This document shows, in pieces, positions 1 through 64,000 of a stretch of 64,000 nucleotides of DNA. The stretch comes from Rhina ancylostomus (lineage: Eukaryota), in NCBI GenBank assembly GCA_030265395.1, contig JARFYF010000068.1, positions 11,123,337 to 11,187,336 on the forward strand. Direction: 5' to 3'. Position 1 is the first letter of the stretch, and every line of letters begins with the position of its first letter. The notes under the pieces are model-generated. The model was not told the DNA's origin. It did no database searches and worked only from the letters and a program-made list of their open reading frames with translations. Made by a program: the position numbers and the translations under genes.

Positions 1-95
1 GTATTGTTATCCAATCAGTCCAGCATGCAATCCATGTGCTGGACAACAAGGCATTAATGGATCCAAATTGAGGGCCAGAACTCTGAACCATGACA
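1..95 (-). mobile_element. Partial LTR of the ~400-bp TGTCA...TGACA family, cut by the window edge
   Basis: Reverse complement of the first ~95 nt of the element at 19339-19744; ends in AACCATGACA. Confidence 0.85.
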
Positions 96-159
96 TTGTC
101 AGGTAGGAATAAGTATTTATGAGAAGCACATACGTAGAACAGCAACATGGGTGTTGCAA

Positions 160-460
160 AGATTGAGTAGGTGATGTCGTTGCATCAGATTCCAATGACC
201 TGGGTTCAATTCCGTGCCCCGGTGCTGCGTGTGTGGAGTTTCCACATTCCGCCCGTGAAAGGATGAGTGTCCTTCATTTTCCTCCCATATCGCAATGATA
301 GGAGGCTTCGTTAGAAAATTGGCGGCTGTAAACTATCCCTTAATGCAAAGAGTAGATGGACATGTGATAGAAAGTATAGATTACAGAGAATTAAGAGGTG
401 TCGTTGGATTGCTCTGTGAACAAGCATCGACATCTATGATGCAAGGAAATACAAGGACAA
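160..460 (+). mobile_element. tRNA-derived SINE remnant (V-SINE-like)
   Basis: GACCTGGGTTCAATTCC B-box-like motif followed by GTGTGGAGTTT...TTCCTCCCA; paralogous copy at ~7050-7340. Boundaries approximate. Confidence 0.6.
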
Positions 461-1739
461 TACTCTGCTTTTTTTCAGAATGGGGTATGATTCAAAAAGA
501 ATACTTTTGAATTATCCACTCCCTTTTGGGAGTGTTGCAAACGAAACAGTTTAATACTTAGCGACAATGTTAACTTCTACGTTGCATCAATAGCCGAATA
601 TATTCTGCAGAGTTTTCCCTTTGAGTGAGATTAAACTGAATTGGCAATCGATCGAATATGTCCACAGTAGAAATCAAGCCGAAGTACTTGTTAAAACCCT
701 ATTTGAAATGGTTTGGTCTTTTCTTATTTGTAGCTTTGAAGAATACAAGTATAACTCATGTTAAAGAAAGGGGTCAGTCTCCTAAAATTACTGTCCTCAA
801 TGACCTGTCCCTGTCCCTGTCCCTGTACCACCGGGAATCAAGCACTGTGATGGGCCATGTTCTCAGTGGGAAGAGAAGTGTCTTAGATCATTGTTGCTTT
901 AGCCCGAGAGCCTATAACAGAAGCCAGCGGATAGAGGTGATAATTGTCTTCTTTTAGATGGTCAGAAAGCGAGACATCTGAAAAGTAAAGCATGATACAA
1001 TATATTCAAAACGAATTGTAAGTACAATGTCAAGTAAATCACATTTACAAATGAATGCAAAAAATGAACAAAACATTTTTAAAGTCCGCTGGTGAAGAAA
1101 CAGCCTTGATATAAATGGAGTATCTGGTTTCTGTGCCAGGACTGACTTGGATTGGAAGGATGAATTTTGAAGCTTCATGCTGTGATAACCTAGTCAGGTT
1201 GGACATCTCAATTCTACTCCCTGAATCCAACTATGACGGTGGCGACTGTCACTATTCAACCCTTACAGCAGTTCTGTTCAAGTCCGGGAATTGAAAGAGA
1301 CGTGCTGAAACAAGCAGTTCAAACAGCATTTGTGTAACGAGAAACTGAGTTAACGTTTTGGAAGCTCTTTGACTTGAAATGTTAGCTCTTTCCCATTCTA
1401 AAAATTACCTCATTTTCTGAGAACGTCGCATTTTATGGTTTTCTTTCAGCTTTTCATCTGTCGTTTTTTTTTATTTTTCTCTTATTGAAGGAAATTGCAT
1501 TGACTGAGTTATAGGAGTGAAGTTGACCATATCCGATTGACCTTGGTGCTAATTCCTCGCAACCTGCAAAGCCGCTTTGTGACAATTCTTATTTAAGATG
1601 CTTAAGTCGGTTGTCAGTCTTCATATGAAAGGATTGCCTGTGTGGAGTTCGAACCCTCGCCGTGTGGGGTCAACATAGGTGCTCATAAATTGCCCAGTTA
1701 TAATAATTTAACAAAGAATATTTGATTTGTTCCTTTCAG

Positions 1740-2015
1740 ATTATCACTTTATTCAAGGGCAGTTTGGTTGTGAGGTGAATGATGCCATACGCAATGGATC
1801 GAAACTGAAGCTGGCTTTTGATGGGGAACAAATATTTAGTTTTGATAGTGAAAAACTAGAGTGGATTGTACATTATTCAGTAACTCAGTTCCTCAAACAA
1901 AGATGGAATAATGACGTAAAAATGAACCAACATTTCAAGAACTTGTTAGAAATGGATTGTGTGGATCTATGGAAGAAATATTATTCAATTGGAAAAGCAT
2001 ACCTAACCAGAAAAA
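1740..2015 (+). CDS. MHC class I-like gene copy 1, alpha2 domain exon
   Basis: TTTCAG acceptor (AG 1738-1739), GTAAGT donor at 2016, 276 nt, phase 1/1. Encodes (D)YHFIQGQFGCEV...AFDGE...W...KQRW...LLEMDCVDLWKKY...YLTRK with the C101/C164-equivalent pair. Confidence 0.93.
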
Positions 2016-3272
2016 GTAAGTCCAGATGTCAGAACATAAAGCATTGCACTGAGTTTGTAGGTTTTGACAACTTGGTCTTCCGCGCAGTACCTCCATTAGA
2101 ACTTAGAACTGGTTAGTTCTGCAGGAGCTTATCTACCCATGACATTATCACAGCCTGACCTGCTGATGGCCTAAGTGCTGCGTTGAACAACTCAGCCTCC
2201 TTCATTTCTCTCTGTTTCTCTCTGTCCTCATTTCTCTGTTCTCTCTCTGTTACTTTCCTCATTAATTCATCGCAACAGCAAGCCTGGGTTCACCCATATT
2301 TCCCCATCATCTATGCAACTTAAAACTGACATGTTTTTCTTTCCCAGTACTGATGAAAGGCCTTTGACCTCAACTGTTAAAACGATTCCTTTTCCGACCG
2401 ATACTGCTTGACCTACCTGAATGTTTCAAGTGTTTTATTGTTTTTCTATCGGCTATAAAGATCGAAGCCTTCATTTGCTGGAATCATTTGCTTTTCATTT
2501 TGTTTGATATTTCAAAATTTAAAAAAATCAGCACTGTGATCTAACAGTGAAACAGGACTTTCTCACAGTCCCAGAAGGGTTGTATTCAAGAACATAAAAA
2601 AATGGAGGACGGGTTGTACCCTCAAGCCTGTACTGAAGAAATGTCTGATCTGCCCCAACTCTCAACTCATTTTTACAGCAATTAGTTCTGAATTCCGTGA
2701 TCCTTCAGAAATTTAACGACCTCCGTCATAAATACTTCCGGTGATCTGGTAGTAAGATCTTTCTACTGTGGTAGAAAGTGTCAGAGATTTACCAGCCTCT
2801 GTGAAAAAAAAGTTCTGCACAAGTGACAGCCCCTTATCTTGTTACTCTTTTCATTCATTTGACACACTCTCACTGGTGAAAATGCTGCCAGTTTTAGGTT
2901 GTCTCGCTTTTCGTCCTGCCCTTCATTTATAACTTGTTAATTATGTATTATTGTCAATTATATGCCCTAGTGAAAACATGTTGGGCGATACTGTGTGGAG
3001 ATTTTATGTTCTCCTTGTTCCTGCGTTCATTTCCTCTCCGTACTCCATTTCAACCAGGTGACAATGTTAATTAGTAAGTTAATTGGTTCTTGTACATTGT
3101 TCCAAATCAGAAGAAATGGGGACTGGGTCGTTGATGGTGATGAAAGAGGGAGTACAAGATAGGCGTGGAGGGTTACTTCATGGTCGCAGTGGATCGCTTG
3201 GTGTGTTTCAATGGTGTATAATTTTGTGTAAATTTTATTGAAGCTGACAATATCCAAATTTCAATTATGTAG

Positions 3273-3539
3273 TAAGCCCTGAGATCTCTATTGCTGCCCG
3301 TCCTAGTGAGCATTTGTTTCTCCACTGCGACGTGTTTGGATTTTACGCAACAGCCATCAATGTGAGCTGGTTCCGGAATGGGCAACATGTCTCCCAAATG
3401 AAATCCACTGGGACATTACCAAATGAAGATGGAACATATCAACTACATTCTGTCCTTGAGTTTGATCCGTTCGATGGGAAAGAGTATTCCTGTCATATTG
3501 AACACAGCAGCCTGCCAGGTGTGAAGACAGTTATCTGGG
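3273..3539 (+). CDS. MHC class I-like gene copy 1, alpha3 (Ig C1-set) exon
   Basis: TAG acceptor (AG 3271-3272), GTAAGT donor at 3540, 267 nt, phase 1/1. Motifs LHCDVFGFY, INVSWFRNG, LPNEDGTYQL and YSCHIEHSSL. Confidence 0.93.
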
Positions 3540-5759
3540 GTAAGTGCATGAAATATTAAATATGAATTCATATACAAATTTATAAACAGTAAATTAATTT
3601 ATCATTGTATTTGATTGTATTATGCTTGTATTTAATAGTCCAAACTGCATCTCGTATTCCAAGTTCCCTAAACTTTCTTTGTACTATGCGGTCTTCCATG
3701 TTGCTGATAGATATCAGCAACATGAAAGGGAGAGAGCGAGTCATTATTTGCTGTCGAGGTTGATAAGCATTGAATCAATCTCTGGAAAAGCAACTGTTTT
3801 GATACAATTACATTTGCAACCGCAGGGCAAAACAGTGATAGAACAAAAAGAAAGTCGTGAAGAACATGACTAATCACAAAATAAAGCAGAAGTCTCTTAA
3901 ATGGGAAATTGACACCATAATCCGTCGGGAAGTAATGGGAGGTCATGAAGGTTGAAATGTTTTGGCTACAGTCTATGCACATTATCGTAAGGTAGAAAAT
4001 TAAGGAAATTAGTGCCAGAGGTAACCAAATAACCAACACGACTGCAGTAAAACAGAAGAAGAAAATGAATATTAACATATGCTGAGTTGAATACACTCAG
4101 GGTGTACCCAGGGTGACTGCATGCCTTTAAACGGAGAAGTAACAATAAATAAGAGAGGCAAAGAATGAACTTCTGAAAAGACCAGTTGGAAACATAAACA
4201 TGGATTCCGAAATGTTCCGTAAGTTGTAAGAGTAGCGGTGAGACTGAATTTGAAAAAAAAATACTGATTGAGGCAGGGGGAATACTGAAGTACCGAGTGA
4301 ATTTATAACCACCGTCTAAATTAAGAAAGAAAAAGGACTGACATTTACGGAAAGTCAGCGTAAATTGGGATATGCATGATAGACATTCTTTAGGAGTCGG
4401 TACGAAAAATTCCAGCTGCACGCAAAGTGAATAAACAACCTTGTCTCGACACGAGACACCCGTTCTTATTATGTAAGGGGGGCAGGAAATTGCAGAGGCT
4501 CTGGCCGTACACTTCCTAGCAGCTACAGATTTAGGAATGGTGCCAGTGGATTGGAAATTTGTAAATGTACTTCAGTTGTTGCGAAAGGCATGAAAGATTA
4601 TTCATGACAAACTAGTCAGGTTAACCTTCAGGATGGAGTACGCGCTCATATTTCCTAACAACAGACGAAGGGCTGCTCAGCCCATTGGGTCTACAATGGC
4701 TCTAGTAGCAATTCTTCAATTCGATTCTCCGTTTATCCTTTCTCTCGAACGTGCTCCTTAACACCTGCAACCTCACACTCCAATCCAACCCCGTTATCAT
4801 ACTACTTAGCTACACGGCCTGTTGACAGTGATCAATTTGCCTTCCGCAAGCATTTTCCCCAATTCTGGACTTAACACCTTTGGAAACTTTGAAGGATTAA
4901 TGAAGACTTCGTTATAAATACAGAATATAATTGCCAAATAGATTACAGGGATGACGGATTTGAGTCATGTCATTGCTCGGAGAAAATCTGTTTCTTCTCC
5001 TCAAAACAGGAAAATGGTGAGCGAGTCTGCTGTAAGCATTCTGTAATTCGTGGAAACAATGTGTTAAAACTCTGTTATTTCCTAATTTCCTATTATAAAC
5101 ACACGTGCCCAACGGCCCCATAATCTTGACCAAAGATTAGCCAAGCGACTCGCCTGTATTTTATGTACGTGAGGAGGTTTTCACTTCCTTTTAAAAATGT
5201 TAGTAACAGTTTATCCCCGTCATCTAATGACTTGACCCTGAAATATATTTTCGTCAATCTTTGCTGGTTTCGGAACTTTTCCCAATCTGCGAGCTACCAC
5301 AAATCTCGATAATATTATATTCCATTTTGAAAAAAATGCTACCTACTTATTTTACTTAGCCTCTTCTTGAAATAACTTTATTTCTCAAACGAAAATGTTT
5401 ATGTTGAGAATTTCATTTTCTTGTACTTTACCATAGCGGGTTCAGACTTAGATTTCTGTCAAAAGCTAATGTAAAATTCTGTCAGTTGCTGGCCATTGTT
5501 CCCCAAATCATCGTTGAACATGAAATCAACGACCATGCTTTATTGTAAAATTTAATAGTTGGCTCCCTGCTTTGTCTTGATATCCATTGTTCGAAAGGAC
5601 CTGTCTCAAATGGTGGTGTGGGGGGAGTGATTGAGTAGCCTTTGGTGAAATGCTGCACAGTATGCATCGCTTTTGAAAGGAATGCTGCACATAAACAACA
5701 ACATATCATTCTTCATAGGTTGACCAGTATCTACGTACAATTGTATTATTTTTCTGAAG

Positions 5760-5858
5760 GAAATCAGTTGAAAGACAGACACATAGCCCTGATTGCTGTG
5801 TTTGTTCTGATCTCGCTGGTCATCATCTTCGCAGTAATTATTTGGTGGAGAAAGAAAG
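5760..5858 (+). CDS. MHC class I-like gene copy 1, connecting peptide/transmembrane exon
   Basis: Encodes GNQLKDRHIALIAVFVLISLVIIFAVIIWWRKK; GTGAG donor at 5859. The acceptor must be the AAG at 5757-5759 because the CAG used in copy 2 reads CTG here. Confidence 0.8.
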
Positions 5859-6349
5859 GTGAGGAATATGATTTAATTATGATGTACTCCTGTAACTAAA
5901 ATTCTTTCACTTGAAGAAAATGATTGATGTCAAGCAGGATAAAGAACAGATGCAGAGACCATATAACTGAAATGCCCTGACCACTCACTGTTGTTAACCA
6001 GCCCTTCTACAGGTTTCACATGTATCTAATAGTCAGACATTTGAAAACTGTTTAAACGGATTTACTCAGTTAAAATAATTAAAAAATATTAAAACATGAA
6101 TATAATAAGTTCACTTGCAGCACATCTTTGAAAATATTTTACAAAGTCAGTAAAAACAGTGAAACATGATACTTGCGCTCTCACTGTTCATTCTCCATTG
6201 GGCGGAAAGGATAGATTTTAATAGTTAGAACTTGCCGATTTCGAAGTTGCTGTTGCAACTCTAAGTGTGAGCATTGATGAAGATGCCAAAAGGTTTCTTA
6301 TGGATACCTTCAGTGAATGGGAAACGAAATTACAGCTGGGGCACACCAT

Positions 6350-6530
6350 AGAAACAGGGCAGCAGAGTGCCGGAGATCTGGGTTCAAATTTGACCTCGAG
6401 AGTTGTCGGTGTAGAATTTGCGCGTTTTCTTGTAATTACCTGTGTTTCTTCTGGGTGATTTGGTTTCCCCTTGCATTGCAAAGACGTGAGGCTTCGTGAA
6501 TTCATTGGCCCCTGTAAATTACCAACATCT
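6350..6530 (+). mobile_element. SINE remnant (V-SINE-like); paralog at ~13540-13720
   Basis: GATCTGGGTTCAAATTTGACC...GTAGAATTTGCGCGTTTTC, the same family as 160-460. Confidence 0.55.
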
Positions 6531-6903
6531 CGAAAGATATATCCTGGCCCGAGCGCAGAGCTGAAACCACAAAGGCGGCCCAGCGTCTCGACTATGTTGG
6601 AGGTTTAATGTGATTCTGCATGTTATCGACGGCTCTGACGAACACCCGCAGATGTACAGTCGAAAGCTTTCTGATTGTTTGAATTACGGCCGAGTATGAA
6701 AACTCTAATGAACAGTGGTGTACTTAGCCTGTTCCATCACGGGTACAGCTCTTCGCACCATCGATGGCATCTACAAGAAGCAACGGCTCAGGAAGGCGAC
6801 ATCNNNNNNNNNNNNNNNNNNNNNNNNNNNNNNNNNNNNNNNNNNNNNNNNNNNNNNNNNNNNNNNNNNNNNNNNNNNNNNNNNNNNNNNNNNNNNNNNN
6901 NNN

Positions 6904-6988
6904 TCGTTTTGCCTGCCATCCGGGGATTTATAAGACTCTCTTCCTCCTGAAGAAACACTTCTGGTGGCCCTCCATGGACCATCGCATG
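6904..6988 (+). mobile_element. Ty3/Gypsy pol fragment (integrase H2C2 zinc-binding region)
   Basis: Translates RFACHPGIYKTLFLLKKHFWWPSM, matching the HPG...T...L...FWWP.M pattern of Gypsy integrase N-termini; emerges directly from the N gap. Confidence 0.8.
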
Positions 6989-8664
6989 TAAAGTAGGAAT
7001 ATATCTTTACGAAAAGCACATAATAGAACAGAAACATGAATGTTGCAAAGATTCAGTCGGTGATGTCGCTGCCTCATATTCCAATGACCTGCGTTCAATT
7101 CGGAGCTCCGGTGCTATCTGCGTGGAGTTTCTACGTTCCTCCTGTGAAAGGGTTCGTGTCCTCCAGTTTCCTCCCACGTGGCAATGATACGAGGGTTTGT
7201 TAATTCATTGGTCGCTGTAAAGTTTCCCTTAATGCAAAGAGTGGGCATGTGAGAGAAAGAACAGGTTACAGAGAAAGAAGAGGCGTCGTGGGGTTGCTCT
7301 GTGAACAAGCATCGACTCGAATAGCTTCTTGCTATGTCGCAAAGAAATACAAGAACTCTGCTTTTCTGAATGGGATATCATTCAGAAGGAATACTTTTGA
7401 ATTGTCACCTCAGTTTGTGACTGTTGCAAATGAAACAGTTTAATATTTGCGACAATGTTAACTTATGTGTTGCATCTACAACACAATGCATTCCGCAGAA
7501 TTTTTGCTTTGAGTGAGATGAATGTGAATTGGCAATCGATCTAACATATTCACAGGAGAAATGAAGCTGAAGTATGAAACAGTTGATTATGATTCACAGT
7601 ACTGGTAAAACTCCCTTTGAAATGGCTTTGCCTTTTATTATTAGCGGCTTTGAAGAGTACAAGAGAAACTAATGTTAAAGAAAGGAGTCAGTCTCCGAGA
7701 ATCAAGATCCCCAATTACCTTAAGCTGCCCCTGTACGACCGGGAACAAGGCACTGTGTTAGACCGTGTTCTCAGTGGCAAGAGAAGGGTCTTAGCTTGGG
7801 TCTTTGTTGCTTTAACCCGACAGTATATAACAGAAGCCAGCGAGAGAGCTGATAATTGCCTTCTTTTAGATGGTCAGAAAACGAGACACTTGAAAAGTAA
7901 TACATAATACAATATATTCAAAACAGATTGTAAGTAAAATGTCAAATAAATCACATTTACAAATGAATGAAAAAAATGAACCAAATATATATTTTTTAAA
8001 TCCCCTGGCGAAGAACCAGCCTTGATATAAATGGAGTATCTGGTTTCTGTGCCAGGACTGACTTGGATTGAAAAGATGCATTTTGCAGCTTCATGCTGTG
8101 ATAATCCAGTCAGATTAGACATCTCCATTCTAGTCCCTGATTCCAACAATAATGGTGGTGACTGTCACTCTTTAACCCTTATTGACAGCATTTCTGTTCA
8201 GTTCCGGAAATTTAAAGAGACGTGCTGAAATAAGCAGTTCAAACAGTATCTGTCTAATGAGAAACTGAGATAACGTTTGGAAGCTCTTTGACTTGAACTG
8301 TTCACTCTGTCCCATCTTGGAAATTGCCTGATTTTCTGACAACTTGTCGCATTTTCTGTTTTTATTTCAGATTTCCACCATCTATATTTTATTTTTAAAT
8401 TTTAAGTTATTGAAGGAAATCGCTTTGACAGAACTATAGGAATGAAGCCGACCATTTGTGATTGACCTTGCTGCTAATGATTCGCAACCCGCCACGCCGC
8501 ATTGTGACAATGCGTATTGAAGATGCTTGAATCCGTTGCCAGCCTTCAGATGAAAGGATTGTCTGAGTGGAGCTTGAACCGTCGCCGTGTGGGGTCAACA
8601 CAGGTGCTCGTAAATTGCCCATTTATAATAATTATTCAACGATTGTTTGATTTGTTTCTTTCAG

Positions 8665-8940
8665 ATTATCACTATGTTCAAGGACAGTTTGGTTGTGAGG
8701 TGAATGATGCCAAGCACAGTGGATCGATATTAAAGCTGGCTGCTGATGGAGAATATGTACTGAGTTTTAATGATGAAGAATTGGAGTGGATTGTACATCA
8801 TTCAGAAGCTCAGTCCCTCAAAGAAAGTTGGGATAATAACGTAAAAATGAACCGATATTTCAAGAGATTGTTAGAAGTAGATTGTGTGGATCTATGGAAG
8901 AGATATTATTCATTTGGAAGTGCATACCTAAACAGAAAAA
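8665..8940 (+). CDS. MHC class I-like gene copy 2, alpha2 domain exon
   Basis: TTTCAG acceptor (AG 8663-8664), GTAAGT donor at 8941, 276 nt, open frame: (D)YHYVQGQFGCEV...LLEVDCVDLWKRYYSFGSAYLNRK. Confidence 0.93.
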
Positions 8941-10318
8941 GTAAGTCCAGAGGTGAGAACATAGTGCATTGCGTTGTGTTTGTAGGTATTGGCAACTTGG
9001 TCTTCCCTGCAGTACCTCTATCAGAACTGGCTAGTTATGCAGTAAATTATCTACCCATGACATTATCAGAGACTGACATGCTGATGTCCTAGAGTGCTGC
9101 ATTTAACAACTCGGCCTCCTTCATTTCTCTCTGTTTCTCTCTGTCCTCATTTCTCTCTTCTCTCTGTGTTGCATTCCTCATTAATTCATGGATTGAATTA
9201 CCCTCACAGATCCCAACAGCAAACCTGAGTTCATCCAATCTTACCCATATTTCCCCATCTTCTATGCGGCTTTAAACTGACATGTTTTTCTCTCACAGTT
9301 CGGATGAAATGCCTCTGACCTCAACTGTTAAAATGATTTCTTTTCCGATGGATACTGCCTGACCTACTGGACGTTTCAAGTGTTTTCTTGTTTTTCTATC
9401 GGCTATAATGATCGAAGCCTACTCACTGGAGCTGTGAGAGTGTTGCACTACCAGCCATGCTGCAGTGCCACCCCTTAATCCACCAATGTCAATTCTCTCT
9501 TTGCAGCTGGACATGCTGGAATCATTTGCTTTTCACCTTACTTGATATTTTAAAATGAAACATTCAGCATAGTGATGTAACAGTTAAGCAGGATTCCTCG
9601 CAGTCCCAGAAGGGATGTAATCAAGAACATAAGAAAATTGGAGGCCAGTTGGTCCCTCAAGCCTGTACTGAATAAAAGTCTGATCTGCCCGAACCCACAG
9701 CTCATTTTTTGTACCCGTTCCCATTGGCTCCGATTTCCCCGATCCTTCAGAATTTTAACGACCTCAATCATAAATACTTCCAGTGATCAATCCTCGTCAT
9801 ACCTCTGGGGTCGAGAGTGTCAGAGATTTACCAGCCTCTGCGAAAACAAACTCCACATACATGACCGGCCCCTTATTACTCTTTTCACTCATTTTATACT
9901 GTCTTACTGGCGAAAATGCTGCCAGTTTGAAGGTTGTCTCGCTTTTCGTTCCGCCCTTTATTTTATAACTTGTCAATTAATTATTATAGTCAATTATGTG
10001 CCCTAGTGAAAATATGTTTGGCGCGATTGTGTAGAGATTTTAAGTTCTCCCTGTACCCGCGTGCATTTCCACAGCGTGCTCCATTTAAGTCATGTGACGA
10101 TTATAATTAATAGGTTAATTTGTTATTGTACATTATTCCCAATGTTGGTGGGTGTCAGAAGAATTGGATTTGGTTCACTGATGGTGATGAAAGAGGGAGA
10201 ATAAGATTAGTGTGGAGGGTTACTTCATGGTCGCAGTTGATTGGTGAGTCTGGTTCTATGGTGTATAATTTAGTGCAAATTTTATCGAAGCTAAAATACC
10301 CAACTTTCAATTACCTAG

Positions 10319-10586
10319 TAACCCCTGAGGTCTTTGTTGCTGCCTGTTCTGGTGAGCATTGGTTTCTCCACTGCGACGTGTTTAGATTTTACCCAGCGGC
10401 CATCAATGTGAGCTGGTTCCAGAATGGGCAACATATCTCCGAGACGAAATCTACTGGGATATTACCCAATGAAGATGGAACATATCAACTACATTCTGTC
10501 CTTGAGTTTGATCCGTTTGATGGGAAAGAGTATTCCTGTCATATTGAACATATCAGCCTGCCGGGCGGGAAGACAGTTATCTGGGG
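10319..10586 (+). CDS. MHC class I-like gene copy 2, alpha3 exon with a +1 G at its 3' end (268 nt)
   Basis: TAG acceptor (AG 10317-10318). C1-set motifs LHCDVFRFYP, LPNEDGTYQL, YSCHIEH. ATCTGGGGGTAAG has 5 G versus 4 in copy 1, which shifts the donor phase. Confidence 0.9.
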
Positions 10587-10763
10587 GTAAGTGCGTTGAA
10601 TATTAAATATACATTCATATTCAAATTGATAAAAAGTAAATAAACGTATTTATCATTGGTGGTGTTTGTATTTATTAGTCCAAACTGCATCCCATATTCC
10701 AATTTCCCTAAACTTTCTTTGTACTATGCAGACTTGCATGTTGCTGAGAGACATCAGCAACCT

Positions 10764-10767
<4 letters not shown>

Positions 10768-10799
<32 letters not shown>
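10768..10799. repeat. (GA)n microsatellite
   Basis: Directly visible; the paralogous site in copy 1 (~3724-3741) has only a short imperfect GA run. Confidence 0.95.
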
Positions 10800-10803
<4 letters not shown>

Positions 10804-12936
10804 TGGAGAGATTATTAGCTGTCGATGTTGATGATCATTGAATCAAACTCTGGAAAAGTAACAGTTTTGAAGCAATTAAATTCGCAACCAAACGCAAAAC
10901 ATGTATGGACAAAAGGAAAGATGTGAAGAGCATGACTAATTACAAAGGAAAGCAGAAGTCTGTTAAATAGGAAATTGGCATCACAATCTATCGGGAAGTA
11001 ATGGGAGGCAATGAAGGTTGAAATGTTTGGCTACAATCTATGTACATTTTCCTAAAGAAGAAAATTAAGGAAATTAATGCTGGAGTGAACCAAATGACCA
11101 ACACGACTGCAGTAAAACAGAGCAGAACATGAGCATCAACATCTGCTAAGTTGAAAACGCAACCGACACGCATTGTGATTGCATGCCGTTAAACGGCGAA
11201 GTAACAATACACAAGAGAGTCAAAGAATGAACTTCTGAAAAAAAAAGTTGGAAACATAAACATGAATTCAGAAATGTTCTGTAAGTTGTACGAGTCGTGG
11301 TGAGACTGATCAAAAACAACAAAAAAAGTAAATTTATGTGGGCAGAGGGTATGCTGACGTACCAAGTGAATACGCTGACACAGTATAAATTAAGATAGAA
11401 AGTGGACTGACATGGATGGAAAGTCAATCTAAACTGTGATTTTGCATGGGATAGACATTGTTAACGAGTCCGTACGAAAAAATCCAGCTTCTCGTAAAGT
11501 GAATAAATCACATTGTCTCGACAGGAGGCATTAGTTCTTACTTATGTTAGTGGGGGAGGAGATGGCAGAGGCCCTGGTCGTTCTCTTCGAAACATCTAGA
11601 GATTTAGGAATGGTGCCCATCGATTGGACATTTGTAAATGCACTTCAGTTGTTGCGAAAGGCAGGACAGCAGACTGGTGAGGTTAACCTTCAGGATGGAG
11701 GACGTTCTCATTTTTCTTTACAACGGCCGAAGGTCTGTTCAGCTTCTGGGCGTCTATGGTGACTTTCGGAGCTGTTCCTGAGTTCCATTCTCCAGTTATC
11801 CTTTCTCTCGGACGTGATCCTTAATACCTGCACCGTCGCACTCCAATACAACCCCCTTCTCATACTACTTACTTGCACTGGCCGGTTTACAGTGATAAAT
11901 TTGCCTTCCGCAAGTATTTTCCCCAATTCTGGGCTTCACACCTTTGAAGACTTTGAAGGATTCATGAATGCTTTGGAGAGAATACAGAACATAATTGCCA
12001 AATAGATTACAAGAATAAGGAAATTGAGTCATGTCATTGCCCGGAGAAAAAACATTTTTGTCCTCAAAACAGAAAATATGGAGAGCGAGTCTGCTGTAAA
12101 CATTCTGTGATTCTTGGAAACAATGTGTTAAAACTCTGTTATTTCCTAATTTCCGGTTATAAACACCCTTGCCCCACGGCCCCAAATCATCCTCTTTGAC
12201 CAAAGATTAACCAAACTACTCTCCTGTATTTGATATACGTGTAGAAGTTTTCACTTGCGATTTAAAATGTTAGTGACGGTTTTTCCCCGTCATCTACTTA
12301 CTTGATCTTGAAATACATTTTCGTCAATCTTTGCTGGTTTCTGAACTTTTCCCAATCTGCGGGCTACCGCAAATCTCGATAATATTATTTGTCATTTTGA
12401 AAAAAAATGCTACCTACTTATTTTACTTGGCCTCTTCTTGGAATGACTTTATTTCTCAAACGAAATGTTTATGTTGAGAATTTGAAAATAATTTATCAAA
12501 ATATAATATGCCACACTGTGTCTTGAAATTTTCAACAGTTTTCCCAATCCACATTAGCCGCATGTTTTCAACCCTTTGTAACATTCTTGTACTTTACCAT
12601 TGGGGTTTCAGACTTAGATTTCTGTCAAAAGAAAACGTAAAATTCTATCAGTTGATGACCATTCTTGCCCAAATCATCGTTGAACATGAGATCACTGACC
12701 ATGTCTTACTGTAAAATGTAATAGTTGGCTCCCTGATTTGTCTTGATATGCATTGTTGGAAATGACCTGTCGCGAATAGTCTATGTTGGGGATTGGGGTG
12801 GGGTGTTGTTGAGTAGCCTTTGGTGAAATGATATACTGTCTGCATCGCTTTTGAAGGGGATGCTGGACATAAACAACAACATATCATTCTACATAGGTTG
12901 AACAGTACCTCATATACAATTGTATTATTTTTTCAG

Positions 12937-13038
12937 AAGGAAATAAGTTGAAAGACAGGCACATATCACTGATTACTGTGTTTGTTCTGATATCTCTGGT
13001 CATCATCTTCGCAGTAATTATTTGGTGGAGAAAGAAAG
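12937..13038 (+). CDS. MHC class I-like gene copy 2, transmembrane exon (out of frame if the alpha3 +1 G is real)
   Basis: TTTCAG acceptor, (E)GNKLKDRHISLITVFVLISLVIIFAVIIWWRKK, GTGAG donor at 13039. Confidence 0.8.
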
Positions 13039-14334
13039 GTGAGGAAAATGAGTTAATTGTGATGTACTCCTATAACTAAAATTATTTCACTTGAAGAAAA
13101 TGGTCAATGTCAAGCAGTATAAAGATCAGATGCAGAGACCAGATGACTGAAATGCCCTGACCACTCTCTGTTGTCAACCAGCTGTTGTACAGTTTTTACA
13201 TGTATCTAACAATCAGACACTTGAAAACTATTCAAACGGATTTACTAATTTAAAATAATAAAATAATTATTAAACCACTACTACAATAAGTTCACTTGCA
13301 ACACATCTTTGAAAATAATTTACAGTGTCAATGAAAGCAGTGAAGCATGGTAATTACGCTCCCACTATTCAATCTCCATTGTTCGGAAAGGATAGATTTT
13401 AACAGTTAGAACTCGCTGATTCGGAGGTTGTTTGATGAAACTGAAACTTAGTGTGAGCATTGATGAAGATGCCAAGAGGTTTCTTATGGACCCACTCGGT
13501 GAGTGGGAAACAACATTACATGTTGGGCACACTATGGAAACAGGGCAGCACAGAGCCAGAGATCTGGGTTCAATCTTGACCTCGTGTGTTGTCGGTGTAA
13601 AATTTGTGCGTTTTCCTGTAATTACATGTGTTTCTTCTGGGCGATTTGGTTTCCTCTTGCATCGCAAAGAAGTAGGGCTTAGTGAAGTCAGTGGTCGCTG
13701 TAAATTACTAACATCTCTGAGGATCTATCGTGGTCCCAGCGCATAGATAAAACCGCAAAGGAGGCGAGCCAGCGTCTCTATTTTCTTGGAAGTTTAAGAC
13801 AATTCTGCATGTTATCGAAGGCTATGACAAACATCCGCAGATTTGCAGTTGAAAGTCTTCTGATTGGTTGCATTACAGCCTGGTATCAAAACTCCAATGA
13901 ACATTACTTATCCTGTTACATCACGGGTGCAGATCTCCACACCATCGAGGACATCTGCAAGAAGCAATGTCCCAGGAAGGCGACGTCGATCATCAGCGGC
14001 CCCACTATTTGTTTTCGATGTTGCTATCAGTCAGGAGATGCAGGAGCCTGAAAACCCACTCCTCAAAGTTTAACGGCAGCTTCTTCCCCACTGACATTAG
14101 GTTCTTAAACTGAAAAAAAACCTTAACACGACCTCGGACTGTATTGGGAATTTGTTAATGAGTATTTACATATAAGGAGGGCAATGCCAGTATGAGTCGG
14201 TTGTTTTGTATGATCTCAAAGAATGTTGCAACTTTGATAAGGAACGGGATATCAACACGATTGTGAGAACATCAATACGTCTGGGGCCAATTATAGAGAC
14301 GCCGCTTCCACGACACATTTTTGTTGGCATAGAT

Positions 14335-14640
14335 CTAAGATAAAATAAGATAAGATATATTTATTAGTCACATGTACATCGAAACACACAGTGAAATGCA
14401 TCTTTTGCGTAGAGTGCTCTGGGGGCATCCCGCAAGTGTCGCCATTATTCCGGGGCCAACATAGCACGCCCACAACTTCCTAAGCCGTACGTTTTTGGAG
14501 TGTGGGAGGAAACATTAGCACCTGGAGGAAACCCACACAGACACGGGGAGAACGTACGAACTCCTTACAGACAGTGGCCAGAATTGAACCCAGGTCACTG
14601 GAGCTGTAATAGCGTTACACTAACCACAACACTAACTGAG
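14335..14640 (-). mobile_element. Relatively intact tRNA-derived SINE
   Basis: GTGGGAGGAAAC...GGAGGAAACCCACAC...GAATTGAACCCAGG (B box on - strand) with an (ATAAG)n-type tail at ~14340-14356. Confidence 0.75.
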
Positions 14641-15950
14641 GACTATCCTGACGATAATGCGCCAAAGCATAGCGAACTTCAAATCAAAATTTTGTTAATC
14701 TGTGGATGACAGTCGTTCCTATTAGTCGTTTCAAGAAACACCTTGTAAGTAAGAATATAAAGAGACGCAAAAAAATATTTTTTGGCTCCCTATACATGGT
14801 CCTCCATTCAAGCTTGGCTGATGTTTTTAACCAGAGCCATACTGACCATAAATTCTTTCATGTAGTGAAACCTATTGATTCAAATGTGAATATACTCCGC
14901 CTCCACGATACTCGTCTATAGTGTATTCCAAAGATGTTTTTTTTTCTCTCTCGGTTAAGACGTTTGTTTGTGTCATAGTGCGTTATATAGAGACTGTGAC
15001 ATCTGGTTAAATCCAACCTGGCAGGGACAATTTCATCCTTGTGTCGAATCTGTCAAAGTCAACTTGAATTTGAAATGTTTCTGTGAGACTATCTCCCTTT
15101 TCTGTCGTGCCTAGAGTATAAAGTGAGAATTGGCAGGCCATCTCACTGTATTCAACAGCAAATATGTAACACACTGTAATTTCCATTGCATTACTGCACG
15201 GAAATAATATTACCAGTATAGATTTTTGTAGCAGTTGCCTAAATTCTGCAGAATAGCGCCATAGAAAATAATTTGTTATAAAGAATAGAAACACCTTTAA
15301 ATGTGAAAATTACCAGAATTCCTTTTAAATTTCTCACGGCACTGCGAAGTATTTTGTAATTACAGAATACAAGTAGGTCTCATTCGTATCCATCAACTAT
15401 TTAACTGAATGAAGTCTGGGCAACATGAACAGTTGTTGATGCAACTAAAGCTCTGGAAAAATACATTGCGTCCCATTTACTCTATAAAAATACAATGAGA
15501 AACAAGCTGTATTTTACTGCACTACTGCTCAGAGATGAGGTGTAAGCTTCCGAAATTGTACAAATTAAACCAATACAAGATGCGCAGGAAATATCTGTCG
15601 ACTTAGTTGCAGGATTATGGACCCAAGATTGTCCTATTTATTGCATGCATCAGGAAAAGAAATAGGGGTAAACTTGATATTTTGTGTTACTTACTGAAAT
15701 TATTTCAGCCCTGGTTGACAGCAATTCATGATGCAGCTGTCTCCTGCCAATATACCTCATAATCGTGTTCGTGGCAGTTTGACCCGGAAGCCGAATCATG
15801 TGATTTCGGCAGATAGAGATTTGGTTTGAGTATGCAATCTCCAATATTCCGGCATCTTGTTGCACCGACATCCGGGTGTTTCATTAGTTCGGGCTATAAG
15901 CCCTGAATCCGCAGTGCTTTTATCTTTGTCGATCCCGTTGAATTCATTAG

Positions 15951-16003
15951 GTTCAAGGGACAGTTTAATCTACTACTGTCGAACAAGTTAAAAAAAGAGA
16001 GAT
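15951..16003 (+). CDS. Candidate cytoplasmic-tail exon for MHC-like copy 2 (GSRDSLIYYCRTS*)
   Basis: TTCATTAG acceptor and GTAAGT donor; phase-1 entry matches the TM exon. No homology support. Confidence 0.25.
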
Positions 16004-17039
16004 GTAAGTTTACTTATAACATCCAGTAGTCCGGCAACCAAGCGAGTTCAGCACACCCACATTCCCAAGGATAACGAATTATAGGAGCTGTACTCTAATT
16101 AGAAGCAGTTTTACTTTATTATTTTCGTGTGATCATCTCGATATTTGTAGGTTTGAAATTTATGGGAGAAAGTCTCGCTAAGAATTGATGCTCACCTTTC
16201 ACCTGAGAGTGTGCGAGTTCACTGCTTAATATTCCACTACAAAATTTCAAAGGGTTGCACACTGTAGGATTTAGAATGTGAATTGCCGGGGGGCTTGGCT
16301 TTCAACATTCAGGGTTTCCTCCGCACAACACCATGTCACCCAGTACAGTTAGTTTTAGATGTCGGAGGCCCTGCCTTCACAGACTCGATGTGCCTTGCAT
16401 TTCCAGCTTCAAGAACAGAACAACGCAGTTTGTCTCCTTCCAACAGCAAAAGGGAATAACAACTCGCGTCATTCATAACATGCACAATTGTATTGGGTTT
16501 AATTGTCAAGTTTCATTGACTTTAAATCACTGAGCCTTGGCCAATGAAAGAAAAGGAATCCGTGACTTTGCCATTAGAAAGGGAGGAAACCAGATGTTTT
16601 GCAGTTAAAGTGGGAAAAAAATGGCATTATGCTAGGCCATTTTAATTCTGTGATTTACTCATTGTTATGATATTGTACAACCTTTAGGATTATTCTCTCA
16701 ATTAAAAAAAAGCATGGGATTTAACCTTTTAAAGTAATCAAGGCAGGGCAACAGCTGTTCTTAAACTATTTATTTGAGAAATATTAAACATGAAAATAAG
16801 ATTTATGCAACAGTGTCATATGGGATGAATGACTAGGAGAAGAAAATTTAAAAAATCTCTTCTTTCTGAGTCCATTGTTTCGTCATTTCTGCGTTGTCTA
16901 ATATTCGCTTTCATTCCTCAGAGTGAAACTGTCAAACTAACGGAAGAACTGGATCAGGAGATTCCGACAGGCTGCTGAGCAGGAACTGTAATGGATGAAA
17001 GTTGAAATGCAAAAAATGAAACATATGGAATGAGTTAAG

Positions 17040-17840
17040 TTTTTTTTAATGATTCTGTTCTTCACTTTCACAAATTAGCGGTATCATAGATTGATTTCCC
17101 TGAGGCCCGACCTCGACTTCTGTGTCAATTGCACATCGCCCTCGATATCCGCCTCTTAAGAAAAAATCCCATTCCCCTTTGAATATCTCCAACAATTTTG
17201 TCTCCTTTGGTGTAGAAACGTTGAGATTCTCTAACCTCTGCGTGAAGAAATTTATTTGCATCTGAGTCTTACATGACCATCTCCTTATCTTGCAATGATG
17301 TCCCCGCGTCATATCCCTCCCACGAGTTCAAACATTTAAACATATACCCTGTTATTACCTCCAGTAACTTTGCATGGTTCAATAAGATTAACCTTTTATT
17401 CTTAACAAATCGAAAGAATAGAGAGTCAACGTCCTTCGCCATTCATGGTGTGGTAACACTTTATTCCCGGAACTGTTTTTAGACTGCCTCCAATATCTGT
17501 GCATCCTTTCTTAACTACGTGGACCAAGACTGTTCACAGTACTTCTGATCTGCCTTTACGAATATACTGTACAATTGTTACAATAGTAATCTGTTTTTAA
17601 ACTCCATTCTCTTTGTAATAAAGGATAATGTGCTACTTGTGGTCTGATTTATGTGCTGTACGTACACGCTAACCTTTTTGTGATGCAAATTCTGAAAAAC
17701 AAGAATGCCATGACCTCCACTCATTTACAGTTCCTCTCTATTTAGATAATAGTCGGCATTTGCATTCTTCTTTCCAACGTCCAGAAGCTCACCTTCTTTT
17801 TCTGCATTAAACTCCATTTACCAAGTGTATGACCAGAAGA
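17040..17840 (-). mobile_element. CR1-type LINE 3' remnant
   Basis: Minus-strand translation includes TRGHHCKIR...NFFTQR, typical of the CR1 ORF2 C-terminus. Confidence 0.65.
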
Positions 17841-17964
17841 TGTGCCTAAACCATCTTCACATCCAAACCTGCCATATAACCATGCCCATTACATTTTATT
17901 TCAATTCCCTCAATCATGGTTTCATTGACACTTTCCGATTTTGCCAACTAGTGTAATGGAAAAA

Positions 17965-18420
17965 AAAGTGCACTAGAAGTATTCAGTGGGTTAGGCAGCA
18001 TCTGCCGAGGCAAAACGTATTAGTCGAGTTTGGAGCCGCATCCCTGCATCAGGACTGAGATGGAAGAGCAAAGATGGCCAAAGATAGCCGTATGAGGAAG
18101 GGATGTGTCGGAGGCTGGACGGCGACAGGTGGAACCAGATGCATACAGGGGGAAGGAAGGGAGAGGTGAACAACGGAAGAAGAAAATAGCTCCAACTGCC
18201 CATCATCCTCTCCCATCTGTTTCCACCTATCACCTACCAGTCTCTGCCCCATGTCTTCCTCGTGATGCAATACACTGCCAATATTTCCGCGTGCCTTTTA
18301 ATTCGGATTCAGGGTCTCGAATTTAATGTCGACTTACATATTGTGCCTCTATGGATGCTACTTGACAAGCTGAATTCTTTCGGTGTCCTGCTTTTTGTTT
18401 GTTTCTTTCAGATTTTAACA
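17965..18420. mobile_element. Penelope-like element remnant with inverted ends; paralog at ~25185-25640
   Basis: TCAGTGGGTTAGGCAGCATCTG at the left end and a degenerate inverted counterpart (GGATGCTACTTGACAAGCTGAATT) at the right end; CTGATG-type core on the - strand. Confidence 0.5.
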
Positions 18421-19338
18421 TCTTTGGTCAATCTTGCACTTATAACTACAGATGTTATTTTAACAAATCTCAGTCAGTTATGGACTCTGCACAAATAATG
18501 TTGCAATACAGGGCTTTGTTATTCGATAATGTCAAAAGGTCATGAATTTGTTGCGCATTATACGTTAATAATGGATAAAAATCCTCATCCACAAGAATAT
18601 TAAATTGTTCGATTGTACAGAAATTGATCTCACTTTCTTAGGCATTTCTGGTTATAGACGCATCTCCCAGAGATTCCACAGCGTTTTTATCTGTAATTGT
18701 GCGTTAGGATTAGACCATTGAGTGTCAGATGTTTGAAAATAAAGAAGTAAGGCATTAAATCTAGGTGAACACAATGAAGTGTACTTCATGTTATTAGTGG
18801 CTTGATTTCACTTTGTAAAGGCAAGATACATTATCATTTAATATGCGGACTCAAAAATAAATCGCTTTGATGTTTTAGACAATGCTGCCTCCTCTTCTTT
18901 TCAACAGCATCAATCAGAATTATCTTGATGCAATGTTAGTTTATATTATTTTGGAGCAGCAAATGAATAGGCATTCAAACACAGACAACGTTCAATGTAA
19001 ATATCAGCGTAGAAACAGTCCAGTCTACCTAACCGGTGTATGTCGTGCATTTTAACCACTTCCAATTGTCCTTCATCAAAGTCTATCAGAATAACTGGAT
19101 GATCACATGTATCTCATATTCTTGTTCAGACTTCGAGATAAATTATTTGTTTCCCCGTTGTAACAGGCTTTTACTGGTTTTCCTACCTAGATACAGTCTT
19201 GTCAACAAGCAGATTTGTAGTTGCATGACACAGAGACAGGCCTTGTGCCCAATTTGTCTATAACAACCAAGATTCTCATCTAAACTAATCCTATCTGACT
19301 GCGTTTGGTCCATATACCTGTAAGTATTACATTTTATC

Positions 19339-19744
19339 TGTCATGGTTCTGAGTTCTGGCCCTCAATTTGGCTCCATTACTGCCTTGTTGTCCAGCACAT
19401 GAATTCCATGCTGGACTGATTAGATAACAATACACATCTGAGCCCCATCAGGGGCCCAGCATAAGAATCTGTGTTTCTCTGGCACTAGTTGCCAGAGTAC
19501 TGGTCTACATTTAGGTATACGTTGGTTCCAGTTTCTTAGAGTAGGTTTACTCTAGAGAAGTCCTGTGTTCTCTATTCCTTTGCGAAGATCCAGTTCGTGT
19601 TGGGATTCCTCTTCTGATCTCCAAGGTAAGAATCCTTCCAGTTACTGCCTGCATTTGTCCTGAGGAAGTATCCTGACTCCAGTCTTGTCTTGGTGTGCCA
19701 CATTTGGGTTCTCTGTGACTTTTCTCTGGATCAACATTGTGACA
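19339..19744 (+). mobile_element. Complete 406-bp LTR (TGTCA...TGACA), probably Gypsy-type; no TSD
   Basis: Terminal inverted TGTCA/TGACA; seven family members in the window. The strand call is a convention. Confidence 0.85.
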
Positions 19745-19917
19745 ATTCTCTTCGATGTAGTTTAGAGCCTTTTGTTTCTTAAGTCCCCTTTTAATTATCA
19801 CGGAGGGCTGGTTTAATTCTCTCCCTCCGTAAGATAGCTTTCCATTGTCCCAGGGAACAAGCAACCAAACAAGGCAATCATTTTTGTCTGATAGTATTCT
19901 GGAGTTAATCTCAATGC

Positions 19918-20788
19918 TTACTTATTTATTAATAGAAAAATTGACGTGACTGGATATTTTACAGCATTCGTGCGCTGCTCGCTGAACTTGGACTGAGTCA
20001 CCGCATAAATAAATGTGCTGTGCAGAAACTTAAATTTAAGCATGATCCCGACACTTGAAAAGACAAGTTCAGACTCGTTGTAATCCTGTGGAGATATTCC
20101 TCTCATGGTACAAGACAAGACTTTCATTACATGCACCATCCACAAGAGGAAAAAGCTTCCGGACAGAGTGGAGAGCAATATCATAGACCTTCTCCTGCTC
20201 TCCATCTCTGGATAGCTGGAATGTCCTCGTTCTTCTCACCTATTAATCCGTTACGGACTCAACTGACCATTAAAATATGTCTAACTATCAGAGCGTTGAG
20301 CAGTAGGATTAAGGCCAATGAGAGCAACGGGAATAAAATCGAATCAAACCAGTCAAATCTTGCTCATCCAAGCTCAGTAAAATAACTAGCTTTAACACGC
20401 AGCCCACGGTACATTCTCGATTATGGCCCACTGTAAATTAGAAGGGAATATTTTTGGAACACAAGAGAACGCCGCTCTTTGTTAGAACCACAGCTTTCCG
20501 TCAGTACAATATTATGTTTTAACTTCTGACAACAAATAACATCAAAACAATCAAAGGTAAAACCAGACAGAACGGATTGTGGCAGCATGAAGTAAAGCGA
20601 AAGTAATACTGCACACAGGGGTCATGCTCAAGAAATTCGCTGGCAGATAATATAAACCGATCCTCACCGTATGACCGCAGTAATAATGGTCGAGAGCTCC
20701 GCCCCTGCCATGACCACCAGGCAGCGACTGGTGAAGCTGGATAGCCTGCACTCACCCAGGGACAAAATTGCACATGCTACTAAATTAA
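19918..20788 (-). pseudogene. GPR139/142-like GPCR A, decayed exon 2
   Basis: Acceptor TTTTTATAG, then VNLVACAILSLGECRLSSFTSRCLVVMAGAE; later ESRRRSMILLSTLSGSFFLLWMV...STFIYAVTQSKF...NAVKYP. Homologous to the intact paralogs but broken across frames; exon 1 not found. Confidence 0.85.
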
Positions 20789-20946
20789 CTATAAAAAAAG
20801 TTAGAGGACATGCTACATAGATTGTAAGCAGAACTTCGTCTACATCATTCAGTATTAGATTTATATTCGAATAAACATCTGACAAGGAACTGTGGCTGAA
20901 AATCACAATACCGTTCCCAGCGCAATTCCTGAACAAAAGAAAACAT

Positions 20947-21072
20947 TGTCATGGTTCTGAGTTCTGGCCCTCAATTTGGCTGCATTAATGCCTTTTTGTC
21001 CAGCACATGGATTCCATGCTGGACTGATTAGATAACAATACACACCTGAGGCCCATCAGGGGCCTAGCATAA
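20947..21072 (+). mobile_element. LTR copy running into an assembly gap
   Basis: Near-identical to 19339-19465. Confidence 0.85.
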
Positions 21073-21172
21073 NNNNNNNNNNNNNNNNNNNNNNNNNNNN
21101 NNNNNNNNNNNNNNNNNNNNNNNNNNNNNNNNNNNNNNNNNNNNNNNNNNNNNNNNNNNNNNNNNNNNNNNN

Positions 21173-24100
21173 TTCAGTGTCTTATTTGAATTTACATCTT
21201 AATATGGCTTGTATATGACCTTGTTTATTATTCATGGTTAAACAATATTAAAATAGATCGAGTAATTAATTTAATGAGTTTCGATGTTAAAGGACTAAAC
21301 CGTCCTGTAAAGCGAAACAAGATTTTTGCTTGTATTAAAAAGCTCAAAGTCTCAATTATTTTTGTGCAAGAAACTCACGCATGCAATTGTGATATTTTAC
21401 ATTTGTTCAGCCGATGGAGAGGGTTACAATACCATTCCTGGCTAAATCCAGAGGGGTTTCAATCTTTATAGATAATACTGTTTCATGTGTTCAACATAAG
21501 GTAATAACGGACACTAATGGTCATTTTGCTACAGTGTCAGGGAAGCTGGGCGAATTTTTGAAAGAGTTTTTGCACTTTTGCCAGATTTGAATCTTTACTT
21601 GCTGGTTCTAGGAGAAGATTTAAATTGTTGGTTCGATTGAAGGTTTGACAGGTCATCTACTAAACCAGCAGCTCTTAATAAACCAGCTTTATTTCTTCAA
21701 TCTTCTTTTAATGAAAACTGGCGTTACCGATGTCTTGCGTTTTTTTTTACATCCAGTGGACAGGAGATATTCTTTTTTTTTCTCATGTTCACCACACATA
21801 TTCCAGGATTGTTTTTTTTTATTGATCGTCAATCGACTTCATCAATCCGATCCTGTGAAAATAAAGAGGTTGCTCTTTCAGATCATGTTCCTGTGTTTTT
21901 ATCTTTCAACCTCCCCGGACTCCCTCAAGTAAATAGTTCCTGGCTTTTAAACGAACTTTGCTATCTGATAAAGATTTTCTTTAATTTTTTTTGAGAAACA
22001 AATCACTTTCTTTTTAAAAGAGAATATCCTGAGAGAGACTTATAATATTATTATATAGGATGCTTTTAATACCTATATTACAAGACAAATTATTTCTTAC
22101 GCGGCGAGCCTTAAAAATAACTAATGCAAAGAGGATTGATTTAGCCAATCAATTGAAACTTTTAGACCAAAAATATGCCTTGGATCCAGATCCCACTTTA
22201 TATAAAAGGCGAGTTGAAATTAAAACCAAATAAGATACCCTTTTAACATATCCAACTGAGAATCAACTCCGAAAAGATAAAACTCAATATTAAATCCGTG
22301 GAGATAAAACAGGTAAATTATTGGCTATTCAATTAAAAACCTCTATAGCTTGACGGCAAATCAAAGAAGTTCGCAAAGCTAATGGACAAAGGACAACAGA
22401 TGATTTAGAAATAAATGATACTTTTAGAGACTTCTATTCTAAACTTTATAGTTCTAATTCTCCTAAAGAAGATACTGTAATGAACAACTTCTTCGGCCAA
22501 TCAAATATTCCTACACTCTGTGCAGTTAACCGAAAACAATTAGATACAGTTATTACTCATAAGGAAATCACCGAGGTTATACGATCAAAGGAGTCTGGCA
22601 AGACACCGGGAACTGATGGGGATTTTTTAAACCTTTCTCTTCATTGTTTATACCTTATTTAAGTTCTGTTTCTTTTCAGATTCTTTTAAATTTGAAGGTT
22701 ACCACAATCCTTTTCTGAAGCTACCATTTCACTTATTCTTAAGAAGAACAAAACCCCAACGTAATGTTCTTCACATAGACCAATTTCTTTAATATATATT
22801 GGTATTAAAATTTTACCTAAAGTTTTGGATCGTAGATTAGAAAATATTTCACCACTAATTATAGCCGATGATCAGACGGGGTTTATCAAAAACCGTTATT
22901 GAATAATATTTATTCTACTTCTAACGAAATATCGGAATGTGTGATCTATCCAGATGCTGAGACGGCCTTTGACCGAATCGAATGGAGTTACCTACTTAAA
23001 ACTTTAAAGAAATGTAACTTTCGGCCCAAATTTACTCAATGGATTAAATTTATTTATCTCTTTCTGCCCGTGTTCTTACTAATTTTCACGTTCTGAACCT
23101 TTTAAACTTCAACTTGGAACGAGACAGGGATGTCCTTTGAGCCCTCTGCTATTTCAACTCGTACTAGAATATTTAGCTATTGCTTTTCGAGAATCTACAA
23201 AGATTGCCTGCATCTCTAGAGGAGGTACCTTCCATAAAGTTTCACTGTATGCTGATGATTTACTGCTCTTCTTTTCTAATACTGAAACTTTGTTACCTTC
23301 TATGCTTTCTTCCCGTTTTAGCCAATTTTCAGGATATAAATTGAATTTACATAAGAGCGAACTTTTCCCTTTGAACAATCTAATACCATTCAATATTAAT
23401 CTTCCTTTTAAAACTGTAAGAAATCATTTTAACATTTGGGTGCTACTATTACTAAGAATTATAAACATTTATTTAAAGATGACTTTCTCTGCCTTATTGA
23501 ATTATGTGAAAAGGATCTTACCAAAATGGTCACCCCTCACTATATCGCCGATTGGTCGCATTAATTCTCATAAAATGAATAACCTAAATTTATATATCTA
23601 TTTCAGGCTTTACTGGTTTTAATTCCTAAGTTTTTTTTTTCCTTTGAGTCAACTATCTCTTCATACATATGGGAAAATAAACATCCTCGGTTAAATAAAG
23701 TTCATTTTAATAATGCTATAAATAATGCAAGGTTTGCTTTACCCAACTTTAGGTTTTATTGCTGTCCAGTCAATATACAAAATCTTACTTTTTGGTTACA
23801 TTATATTAATCACAAAGCCTTCCCAGTATGGGTCTCTTTGGAAGTTAATTATGTCGAAAAATTATCTATTATTTCTCTGCCTGGCTCTTCACTTAGTTTA
23901 TCAGTAAATAAATTAACTGATAATTTGATAGTTAAAAATGCTTCGAGGATTTGGTTACAATTTAGAAAATGCTGTCGTTTATTGAAATTTTCTTTGTCTA
24001 GTCCAATTTTTGCTATTTTTTTCCTTTAAACTTTCCATAAGTGATATAACTTTTAAAGAATGTGGTAGAATGGGTATTACTCGTTTTCAGAATCTGTTTG

Positions 24101-24377
24101 TTGGAAGAAATTTCTTAATGTTTGGACAATTACAACTAATTATAATTTGCCAAAAGCTCACGTCTTTCGAGATTTGCAAATTAGAGATTTTCTCTTATCT
24201 CAAGTACAGACCTTTCCTATAAATCGTGTTAAGAACTTAATAGATGTAATATTTAATTTGAAGCCTTTTTATGATGCTTCAATATCTAAGATTTATAGTA
24301 GATTATCAGGAATGAATAAGGTCCCTTTAGACAAAATTAAAAACGCCTGGGAACGCGATCTGCAGATTTGAATTTTT
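21173..24377 (+). mobile_element. Decayed L1-clade LINE ORF2 (APE endonuclease + RT), 3'-truncated
   Basis: SFDVKGLN...IFVQETH (APE N-terminus), SDHVP, GKTPGTDG, DAETAFDRIEW, RQGCPLSPLLF and HKVSLYADDLLL; many stops and frameshifts. Confidence 0.92.
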
Positions 24378-26570
24378 GATATTTGTAGGCTTGAAATTTA
24401 TAGGAAAACGTCTCGCTAAGAATTAATGTTCACCTTTCACCTGAGTGTGTGAGTTCATTTTGCTTAATGTTCCACTACAAATTTTGAAGGGGTTGGACAA
24501 TGTTGGACTTAGAATGTGAATTGCCGGAGGGCTTGGCTTTCACTGTGCATGATTTCCTCCGAACAACACAATGTTCCTCAGTACAGTTGTTCTTAAATGT
24601 AGGAGGCCCTGCTTTCATAGACTTAATGTGTCTTGCATTTCCAGCTTCAAGAGCAGAACAACGCAGTTTGTCACCTTCCGAGCATAGAAGGGATAACGAT
24701 TAATGACATGCACAATTGTATTGGGTTTAATTGTAAAGTTTCATTGACTTAAATCGCTGAGCTTGGCTAACGAATCCAAAGGAATCCATGACTTTGCCAC
24801 TGAGAAGGGAGGAAACCAAATGTTTTGCAGTTAAAGTGAGAAAAATATGAGCGGCCATTTTAATCATGTGAGTTACACTTTTCATATTCGGATATATTTC
24901 CTTATTGTGACAAATGCAATAATGGAGAGCCTACTTTAATCCATATGTTTTGATCATGTCCGAGTTTGGAAAAATTGTGGATAGAGGTATTTCAAACTCT
25001 TTCCGTACGTTTTCTGCATTAAACTCCATTCACCAAGTGTATGGGCACCGGATGTGCTTATACCCTCTTGACATCCAAACCTGCAATATAAGCATGTCGA
25101 TTAAATTTTTATTTAAATTCTCTCAATTATGGTTCGCTTGACACTTTCTGATTTTGCCAACGAGTGTAATGAAACAAAAAAAAACAGTGCGCTGGAGGTA
25201 CTCAGTGGGTTAGGAAGCATCTGCGGAGGAAAACCGCGTTAGTCGGGTTTGGGGTTGCATCTCTGCATCAGGATTGAGATGGAAGAGCAAAGATTGCCAA
25301 CGTATAGCAGTAAGAGGAAGGGATCGGTCAGAGTCTGGACGGCGATAGGTGGAACCAGATGCAAACAGGCGGGAAGGAAGGGAGAGTTGTATAACTGGAG
25401 AAGAATATAGCTCCAACTACCCATCATCCCCTGCCATCTGGTTCCACCTATCACCTACCAGTCTCTATCCCATCTTTTCCTCGTGCTGCGATAGACTACC
25501 AATATTTTCTCCTGCCTTTTAATTTGGATCCAGGGCTCGAATGTAACGTCGACTAACACATTGTGCCTCTCTGGATGTTGTTCGACCAGCTGAATTCTTT
25601 TGGTGTCCTGCTCTTTGTTTGTTTCAGATTTTAACATCTTGGGTCATTCTTGTGCTTACAATTACAGGCGTTATTTCAACAAATCACAGTCAGTCAGGGA
25701 CTCTGCACAAATAATGTTACAATGGAGTTCTTCATTATTCGATGATGTCAAAAGGTCGTGATGTTTGGCGCATTATACGCTAATAATGGATAAATATCAT
25801 CATCCACAAGAATGTTGAATTGTTGGATGTGTCGGGAGGTACAGCAATTGATTTTATTTTCGTGTGCATTTCTGGTCACAGATACATCTCCCAAAGATTC
25901 CACTGATCGTTTTTATCCGTAATTGAGCCTCAGGAATAGACCATTGAGCATTAGATTTTTGAAAATAAAGAAGAAAGGCATTAAATCTAAATGAACCCAA
26001 TGAAATCTACTTACTGTTATTAGTAGCTTGATTTCACTTTGTAAAGGCAAGATACATCGCCAATTAATATGTGGGGATCAAAATAAATTGCTTTGATGTT
26101 TTAGACAATGCTTTGACTCCGTTTCTTTGCAACAGTATCAATCACAATTATCTTGCTGCAATGTTAGTTTATTTTATTTTGGAGAAGCAGATAAATGGGC
26201 ATTTAACAACAGACAACGTTCAATAAGAATATCTGCGTAGAAACAGTCCATTCCTCCTAACCTGTGTATGGCAATATTTAGAGTTAATTTGAACTACTTT
26301 CCATAGTCCTTCGTCAAACTCTAACAGAATAACCAGCTGATCCCATATATCTCACATTCTTGTTCAGTCTTCGAAATAAATTATTTGTTTCCACGTTGTC
26401 ACCGGTTTCTATTGCTCATCTCACCTAGATACTGTCTTCTCCAGAAGCAGATTTGTAGTTATACAACACAGAGACAGGCCTTGTGCCCAAATTGTCTATA
26501 ACAACCAAGGTTCCTCTCTCAGCTAATCCTATTTAACTGTGTTTGGTCCATGTCCCTCTAAGTATTACCT
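24378..26570 (+). repeat. Local segmental duplication, copy B (lacks ~1.1 kb present in copy A)
   Basis: See 16140-19335; begins exactly where the L1 stops. Confidence 0.85.
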
Positions 26571-27978
26571 GTCAATGTATCTGGCCAATTGTTTCCGAAC
26601 GTTGTAATTGTACCCGCTTCTCGCACCTTCCAGGGTAGCTCGTTACCATGCAAGCAGCACGGTGTGTGTGAATAAAATACTTTCCCTCAGATCACCATCA
26701 AATCTTTCCGCTCTCGACATCAATCTGTGATCCTTAACTACATCCCTGTGGAAAAAACTGTGACAGTCTATCCTCTCTGTTCTTGTCATAATATTGTAAC
26801 CTTTTTGCAGCCATCACGCAACCTCTTTCCCAGCAGGGAAAACCGTTCTCCATATTGTTTCTTTGAAGACCGTCACTCATTTTAATGGCATCTCTCGGTT
26901 CTTTCTCAGGAAAAATACTAACCCGTGCAGAGTGAATGATTTGCTAGTAGATCCCATCGCTGATAAATGATTGAACGCAGTAATGATTTGTTTACTTCTC
27001 AGTGTACTTGCCATATACTAAAGACATATCTATTCATAATGTCTGCTTAAACACCATAGTATTTAACCTGGAAATTTGGCAAACATTTTTAAGCAGCGAT
27101 AGATAATTATTTATATAATTATTTCTGATATGTCCTTTTTTGGCCCATAATCAATTGATTCCAATCCTTTCGCTGTGTGAGTACATTGATATCAGGATAT
27201 CTCTTTCCTTTATATTCATTTGAAAAACACGCAACAGAGCAGGAGCTTTTCAGCTCTTCGAGCTTGCACGTTCATTCAATAGGATCACGCGTGATGCAAA
27301 TTTATTAAAATGATTCTTTCTTTCCATGTACCATGATCATAACCACAACACCTAACTCCTTGAAAAGATAATGATTTGACTTCAACTGCACATTCAACAG
27401 ATTCTCAATTGCTGACGAATACCGAGAGTATTGAGCGAAAATTGGCAATCTCACTTTAATGAATTGCAAACATGTAGTAAACCGTAATTGTCATTACATT
27501 ACAAGGATTATATTAAAGATGATTTTCAACACTGTTGCATCAAATTTATGAACAGTGCATCATTTCACATATTTTTAAATGTTTTAATAAAGGTGAGGAG
27601 AGTACAGGAACATTCATGAGTTTAGTCAGAACAATCTTGCATTGTATCGAATAATTTCTCTTCAGGTAACATCAGAATTACATTAGGAAAGCCATTAACT
27701 ATATTAAAGTCGTTTCAATGGAGACAGGTCGAATTTAATTTCAATGAATAACATTCGAAAGACGTATTTTTTTTAGATGCTGATTTTAAATTAGATAATG
27801 CAATGATAAATAGTTCAGTGATCATCCAGTGGATTTGGTCATTTTCTATGCGGAAACAGAATGCAATATATGCACTGTTGAAATATTTTGTTCCTATGTG
27901 CCAAATGTGAATGGATTTGGATAATTGACTGTAGTTAATTCAACACGACATCTTTTCTAAGGCTGGAAAACTTCAAAT

Positions 27979-28889
27979 TTAAATTACTCTGAACAGGTTT
28001 TTAACCAACGTAAAGGGATATTTAACAGCATTCTGCAATGATTCTCTGAACTTAGCCTGAGCCACTGCATAAATAAATGTGTTTGTGCAAGAACTCAGGC
28101 ACTGAAGCATATACCCAGTGTGTTCCATGGTGGCGAAAGGATCGTTATAATCGGTGAGCATAAACTGAACGCCTATAAATTGTGTACATATGAAATGTAC
28201 AAATGTTACCAACCATAGCAATATGAAACAGCTTGAGATAGAGACCAGTAATATGACTGATTTTCTGCGGTTCACAATTTCTGGATCATTGCAATCCTCG
28301 TTAGTTCCCTCTCCCTTAAGACCCCTTCTTATTCTACTAGCCTGTAAAATATGTCTGGTGGTCAGTGCATTAAGCAACACAATCAACAGAAATGGTGCAA
28401 ACGGTGTCAATGTAATGTCAATCATGAAATATGCAACCCATATCGGTAGACTCGAGAGGTGCGACTTCACTTTGCAGAAATATGATATATTATCAATAAT
28501 TTCCACGTGTTCATTTTCAAAGAAAATTGGAATGTTCTGTACCAGGCTTAATCCAAACACAACCAAAACAACTGTGGCCGCAGTTCTTTCTGTGCAATAT
28601 TTCCCTCTCAGCTTCTGACAACCAATGGCGATGAATCGATCGAATGTGAAAGCAACAGTTAGCCAGACTGAGCAATCAATGGCTGTAAATACCAGTGCGA
28701 TTTTGAGGCTGCAAATAGGAGTGTAATCCAAGAATGAACGTGGAAAATACATGTCATTGATCTCATACAATACCACATCAAATATTATCACCAGTAGATC
28801 TGCCACAGCCATTGCAATCATGTAACGAGTAATGCATTTGGAAAGACCACACGTCCCACGAGATAGAATCACAATCGCCATTAGATTAC
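27979..28889 (-). CDS. GPR139/142-like GPCR B, exon 2 (spliced protein 326 aa)
   Basis: TTTTACAG acceptor, phase 1, open to TAA. NLMAIVILSRG, MAVADLLV, SVWLTVAFTFDRFIAI, NRRKSVILL, FILLW, CTNTFIYA; TM1 completed by exon 1. Confidence 0.92.
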
Positions 28890-30741
28890 CTGTAAAAGCA
28901 GAACATATATAGTTAGTTAATATTCAGAAGAAGAAATGCTTCAGAGAACAAAAAGACGGAGTTCGTGTATTAACTCCAAATCTTTCGTGTTGCTACACAG
29001 TTTATTATAATCTTGCATACGGTGGGAGGATGAAATTCACTTGAGTAGAAACGGGGTGCACCCTGAAACATGATATAATTTGGCGTCGTCGTCATTTAAA
29101 GGCCCCCAAAGATAAATCGTTGCCGTAAAATTAAGCCGTATTTCCACAGACACAACCTGTCGCACAGGATGCCAATTGATCGGCCGCATTGGTAAGTATT
29201 AACTGTAACCTGTAACACTAGCTGTTAAAAACACAGGGTGGATTGCAAATGTGGAGTAGTGTAGGATGTTGCGATAGAACAAGTGGCATTTTTTTGTAAT
29301 TAGATTACTGTAAGTGGTAACAAAATCTGGTGAGAGACAAAATTGAATAACAATAACCTGTAAAACTGGACATAACCATAAGTTAATTATATTTTATGAT
29401 TTCCAGTGTCATTGGATTAAATTGGAGATTACTCTTGTTTCAACGCTCTCTTTCGAAACACGGATAAAAATGCCCACAGGAATCACTAAACGCAGATTAT
29501 ATCTCAATGAACCTTTTAATAAATGTAACAATTCGAGGAGGAAAACAGTTATTGAAATAACCCTGTGTTCTGCATGGACTGAATAAGGAAAAAAAATAGG
29601 AGCTCGTGTGTACCACGTGGCCACTCGTAGTTGATCCGTATTCAACTGACCATGGCTGAACTTCACTTCATTTTTTTCTGTACTAAACACTTTTCCCTTG
29701 ATATATCCTCATGTCTAATAAGTCCGTGTCCGTTTTACCAGAATCTTATCACGCAAAAACAGGAGCGGGTTCATGAGAACTGAATCATAACATCTCATAA
29801 AACATTCCAACACAGATAAGCTTCCAAACTTCCTTTTCGGTAACATGTATACATAAAAAATATGACATTACAACGGAAGTTTGAAGCCACCGTTCTGCAC
29901 TTTCAAGTTCAATTTGTCCCTTGGTTGCTGCACAGTTTGCACTGCAGCATCATCAATGGACGATAAGTTATTTTGTCGTCGTTAGTAAGATCAGCCTCAG
30001 AACCAAAGCAAGAGGTATAGCTCGCCAATTTTGATTTCTTAATTGGCCTGATTATTCTTCTGTGTTTCAAGTAAACATATAGTTTGCTCATGATTGAGTC
30101 TCCATCAATGATACTCAAAGGATAAGGGACTTCTCTGACGGCAGCAATTCAAATTGTTGTTTAATTAACAATTAGGAAACAAATGGCAATCTGTGGTACA
30201 CAACACAATCAAATAGAAAGTAAATAGTCCTGAATAGGTTGTCTAACACTGTGCAATGAGCCTACGTTTATCATTTGACATGGAATTGGTTCATTCCCAT
30301 AATCAGCACAGCCTTACATTTTTGCGTCCACGTGACTAAAAATTTAGTTGATATTTTTAGTGCTATTACTCCGCGTTTTCCTGCCTTTCTTTCATTCGAT
30401 AGTGCTTGCTGATGTGGATTAAGGTTTTCTAGTCAGTGTTCTGTGGGAAATCACACTACGATTGCCACTCTATACTTTGTTTCCAAACTGTACAGATTGC
30501 TGGACGCAATGCATATACAAACAGTGACGAGTTCCGACAAAATATATTAGAAACAACAAATGAAAATTCTGATTTTATCTGTGTGCTCAGTGATTAAAAT
30601 ACAATGGATTAATTTTCACTACTTTAGAAATAATAAATTGTTATGTACATCTGAACAAATAACATTCGCTGATATACAGCAAGAGCAGTAATATAGCCTG
30701 ACATACAAAATAAAGTCATCAAGTAACTGTTTCCAACTTAC

Positions 30742-30811
30742 CAGGAACGCCAATCAGAGCAAGAATGGGATAATAAATTTTCTCAATTCGTGGGATTATA
30801 GACTGCGCCAT
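30742..30811 (-). CDS. GPCR B, exon 1 (MAQSIIPRIEKIYYPILALIGVP)
   Basis: 70 nt, GTAAGT donor, phase 1; homologous to exon 1 of C, D and E. Confidence 0.9.
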
Positions 30812-30875
30812 TTCGTCCAACAGCAATAAAGTACAATGTGAGCACGCTCCGATGATTTGGGTTGAAATGATCACA

Positions 30876-30882
30876 ATTTATA
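30876..30882 (-). promoter_or_regulatory. TATA box candidate for GPCR B
   Basis: TATAAAT 65 nt upstream of the ATG; similar position in all four paralogs. Confidence 0.55.
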
Positions 30883-30897
30883 CGTTTGAACACTTAT

Positions 30898-31146
30898 TGT
30901 CATGGTTCTGAGTTCTGGCCCTCAATTTGGCTCAATTAATGCCTTGTTGTCCAGCACATGGATTCCATGCTGNNNNNNNNNNNNNNNNNNNNNNNNNNNN
31001 NNNNNNNNNNNNNNNNNNNNNNNNNNNNNNNNNNNNNNNNNNNNNNNNNNNNNNNNNNNNNNNNNNNNNNNNTCCTGACTCCAGTCTTGTATCAGTGTGC
31101 CGCATTTGGGTTCTCTGTGAGTTTGCTCCAGATCAACATTGTGACA
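30898..31146 (+). mobile_element. LTR (interior gapped) with 5-bp TSD CTTAT
   Basis: CTTAT at 30893-30897 and 31147-31151 flank TGTCA...TGACA. Confidence 0.9.
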
Positions 31147-33749
31147 CTTATATGTAAGAGGTAATGTTTGCTTCCTCAATTTGTTGAAGCAGGTGTGCTG
31201 AGTGAGATATTAAACACACATGTTTGAACAGCTAATGAAGAGGTTATTTTTTATTCCATTCTACAGAGGGAAAATAAATCTTGGGCACAAATTCATATAC
31301 TTCTGAGCAACAGAAACTGATAAATATCATTTTTTGTCTTTTTGTCCAGTTTTTAATGTGAATAAAATGAGTCTTGAATTGTTAAAGTTCAGCTTTAACG
31401 TGCTTTCCCGTTATCAATCGTGAAAAAGTTGACACAAGCATCTGCGAATTTGTTGAATTAGTTTTTCTTGTATTCGTAAACTCATAGCAGTGAGTTTTTT
31501 TACGAAATCACCACCTTCTCCATGAAGGTTATATAAACTCCTCTGTAGCATTGGTAGACCATGTGCTTAGGATGGACCATATACTTTTCTGACGGTCAAT
31601 TGGAATTCAAAGTCCATCTGCCTCAATTAAAATGAAATGTGAAAGAGGGTGCCATGGAGTAAATCGATTATCAAGATGGAACTTTCCTCCCTCTTCGTCA
31701 CCTTAAATTTACAATGCCGACTGTTAAATGGTCCGGTGCAAAGTTCGGGGAATATATCTTTTATTCGCGAGTTCAGGATACACCACTTCCATGCACCCGC
31801 ATTGTTTACTCTTCAGTGAGAGTAATTCCAAGTACCCTCTATTATTTCTTCCTATTATTTAAATCTGCTGATTTGCTTCCTTTTTGCTGAGAACTAAGTG
31901 AGTTATTTTCACTAGCTAGAGACCTCTCTCATTTTTCAAACTTCACTGATATCTTCCCAATAAAATCCTTTGTTCTGTGGTCACTTTTTGTCAATTTCTT
32001 CTCGACGTCTCTTGTAGTTTCTAGTAGTACGTAGTCAATAACATGTAAATAATATTATGAAACCTGTTTTCTTTCGAAATAATTCAGAAGGTTAGTTTTT
32101 TTTGTGTCTGTACGTTTATTAGAATGATAAGCGTATTGCACAAGATAAAATATCGAGGCAACGACAAATTAGAGATCTATCAACAAAGAATGTTACTTCA
32201 TTCTCCTTGTATTGGATACATCAAATTTAACAAGAACAGTGCAGATCATTTTTTTTCTGCATGTCTACAATGAACATGCTTTCTCTAGCTGATGGTGGTA
32301 AGAAAGCAGAAGGTCACCGCCCAATTGTCACCCACGGAAAGCACGAAGAGACCACATCATCGGTGCAGTAATATAAAATAATGAGAAATATTTAACATGA
32401 CGAATACAACAAGAAAGAGCAGAGATTTGTAAACAACATGCTGCATGCAATGGATGTCTGATGACATGACGATGTAAATATGTTGGGGTTGTCCTGGGAA
32501 ACTAACCGAGCATAACTGAATAAGTGGTGAGCTGGTTTCATTCATGATTTCAAGGGGTGCGTGTGTTCTATATCTAACGCTTTACTAAGGAGTTATGATT
32601 CGTGGTTTTAAAAGATGAATGACGTGGACGCGTAGGAATGAGGAATTTTTCTCCTCGGCTTTTCCCATTGGCAGAGCTACTGCCTAACAATATCAATCCA
32701 TTCTCACTCCCGCTTTCTCAGTTAATTATTGGTATAATGTGGGTCATAAGTTAGAATTTAAATTCATTGGACTCGATGTAGCTCGAGAGGGAGCGGTTGA
32801 TATACAGACTCGACAAGAACTCCATCATCAGCGCCGTGCCTTATTTTCTCAGCTACCGTCGGGCAGGAAGTGCAGACGCTTGAAGTCCTAGACTAACGGG
32901 TTCATGAACGGCTACTTAATTACAACCATTCGGTTCTTGAAACAACCGGCACAACCCTAATCACTACAGTTTAGCCACACAATGACCATTTTGACTAACT
33001 TGCAGCGAAAATGAATTTGCTTTTGTTCTGATTGTGTTTTCGTGGAAGAATATGTTTTAATTATGATTACTTTCTGTTTTTTTTCTTGTGAATTCTGCTT
33101 ATATGATAATATGTATCTGTGATGCTGCTGGATGTAAGTTTTTCTTGTAACAGTGCATACACGTACTTTTGCATATGACTTTAGATACGACATTGTTTTT
33201 TTAATACGAGCAGAGGACTAATATATGTTGATGAGTTTGGCTCCTTCTTCTACAGTGCGTATAAAGCCTTTTGGCAGATTTTTCTGGAAATATATCATTA
33301 ACACAGATCGATGTTATCCTTTATCTGCTGCATATCGTGACATGAAATGTAATTGAAATGTGTGCATGGCCAAATGAACGCAGTGAAGAAAACACTGACA
33401 CGAAGCAGTGGAAATCCCTTCAGTGTTTTCAATCATATTGAATAAAACTGTGAGATCAGAATGCATGTTCCAAAATTATTTTCACCATTCCATTAGATTG
33501 CGAAATAGCGCATGCCAAACTGTTTATGGGTGAAATTGAGATGACAGGTGTTAAACAAATTGAACCTCAAATATATTGTCTAGAATTCTTAATCGTCCAT
33601 AATTAAATTTAAAATGATTCAACTCTTCACAGACATCGAAGGACAAATATAAGCTTGTAAGGGTTTAGAACACCGATTAACTTTTGTAGAAATAAAACTG
33701 TCCGAAGCAGCGGACAGGATTTTAAAAAATATATAATATCAGAGACTCA

Positions 33750-34060
33750 TGCAGCACGGAAACATAACATTCGAACGATCGAGTCCAGCTGACCAATAAA
33801 CACCTATTTGTATTAATACTACGTCAAATTATTTTCACTCTTCCGTATTCCGATCAAGTCCTAAGAATTTTATCACTCACTTGAATGGCAACCCACATGT
33901 CATTTTTGGGATGAGGTCGGAAATCCACACATCCAGGGAAAACTCAAGCTCTCCCAGGGACAACAAGAAAATACCACACAGATCGTACTAGAGGTCAGCA
34001 TCGAACTCGAGTCCCTGGAGCTGTGACACAGCCGCTTCATTGGCTGAACCACCATGTGGC
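33750..34060 (-). mobile_element. Old SINE remnant
   Basis: ATCGAACTCGAGTCCCTGGAGCTGTGA...CACCATG resembles the head of the SINE at 14335-14640. Confidence 0.5.
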
Positions 34061-36911
34061 ACTTGTGAGAGCTTTTCAGAGAAGTTTGGAGGACATTATA
34101 ATGAAATTTTCTCTCAGTTTATGTTGTCATTCAAGTGGTTGAATGCAAGTTTTTTAAATTGACTGGCAGTTTTACTGAGTGATAGAACACAGACATCACA
34201 TTAAAAGGGTAGGTACTCAAGCTGACAGATATGAAAAGTGGAATTGTGCCGTTTGCTATAATGGGCCTGAACCTATTCATCGAACTCGATTCGTATGATG
34301 GGATTAACAGCAATGCTTTAATGTTGGCTGCTGACTAAACAAAACATCGACATTATATAGGGCAGAACACACGACATGGAATACTAAAAAAATTGAGAAA
34401 ACTAGTTGAATTGCGGTAAATGAATTTCAGTGCCGGAGAAGTGAACCATAAAACAAAAGAAACGAACACATTTTAAGGACAAAAGGTCAAAAGCAGTGGA
34501 GGTCCAAGTACATAGTTCACTAAAATATGATGGAATGTTACGGATAATAATAAAGATAACAATAACTGGGGCACTGAAAAACTACCGCTTTGTAAAATGT
34601 TGATTGGACTACGTACAAATACTGTTAACTGCTGAACAACACATTTAAGAAAGGATAATTTCCTTGGATATGACATAGTCTCAGAACTTTATATGGATAT
34701 GTGGTTGATTGGATTGGTTTGGAAAATAAAATAGGGCGGGCGGGGACTGACATAAATCTTTTGAGCTGTCAGGAGAGAAAAGCTACTTCGTCATTGTAAT
34801 TATCGCATTGGGGGACATTATCTAAAAGTTAAAACTAGAACGTCCCGCAGCAGTTGGGAAAAATATAACAGAGCGTTCACCGATGGGTTATAATGTGACT
34901 AATGTCCTAGATTAGATTGTGGTGAAACAGTGGAGAGAGCGAGAGAGTGATTTACAAGCAGCCAGCTATGGACGAAGGACGTAACAACTATCGAGCCTCA
35001 GCCTGTGCCTTTGCCAAACGGGTACAAAATTGACGCAGCTTGTGCCGATGGGAACAAGGGAAAAGGTAGGAAGGATGGCCAGCCTGGAGATCTACTCAAT
35101 GGAATAGTAAATGTCGACGGAGCACTAATGAAGACGGCATACAGGCGGCACCGATACTGCTCTCCACAGCCAAACCAGGGAGTCCTGAAGTCTTTGTTTG
35201 CTTACACATTGCAAGGTGATTTTTTTTCTCCTCAAGATTTTTGGGGATCTTAATGGGAAAAAGATCATCCAGTCCCCTAAGTATGAATGACATGAGCAGA
35301 GATTAAAAAAAAGAGATACTGCTTACGGATCATGGACAAACAAAAGTCTAAATTAGTCAGAAGGTAAAGTGAAAACATATCGGAATATAGTATTGTCAAC
35401 ATATATTTCAAGTGGAATAGCTCCTTTATTTAATCCATCAATACAAACGATTAGAGACTACTGAAGTTGGAAGTCGTTTAGTTTTGGATTTTTAACAAAA
35501 TCTTTGAAATCACATTCAATGGATTCTGATAGAACGTGAATTTTGACGAGGCAATTTGCAGAATAGATTGATATATTGCTGCAGAGCAGAAGACAGCAAG
35601 AACCTACTAAACATAGGGCAGGAGCCTAACTAAATTGAAGCTCTTGTGTCACAGATTCATTCCTGGAATTATGGGTCCTCAGTATTTACATAAATGACCT
35701 TCCGGAATCATAACCTCCATTTCAAAATTCACTGATATCACAATATCTCGAGCTGTAATAATTACCAGGAAGATGGTGACAATTTCCTCCAAGACATTAT
35801 GTAATAACTCTGCAAAACGATTATGAAATTGTCTGTTAAATTTCATTTTGGAATCCATATTCTGTCAGTTTCTAAAGGCGCAGCGAAGTAACTGTATAAT
35901 GAACATAAGCATTACTTCATCAATGTGAGCGATTCTGCGAAATGCAATGGAGCACTGGATGCTGTTTTAAAAAGGTTTGGATTCAAGAGAAAACCTATCT
36001 GTCTGGAATATCAGCGCATTTGAATTACAGCTAAACATGTGGTGGGAACTTGTCAAAACATGAAATATAGGGATTAAAGAGAAATAGTCGTAAAATGTTT
36101 ACAGTTAGATGGACTGGTTGCAGTAACAGTCAGAAAAAAATATCTAATTTCCAGCGAAAGATGAACTGTTGGCGATGAACTAGATTAGCAGTAGTTACAG
36201 AAGTAAAATGATGAAATGAGGCTTATACGGAACATGACAAATTGTGGGATCCAGTTTGCTTTTTGGAATCAATAATTGAGGACCTCATCGGAGATGGCAG
36301 TGATCACTAAGCTTCCGATAAGACAGTTTATCGGTGGGATACTGAATAATCTGTCAGCAGAGACATGACAGAAGTTAGAAAGTTAACAAGTCTTTGCCTG
36401 CTGAGCAGCTGCCTCCTGAAGATGTTTACAGTGCAGAGCCATAGTTTTGCAACCTATTACAGATAAATGATGATCTAAAGTGATTGTTTGATTCCTATTC
36501 ATTGTAGTGAATTCCTCTTGAGACAAACCCAACAGAATCTATTACAGGGGTTGTAGAACACGGATCAGGTCAGATATAACCGGAAAACTGAAGTGAGATT
36601 GCTTGTATTGTGAATACTACATNNNNNNNNNNNNNNNNNNNNNNNNNNNNNNNNNNNNNNNNNNNNNNNNNNNNNNNNNNNNNNNNNNNNNNNNNNNNNN
36701 NNNNNNNNNNNNNNNNNNNNNNNNNNNNNNNNNNNNNNNNNNNNNNNNNNNNNNNNNNNNNNNNNNNNNNNNNNNNNNNNNNNNNNNNNNNNNNNNNNNN
36801 NNNNNNNNNAGTCACGATCAAATAGGAGACCTGCATACACACAGTATTAAAAGATATTCTATGGAAACGTTTGCACGTCTCAAGGACTGAGTAAGACAGT
36901 ATTGCACTCTG

Positions 36912-37825
36912 TTATTTAAAACATCGAGCAAACTTAACAATGAGGCGAAAAGGGTTCTGAAGGAGACTCAGCAATTCTCTTCGGAACTTATTCTGTGCTA
37001 CTGCATAAATGAACATATTGCTGCAGGAACTCAGACACTGAAGCATGAAACCTGTTTCTTCCATGACAACAAGACCCTCATTGGGTGCTGCTAACTCAGC
37101 TTGAAAATCTGCAATTTGGGTATAAATATAATATATAAAATTTAGCAGCCACAACAAAATAAAGGAGCATGAGATGGCAAGCAATAAAATTATTGATTTC
37201 CTCCGATTCTCTATCTCCAGGTCTTTATATTTGCAATTAATATTATTGCCCCTAAGTGCCTTCCTCACTTTACTACTCAGTAGAATGTGTCTAATGGTTA
37301 AAGCATTTAGCAACAAAATCAAAAGAAATGGGGAAAATGGCGTTAAAACAATGCCAAACCAGAGGAACGCCGACCACACAGGTGAGATATAGAAGACTGG
37401 CTTTACAATACAGAAGTAAAAATGACCTTCAATTATTTCTTGGTGTTCAAATATGAAGTACATTGGAATATTTTTTAGAACAAGTAATCCACACACTGTT
37501 ATTATGCATATTTTTGCATATTTTTCAGTGCAATACTTCCCTCGCAGCCTTTGGCAACAAATTGCCACAAATCTGTCCAAGCTGAAGGAGACAGTTAACC
37601 AGACGGAACAATCAATGGCGGCAAAACCCAGGGCGAGGATAAAGCTGCAGACCGGGGTGTAGTTCAGGAAAGATTTTCCGAAGTAAACGTTATTAATTTC
37701 ATAAAATACGACGTTATCGAGGATGAACAGTAGATCCGCCATCGCCATGGCAACCATATACATGCTTGTGCATTTCGAGAGACCGCTGTTTCCTCGGAAG
37801 AGAATCACAATTGCCAGTAAGTTGG
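36912..37825 (-). CDS. GPR139/142-like GPCR C, exon 2 (spliced protein 327 aa)
   Basis: CATGCAG acceptor, phase 1. NLLAIVILFRG, MAMADLLF, SVWLTVSFSLDRFVAI, ENRRKSIILL, CSNMFIYA; intact to stop. Confidence 0.92.
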
Positions 37826-39515
37826 CTGCATGAGACAAAACCAAGTTGAACATGTGTGACTGACAGAGAAAGAGGATTATTAATATTCAATGAGTGCGTA
37901 CGGTTTGGTGGATTATCGTCTCTGCTTTTGTTCAATCGTCCTGTTTGTATATTAATTATGCAGATTATAATATCAGAGATGAGAAATTGTTTTATCAGAC
38001 CTACCAAAAGTTGTTATTACAGCTGTACAAACAGAACAGTACAACAATAAGACTTATATACTTTGACACTATTCATCCAGTATTTATTGCGATGTGGAAA
38101 CGCCAAATCTGAAATTTAATCATTCGAAGAGTCATGATGATTTATGCTTTTTTGTTTGGGCGTAAATCTGCAGGGGGTGACGATTTTCCAAAGTTATTTA
38201 ATCTCAACCCCGTAAGAATCTTGCTTCGTCAGCAACTAAGTCAATTTTCCTGATCAACACCTGTCAGGTCAGATTCAAGGTCAGATAAGTGAAGGGCTGT
38301 CACGATAATTTATTTCACGATTCGGATCAGGACTGTTCAGGATCAGCGTTGTGTTTCCCACATAGATATATTGAAACTCGAAAATTTAGAGCTCCGAACT
38401 ATCTGTGCGGACCCAGCCCATTTCTCCAAGACGCTGTACAAATATACCACAACATCATGACTGCGAAAAACGTTCAAGCATTTGTAGACTTTGAAACTTC
38501 AGAAAGATATTTATCTTTTCTTTTTTTCTGATTTTGAAAGCACACTGGGAATTGGAAGTATGCATGTCATTGAAGTTATATTGGAATCGTGGCACTCAAA
38601 TAGTCAATTAACTCATCGGTTGTCTTTTATTTATGCAGGAACATTATCACAGTGTATATAAAGTCTATTTTATTCAGTGCAACTGCCAAATAAAACATGA
38701 CACCGTCATGTACCGATAGAAGGTGATAGATGCCTAAACCGCTTTTAAAGTGCCGCCATTCGAAAGAGTATTCAGAGGAACAGCAATAGTTAGAAGTTAA
38801 GGTTTAAGGAATGAATTTTGAGAGTTTTGCGACTAAATTACTCAAGACAACTTTGCATTTTCATGTCAATTAATATAATGGAAGAACAAATGGAGATAAT
38901 TGGATGAGAGCATACATATTTAAATCTTCTAGAGCTGCAGGAGGTTACGTTACAATGATATAGACAACTGAAGCCATTGTCGGATATTATACGAATTTGG
39001 TGCTACAGTTAGTTCTGCAACCACAGAGTAACTTGTGTTTCCTCCTGACCTGTGACACTCCTCACTGCAACCTGTTGGGCTATTCTAGTATTCTTGTAAG
39101 TCTAAAAGACCTCCTCGTAAGATAATTGCTTATCACAAAAATGTTTCTTCCTGTGTTGGTAGATGCTAAAATAATGTGTGGAGTTGATCGGTTTGTATGA
39201 GCGAGTAGATCACAGAAAACTTTATGACGGAATTGTATTGGTGGGATTGTTCTGAGAGCTAGTAAGGGCTATCTGAATCAAAGGGCGTCCTTCCATGTAA
39301 TCTGAAAATCGACGTGGTGCCGAAGCAAATTCTAATATTATTAGCGAGCGCACGATCGTTGGTTACACGGGACTGAGTGCAAGCTTATTTTTAGAAAATA
39401 TGTTTTCATAAGGCTAGATTTCATGAAGGATTAAACTGGGTGACGCTTTGTACTCTCCACAAGGCAAAGAACTACAGCACATCTAAAAGAGTAAAATGTA
39501 ATGACAACAACTTAC

Positions 39516-39585
39516 CCGGGATACCAACCGATGCCAAGAAAGGATAGTAAATAGCTGATATTTGAAAAATGATGGGGCGCTCCAT
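39516..39585 (-). CDS. GPCR C, exon 1 (MERPIIFQISAIYYPFLASVGIP)
   Basis: 70 nt, GTAAGT donor, phase 1. Confidence 0.9.
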
Positions 39586-39959
39586 TTTCAGAGATTTTGC
39601 TGCGTCGCAACTTGAATGGCACAGATATTAAGATACTGACACTTTGCCTTTTTATGCCCTATAGAAATCTCAAGTGTACACAATTATTCACATTAATTGC
39701 AGTTCTTGAACGAACAGTTGGGAAACAACTGAAGGAGGAAAGAACAGGTAATTCTTTCCATTGAACTGAAAAAAATGTTTTGTTAAATATGGAACAATGT
39801 TCCATTCATACTACTTCTATATTTTTGCTTCCATTGCACCAGTGCATTTTGTTCCTACAAAACTTCTTAAGTTGATTACATCCGCCACAATGACACAAAC
39901 TGTGTTTCATGAAATGATTGTATTTAGTAACATTATTCCAGTAGTTATCATGGACTTTT

Positions 39960-42110
39960 GGAGGGGTACAGCATAGAAATGAGCCATTTGGCTCACTACA
40001 TCCATGCCGAAAACTTCTCCCATTTGCACTAAAACCATTTTACCTCATTGGGACCTCTTATTTCCATGCCTTACATATTTAAGTCTGTCTGCTTTAAATC
40101 CTCTTAAACTAAATGATTGTATCTGATTGCACTACATCCTTGGGCAGCATATTTCAGATTTTAATCACTTTCCGTCTAAAACTCACCTCTCATATCACCT
40201 ATAAAGCACCTTCCTCTCGACTTCAACCTATTCCATCTTGTTTTGTTTCATACCCCATTATGGGTATAATAGTTTAACTATCTGCACCATCAATGCCTCT
40301 TATCTTATAAAATTCTACCAGGTCACCTTCAATATCCTTCGCCCCGAGAAAACAAACCCAGTCCATCAAATCTCTCCCCGCCTGGGCAAAATACCNNNNN
40401 NNNNNNNNNNNNNNNNNNNNNNNNNNNNNNNNNNNNNNNNNNNNNNNNNNNNNNNNNNNNNNNNNNNNNNNNNNNNNNNNNNNNNNNNNNNNNNNCTCCC
40501 CGCCTGGGCAAAATACCAGCGAATCTCCTCTGCATTCTTGCCAGTGAAGACACATACAGTATTTCCTGTAATAATCAATACTGCTAACAATACTCCGTGC
40601 CGCCTTAGCAGAGCTTTGTAACATAACATCTCACCACTTATACTCTATACCCTGACCTGTATAGAAATCACCCCAAATATCTTCGCCACAACTATTTTAG
40701 CTTTGTTGACACTTTCAGCGAACTATGGACTTGATCCCAAGGCCCATCGTTTGTAACGTTATACTGTCGTACTTCAAAATATTTGAAATAAAACAAACGT
40801 ATAGTTATTGTTTTTCTGTAGTGTTACACAGTTGGAGGACCTGCTGAAGGTGTGTAAATTCCCTTGTGTAAATTAGTTATTCTGTTAAAGTATATATAAA
40901 AAGGCATACGACAGGAAATAAATGACAAGCCAATCAGGGCAATATCTGTGGTCGGGAAGTTATTGTACAAAAGAAACCAGATTGATGGAATTAATATATA
41001 ATTGGAAAGGTAGGGATGAAGCGAAGATAGGCACCATGGGGGCAGTTTGTCGTATCTGTTCAAATGCAAAAAAATAGAATTACTAGATTAGTGCGGTTGA
41101 CATCGGCTACAATGCGTTCAATACGAAACTTCATGAGGTCACACAAGGCGAACTGGTTGAAAAGATTAGGACCCATGGGATCCAAGTTGGCAAGTTGGAT
41201 CCAAACTTGGGTTGGTAACAGAAGACGGATAGTGATGGTGGAGGATTTGTTTTCTGATTGGATATTTATGATCAGTTATTTATCATAGGGGTTAAGGACA
41301 GCATCGATGAGTTGGCGAGATTGGCCAAATAAAGGCAGAACAAATTTGATACTGATGAGTGCGAGTTGATGCATTTTTGAAGAATGGATAAGGCTCGGTC
41401 GTTCACAAAACATGGTGGGGCCTGAGGTAGTCGTGAGCAACATCGAGACATAGAAGTCCAGTGATATTAGAGAAGGTATTACAGGAAAATGTTGGTTCAG
41501 AAAGCATGCGGAATACTTGACTTCATCCCTAGGAAAGAAGTTATGGGTCAGTAAAGAACTGGTTAAGCACACATGTGGAGTTGTGGACAAATTTGGATAG
41601 ATTTTCTCGGAAAGACGTGCTTGCACCTGGGAGAATGTAGAAGTGATTATGGATGTTGCATGTGGTGGAACATTTCAGTTATGAGACTGAAAAGGCTGAC
41701 TTTGTTTTCCGTGGAACGGAGGAGGCTGAACGGGAAACAATGGAACGTGGATAGATGTCAGAAGTAAATATCGACTGGACAGCAATAAACTTTCCACCAC
41801 AGAAGAAGAGGGGGGAGTGGGCCTTACACCAGATGCAACAGTTTTAATGCAAAGGGTAGGAGGACAGAGGCGTCTGAGGAGTAACGCTTTTCATCCAAAG
41901 TTCATTGGAATCCGTAACGCACTGCCTGAGGCGGTGGTGGAGGAAAGTACTGTCAGAACATATATGGCGCATCTGGCTGATCTCGAGAATCGCAAAGGCA
42001 GTGAAGTTTACAGGCCAACTGCTGGAAAATGGGATTAGAATAAATAGGTATTCGATGGTCACGATGCATCTGGCTGGCTGAAGACATTGTCACTCCGCTC
42101 TATGACTCTA
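39960..42110. mobile_element. CR1-type LINE debris (minus fragment ~39960-40740, plus fragment ~40870-42110)
   Basis: GDLVEFYKI.RGID on -, LASWIQTWVGNRRRIVMVE on +, and a CR1-like 3' end (GGAAAATGGGATTAG...CTCTATGACTCTA). Confidence 0.65.
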
Positions 42111-44089
42111 AAGCTCCATGACGGTGTGAAAATAATGTAATCTGCCGCTCACATATGCTTGCTTGCATTTGTGGAATTAATTTGGTGAAATGCCTTAGGA
42201 TAACTTGAAACATCCGAATAGCTACTCGTGTCCACCAACCAGAGTGGTATGGATGCAACTTCAGGTATATAAAAATAACTTTACAATGACCGACGCTTTA
42301 TAACCGCTGAGAAAGATTGCCGGTGAGTTTTGTTAATTTCTCCTATTTTCTGATCCAGGAATCATGCAACGTAAAAAGAGCTGCAAGAGATTTCACATTT
42401 GTTTCTTTGTGTGGCTTGTCTTCCGGTCGGAGGAAGCCAACGGACAACAGTCAACGAAGAAATATGTTCAGGATAAGCCGTCGATTCCCTTCCCTCGCCT
42501 GACTGACAAGATAGGTGCTGCTGGCAAACAAGTATTGACAGTCCAAAGAAAATAAAGGACCTAGTAATTTTGCAAAAAAAGAACATAGCAAGACATCATA
42601 GTCACAGGAGAGTTTATTGTCATATGCACAAGTACATGCATGCAAAGGTGAAATGAAAAGCGTATTTGCAGCAGCATTACAGGCCCAAAGCAACACATTC
42701 AGAAGTAAAACATAATTTAAACATAACATCTACATATTTGCCACAAAGAACACAATTAGAACAAGCAAAAACACAAAGTCCACTTCGTACAAAGTGATCA
42801 CAGTGGTCATAATGTTGCTAAAGAGTCGTTAGGGTTTGCCGGTGGTTTCAAGAATTATTGCGCTTTCTGTTGATATTTGGATGTTATAACATATAATGCT
42901 GAAAATGGACCAAGGAATACCTACCTAGCTCAAAATTAATTACAAGTGTAAGCCTGAAATATACTTATGTCCAAGATTTCAGACTTTTTGCATGCACAAC
43001 ATTGGGAATTTTATTACCCTCAGACACCACAAGCTAAGAGAAATATCACAGAGTATGTAAATTTCATATCGAGCCCTGTCCACACAAAATCGGTGTGCAG
43101 TCGGGTGTGCGGAGGAGAGGATCACACGTACTGACACCATAGAATATGTGTAGATACTCTTATTGTTTCTCAAGTCTAACTCAAGTTCTTGCTGTCAGAA
43201 GTAAAACGAAGAATACAATGTCGTAATGACTACATGTTACCTTTTCTTATTTCATGTGAAGGAATCCAGTTTGAAGAGTTCTCCATGGAATTCTTCCATT
43301 CATTGGATTGCACAGTACACTTCCCGCCTTACTTCGTACTTTCTTTTCTGCACGTCTCTCTTGTCGCATGCCTGCAGCTTGAAATCAATTGGGAGAATTG
43401 TAGCTTCTGGCCGCGGAAGGATTTTCGTTACTATTGAATTTGTAGTGAAAAACTTCCAAATTTATGTTGAGCCTCATACACGGATCACTAAAATCTTAAA
43501 TGCCACCTATTTCATTACGATTACTGGAGCTTCACGTCCACTATATTCTCATTAAGTGGCGCTGAACTGAAAGACTGTCAATGAATTCGAATAATGTAAA
43601 TATGTCCAAAGCGTGACGGCGGATTATAAGTCACTTATTACTTCTGGCAATGATGAGTAGATGCAGCCTCATCCATGGCGAGAAAGGAAAAGTTAACGTT
43701 TCAGGTCAATTATTTTTCATTCGATGGAAGTTCGTTGAGATCAAACACGATCGTTTGAAATGTTACTTCTGTTTCAACACTCTGGAGATGCTGTCTGCCT
43801 GCGGAACACCATGAATTCTCGGCTTTTATTTCAGACGTGGGGCATCTGCTGTATTTCCCCTCTGTATTCTTGTCTCTTTGATTTTGTGGGGGCATGAAAA
43901 GCACTTCGGCTTTCGTTTTTGATCGATAACCTTTCATTAGAAAAATTCTGATGAAGGGTCATTAGTATGAATCTTCAATATCGCTTCCGAATATGTAGCC
44001 TGACATCCCGAGTACCTTTTTCCATCTCTGATTTTATTTCAGATGTCTTGAACATGCACTTAAAATATTCATGCCAAAACTCATCAACT

Positions 44090-44990
44090 ACTTTGTATCA
44101 TGCATAGTGCACTTATTCCCATCCAAACTCTTATAATTCCGGATAAGTTCACTGCAGCATCCTGTTGTGATTTCTGAATAACTGGTGAGATCTGTGCTGG
44201 AACTGCAGACACTTCCATAGATGTCAGGTGAGGTACGTCATCATTGTTATTACTGAGTAGCTTGTGATTATGTGCCAGTTCCGTCACAGAGGGCTTTCGT
44301 GTGCTCCAGATGCATGGACACATGGTTAGCAATTTTCACCGAAATCCGCCTTCTCCACTTTATGGGTATTGTTGGCTTGATTATTCTGGTAACAACATGT
44401 ATCTGACGTGGCCTATCTAAAAGAAGCAACGGGGTTTTATCAGGGTTTGATTACTCTTTGTTGCTTGAAAGAGGAAATTCACATTGGTTCACTTCTCCTT
44501 CTGCTAACCTTGAAGTAATTAACGAAGCAATGGTTGATGGTATCTCTCCAGCTTCTTGATGCTTCTCTTGCTTGTCGTGCAGGTTTCAGAAGCATAGAAG
44601 AATATGGGGTCACTGCTGCCCTTTCAACAGTGTGTTTTGACCCAGGTCCAACCTATGGTTTTCCAAACACACAATCAACAAATTGCCATGCTGGCTCATT
44701 GAAGGCAAAGGTGAATATCCGAAAGGCACTTTTCTTCACTGAGATGTGGTCCCTGAGGCATCGGAAGTAGTTTGCAGTTTCAAGGGTTTCACCATGAGCC
44801 CTGTGTATCAGAGAACAGTCTCGTGTACCCAGCCAGGCTGGTAGAGAGTTTTTGTCTTGTTGAGAGAAAATCTCATCCTCTTTGCTGGTACAGCCTGTAC
44901 CAGAATCTGAAGCTGCCCCACATCTACAGCGACACAGGATCAATTGTGGCATTTGGCGCACCAAGAACGGAAATTCTTTAACCACTCTAA
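44090..44990 (-). mobile_element. Decayed RTE-clade LINE fragment
   Basis: Minus strand gives GETLETANYFRCL and FYASETCTTSKRSIKKLERYHQ, resembling the RTE ORF C-terminal LE.V..F.YLG and LLY.SETW...LE..HQRCLR motifs. Confidence 0.6.
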
Positions 44991-45127
44991 ATTATGTCTG
45001 AGTCTAGAAAAGTGGTAAAAAAACTAAAGAAGTTACATTAAGAGGCATGACAGGAAATGGTTCTGAGGAAATTAGTCGGAGAGCGGGATTGATTGGGGTT
45101 CCCTGAGAGCGATTTATGACTCTTTTA

Positions 45128-45186
<59 letters not shown>
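45128..45186. repeat. (TC)n microsatellite
   Basis: Directly visible. Confidence 0.95.
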
Positions 45187-45190
<4 letters not shown>

Positions 45191-47184
45191 ATATGAATAT
45201 ACGTGGTAAAAAGTTTCTGAAAAAAATGTTGGACCAGTGACACAGCTTTAATAGCTCCAATATGCCCTGAAATCGGCTGTTGTGTACCCTATGGTTTGGA
45301 TCATGATTTGCCTATCATGAAAAAGCAGACGTAAGATGGAAAAGATTTTCTATGGGCATCTAAATTTGAGGATTGTGTCGAACGGGCTCCCACGGATGAT
45401 GAAGGACTTTAGTCAGGCTGAAAATGGAAAATTTATTGTTTCAGCTGAATGATCCATGTTATATGGAATTGTTGTGGAGTGAAAATCATCTGCGCTGCGC
45501 TTTCGGACAGACAGTGCAACTTGGGGGTGGGTGAGAAACTTTTTTTCTGTTGACTATCGTCTTTTTCCTTGAAATGTGCATACGATGTCCAGAATCCCAC
45601 CAACTGTATTCTTTTCCGTGTCAATACCTTGTCCAAATAGTCCATGTTCTGCCTTAGCCAAAATGATGCCTTGATCCATTAAGCGTACAATCTTTCAAAT
45701 AATTATCGACACCGATTTGCTTAATTAATTGAACAGATCTTAGTCCAGGCCCACAANNNNNNNNNNNNNNNNNNNNNNNNNNNNNNNNNNNNNNNNNNNN
45801 NNNNNNNNNNNNNNNNNNNNNNNNNNNNNNNNNNNNNNNNNNNNNNNNNNNNNNNNACAATTTTAATGTTTGATAGCTGGAACTGTTCGCAAAATATCCT
45901 TCATTCTAGCGTTAGAGCTAACGTGAACCAGAGTCACCGATGGTTTGTTCGTGTTTTTTAAAAGATATTAACATTTACTGTTAATTCAAGCAAACTGAGA
46001 CACAGTGGGCGAAATTACTGGATGCAGAGAGAATTTTACATCCAGCTATTGAATGTGAAAATGTCATTGCACTAAGTGGCAGCGTCAGGTTCCACCCTTT
46101 ATCATGTCTTTGGAACAGTTTTGCTGCGATCCAGGGTACCAAAAACATGTTTCGTCATGGATACATTCTCTGAATACCCTTTCACCAATATAGCCAGGAC
46201 TAAGATTTAACTTTAGTTGTCTTGATCCTCAGATTCACAACAGCACACTGCATTTCCAGGCGAGATACTTGCTTTAATATACAACAAAGAGCAAAGCTCG
46301 AAATCTGATGACATCTGTTCCTTGAGCGCCTCATCTTCGGCCTCTCATCGCAGCTTTTAATTACTGAATTGCTGTCCAGTTATCCTGGCATATTGCAAGC
46401 ACAGCAGTAACAATTCATTCAAATTGGAGATGACATATCCCTCTTTCGAAAGACATTAGGATATGAAATAACTCACCCTGTTTTATCGGGGCACGTGGAA
46501 GCAATGGAAATTGGGTCTTGGATGTGGGATGGAAAATTAACCATGACCTTTCTGGAACAGCGAATTGCTGAGACTTATTCAGGTCCATATTTCTCATGTC
46601 CTTATGTTTTCATTATTTCTTCGCCTCTCATGATTGTTTTTGTTTGCTTAGGTCGAAGAAAGGCAATTGCTGGCAGTTACATAGAAATCTTGCAGAAAAC
46701 ACGTCGATCCCGTTTTCAACAACGATCGCGTGAAAAAAGGCTTAAATGCTAGTAAAACAAACAACATATATTAAATAAAGGAAAATAGGAATTGGTCAGG
46801 ACAAGCAATGGCCCGATGGACGTTTTTTCTAAAACCTCCCAAAATAAAATCGGATGAAATGATCAGCTTGTGAACACTCAGTGGAGGAAGTCGCCTTCCC
46901 TATTCACTTATGTAACTGATGAGCGATGAAGCAGGGGCATGTGCGGCATATACTGGATATTCAATGAGTCCCCTATTTTGAAGCATGTTTTGAATATCGA
47001 GGGATGAAATACGAGGGAATTTTATCTTCAAGAAGATTGTAAAATGGACAATTCCGGTTTAGTCAATATATTAATTATTTAATTTGATATTCTTCCCCAT
47101 TTCAATACAAGGGAGAAATATTGAAGTTTAAATTCGACATGATGTCCCTTTAACAAGTTCTCTTCATTTCCCGTTTGTTTTAAA

Positions 47185-48104
47185 TTACTTGAAACATTTC
47201 GACTTAAATGCATGGCTTATCAGATTTGGTAAACGACTAATCACTTTTTTCAGCTCATCCCTGAACTTAGTTTGAGAAACTGCATAAATAAAAGTATTCG
47301 TGCAAGAACTTAATACACTAAGCATGTAGCCAGATTCTTCCATAATGGTGAACGGGCTGTGGTAACTTGATTCCAAAAACTGATCGTCTGTAAATTGTAC
47401 ATATACATAAGATATGAATGTTACGAACCACAGAAGTATAAAATTGCCAGATATGGCGAGTAATAAAATTATAGATTTCCTTCTGTTTTCCGTCTCTGGA
47501 TCGTTGTGTTTCTCACAGTTCATGCTTCCTCGGAGTCCCTTTCTGACTCTGTTTGCGAGTAATATGTGCCAGATTGTAAGGGCATTGAGCAGTAAAATCA
47601 AAATAAAGGGAATAAAGGGGGTTAAAATAGTTCTCAACCACATTAATGCTTTCCACATAGGTGAAGTATAGAAGCTTGGTTTTACATAGCACGACCACGG
47701 TACGTTGTTGATTATTTCTCGATGTTCATACACAAAGTTGACTGGAACACTGTGCAAAATGCACAGTAGACACACCACTGATATGACAACAGTCGCAATA
47801 TTTTCAGTGCAATATTTTCTTCTCAGCTTTTGACAACAAATTGCGACAAATCGATCAAAGGTGAATGCGACGGTTAACCAGACAGAACAATCAATGGAAG
47901 CGAAAATCAAGGCAAGATTCAATTTGCAAATGGGAGTGTAGTTCAGGAATGAATACGGGAAGTACGCATCTTTAATTTCATACAAGATTACGTCACTTAT
48001 CAGGACCAGAAGATCTGCTACTGCCATGGACACCAGATAAAGAATGATGCATTTGGACAGTCCACATGCTCCACGAGAGAGAACCAGAATTGTCACCACG
48101 TTAG
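47185..48104 (-). CDS. GPR139/142-like GPCR D, exon 2 (spliced protein 329 aa)
   Basis: TATTCAG acceptor, phase 1. NVVTILVLSRG, MAVADLLV, SVWLTVAFTFDRFVAI, DPETENRRKSIILL, CTNTFIYA; intact. Confidence 0.92.
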
Positions 48105-49613
48105 CTGAATAGATTAGAAATATGCCGTTATATTCCTTGTTCATAAAGGAGGGATGACAAAATATAGTTAAATGCATCGGTATGGACGGACGTTCCATTT
48201 GTTTATCAACAGTCACTCCCAGCAATTTTCATTTCAGCGAAGGCTGAAGTCTGTCGAGGTAGCAGTTCATATAATCCAATAATAATGCTTATTTTCTTCT
48301 TAGAATAAAATTGGCACCTTACCAGAAGTATAACACAGATGATAATTCAGATCCCTGATGCAGGTTGTCCACCAGAAACCACAACTTACATACTTTGCCT
48401 CCACAGATACTCTTTGTCCAACTCAATTTTTAGCGTGCATTTGTTCTAGATTCAATAACTTCTAGTCTCCTTTGTATAGATTAAAATGATATTGTTTCGC
48501 TCTTCTATAGAAATAATTCTGTCAAGCCTGCACAGCTCAGCATTATTTTTGTTCTGGTGTGATTTTTTAAAAAAATTGACAATTGACTGTTACAGTAAAA
48601 TGGACTCTTGACCTCACTGTCTACCTTATTATGGGCTTGCACCTTATTGTCTGCTTGCTCTGCACTTATAGCTGCAACAATATATTCGGCATTCTGTTCT
48701 TGTTTTCTCTTGTACTTCGTCAATGCACTGTTGGAGGGAAATGATCTGCATAGATTGCATTAAGAACGGAGTTTTTTTCACTATACCTCCGTAGATGTGA
48801 CAATAATAAATCAATTTCCCTAATTTGTTTTTAATAATGTATGGACATTTTCGCTAATATTTGTCTTTCTCTGCCCCTACTCGTAAGAATACAATATATG
48901 TCGTATTTTTCCGTGAAGTNNNNNNNNNNNNNNNNNNNNNNNNNNNNNNNNNNNNNNTAACGAAAAATGACAGGAATGTGTCACAGCAAGTAATTTGGAG
49001 CGTAGGAAACTAAGCGCTGACCATATAGTGGCATACAAATATATATAAAGGTTTAGATAAAATGGACCGTCACATGCTTTTGTCCAGAGCACAAGGATCG
49101 AAAGCTGAAGGACAAAGGATTAAATTGACATGCGAAAGATATAAAAGGTACACAATGAGCAACGTTTTCCCGCAGAGGATAGTACGTATACTGAATGACC
49201 TGCATGGTGAGACGTTACAATTACAATATTTAAAAGAAATTTGGACAAGTACATGGAGTCTTAAGAGGGTCATGGAATAAATGTAGGCAAATGCAACCAG
49301 CTTGGTTAGACTTATTGGTCAGAATGGGCCAAAGGGTCCGTCTCCTTGCTATCGAACTCCATGACGACATGACGGAGCAGAGGGGAAAACGACAGAGAAA
49401 ACGAGTTTGGAACATTACAGAGATTTTCACTTACCCTAATGTTAAAACGTCCAAGAAATTTGGAGTATATCTTTCCGTTTATAAAAATAACGGCAAGTAT
49501 TTGTTAATTCCATCAACATTTTCAAGCCAAACATTAGATTCTCTGTCAGACCAATAACAGTGAAACGGATATTTTTTTCCAAAAGATCACGATAAATATT
49601 ACTAGTTACTTAC

Positions 49614-49683
49614 CAGGGACACCAATAATGGCAAGAATGGGATAATAAATGTCTGCTACCTGAATAATTATTGGTCTTTCCAT
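49614..49683 (-). CDS. GPCR D, exon 1 (MERPIIIQVADIYYPILAIIGVP)
   Basis: 70 nt, GTAAGT donor, phase 1. Confidence 0.9.
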
Positions 49684-49741
49684 ATGGCCTCAGCGACTGG
49701 AGTGATGAACACACAGATTATAGTTCGACGGATGCAACTTC

Positions 49742-49783
49742 TATTTATGTCAAAGGAGATATCCACGTGTACACGGTAATTGG
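49742..49783 (-). promoter_or_regulatory. CCAAT plus TATA-like (CATAAATA) promoter candidate for GPCR D
   Basis: CATAAATA at 49742-49749 and CCAAT at 49779-49783 on -; arrangement similar to gene E. Confidence 0.45.
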
Positions 49784-52241
49784 TTACAATTATTCAACAA
49801 AGCACTCAAAACACAGCAATATGAGTCGAAAATGTACGTAATCTTTTCCAGTGGATTTCACAAACTATAATATTCCCGGGGGATTATTGTTATATTTAGA
49901 TTGAATGTTTTAAACACGGCTTCTGTACAAATAGCGCACCAAAGGTTTATTTTATAGCACTCTGTTGTAATGTCATGGCCCATTGAAAAAAATAGACGTT
50001 TAAATTTAATAAATTTAACATACTTCTTTATTATTTTTCCCTGACCTGTGGTGGTGTCTAGTATCATTATGCGTAGCACAGGATTTAGCGCTGTTACGTC
50101 ACACTTGCATAAATCTGGCTTCGATCTTGTTGTTGCTCCTGTGGAATTGTCGCATTCTCCATATGACAGCTTGAGTTTAACTCGGTTGCTGTGGTTACTT
50201 CTCACATGCCAATGTTCGGCTCGTTGCTAGGTTATGTAGCTGCTGTAAATTTCTTCTGAAAGGCCTGTTTCGCCTTGCATTTACCAGATTAAAGAAACAA
50301 TCTGACATTGCAAAGTACTTTACAATTTGTAATGGATTGGGAACATAACTTAATTAACGAGGAATGCTGTAACAGTTATATAATTTAATGAATTGTCCAT
50401 GTGTTGAGATATGTATATACTAAAACCTTAGCCGTTGCAGGAATCAGTATACCCGGCTCCCATTGACTCCCTATTGACATAAGATGGATAGTATTTCTGA
50501 TGTACTTGATTCTGTTAGATGCAAGGCGAGAATAAACTGCATTCTCACTCTGTTGCCGTTCAACTCAGATTTGAAAATGGAATGCGTCCCTTACTTATTA
50601 AATTCTGCAAAGGCACAACCTTGCACAGGCTGCAGAATAATTCTATCATCAAAATTTTCTGCAATAATGATTGAACTCACATGCATCACTAAAAATATTG
50701 TTTCGGCCAGAGGTCAGACCATATCACTCAGTCCGAGCCGGGAATGTATACTCAGGCAAGTATTTGTCTGGGCATATTCAATCAGTGTCAAGATTGCAAT
50801 CCTTTTTTTACGTTTGTCTCTATTTGGATGTCAATTTTAACAGAAGTCAGTGGAGTTGTCAAACGTATTGAGTTACGTCAATACTTGGACTCTCTAGCTC
50901 TGCAGAAAGCATTGAATACATTACTTACATCGTCTCGATTTTCCAGATGGCTGGAAATGTTGTTGTTAATGTTAATTCTCTTCGACAGAGAATATAACCA
51001 TAAATTGAAAACGAAGAAAGAAAAACAAAGAATAGAAAATACTAATGAAGAAACACGGGAAAGAGAGACCAACAGATCAGACAGCACCCATAGAAAGAGG
51101 TACAGTTAACTTTAAGGCCCCAGTCACCTAATCATAATTCCAGATAATCAGACTCTTCATTACATCTACGGATTCGCACAATGCATTACTATCAATATGT
51201 GGCCAACATTTATCTTCTGAGAGAGCAGTGAAAGGAAAATAATTCATGACACGAGGTAGGATATTACCACAATGACGCGTAGTCACAAGATTTAAATTTC
51301 GACAAGTTCAGTCAAATAGTGAGAACTAGCTATAGTGATTGAGATAGGCTGAATGAATCAGGAATGGGATCAGGACTCTTGCATGATAGATTCTGTCATC
51401 CATTCGTCTTCCTTTAGTACGAAGTGGCGTTTGGTTTCAGATTTTCTTGACTGGTGCCAAGATTATCTGTCGAGAATGGAGCATAGATTTGGTGAAATAT
51501 ACATGATACTGCAAACTGACAAGGAAGGATATTTAATTTCAAGTCAGAATCCTGCTTGTCCTCATATGTTAAAAACACTCCACAGGAAGTTGAAAAGTCA
51601 ATAAGGTGTTAGTGATTTTCTTTCAAAGAGAATGAACTGAGAGACGTAGCTTAATGATGCCATTCTACATGTTCCTTCCAACGGGGTGCACGGAACGCCA
51701 GAATGCATCTTCGAGCACAGAGCAGGATGCTCCGTTGTCTACATTGTATATTATCTGCGATCAATAGTATGCAATGAAGTTTGGAATGCGGATCTGTACT
51801 AGATAGAGATGAAAATTGATAACCTGATTTAACCAGACACATGGGATACTGATCTTCATCTGATAATCAAAAGCACAGTTAGAGTTTTAAAGGCTTGGAG
51901 AGATTGAGTCACTTTATGCTATCAGGAGACACATTGCAGGTTACATGGTAATGATTGATACTGAATTTTAAAGGCAGAATAACTACCAATCTGTTGCCAA
52001 CCGGCAAAATTTCATATATGAAATTAAGTTCTGTGCTTTGGATAGCCATGTTAGTGAGAGAAAAATAAAACATGAAGCCAAGGCAAGAAATAAAGTCCTG
52101 ATGAAGAATCTCGAATCGAAACGTGGATCATCTTTTAATGCTACAGATGCTGCCTGACCGACTGAGTTCCTTCAGCAGCTTGCATTTTCCTCACTCCAGG
52201 CCGCTGCATAGTCTCTTGTGTCTGCAAGTTGGAAATATAAT

Positions 52242-52636
52242 TGTCACAATGTTGATGAAAGAGCAAGCTCGCAGAGAACCCAAATGCGGCACCTCGATGC
52301 AATACTGGTCAGGATACTTCCTCAGGACAAAACACAAGCCGCAACTGGAAGGAATCTTGCCTCGGAGATCTGAAGAGGAATGCCAAAACGAACTGGGTCT
52401 TCAGAAAGGAATAGAGAACACAGAACTGCTCTAGAGTAGACCACTCTAAGCAACTAAGAGCTAAAGGTAGACCAATACTCTGGCAACTAGTGCTAGAGAA
52501 ACCCAGGTACTTATGCTAGGCCCCTGATGAGGCTCAGGTGTGTATCGTTGTGCAAATGAGTCCAGCATGGAATCCATGTGCTGGACAACAAGGCATTAAA
52601 GGAGCTAAATTGAGGCCATAACTCAGAACCATGACA
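52242..52636 (-). mobile_element. Complete, more diverged LTR copy (395 bp); no TSD
   Basis: TGTCACAATG...AACCATGACA, reverse complement of 19339-19744. Confidence 0.85.
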
Positions 52637-53589
52637 TTTACTTCTTCCACAGATGCTGCCCAACCTAATGAGTATTTACAGAATTTTGTTTTTGTTTCAC
52701 ATTTCTGGTAACCACAGCACCTTGCTTTTGCAATGAACCAAATCTCCTGCAAACTGAGTTTACAATGGTTTGCATTATCCACGGACTAACATCACATAGG
52801 ATCATATAATCAATAAGCTTCACAAAGTCCTTGGTGAATGGGCTGAGCTTCAGTTTTCAGAATATTTCTGAAAACAGTAGTGCAGGAACAAAGATAAAAT
52901 TAAGCATTAGGATTTATTTCTAGGAGGACTGAATTGAAAATAAAATGTACAGCAAATGTGCTGAAGATTGGTCAAACCACATTTAGAAAGGAAGAGCAGA
53001 TAACCTCTAAAAAAGAATTTACAAGGTCGATACCAAAACTGTGAGCTTGCATCTGTCTATAGGTGGACAGACGAACTGGCTGTTCTTATGAAACAAAGCA
53101 GCCAAGTGTTGACCTATCAGGGATCTTTAAAATTGTGGAAGACTAGACATAGAGAAAAATAAAACTAACAGCCATCAATCTAGGATAATCAACAGGGAAT
53201 TCAGAAAATGTTCACCCAGAAAGTGGTGAGAATGTGGAACCTGATATCCAAGGGAAAAGTTGAGATCAAATAGTTGAGCCTGACACACTGTCACTATTCA
53301 TTACATTCTAATACGATACAACCTCATTCCCTGTCTCCGGATTCATGGATTTTGATTTTAATTCTTTCTGTTGACCCTTCATAAATTTCAGTTTATGCAA
53401 AACTCTGTGGTCTGATGTATATTGGCTCCTATTGCCCAAATTTAAAATTCACATCGTTTAAATTTCATGGCCTTACCCTCCCACAAAATGTTCCATCCTT
53501 CCAACCCTTCCTTTTGAATTCTCCTTTTGTATAATTCTCACCGTTGACCCAAGCCATTCCCTCCAAGAGCAAATCATTATTGGGTGATT

Positions 53590-54050
53590 CACCTCCTGAT
53601 GCCTAAAGTCTGCCATCCATCAGCTGTGTTAGGATCATGTTTCCCACCTGCCTGGATAAATGTAGCACTAACAACATTAAAGATGCTTGACACCATACAG
53701 GACAAAGCATAGATTCATTCCATCATCTGTGTATTTGGCTGTAGTGTTTTCCACTACAAAATGCATTGCAGTTAGTTGCTCGACCACTGTCAGTACCTCT
53801 GAAACCTGTGATTTTTACTTCTAGGGGACAATGGCCACAGGTGCATTAGAATATCACCACCTGTAGGTTCTTCTCCAAGATGCACACTGTCTTGACTTGG
53901 GAACTATATCAATGTTCCTTCTTCACACCTGAAACTCCCTAGTCCTAACCATGTGGGAGCACCTTCATCAGAAGGAATGCCATGGTTCAAGATGGCTCAC
54001 CATCACCTTCCAAAGGGAAATTAGAAATGGGCAATAAAGCCTGACCTTGT
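53590..54050 (+). mobile_element. Non-LTR retrotransposon 3' remnant
   Basis: Degenerate LDTIQDKA-type coding remnant ending in GGGCAATAAAGCCTGACC; clade not assigned. Confidence 0.4.
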
Positions 54051-54288
54051 CATATGGAACCATATTCTGAAAAAAATGAATAAAAAAATAATGTAACCAT
54101 ATAATTAGACCAGAATTATACAGTGCAGATCCACTAATCTTTGGTAGAGCTCTCCAGTTAATCCATCTCTTCAGCTCTTTCCCCAGAGNNNNNNNNNNNN
54201 NNNNNNNNNNNNNNNNNNNNNNNNNNNNNNNNNNNNNNNNNNNNNNNNNNNNNNNNNNNNNNNNNNNNNNNNNNNNNNNNNNNNNNNN

Positions 54289-54366
54289 GTTCAGCATGGA
54301 ATCCATGTGCTGGACAATAAGGCATTAAAGGAGCCAAATTGAGGGCCAGTACCCAGACCCATGATA
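54289..54366 (-). mobile_element. LTR end emerging from an assembly gap
   Basis: CAGCATGGAATCCATGTGCTGGACAA...CCATGATA matches the LTR family. Confidence 0.8.
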
Positions 54367-55827
54367 ATAACTGCTTAAATATCCTGATAACAGCTCCTGG
54401 TCACCCAAATTCCGTTTCAGACACCAATGATTAAGTTTGACTCGTTATTCTCTCTGATCAGTCATAATTTCAAGCCGGAGACTTCACTTATTGTCAAGGA
54501 TTTATGCAAAGCGACAGGCAATTCCTTCTGATGGCACGAAGGGAAGGACATGGATGTAGAAGTCTTAGGGAACATCCTCTGTGGGCTGGAGTTATAAAGG
54601 TACAGCACCGTGAAGTTAATCTAGACTCTGGTTGCTGTTCGTCACTGATTTGTCAATTATAGGAGAAGTTATATATTGCATTGACATCGCACTGATATAT
54701 TGAACGTTTGCTTCAGAATTTGAAGGATATATTGGCCGGCAGGGTGAAACACAGAAATATTTCCGTAGTTTTGGCCATTTCGATCAGGTTGAAGGATTTA
54801 TTGGTGGTGGCAGTCAAGCACAGATTTAATTATTAGAGACAGCTGTTCAAGGGATAATGATTTTGGATGCATGGCCCGTACTTGTTGGGAGGAAATAATG
54901 AAGGACGATAGTGTTGAGAAATATGATACTCTGGGAATGAATTCCTGAGTAAGCAACAAGGTAAAGAAGAAAAGATCACAAAACTAATGGGCATGACCTG
55001 AAGATAAAGGATCAACAAATTAGTACAGAAATTAACAGTGTCTTTATACAGTGCCTTGCAAATTTTCAGAATAACTTACTCTTGAGGCCACGGATGTTCA
55101 ATCTCTGAGTGCAGTCAAGGTTGTGGTCGATTTTTTTTCCGTAGCGTATATGGTACTTTGACAGAAAAAAAATATTTGAGGTATAGGTTCAACCACAATC
55201 ATTCTGGAGCAGAGAGGGATGAAAGGGCAGAAAATACTCCTCGTAATTATTTAACTTGTATGAATATGATGACATATCGCTCGATAAGAAGTAACGCGAA
55301 TACCCGTATACACCTGAACTGAGGAATTAACACATAAGCTGCTGTTCAAACAAACAGTGGTAACTTTAAAGAACCAGTGCTTATTTTAATGGGAATGTGA
55401 CTCGCATAAATTTTTCTGTTCTTTTCTGTGAGTTTCGTTGAGAACCCAGCGTTATTCGCTAACTAACTTCTTTGAGAAAGTAATGGCGTAGTTCTTGTAT
55501 TGCTGCAGTGATTTTGTTGAGTAACGAGATGGAACAACGATATGGCTCCCGGACGAGATACTGACTTCGAAGCGTATCTACAGATATTGCTTTTCCTGTG
55601 CACTTGCTTCTCTTTTTTTGGCAAAGGTCACTGATTTGAATGGTGCTGGGAGTGGAGTCATGATAATTTAAATTCTGCATATGAAGCACATTTACAGCCA
55701 GTTTGATCCAGCAGTTCAGTGAATGAAGTTTTAGTGACAGGAAGAAATAATCAAAAAGGTTTAATTTTCCTTCAGAGTGTCATTTTTATTGAGTGTTGGA
55801 GCTGGATTCGTCGGGAAAACAGCAAGT

Positions 55828-56074
55828 TGTCACAATGTTGATCCAGATCAAACTCACAGAGAACCCAAATGCGGCACACCAATACACGACTGGAGTCAGG
55901 ANNNNNNNNNNNNNNNNNNNNNNNNNNNNNNNNNNNNNNNNNNNNNNNNNNNNNNNNNNNNNNNNNNNNNNNNNNNNNNNNNNNNNNNNNNNNNNNNNNN
56001 NAGCATGGAATCCATGTGCTGGACAACAAGGCATTAATGAGCCAAATTGAGGACCAGAACTCAGAACCATGACA
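55828..56074 (-). mobile_element. LTR (interior gapped) with 5-bp TSD CAAGT
   Basis: CAAGT at 55823-55827 and 56075-56079. Confidence 0.9.
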
Positions 56075-56384
56075 CAAGTTGTTTTTTTTTCTTGAAAATC
56101 TTGGAAACGGTTTGAGAGTCAAGTAGAGTGCCATTCACGTACCTCCTCTCTGATCTGCTCTTGTCACACAGTACTCATGCAGCAGGAACATTTTAGTTGC
56201 AGTTCAATCGTGACCCCTGTTTATTGATGGCAATGGGCTAAGCAACAATAATACCACCAAACGTTAACAGGGAAATTTGTTTGTTTAACTCATGTTGGAG
56301 ATGCTCATTGCTGGCACTTCTTTTAAGTAAATAAAATTTTAAAAAATCTGCTTAATCTGTTTGTTCAGTTTGGTGCGACTAATT

Positions 56385-56431
56385 CCAATCATTATGCAGC
56401 ATTGCTCATCACATATTTTTCTGTATAAATA
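56385..56431 (+). promoter_or_regulatory. CCAAT plus TATA box candidate for GPCR E
   Basis: CCAAT at 56385-56389 and TATAAATA at 56424-56431, 68 nt upstream of the ATG. Confidence 0.6.
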
Positions 56432-56498
56432 CGGCCCTGTTTTAAAAGCAGGAGTTCGGTGTTCATAGCACTGTCGAGAACTGTTTTTCGCTCCGAAT

Positions 56499-56568
56499 AT
56501 GGATCAGCCGATTATCATACAGGTAGAAAACATCTACTATCCCATTCTCGCAATAATTGGCGTTCCTG
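56499..56568 (+). CDS. GPCR E, exon 1 (MDQPIIIQVENIYYPILAIIGVP)
   Basis: 70 nt, GTAAGT donor at 56569, phase 1. Confidence 0.9.
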
Positions 56569-57618
56569 GTAAGTCTGCAAATGTAGTCAATATATTCAAT
56601 GTGGTTTTGTTTCCTGTTACCATATTTCTGCTGTCAGATTAACCACATCAGGCGTCAATTTAGCTCCCGGACATTAACAGAATATAAACGATTCCACAGA
56701 AGTCTGCATTATTCGACAAACTAGGATTCAGCAACATTTGTTTTGGCAATTTATGAATTACAATGCTGGACTTTGAATTATCATAGAATCTTACGAACAC
56801 CTGGCCAATGATCGGTGTCGGATGAAAGAGCCGAATGAAAGAACATTTCGAAACTTTTGTGCTCTAGTCAGAACAATAAGCTAAGTTGGAATCTTGGTGT
56901 ATTTTTGCGGACTCAGCAAAACCGAAGAAAATATCGCGCCGAAACAGTAAACTAGATTGGAATCTTGCTGCATTTTTGCGAACCCAGCCAAACCAAAGAA
57001 AACATCGTGCTCACGGATTATACTTCTTTGTACTATAAATTGCAATGGTCGCATTTAAATAGAAGTACCCATTTTCTCCTCTGTCAAACACAAACGGGGG
57101 CTGATTTCTCTCCTTTCCCAAAGTGCGGCTGGTCACAGCAACTTTGTTGTACAATCGTTTTACAATGTCAAATGTTTCGGGAGGTAAACTCCTTAAATTA
57201 AGCTTGTGGTCGACATAATGGGGAATATCGTTTATTGATTCTGGTATGATTTACATGTGAAGACTGTTTTCACTCTTTCAGCCTTGCTACCTTGCATGCA
57301 GTTCATTGAAGGCACATAACGTGCGAACTATTGTCTGCATTTGTTCATCTTTATGTTATCTTGAGTTTATGTCCATGCGTTGCGGTAATGGAGATGGAAG
57401 AACAGACAATAAAAGGGATAGGGTTCATGTACACCTGGTCATTTTGCAGTTCTAAATAGCCACTTGAATTACACACTTTGGAGAAATCATCCAAATCACC
57501 CCTGTTAATTGGCCGTTCTTATCATTTGATGCCTCGAGGGTAAACCACAAAAAGACAAAACTCTGTTGAGAGATTGATAACGGATCTCAGTGATTAATTT
57601 CTCTTTGTCTTTTCGCAG

Positions 57619-58472
57619 CTAATTTGATGGCAGTCATGATTCTGTGCCGCGGAAATTGTAGCCTGTCCAAATGCATCACTCGTTACTTGGTATTCATGGC
57701 AGTGGCCGATCTAATGGTACTGATATTTGAAGTGATTCTTTATGAGATAAAAGATTCTTATTTGCCATATTCCTTTCTGAATTACACTCCTGTCTGTAGC
57801 GTCAATCTCGCACTGTTGTTCTTTTCCATTGATTGTTCTGTCTGGTTAACTGTGGCTTTCACCTTTGATAGATTCATTGCTATTAGTTGCCAAACATTGC
57901 GAACGAAATACTGCACCGAAAGGACTGCTTGTATTATGATTGCAATCATGTGCTTCTTAAGCATGCTAGAAAACATTCCTATCTACTTTATTTATGAACC
58001 TCGGGGAATAATTGATGGCTTGCCGTGGTCCTGCTATGTAAAGTCAAGCTTCTATACTGCACCCATGTGGGTCGCATTTTTATGGCTGGAAACCATTTTA
58101 TGTCCATTTGCACCTTTCGTTTTGATTACGCTGCTGAATTCTCTGACGATCAGGCATATTGTTCTGGCTAATAGAGTGAGGAGTGGCCTCCGAGGAAGCA
58201 TCAATTCCAAGAGCCACGCTGATCCTGAGATTGATAACCGGAGGAAATCAATCATATTACTGCTGGCAATCTCTGGCAGTTTTATACTCCTATGGATGGT
58301 TCTATTTATATGTTCCCTGTTTGTGCACTTTACAGATACTCAGTTTTTAGAAGCAAATTACAATGACCCTTTCACTATTGCAGAGCAAGCTGGCTATATG
58401 CTGAGGTGTTCAAGTGCTTGCACAAATACTTTTATTTACGCAGTTTCGCAGGGAAAATTCGAAAGGAATTGA
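57619..58472 (+). CDS. GPR139/142-like GPCR E, exon 2; all TM segments intact, 1-nt deletion in helix 8
   Basis: TTTTCGCAG acceptor; same motifs as B-D. Ends AVSQGKFERN*, whereas paralogs continue KFR.EL. Confidence 0.88.
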
Positions 58473-59029
58473 AGAATATGATGATGCGTCCACTAAGGAA
58501 CAAAAATATCAATAACGTCAGAAAGCTAGTATACGTTCTTACCTATATGAATGAATGTGTATTTCGGTACGGCCGCATCATCCTGCAGGGGAAACTTCGA
58601 CTGCTAAGCCGTTCCGCAAAGTTCATTCTCACCTCCCAGTACAGAATATTCTGAATCTATACTTTATTTCATTTGTTATGAGAGAAAACATGCTTGGGAC
58701 AATATTCTGTTTTACTGGCATTATAAGGGATTGATAAGAATACAATCTTTTTTTCCAAATCGGAAATAAAATGCGTCGGGCAAGATGGTTTGTTATTGAT
58801 TTTAGTAAACAACTTTTAATCTCTTAAGTTCTACTTCGATTAGTAATATACACTGATATGTTTTCAAGAATTCAATTATTCCAACCAATGTGTTATTTGA
58901 GAAAAACTATAGCACAGAAGTTTGAGAATTTCACAGATGATAGCATATATGTTTTTATCTTGTTTCGACAATGATGACTTGTTTAACAGTTGGTGTAAAT
59001 GAATCACACATTTAAATTACACCCTAGCT

Positions 59030-61985
59030 CAAAAATGATATCTAATACAGGCGGAACTGGTGAGGGTGCCTGATCGTGTGCCAGATGAAGGACTGCTACG
59101 TAGAAGGGCAAAATATAAGATGAGACTTACACAGAAATAAGTATAATGTTTGCAAAAATAGCTTATATTTTATCCATATGTGATGACGATCGAGTCATTT
59201 CGTGAGATAAAAAAGAAATATAGTTGGGGTTTGGAAGTAGTAGTGTGGGACAAATAGTTGTAATTCATAGTGTACTGACATGATGGGGAAAGACTGAGAT
59301 GAGCGAACTTATTTCCGCCTGTCTGTAATATAGCACATACTGCAGGGACAATGAGCAACTCTCCATGGAATTCTGACACAGAGGTCAATGAAAGTTGATC
59401 AAATAAGAAGAAAACATTAGCTGTAGAGGGCAGGATATTTTGGGGGATGGAGGCCGTTTTGAGCGGCTACAAAAGTGAGTTCAGAAGGATGTGTTGTCTG
59501 CTCAGTGCCACGGCTGTGGTCAACTCTGCTGTTGGAAAATAATTTGAAGCAGGGGAGGATGGACCCAGATGCAGTTATCAATGTGGGAACCAACGCGTTA
59601 AATATCATTGAAGAGGCGGTTCTGCTGAACGAGTACAGAAATATGAGGTCAAAATTAAAAAGCAGAATTGTAAAGGAATCACCGGAGCCTATCTCAGAAG
59701 GGTCAATGATATCTGAAAATGGGATATTTGGCTCAAACAATAGTGTTGGAGAAGTGTTTTATTTTATGGTGCATCTGCACCAATACCGGATGGGGGGAGA
59801 TAACTATGTGGCTTGAATCAGCTTAATGTGCACAGAGCTTAGACTTGCCTCCCAGCAAACGGAATAACACGTTTATAAGGTAAGGTATGAAAGTAAGTTT
59901 TAGTTGGGAAAGATTAAGGAGCTCTCTGGAGAAAGGCGGTAAGGAAAAGATCACAGACGGGGAAATTTAGACAAGCATAGTGTGCGCAGGATAGGGAAAC
60001 CGTTAATGGTAACCTGACTGTCACAGAAAGGACAGGAATACAAAAAAAGTATTCCTTCAATCTTAACAGAACAAAAATCACAAGAAAATAAAGTGAAAAT
60101 TGCAGGCAGCATTTGTAGCAACAAAACGAATGCTTGGCACAGATCGAAATAAGCAGATACATTCGCACAGCTGTGCAGTTGAAGATAAGTAAGACCTTGC
60201 ACATTTTTCAATATTATTTGGAAGAAACGGGTAAAATGTAAAAAGTCGAAAGGTAGATGATCATAAATAATGAAGCATGGACGAAAAAGATAATTGATTT
60301 CCCTTGAAAAAGTAAAATGAAATTAGTTTGGGTGGACCCAAGGTACAACGTGGGACAGACAATATTAGAGGGAAGGTATGTGTGCCCCCAGATAGAACGG
60401 CAATATAGAGCATGATATGCATGAGAAAAGTAAAGGCATATTTTCGAAAGGTTATGCAATAATCATGCTCAACTTTAATCGGCATAAATATTTGGTAAAG
60501 TAAATTCCTAATATCATGTGGAGGACGAATTAATGGAGTGCATATGAGATGGTGTTGTGAATATATAAACAACTCTAGTTGTAGTTATACTATTATGTGA
60601 CGAGTATGAGTTAATTAATAATTCTACAGAAAAAAAAGATTTTTTGTGCAGAGTAGCCACAGCATCATAAAATTTTACATTTAATTTGGAGGTGAATGTT
60701 AGAGTTACAAAGTATAAACGAAATAGCATTTCGTGCAGCAAACTGCAATCTAATCAAATTAAGTCAGTAGGATCACATGAAAGACAAATCATGTATTACA
60801 AATTTGCTTGAGTGTCCTTGAGGATACAGAAGTTGTGACAAAAAGGGGAGCTCTGCAGATTTTTAAAATTTATATTTCAAAACGGCGTTTGATGAAGTGC
60901 TACCTAAAACCAAGTTTAGAATTTATGGCATTGGAGGATGTATGTTAATATTGGTTGGAAATTTGTTAACATATCGAAAATAGAGAATTTAAATAAATGA
61001 TTCATTTCGAGTTGGAAGGATGTATCGAGTGGATTATTCCCGGTATCAACTCTGAGCTTTCCATTATATATTGTTCTTATTATTGATCCAGAGGAGGGAG
61101 AAACATGTAGGTTATTCACATTTGGAATTAACATGAAAACAGGTGTAAGGGTAAGTATTAACGAATAAAATATGTCTCTTCAATGTGGTATAGATAGTTT
61201 GAATGAATGAAAGAACAGTTGGCAAATGTGGGAAATGTGAGATTATGTTGTTCGATAAGATGAATCAAGCACTAGATTATCGTATAACGGGGAAAGACAA
61301 CAAATGAGTGAAGCATAACGCTTTCTAAGTGTTATTGTGCATGAACCACAGAGAGTTAGCAGGCAAGTGCAGCTAGTACTTAAGAAGGGAAATGGCATAT
61401 CATACTTGGTTTCAAAGTGGTAGGAAATTGGAAAGTGGAAATTGTTTATAATTGCTCAGGGCTTTGAGGAGAAATCATCTGGAATATACGCTCAGTTTTG
61501 TTCCCCTTACTTAAGAAAAGATATCGTGCAATTGGAGGCAATAAAATAGAGTTTCATCAGGTTAAATTCCGGTACCAATGCATTTTTGAATCAATGCAGG
61601 TTGTGTCTACATTCTTTGGAGATCAGAAAAAATATGAAACGTTCTTATTGAAACAGGTAGAGTCCTATATGGGCATATCAGCTTAGTTGTCTAGATGTTT
61701 TCACTCGTGGCATAATCAAACGAGTGGACGTAGATTCAAGTCTAGGGGACGGATGTTAAAAACGAGGCACGTAGAAAATTCTTATCGAAGGAAATTGCGA
61801 ATCTTTGGCAGTCTGCTCGTCAGTGTTTTATGGCGGCTATGTCATGGTCGTGGGATTGAAGGCTTTGTGAATCTGGCTTAGAGAGAGTGTTGAGGCTTGG
61901 GGTAAATTAACTATGATCACAGCGAATAGCGGACAGGCTTGAGTGGCCAGTGGGCCTACTTCTGCTACTCTGTTCGTATCTTCTT
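59030..61985 (+). mobile_element. Long, heavily decayed CR1 LINE (ORF1 esterase-like region to 3' end)
   Basis: VVCSVP...DPDAVINVGTN...LLNEYRNMRSKLKSR matches the CR1 ORF1 esterase block. RT remnants near 60850-61130 (FQ.AFD.V-like, SG..P), and a GGGCCTACTTCTGCTACT 3' end. Confidence 0.7.
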
Positions 61986-63539
61986 GTGAGAGATTTAGTT
62001 GAATATGAAACCATGGTCTGAATTCCAAATAATCATTCAACATTTGGTCCCACGAAGCATTAGACAAAAGTAAAATGCTCATGATGTTGCTAAAAAGGTG
62101 CAGTAAACATGGGATGGGGGTGGGGTGGTTTGCAGACTTCAGCAAACGAAGGCAAAGAAACCGACAAGGAAAATGGACACCCGAATATGATAAAAAGTAT
62201 ATAGTTTATAAAATATGCAAGACAAAGAAAACATTTTATCAATGTCACCTGGACTGATCGGACATATATACGCAAAGGAATAAGAAAATAACACATGAAT
62301 TGAAAAAAAAAATGACGTTGTGAAGAAAATGAACATCAGAGAAAATGAGCAGGAGCTGAAAAACAGTATTGTAAAACTTTATTGGACAGAGAGTTAATAA
62401 TTTCTTGGACTCGATGAGCGCCATCCCAAGCATAGCAATGAGGTTGGATTGGTGATGAAGTCTTTATTTGAGGCGTATGGACTTCAAAAGAATCTCTGGC
62501 TCTGGCTCGTGTAAATTACAAATATTGACAAGTAAGCTTATTGGAGGCTCATAAAAAAAGAGTTGATCCATCTGTTGTCCAGGTACATTACCAGACGCAG
62601 AGAAGTAGATAAGCTATCCAAGTCTGTCATGATGATTAAAGTGGAACACGAAAGCAAGTTCCAATTGATATTGTGGTGATGTCTTCTTTGCTTAAGACAA
62701 TGCTCTTGTGGGTGTTGGGACCAGAGAAAAACAAAAAAAAGCTGAATTTAGCGAACACTTCTGCCAAGCAGCAGAGGACCTTCCTTAATTTATGACCCCA
62801 CAACCAAGATACATGATTTTGTATTCTCATTGTTATTGTACGCCTGTGCAGCACAATTGATGATATTCGCTCTCTAAGCAACAGGCTGAAGTATGTTGTT
62901 GCTGATCAATAGATTGAAGTAAACTGATGAATAATAATCATAAAATACACGGGATTCTGATTTTTGAAAATTGTTGGAATTATAGATTGGAAATCTGATG
63001 ATTTACATTCTTTACTTCCAGCAGTTTCATTTTAATGTAAACATTAGGTTGTGGCATGTTGGTGGAAGGAATTTAATGGGCATTAATAGGAAAATGGTTT
63101 TATCTCAAAATGATGGTGATTGGATCCCAAGAAGCACACTGGAGAGTGAACTGAAATTGCTAATCTTGCACGTTACCCTCAACTGAGACATGAACTTCCA
63201 CCCACCGTTTTTTCCCATATTTTTAGGGTCAGCGCGATTCTGAGAAGTAATAAAAATGAAACGATTCAATAAATAAAGCGGGATTTATTGTGGTCCGGAT
63301 CGCACATTTCCCTTGATGGAATATCTGCCCATTGTACTTACTGACCGTGTAATTACTGCTACTGTTCTATAAGAATGAACCGCTCGCGAGCCGCAGTTAA
63401 GTTGCAGCCCTGGAAATTCAGACCAACAGAATGCTTTATATTTTCTGATATCTCCAAATGCAATGGTAATTACAACGTTAAAACCAGAAACTATTAGTAA
63501 AATTCAGGGACCGAATTTAAATTAATGGACCGGCTAGAT

Positions 63540-64000
63540 GCGCCACTTGTGGTTGGAGGAAGGTTGCTTTCCTTCTACTTCATAATGCACTATTCTGCAT
63601 CCTCTTCAATCGTTGGGTTCTGAGTTGTTCAGGAAGTTGGAAACCAAATAAACACAGAGAAGTACCTCTCTTTTTGATTGCCTCAGTCACACAAATTCGA
63701 CCTTAGATCATTCGGTTGCATCTTTCAAGTAAACCCCGCAACAAATACAAATACCTTGTCATTATTTCTTCCGAAACATAAATCCCATTTCATCTACAAT
63801 ATGATGCAGGTTAGTAGGGCTTTATATCCCTTTATTTCCTCCAATGGTAAATAGGAGAATACGCCTTATCCACAATTGGGACTTTCACATACTCATTCAT
63901 ATCTCTTCAACTCAACAAAATGCCAAACTACCAGATTCACCAAATCATTCTTAATGCCTCTGGGCTGCTGGTCACCTGTGTAACTCTTGTTAACAATTTT
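63540..64000 (-). mobile_element. CR1-like LINE remnant
   Basis: Degenerate similarity to the reverse complement of CR1 RT-region sequence seen at 60700-61000. Confidence 0.4.

What the first reader, a model, noticed from the sequence alone, without database searches (positions are those of the whole stretch)
1740..13038. Tandem non-classical MHC class I-like genes with a remodelled, hydrophobic groove
Aligned by eye to HLA-A2 numbering, both alpha2 domains lose peptide-terminus anchors: Y123 to I/V, T143 to L, K146 to R/S, Y159 to L and W167 to L, while W147, Y171 and the Cys pair remain. Residues that usually contact beta2-microglobulin are kept (H93, Q96, A117, D119, G120, and P-N-E-D-G-T-Y-Q in alpha3). 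The LL.x.x.C pattern before C164 recalls lipid-binding class I-like molecules such as CD1. Inference: a beta2m-binding, non-peptide-presenting class Ib family. It may or may not belong to a named chondrichthyan lineage (UBA, UCA, UDA, UEA).
Basis: partly seen in the sequence, partly recalled or inferred. Interest (0 to 1): 0.7.

Follow-up and report, generated by a model that had tools for sequence, protein, structure and literature searches.

The report
Decaying extra UGA copies in ray
These are two extra copies, in a ray, of UGA, an already named shark-and-ray immune gene reported to bind lipids rather than peptides; one copy is broken and the other carries a one-letter shift that would remove its membrane anchor, so the finding is real but mostly ordinary.

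Summary
The lineage is already named: both genes match PDB 9CH4, 'shark nonclassical MHC class I, UGA', far better than any other structure, and nest inside ray UGA in a tree (100/99), beside one sawfish paralog. Gene 1 is a pseudogene as assembled: its alpha1 exon, upstream of the window, has a stop, a frameshift and a 15-base deletion. Gene 2's leader and alpha1 probably lie on two unplaced contigs and are intact, but an extra G at the alpha3 donor ends the frame before the membrane helix. A relative's contig appears to lack that base, so the damage looks recent. A canonical-type UGA copy with no stop in its visible exons lies about 140 kb upstream. Best reading: birth-and-death of UGA duplicates in the sawfish group of rays. 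What remains of interest is a faster-evolving UGA paralog that lacks the tyrosine sorting tail and may be secreted here. This scan has already reported UGA in other genomes.

The parts
1740..2015 (+). Gene 1 alpha2 exon (UGA paralog). Its leader (G000 C68:11114470) and broken alpha1 exon (C68:11119934-11120175; TGA, 1-base deletion, 15-base deletion) lie upstream of the window
3273..3539 (+). Gene 1 alpha3 (C1-set) exon, phase-1 donor intact
5760..5858 (+). Gene 1 TM exon; the acceptor used by the paralogs is lost (CTG for CAG); a second AG three bases on would keep the frame
   Evidence: X1 contig 5061-5845 has 0 differences
6484..6557 (+). SINE-like stretch matching the predicted tail of the sawfish RefSeq model P0001; not shown to be an exon
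6804..6903 (.). 100 N between the genes; gene 2's leader (unplaced C8425) and alpha1 (unplaced C65612) are inferred to belong at this break
   Evidence: no contig bridges it
8665..8940 (+). Gene 2 alpha2 exon (UGA paralog)
10319..10586 (+). Gene 2 alpha3 exon with one extra G before the donor (phase 2 instead of 1)
   Evidence: X1 contig 9114-10756 has 0 differences and 0 gaps
12937..13038 (+). Gene 2 TM exon; entered out of frame it gives a stop after G-R-K, 92 bases before the exon end
13670..13746 (+). SINE-like stretch matching the predicted tail of sawfish model P0001; not shown to be an exon
16922..16978 (+). Homologue of the canonical UGA last exon, acceptor intact, tyrosine motif lost (E-stop in the TM frame; G-V-K-L-S-N-stop if joined directly to alpha3); 3' end not defined

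Best explanation
The two genes are tandem duplicates of the known CD1-like class Ib gene UGA that are likely being lost: gene 1 is broken in alpha1, and gene 2 carries a one-base shift that would stop translation before the membrane helix and is predicted to trigger nonsense-mediated decay. Shown: UGA membership by sequence, tree and position, and the lesions in the assembly. Inferred: the ancestor of this pair was a membrane class I heavy chain that paired with beta2-microglobulin and held lipid in a hydrophobic groove, as reported for the lineage; it arose by duplication before the split from sawfish, diverged in alpha1 and lost the tyrosine sorting tail. The canonical UGA role is likely carried by the copy about 140 kb upstream (C68:10.96-10.99 Mb).
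For: 9CH4_A is the top PDB hit for gene 2 alpha2 (E 4.8e-29, next 3e-10) and gene 1 alpha3 (E 5.9e-35, next 4.5e-24); its title names UGA. The printed 9CH4 rows read the same, by eye, as the rows labelled Gcirratum_UGA in the supplement. Tree of alpha2+alpha3, 35 rows: window genes plus sawfish XP_051899561 100/99, inside ray UGA 100/99, inside all UGA 96/98. Identity 54-77% to 20 database UGA proteins, 27-40% to the other class I rows. Lesions. X1 contigs repeat the extra G and the lost acceptor. X3's contig crosses the donor without a gap against gene 1 at 15 mismatches in 124; gene 2 without the extra base gives 12, with it 35, so that relative seems to lack the base. Gene 1 vs gene 2 dN/dS: alpha2 1.01, alpha3 0.58, TM 0.20 (TM p = 0.046 on few sites), which fits a TM exon that worked until recently. 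A further copy at 11.045-11.067 Mb is also broken.
Against: Gene 2's leader, alpha1, alpha2 and alpha3 are all open, so a soluble product is possible; skipping the TM exon would put the stop in the last exon and avoid decay. alpha2 dN/dS near 1 fits either relaxed or mixed positive selection. X1 may be the sample the assembly came from, so it is not independent, and the extra G may be one allele. The upstream copy is not shown complete: 64 N lie in its alpha3 exon and its probable last exon sits on another scaffold. Lipid binding of UGA rests on a review citing a personal communication, not on data I could read.
Confidence: 0.72

Rival explanations
1. Gene 2 makes a secreted UGA: the extra base drops the membrane anchor and the alpha1-alpha3 chain is released, with beta2-microglobulin, as a soluble lipid carrier or decoy.
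For: Leader, alpha1, alpha2 and alpha3 are open with intact splice sites; the shift falls exactly at the end of alpha3; alpha3 joined to the last exon ends in a stop within that exon.
Against: With the TM exon included the stop is 92 bases upstream of the last junction, a usual decay trigger (rule recalled). The TM exon is the most conserved part of the pair (dN/dS 0.20). A close relative appears to lack the base.
Confidence: 0.1
2. Gene 2 is a working membrane paralog in the species; the extra G is a private allele or is bypassed by a CAG acceptor 22 bases into the TM exon, giving a surface UGA without endosomal sorting, working like CD1a beside CD1b/d.
For: The sawfish orthologue XP_051899561 is modelled intact and lacks a YxxPhi tail; the alpha1 stem of this clade is long (0.30, 100/99) with a proline in the helix; X3 appears to lack the base.
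Against: X1's contig shows the extra G with no alternative listed; the bypass acceptor has no pyrimidine tract next to it (sequence); the sawfish tail is a computed model that uses a SINE-like stretch.
Confidence: 0.15
3. The genes form a new, unnamed class Ib lineage, or belong to UEA/UCA rather than UGA.
For: Extra changes relative to nurse-shark UGA: F143 to L, K146 to R/S, and a changed alpha1 helix. No sequence labelled UEA was available to put in the tree.
Against: Nesting inside ray UGA at 100/99 and 54-77% identity to UGA; the rows labelled UCA in the supplement lack the two alpha2 cysteines that these genes keep.
Confidence: 0.03

Closest known systems
Nurse shark UGA, PDB 9CH4 (released 2026-03-18); elasmobranch MHC-Ib lineage UGA
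   Same: Top sequence hit; shares I/V123, hydrophobic 143, W147, L159, L167, Y171, G97 and the alpha3 motif; same clade; same MHC-Ib cluster.
   Different: Window copies have L143 and R/S146 (nurse shark F143, K146), a changed alpha1 helix, no YxxPhi tail, and coding lesions.
Pristis pectinata XP_051899561 (P0001), one of three sawfish UGA paralogs (with XP_051899562 and XP_051899762)
   Same: 76-77% identity over alpha2+alpha3, 74% to the unplaced alpha1, same clade at 100/99; same SINE-like predicted tail.
   Different: One intact model in sawfish against two damaged tandem copies here.
CD1 (tetrapods) and elasmobranch UFA
   Same: Loss of most peptide anchors, hydrophobic groove, and in canonical UGA a YxxPhi tail; the review groups UFA and UGA as CD1-like.
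   Different: Not CD1 or UFA by sequence (36% to this genome's UFA-like alpha3); PMC10751288 calls CD1-UFA orthology hard to assess and does not discuss UGA in its main text.
Classical UAA
   Same: Exon layout, cysteines, Y7, Y59, W147, Y171 and beta2m-contact residues.
   Different: Five of nine anchors changed (84, 123, 143, 146, 159; alpha1 read from C65612); 31-40% identity; separate clade; this genome's UAA-like gene lies 1.7 Mb away.

Membership tests
UGA | Closest sequence to, and nested among, sequences labelled UGA | tested here: met
   9CH4 itself was not a row in the tree, its close carpet-shark relatives and the Leucoraja protein matching the labelled row were
UGA | Loss of peptide anchors with hydrophobic residues at 123, 143, 159, 167 | tested here: met
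   by-eye mapping on supplement rows and the alignment
UGA | Location in the MHC-Ib cluster with BRD2, UDA and UFA | tested here: met
   same scaffold C68: BRD2-like 10.21-10.23 Mb, UDA-like 10.35, UFA-like 10.39, UGA copies 10.96-11.14, class II-like 12.61, UAA-like 12.80; lineage labels by eye against supplement rows
UGA | Cytoplasmic YxxPhi motif (12 of 21 database UGA proteins examined; a common trait, not a published criterion) | tested here: not met
   gene 2 last exon gives E-stop; gene 1 last exon not found in the assembly; count
UGA | Single or low copy (PMC12562908) | tested here: inconclusive
   four copies plus one divergent relative here, three in sawfish, ten RefSeq proteins in one Rhinoraja cluster, isoforms not separated
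UGA | Binds lipid and beta2-microglobulin | not testable with these tools
   lipid binding reported in PMC12562908 as a personal communication; contact residues kept; ligand and partner chains of 9CH4 not seen
Classical UAA | Nine conserved peptide-anchoring residues | tested here: not met
   four of nine kept (7, 59, 147, 171); the list of nine is recalled
Classical UAA | Nesting with UAA sequences | tested here: not met
UBA / UDA / UFA | Nesting with this genome's UBA-, UDA- or UFA-like genes | tested here: not met
   (28-36% identity)
UEA / UCA | Nesting with labelled UEA or UCA sequences | not tested
   no such sequence could be put into a tool; the UEA paper is not held; supplement rows labelled UCA differ by eye
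CD1 | Orthology to tetrapod CD1 | tested here: inconclusive
   CD1 is absent from the top 60 alpha2 hits; no CD1 row in the tree

The most novel reading that the evidence does not exclude
Sawfish-group rays carry a third UGA paralog with a reshaped alpha1 helix and no endosomal sorting tail, and in this species one copy has become a secreted, lipid-carrying class I molecule through a single base added at the alpha3 donor.
Probability: 0.1. Interest if true: 0.5.

Novelty: new member of a known kind. Interest (0 to 1): 0.22.

Why it matters
UGA is one of two CD1-like lineages proposed to place lipid presentation at the base of jawed vertebrates, and it is described as single or low copy. This locus shows it duplicating, diverging and decaying in rays, with loss of the sorting tail in the derived copies, a possible parallel to CD1 isoforms that traffic differently. 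That is a useful footnote for shark and ray MHC work, not a new system. A secreted UGA would matter more, but nothing here shows it is made.

Tried and rejected
A DYENI match downstream of the 11.06 Mb copy, homologous to window 14259, looked like the tail exon; rejected, because the acceptor is out of phase, the frame is not kept in the upstream copy, and the true last exon was then found at 16922. No contig of X1-X4 was listed that bridges C65612 to the window. No RNA holder listed, which says nothing about expression. X1 contig depth is about 6 on gene 1 and 9-14 on gene 2; the tool says this is no copy number, so it is not used. The AlphaFold model is of the sawfish orthologue, a stand-in, and is weak (pLDDT 67.9, pTM 0.46, rmsd 8.9 to 9CH4); it served only to read the entry title, not to judge the groove. 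No beta2-microglobulin exon was found in the 17 stretches scanned at C68:10.18-10.35 Mb; the assembly has many gaps. The profile search returned unnamed proteins and was not used further. No primary paper on UGA came up in searches; PMC8454915 (UEA) and PMC7002201 (UDA) are not held. No complex prediction was run.

Full report
Observation. The window holds two tandem partial class I genes on the + strand. Gene 1 has alpha2 1740-2015, alpha3 3273-3539 and TM 5760-5858. Gene 2 has alpha2 8665-8940, alpha3 10319-10586 and TM 12937-13038. The units are 80.5-84% identical, introns included. Pfam confirms the domains.

Identity. Gene 2 alpha2 and gene 1 alpha3 both hit PDB 9CH4_A first by a wide margin, and the sawfish orthologue P0001 hits it at E 4e-106. 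The entry title is 'Crystal structure of shark nonclassical MHC CLASS I, UGA', released 2026-03-18. The 9CH4 rows printed read the same as the rows labelled Gcirratum_UGA in Supplemental File 10 of PMC10751288, and the Leucoraja hit P0005 nearly matches Lerinacea_UGA. [quoted passage not shown] Nurse-shark UGA has I123, F143, K146, W147, L159, L167 and Y171, so most of the remodelled groove is the lineage's known state.

Tree and position. In a 35-row alpha2+alpha3 tree both genes group with sawfish XP_051899561 (100/99), inside ray UGA (100/99), inside all UGA (96/98); the UAA-, UBA-, UDA- and UFA-like rows fall outside. Three rows were under half filled and none was dropped; CD1, UEA and 9CH4 were not rows. 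Identities are 54-77% to 20 database UGA proteins and 27-40% to the other class I rows. The window is C68:11123337-11187336. The same scaffold carries UBA-like (9.75 Mb), BRD2-like (10.22), UDA-like (10.35), UFA-like (10.39), class II-like (12.61) and UAA-like (12.80) genes, which fits the elasmobranch MHC layout described in PMC10751288. Two more UGA copies lie upstream: copy A (10.96-10.99 Mb), which pairs with sawfish XP_051899562 (93/86), and copy B (11.045-11.067 Mb), which pairs with XP_051899762 (100/99) and is broken. The three paralog types therefore predate the split from sawfish; the organism is a ray close to sawfish by these homologues.

Gene 1 is broken. Its alpha1 exon, 3.2-3.4 kb upstream of the window, has a TGA, a one-base deletion and a 15-base deletion. 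Its usual TM acceptor is lost, though a second AG three bases on would keep the frame. No last exon for it was found in the assembly: the DNA search gave 2 matches, gene 2's and copy B's. The alpha1 lesions were not checked against reads.

Gene 2 is nearly whole. An intact alpha1 exon lies on unplaced contig C65612 and an intact leader on unplaced C8425. Each is 76-86% identical to gene 1's upstream DNA, they tile it without overlap, and each is the only extra copy listed at that level. The alpha1 groups with XP_051899561 (100/99). Their place in the gap at 6804-6903 is inferred; no contig bridges it. The alpha3 exon has one extra G before the donor, so the TM exon is entered out of frame and a stop follows after G-R-K, 92 bases before that exon's end. 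One X1 contig spans this place with no difference, but X1 may be the assembly's own sample. A contig of X3, another organism about 96% alike, runs through the donor without a gap against gene 1, which fits a gene 2 orthologue that lacks the base.

Tails. Twelve of 21 database UGA proteins examined end in a YxxPhi motif; the others include computed models with other tails. A pattern search found one canonical last exon in this genome, on scaffold C84 between N runs, with a good acceptor and YENI. Its flanks match window 15.3-17.8 kb at about 65%, so it is probably copy A's exon placed on the wrong scaffold. The matching exon of gene 2 starts at 16922 and has lost the motif. The tail modelled for the sawfish orthologue comes from a repeated, SINE-like stretch (17 hits in 677,610 bases held) and has no YxxPhi either.

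Mechanism. Shown: UGA membership, tandem duplication, the lesions, loss of the tail motif. Inferred from lineage reports and recalled CD1 biology: canonical UGA pairs with beta2-microglobulin, loads lipid and recycles through endosomes by its tyrosine motif; the derived paralog would stay mostly at the surface and may prefer other lipids, given its long alpha1 stem (0.30) and a proline in the alpha1 helix. Between genes 1 and 2 dN/dS is 1.01 in alpha2, 0.58 in alpha3 and 0.20 in the TM exon (TM p = 0.046), which suggests a membrane protein until recently. I put loss of both copies at 0.72, a working membrane gene 2 in other individuals at 0.15, a secreted gene 2 product at 0.10 and a new lineage at 0.03.

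Literature seen. PMC10751288: main text parts 1-3 of 7, term passages, and supplement parts 18, 97 and 98 of 98. PMC12562908: term passages only. The UEA and UDA papers were not held, and figures could not be seen, so Fig. 3 of PMC10751288 may already label these sawfish copies. No primary UGA paper came up in searches. Four earlier notes of this scan concern UGA or a sister gene in other genomes; I had reached UGA before that look-up.

Verdict. A real feature and new members of a known lineage, both damaged here. Interest 0.22.

Noticed in passing
L023:625-882 and 3616-3885 (G000 C68:10903961-10907221): A divergent class I gene just upstream of the UGA copies: alpha1 44% to shark UGA with a UGA-like helix motif, sister to all UGA in the trees (96/94 in alpha1, 91/84 in alpha2), alpha2 closest to MR1 among solved structures. 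Its alpha3 was not found.
   Followed up: partly
L040 / G000 C84:112424081-112424119 (-): Canonical UGA last exon with a YENI motif on a different scaffold, between N runs and with no other class I exon in the 40 kb fetched; probably misplaced in scaffolding.
   Followed up: partly
window 27982-28923 (-), 36915-37886 (-), 47188-48228 (-), 57594-58469 (+), fragment 19921-20235 (-): Array of rhodopsin-family receptor ORFs of the GPR139-like kind next to the UGA genes (two confirmed as 7tm_1). A little-skate RefSeq model (P0004) fuses UGA to a receptor resembling the 57594 one, which suggests the neighbourhood is shared.
   Followed up: partly
P0003 cluster: Ten near-identical UGA RefSeq proteins in Rhinoraja longicauda, differing mostly in alpha1; a separate expansion in a skate, against the description of UGA as single or low copy. 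Isoforms were not separated from loci.
   Followed up: no
L007-L008 (G000 C68:11045506-11067500): Copy B, orthologue of sawfish XP_051899762, has a frameshift in alpha1, a stop in alpha2 and a frameshift in the TM exon; in sawfish it is modelled intact with a strongly changed alpha1 helix.
   Followed up: partly
window 21190-24370: Degenerate LINE-like reverse transcriptase fragments, recognised by eye from the ORF list.
   Followed up: no
L033, L034, L035, L036: Unplaced contigs with a second UFA-like alpha1, a second UBA-like alpha2 and two class II beta2-like exons.
   Followed up: no
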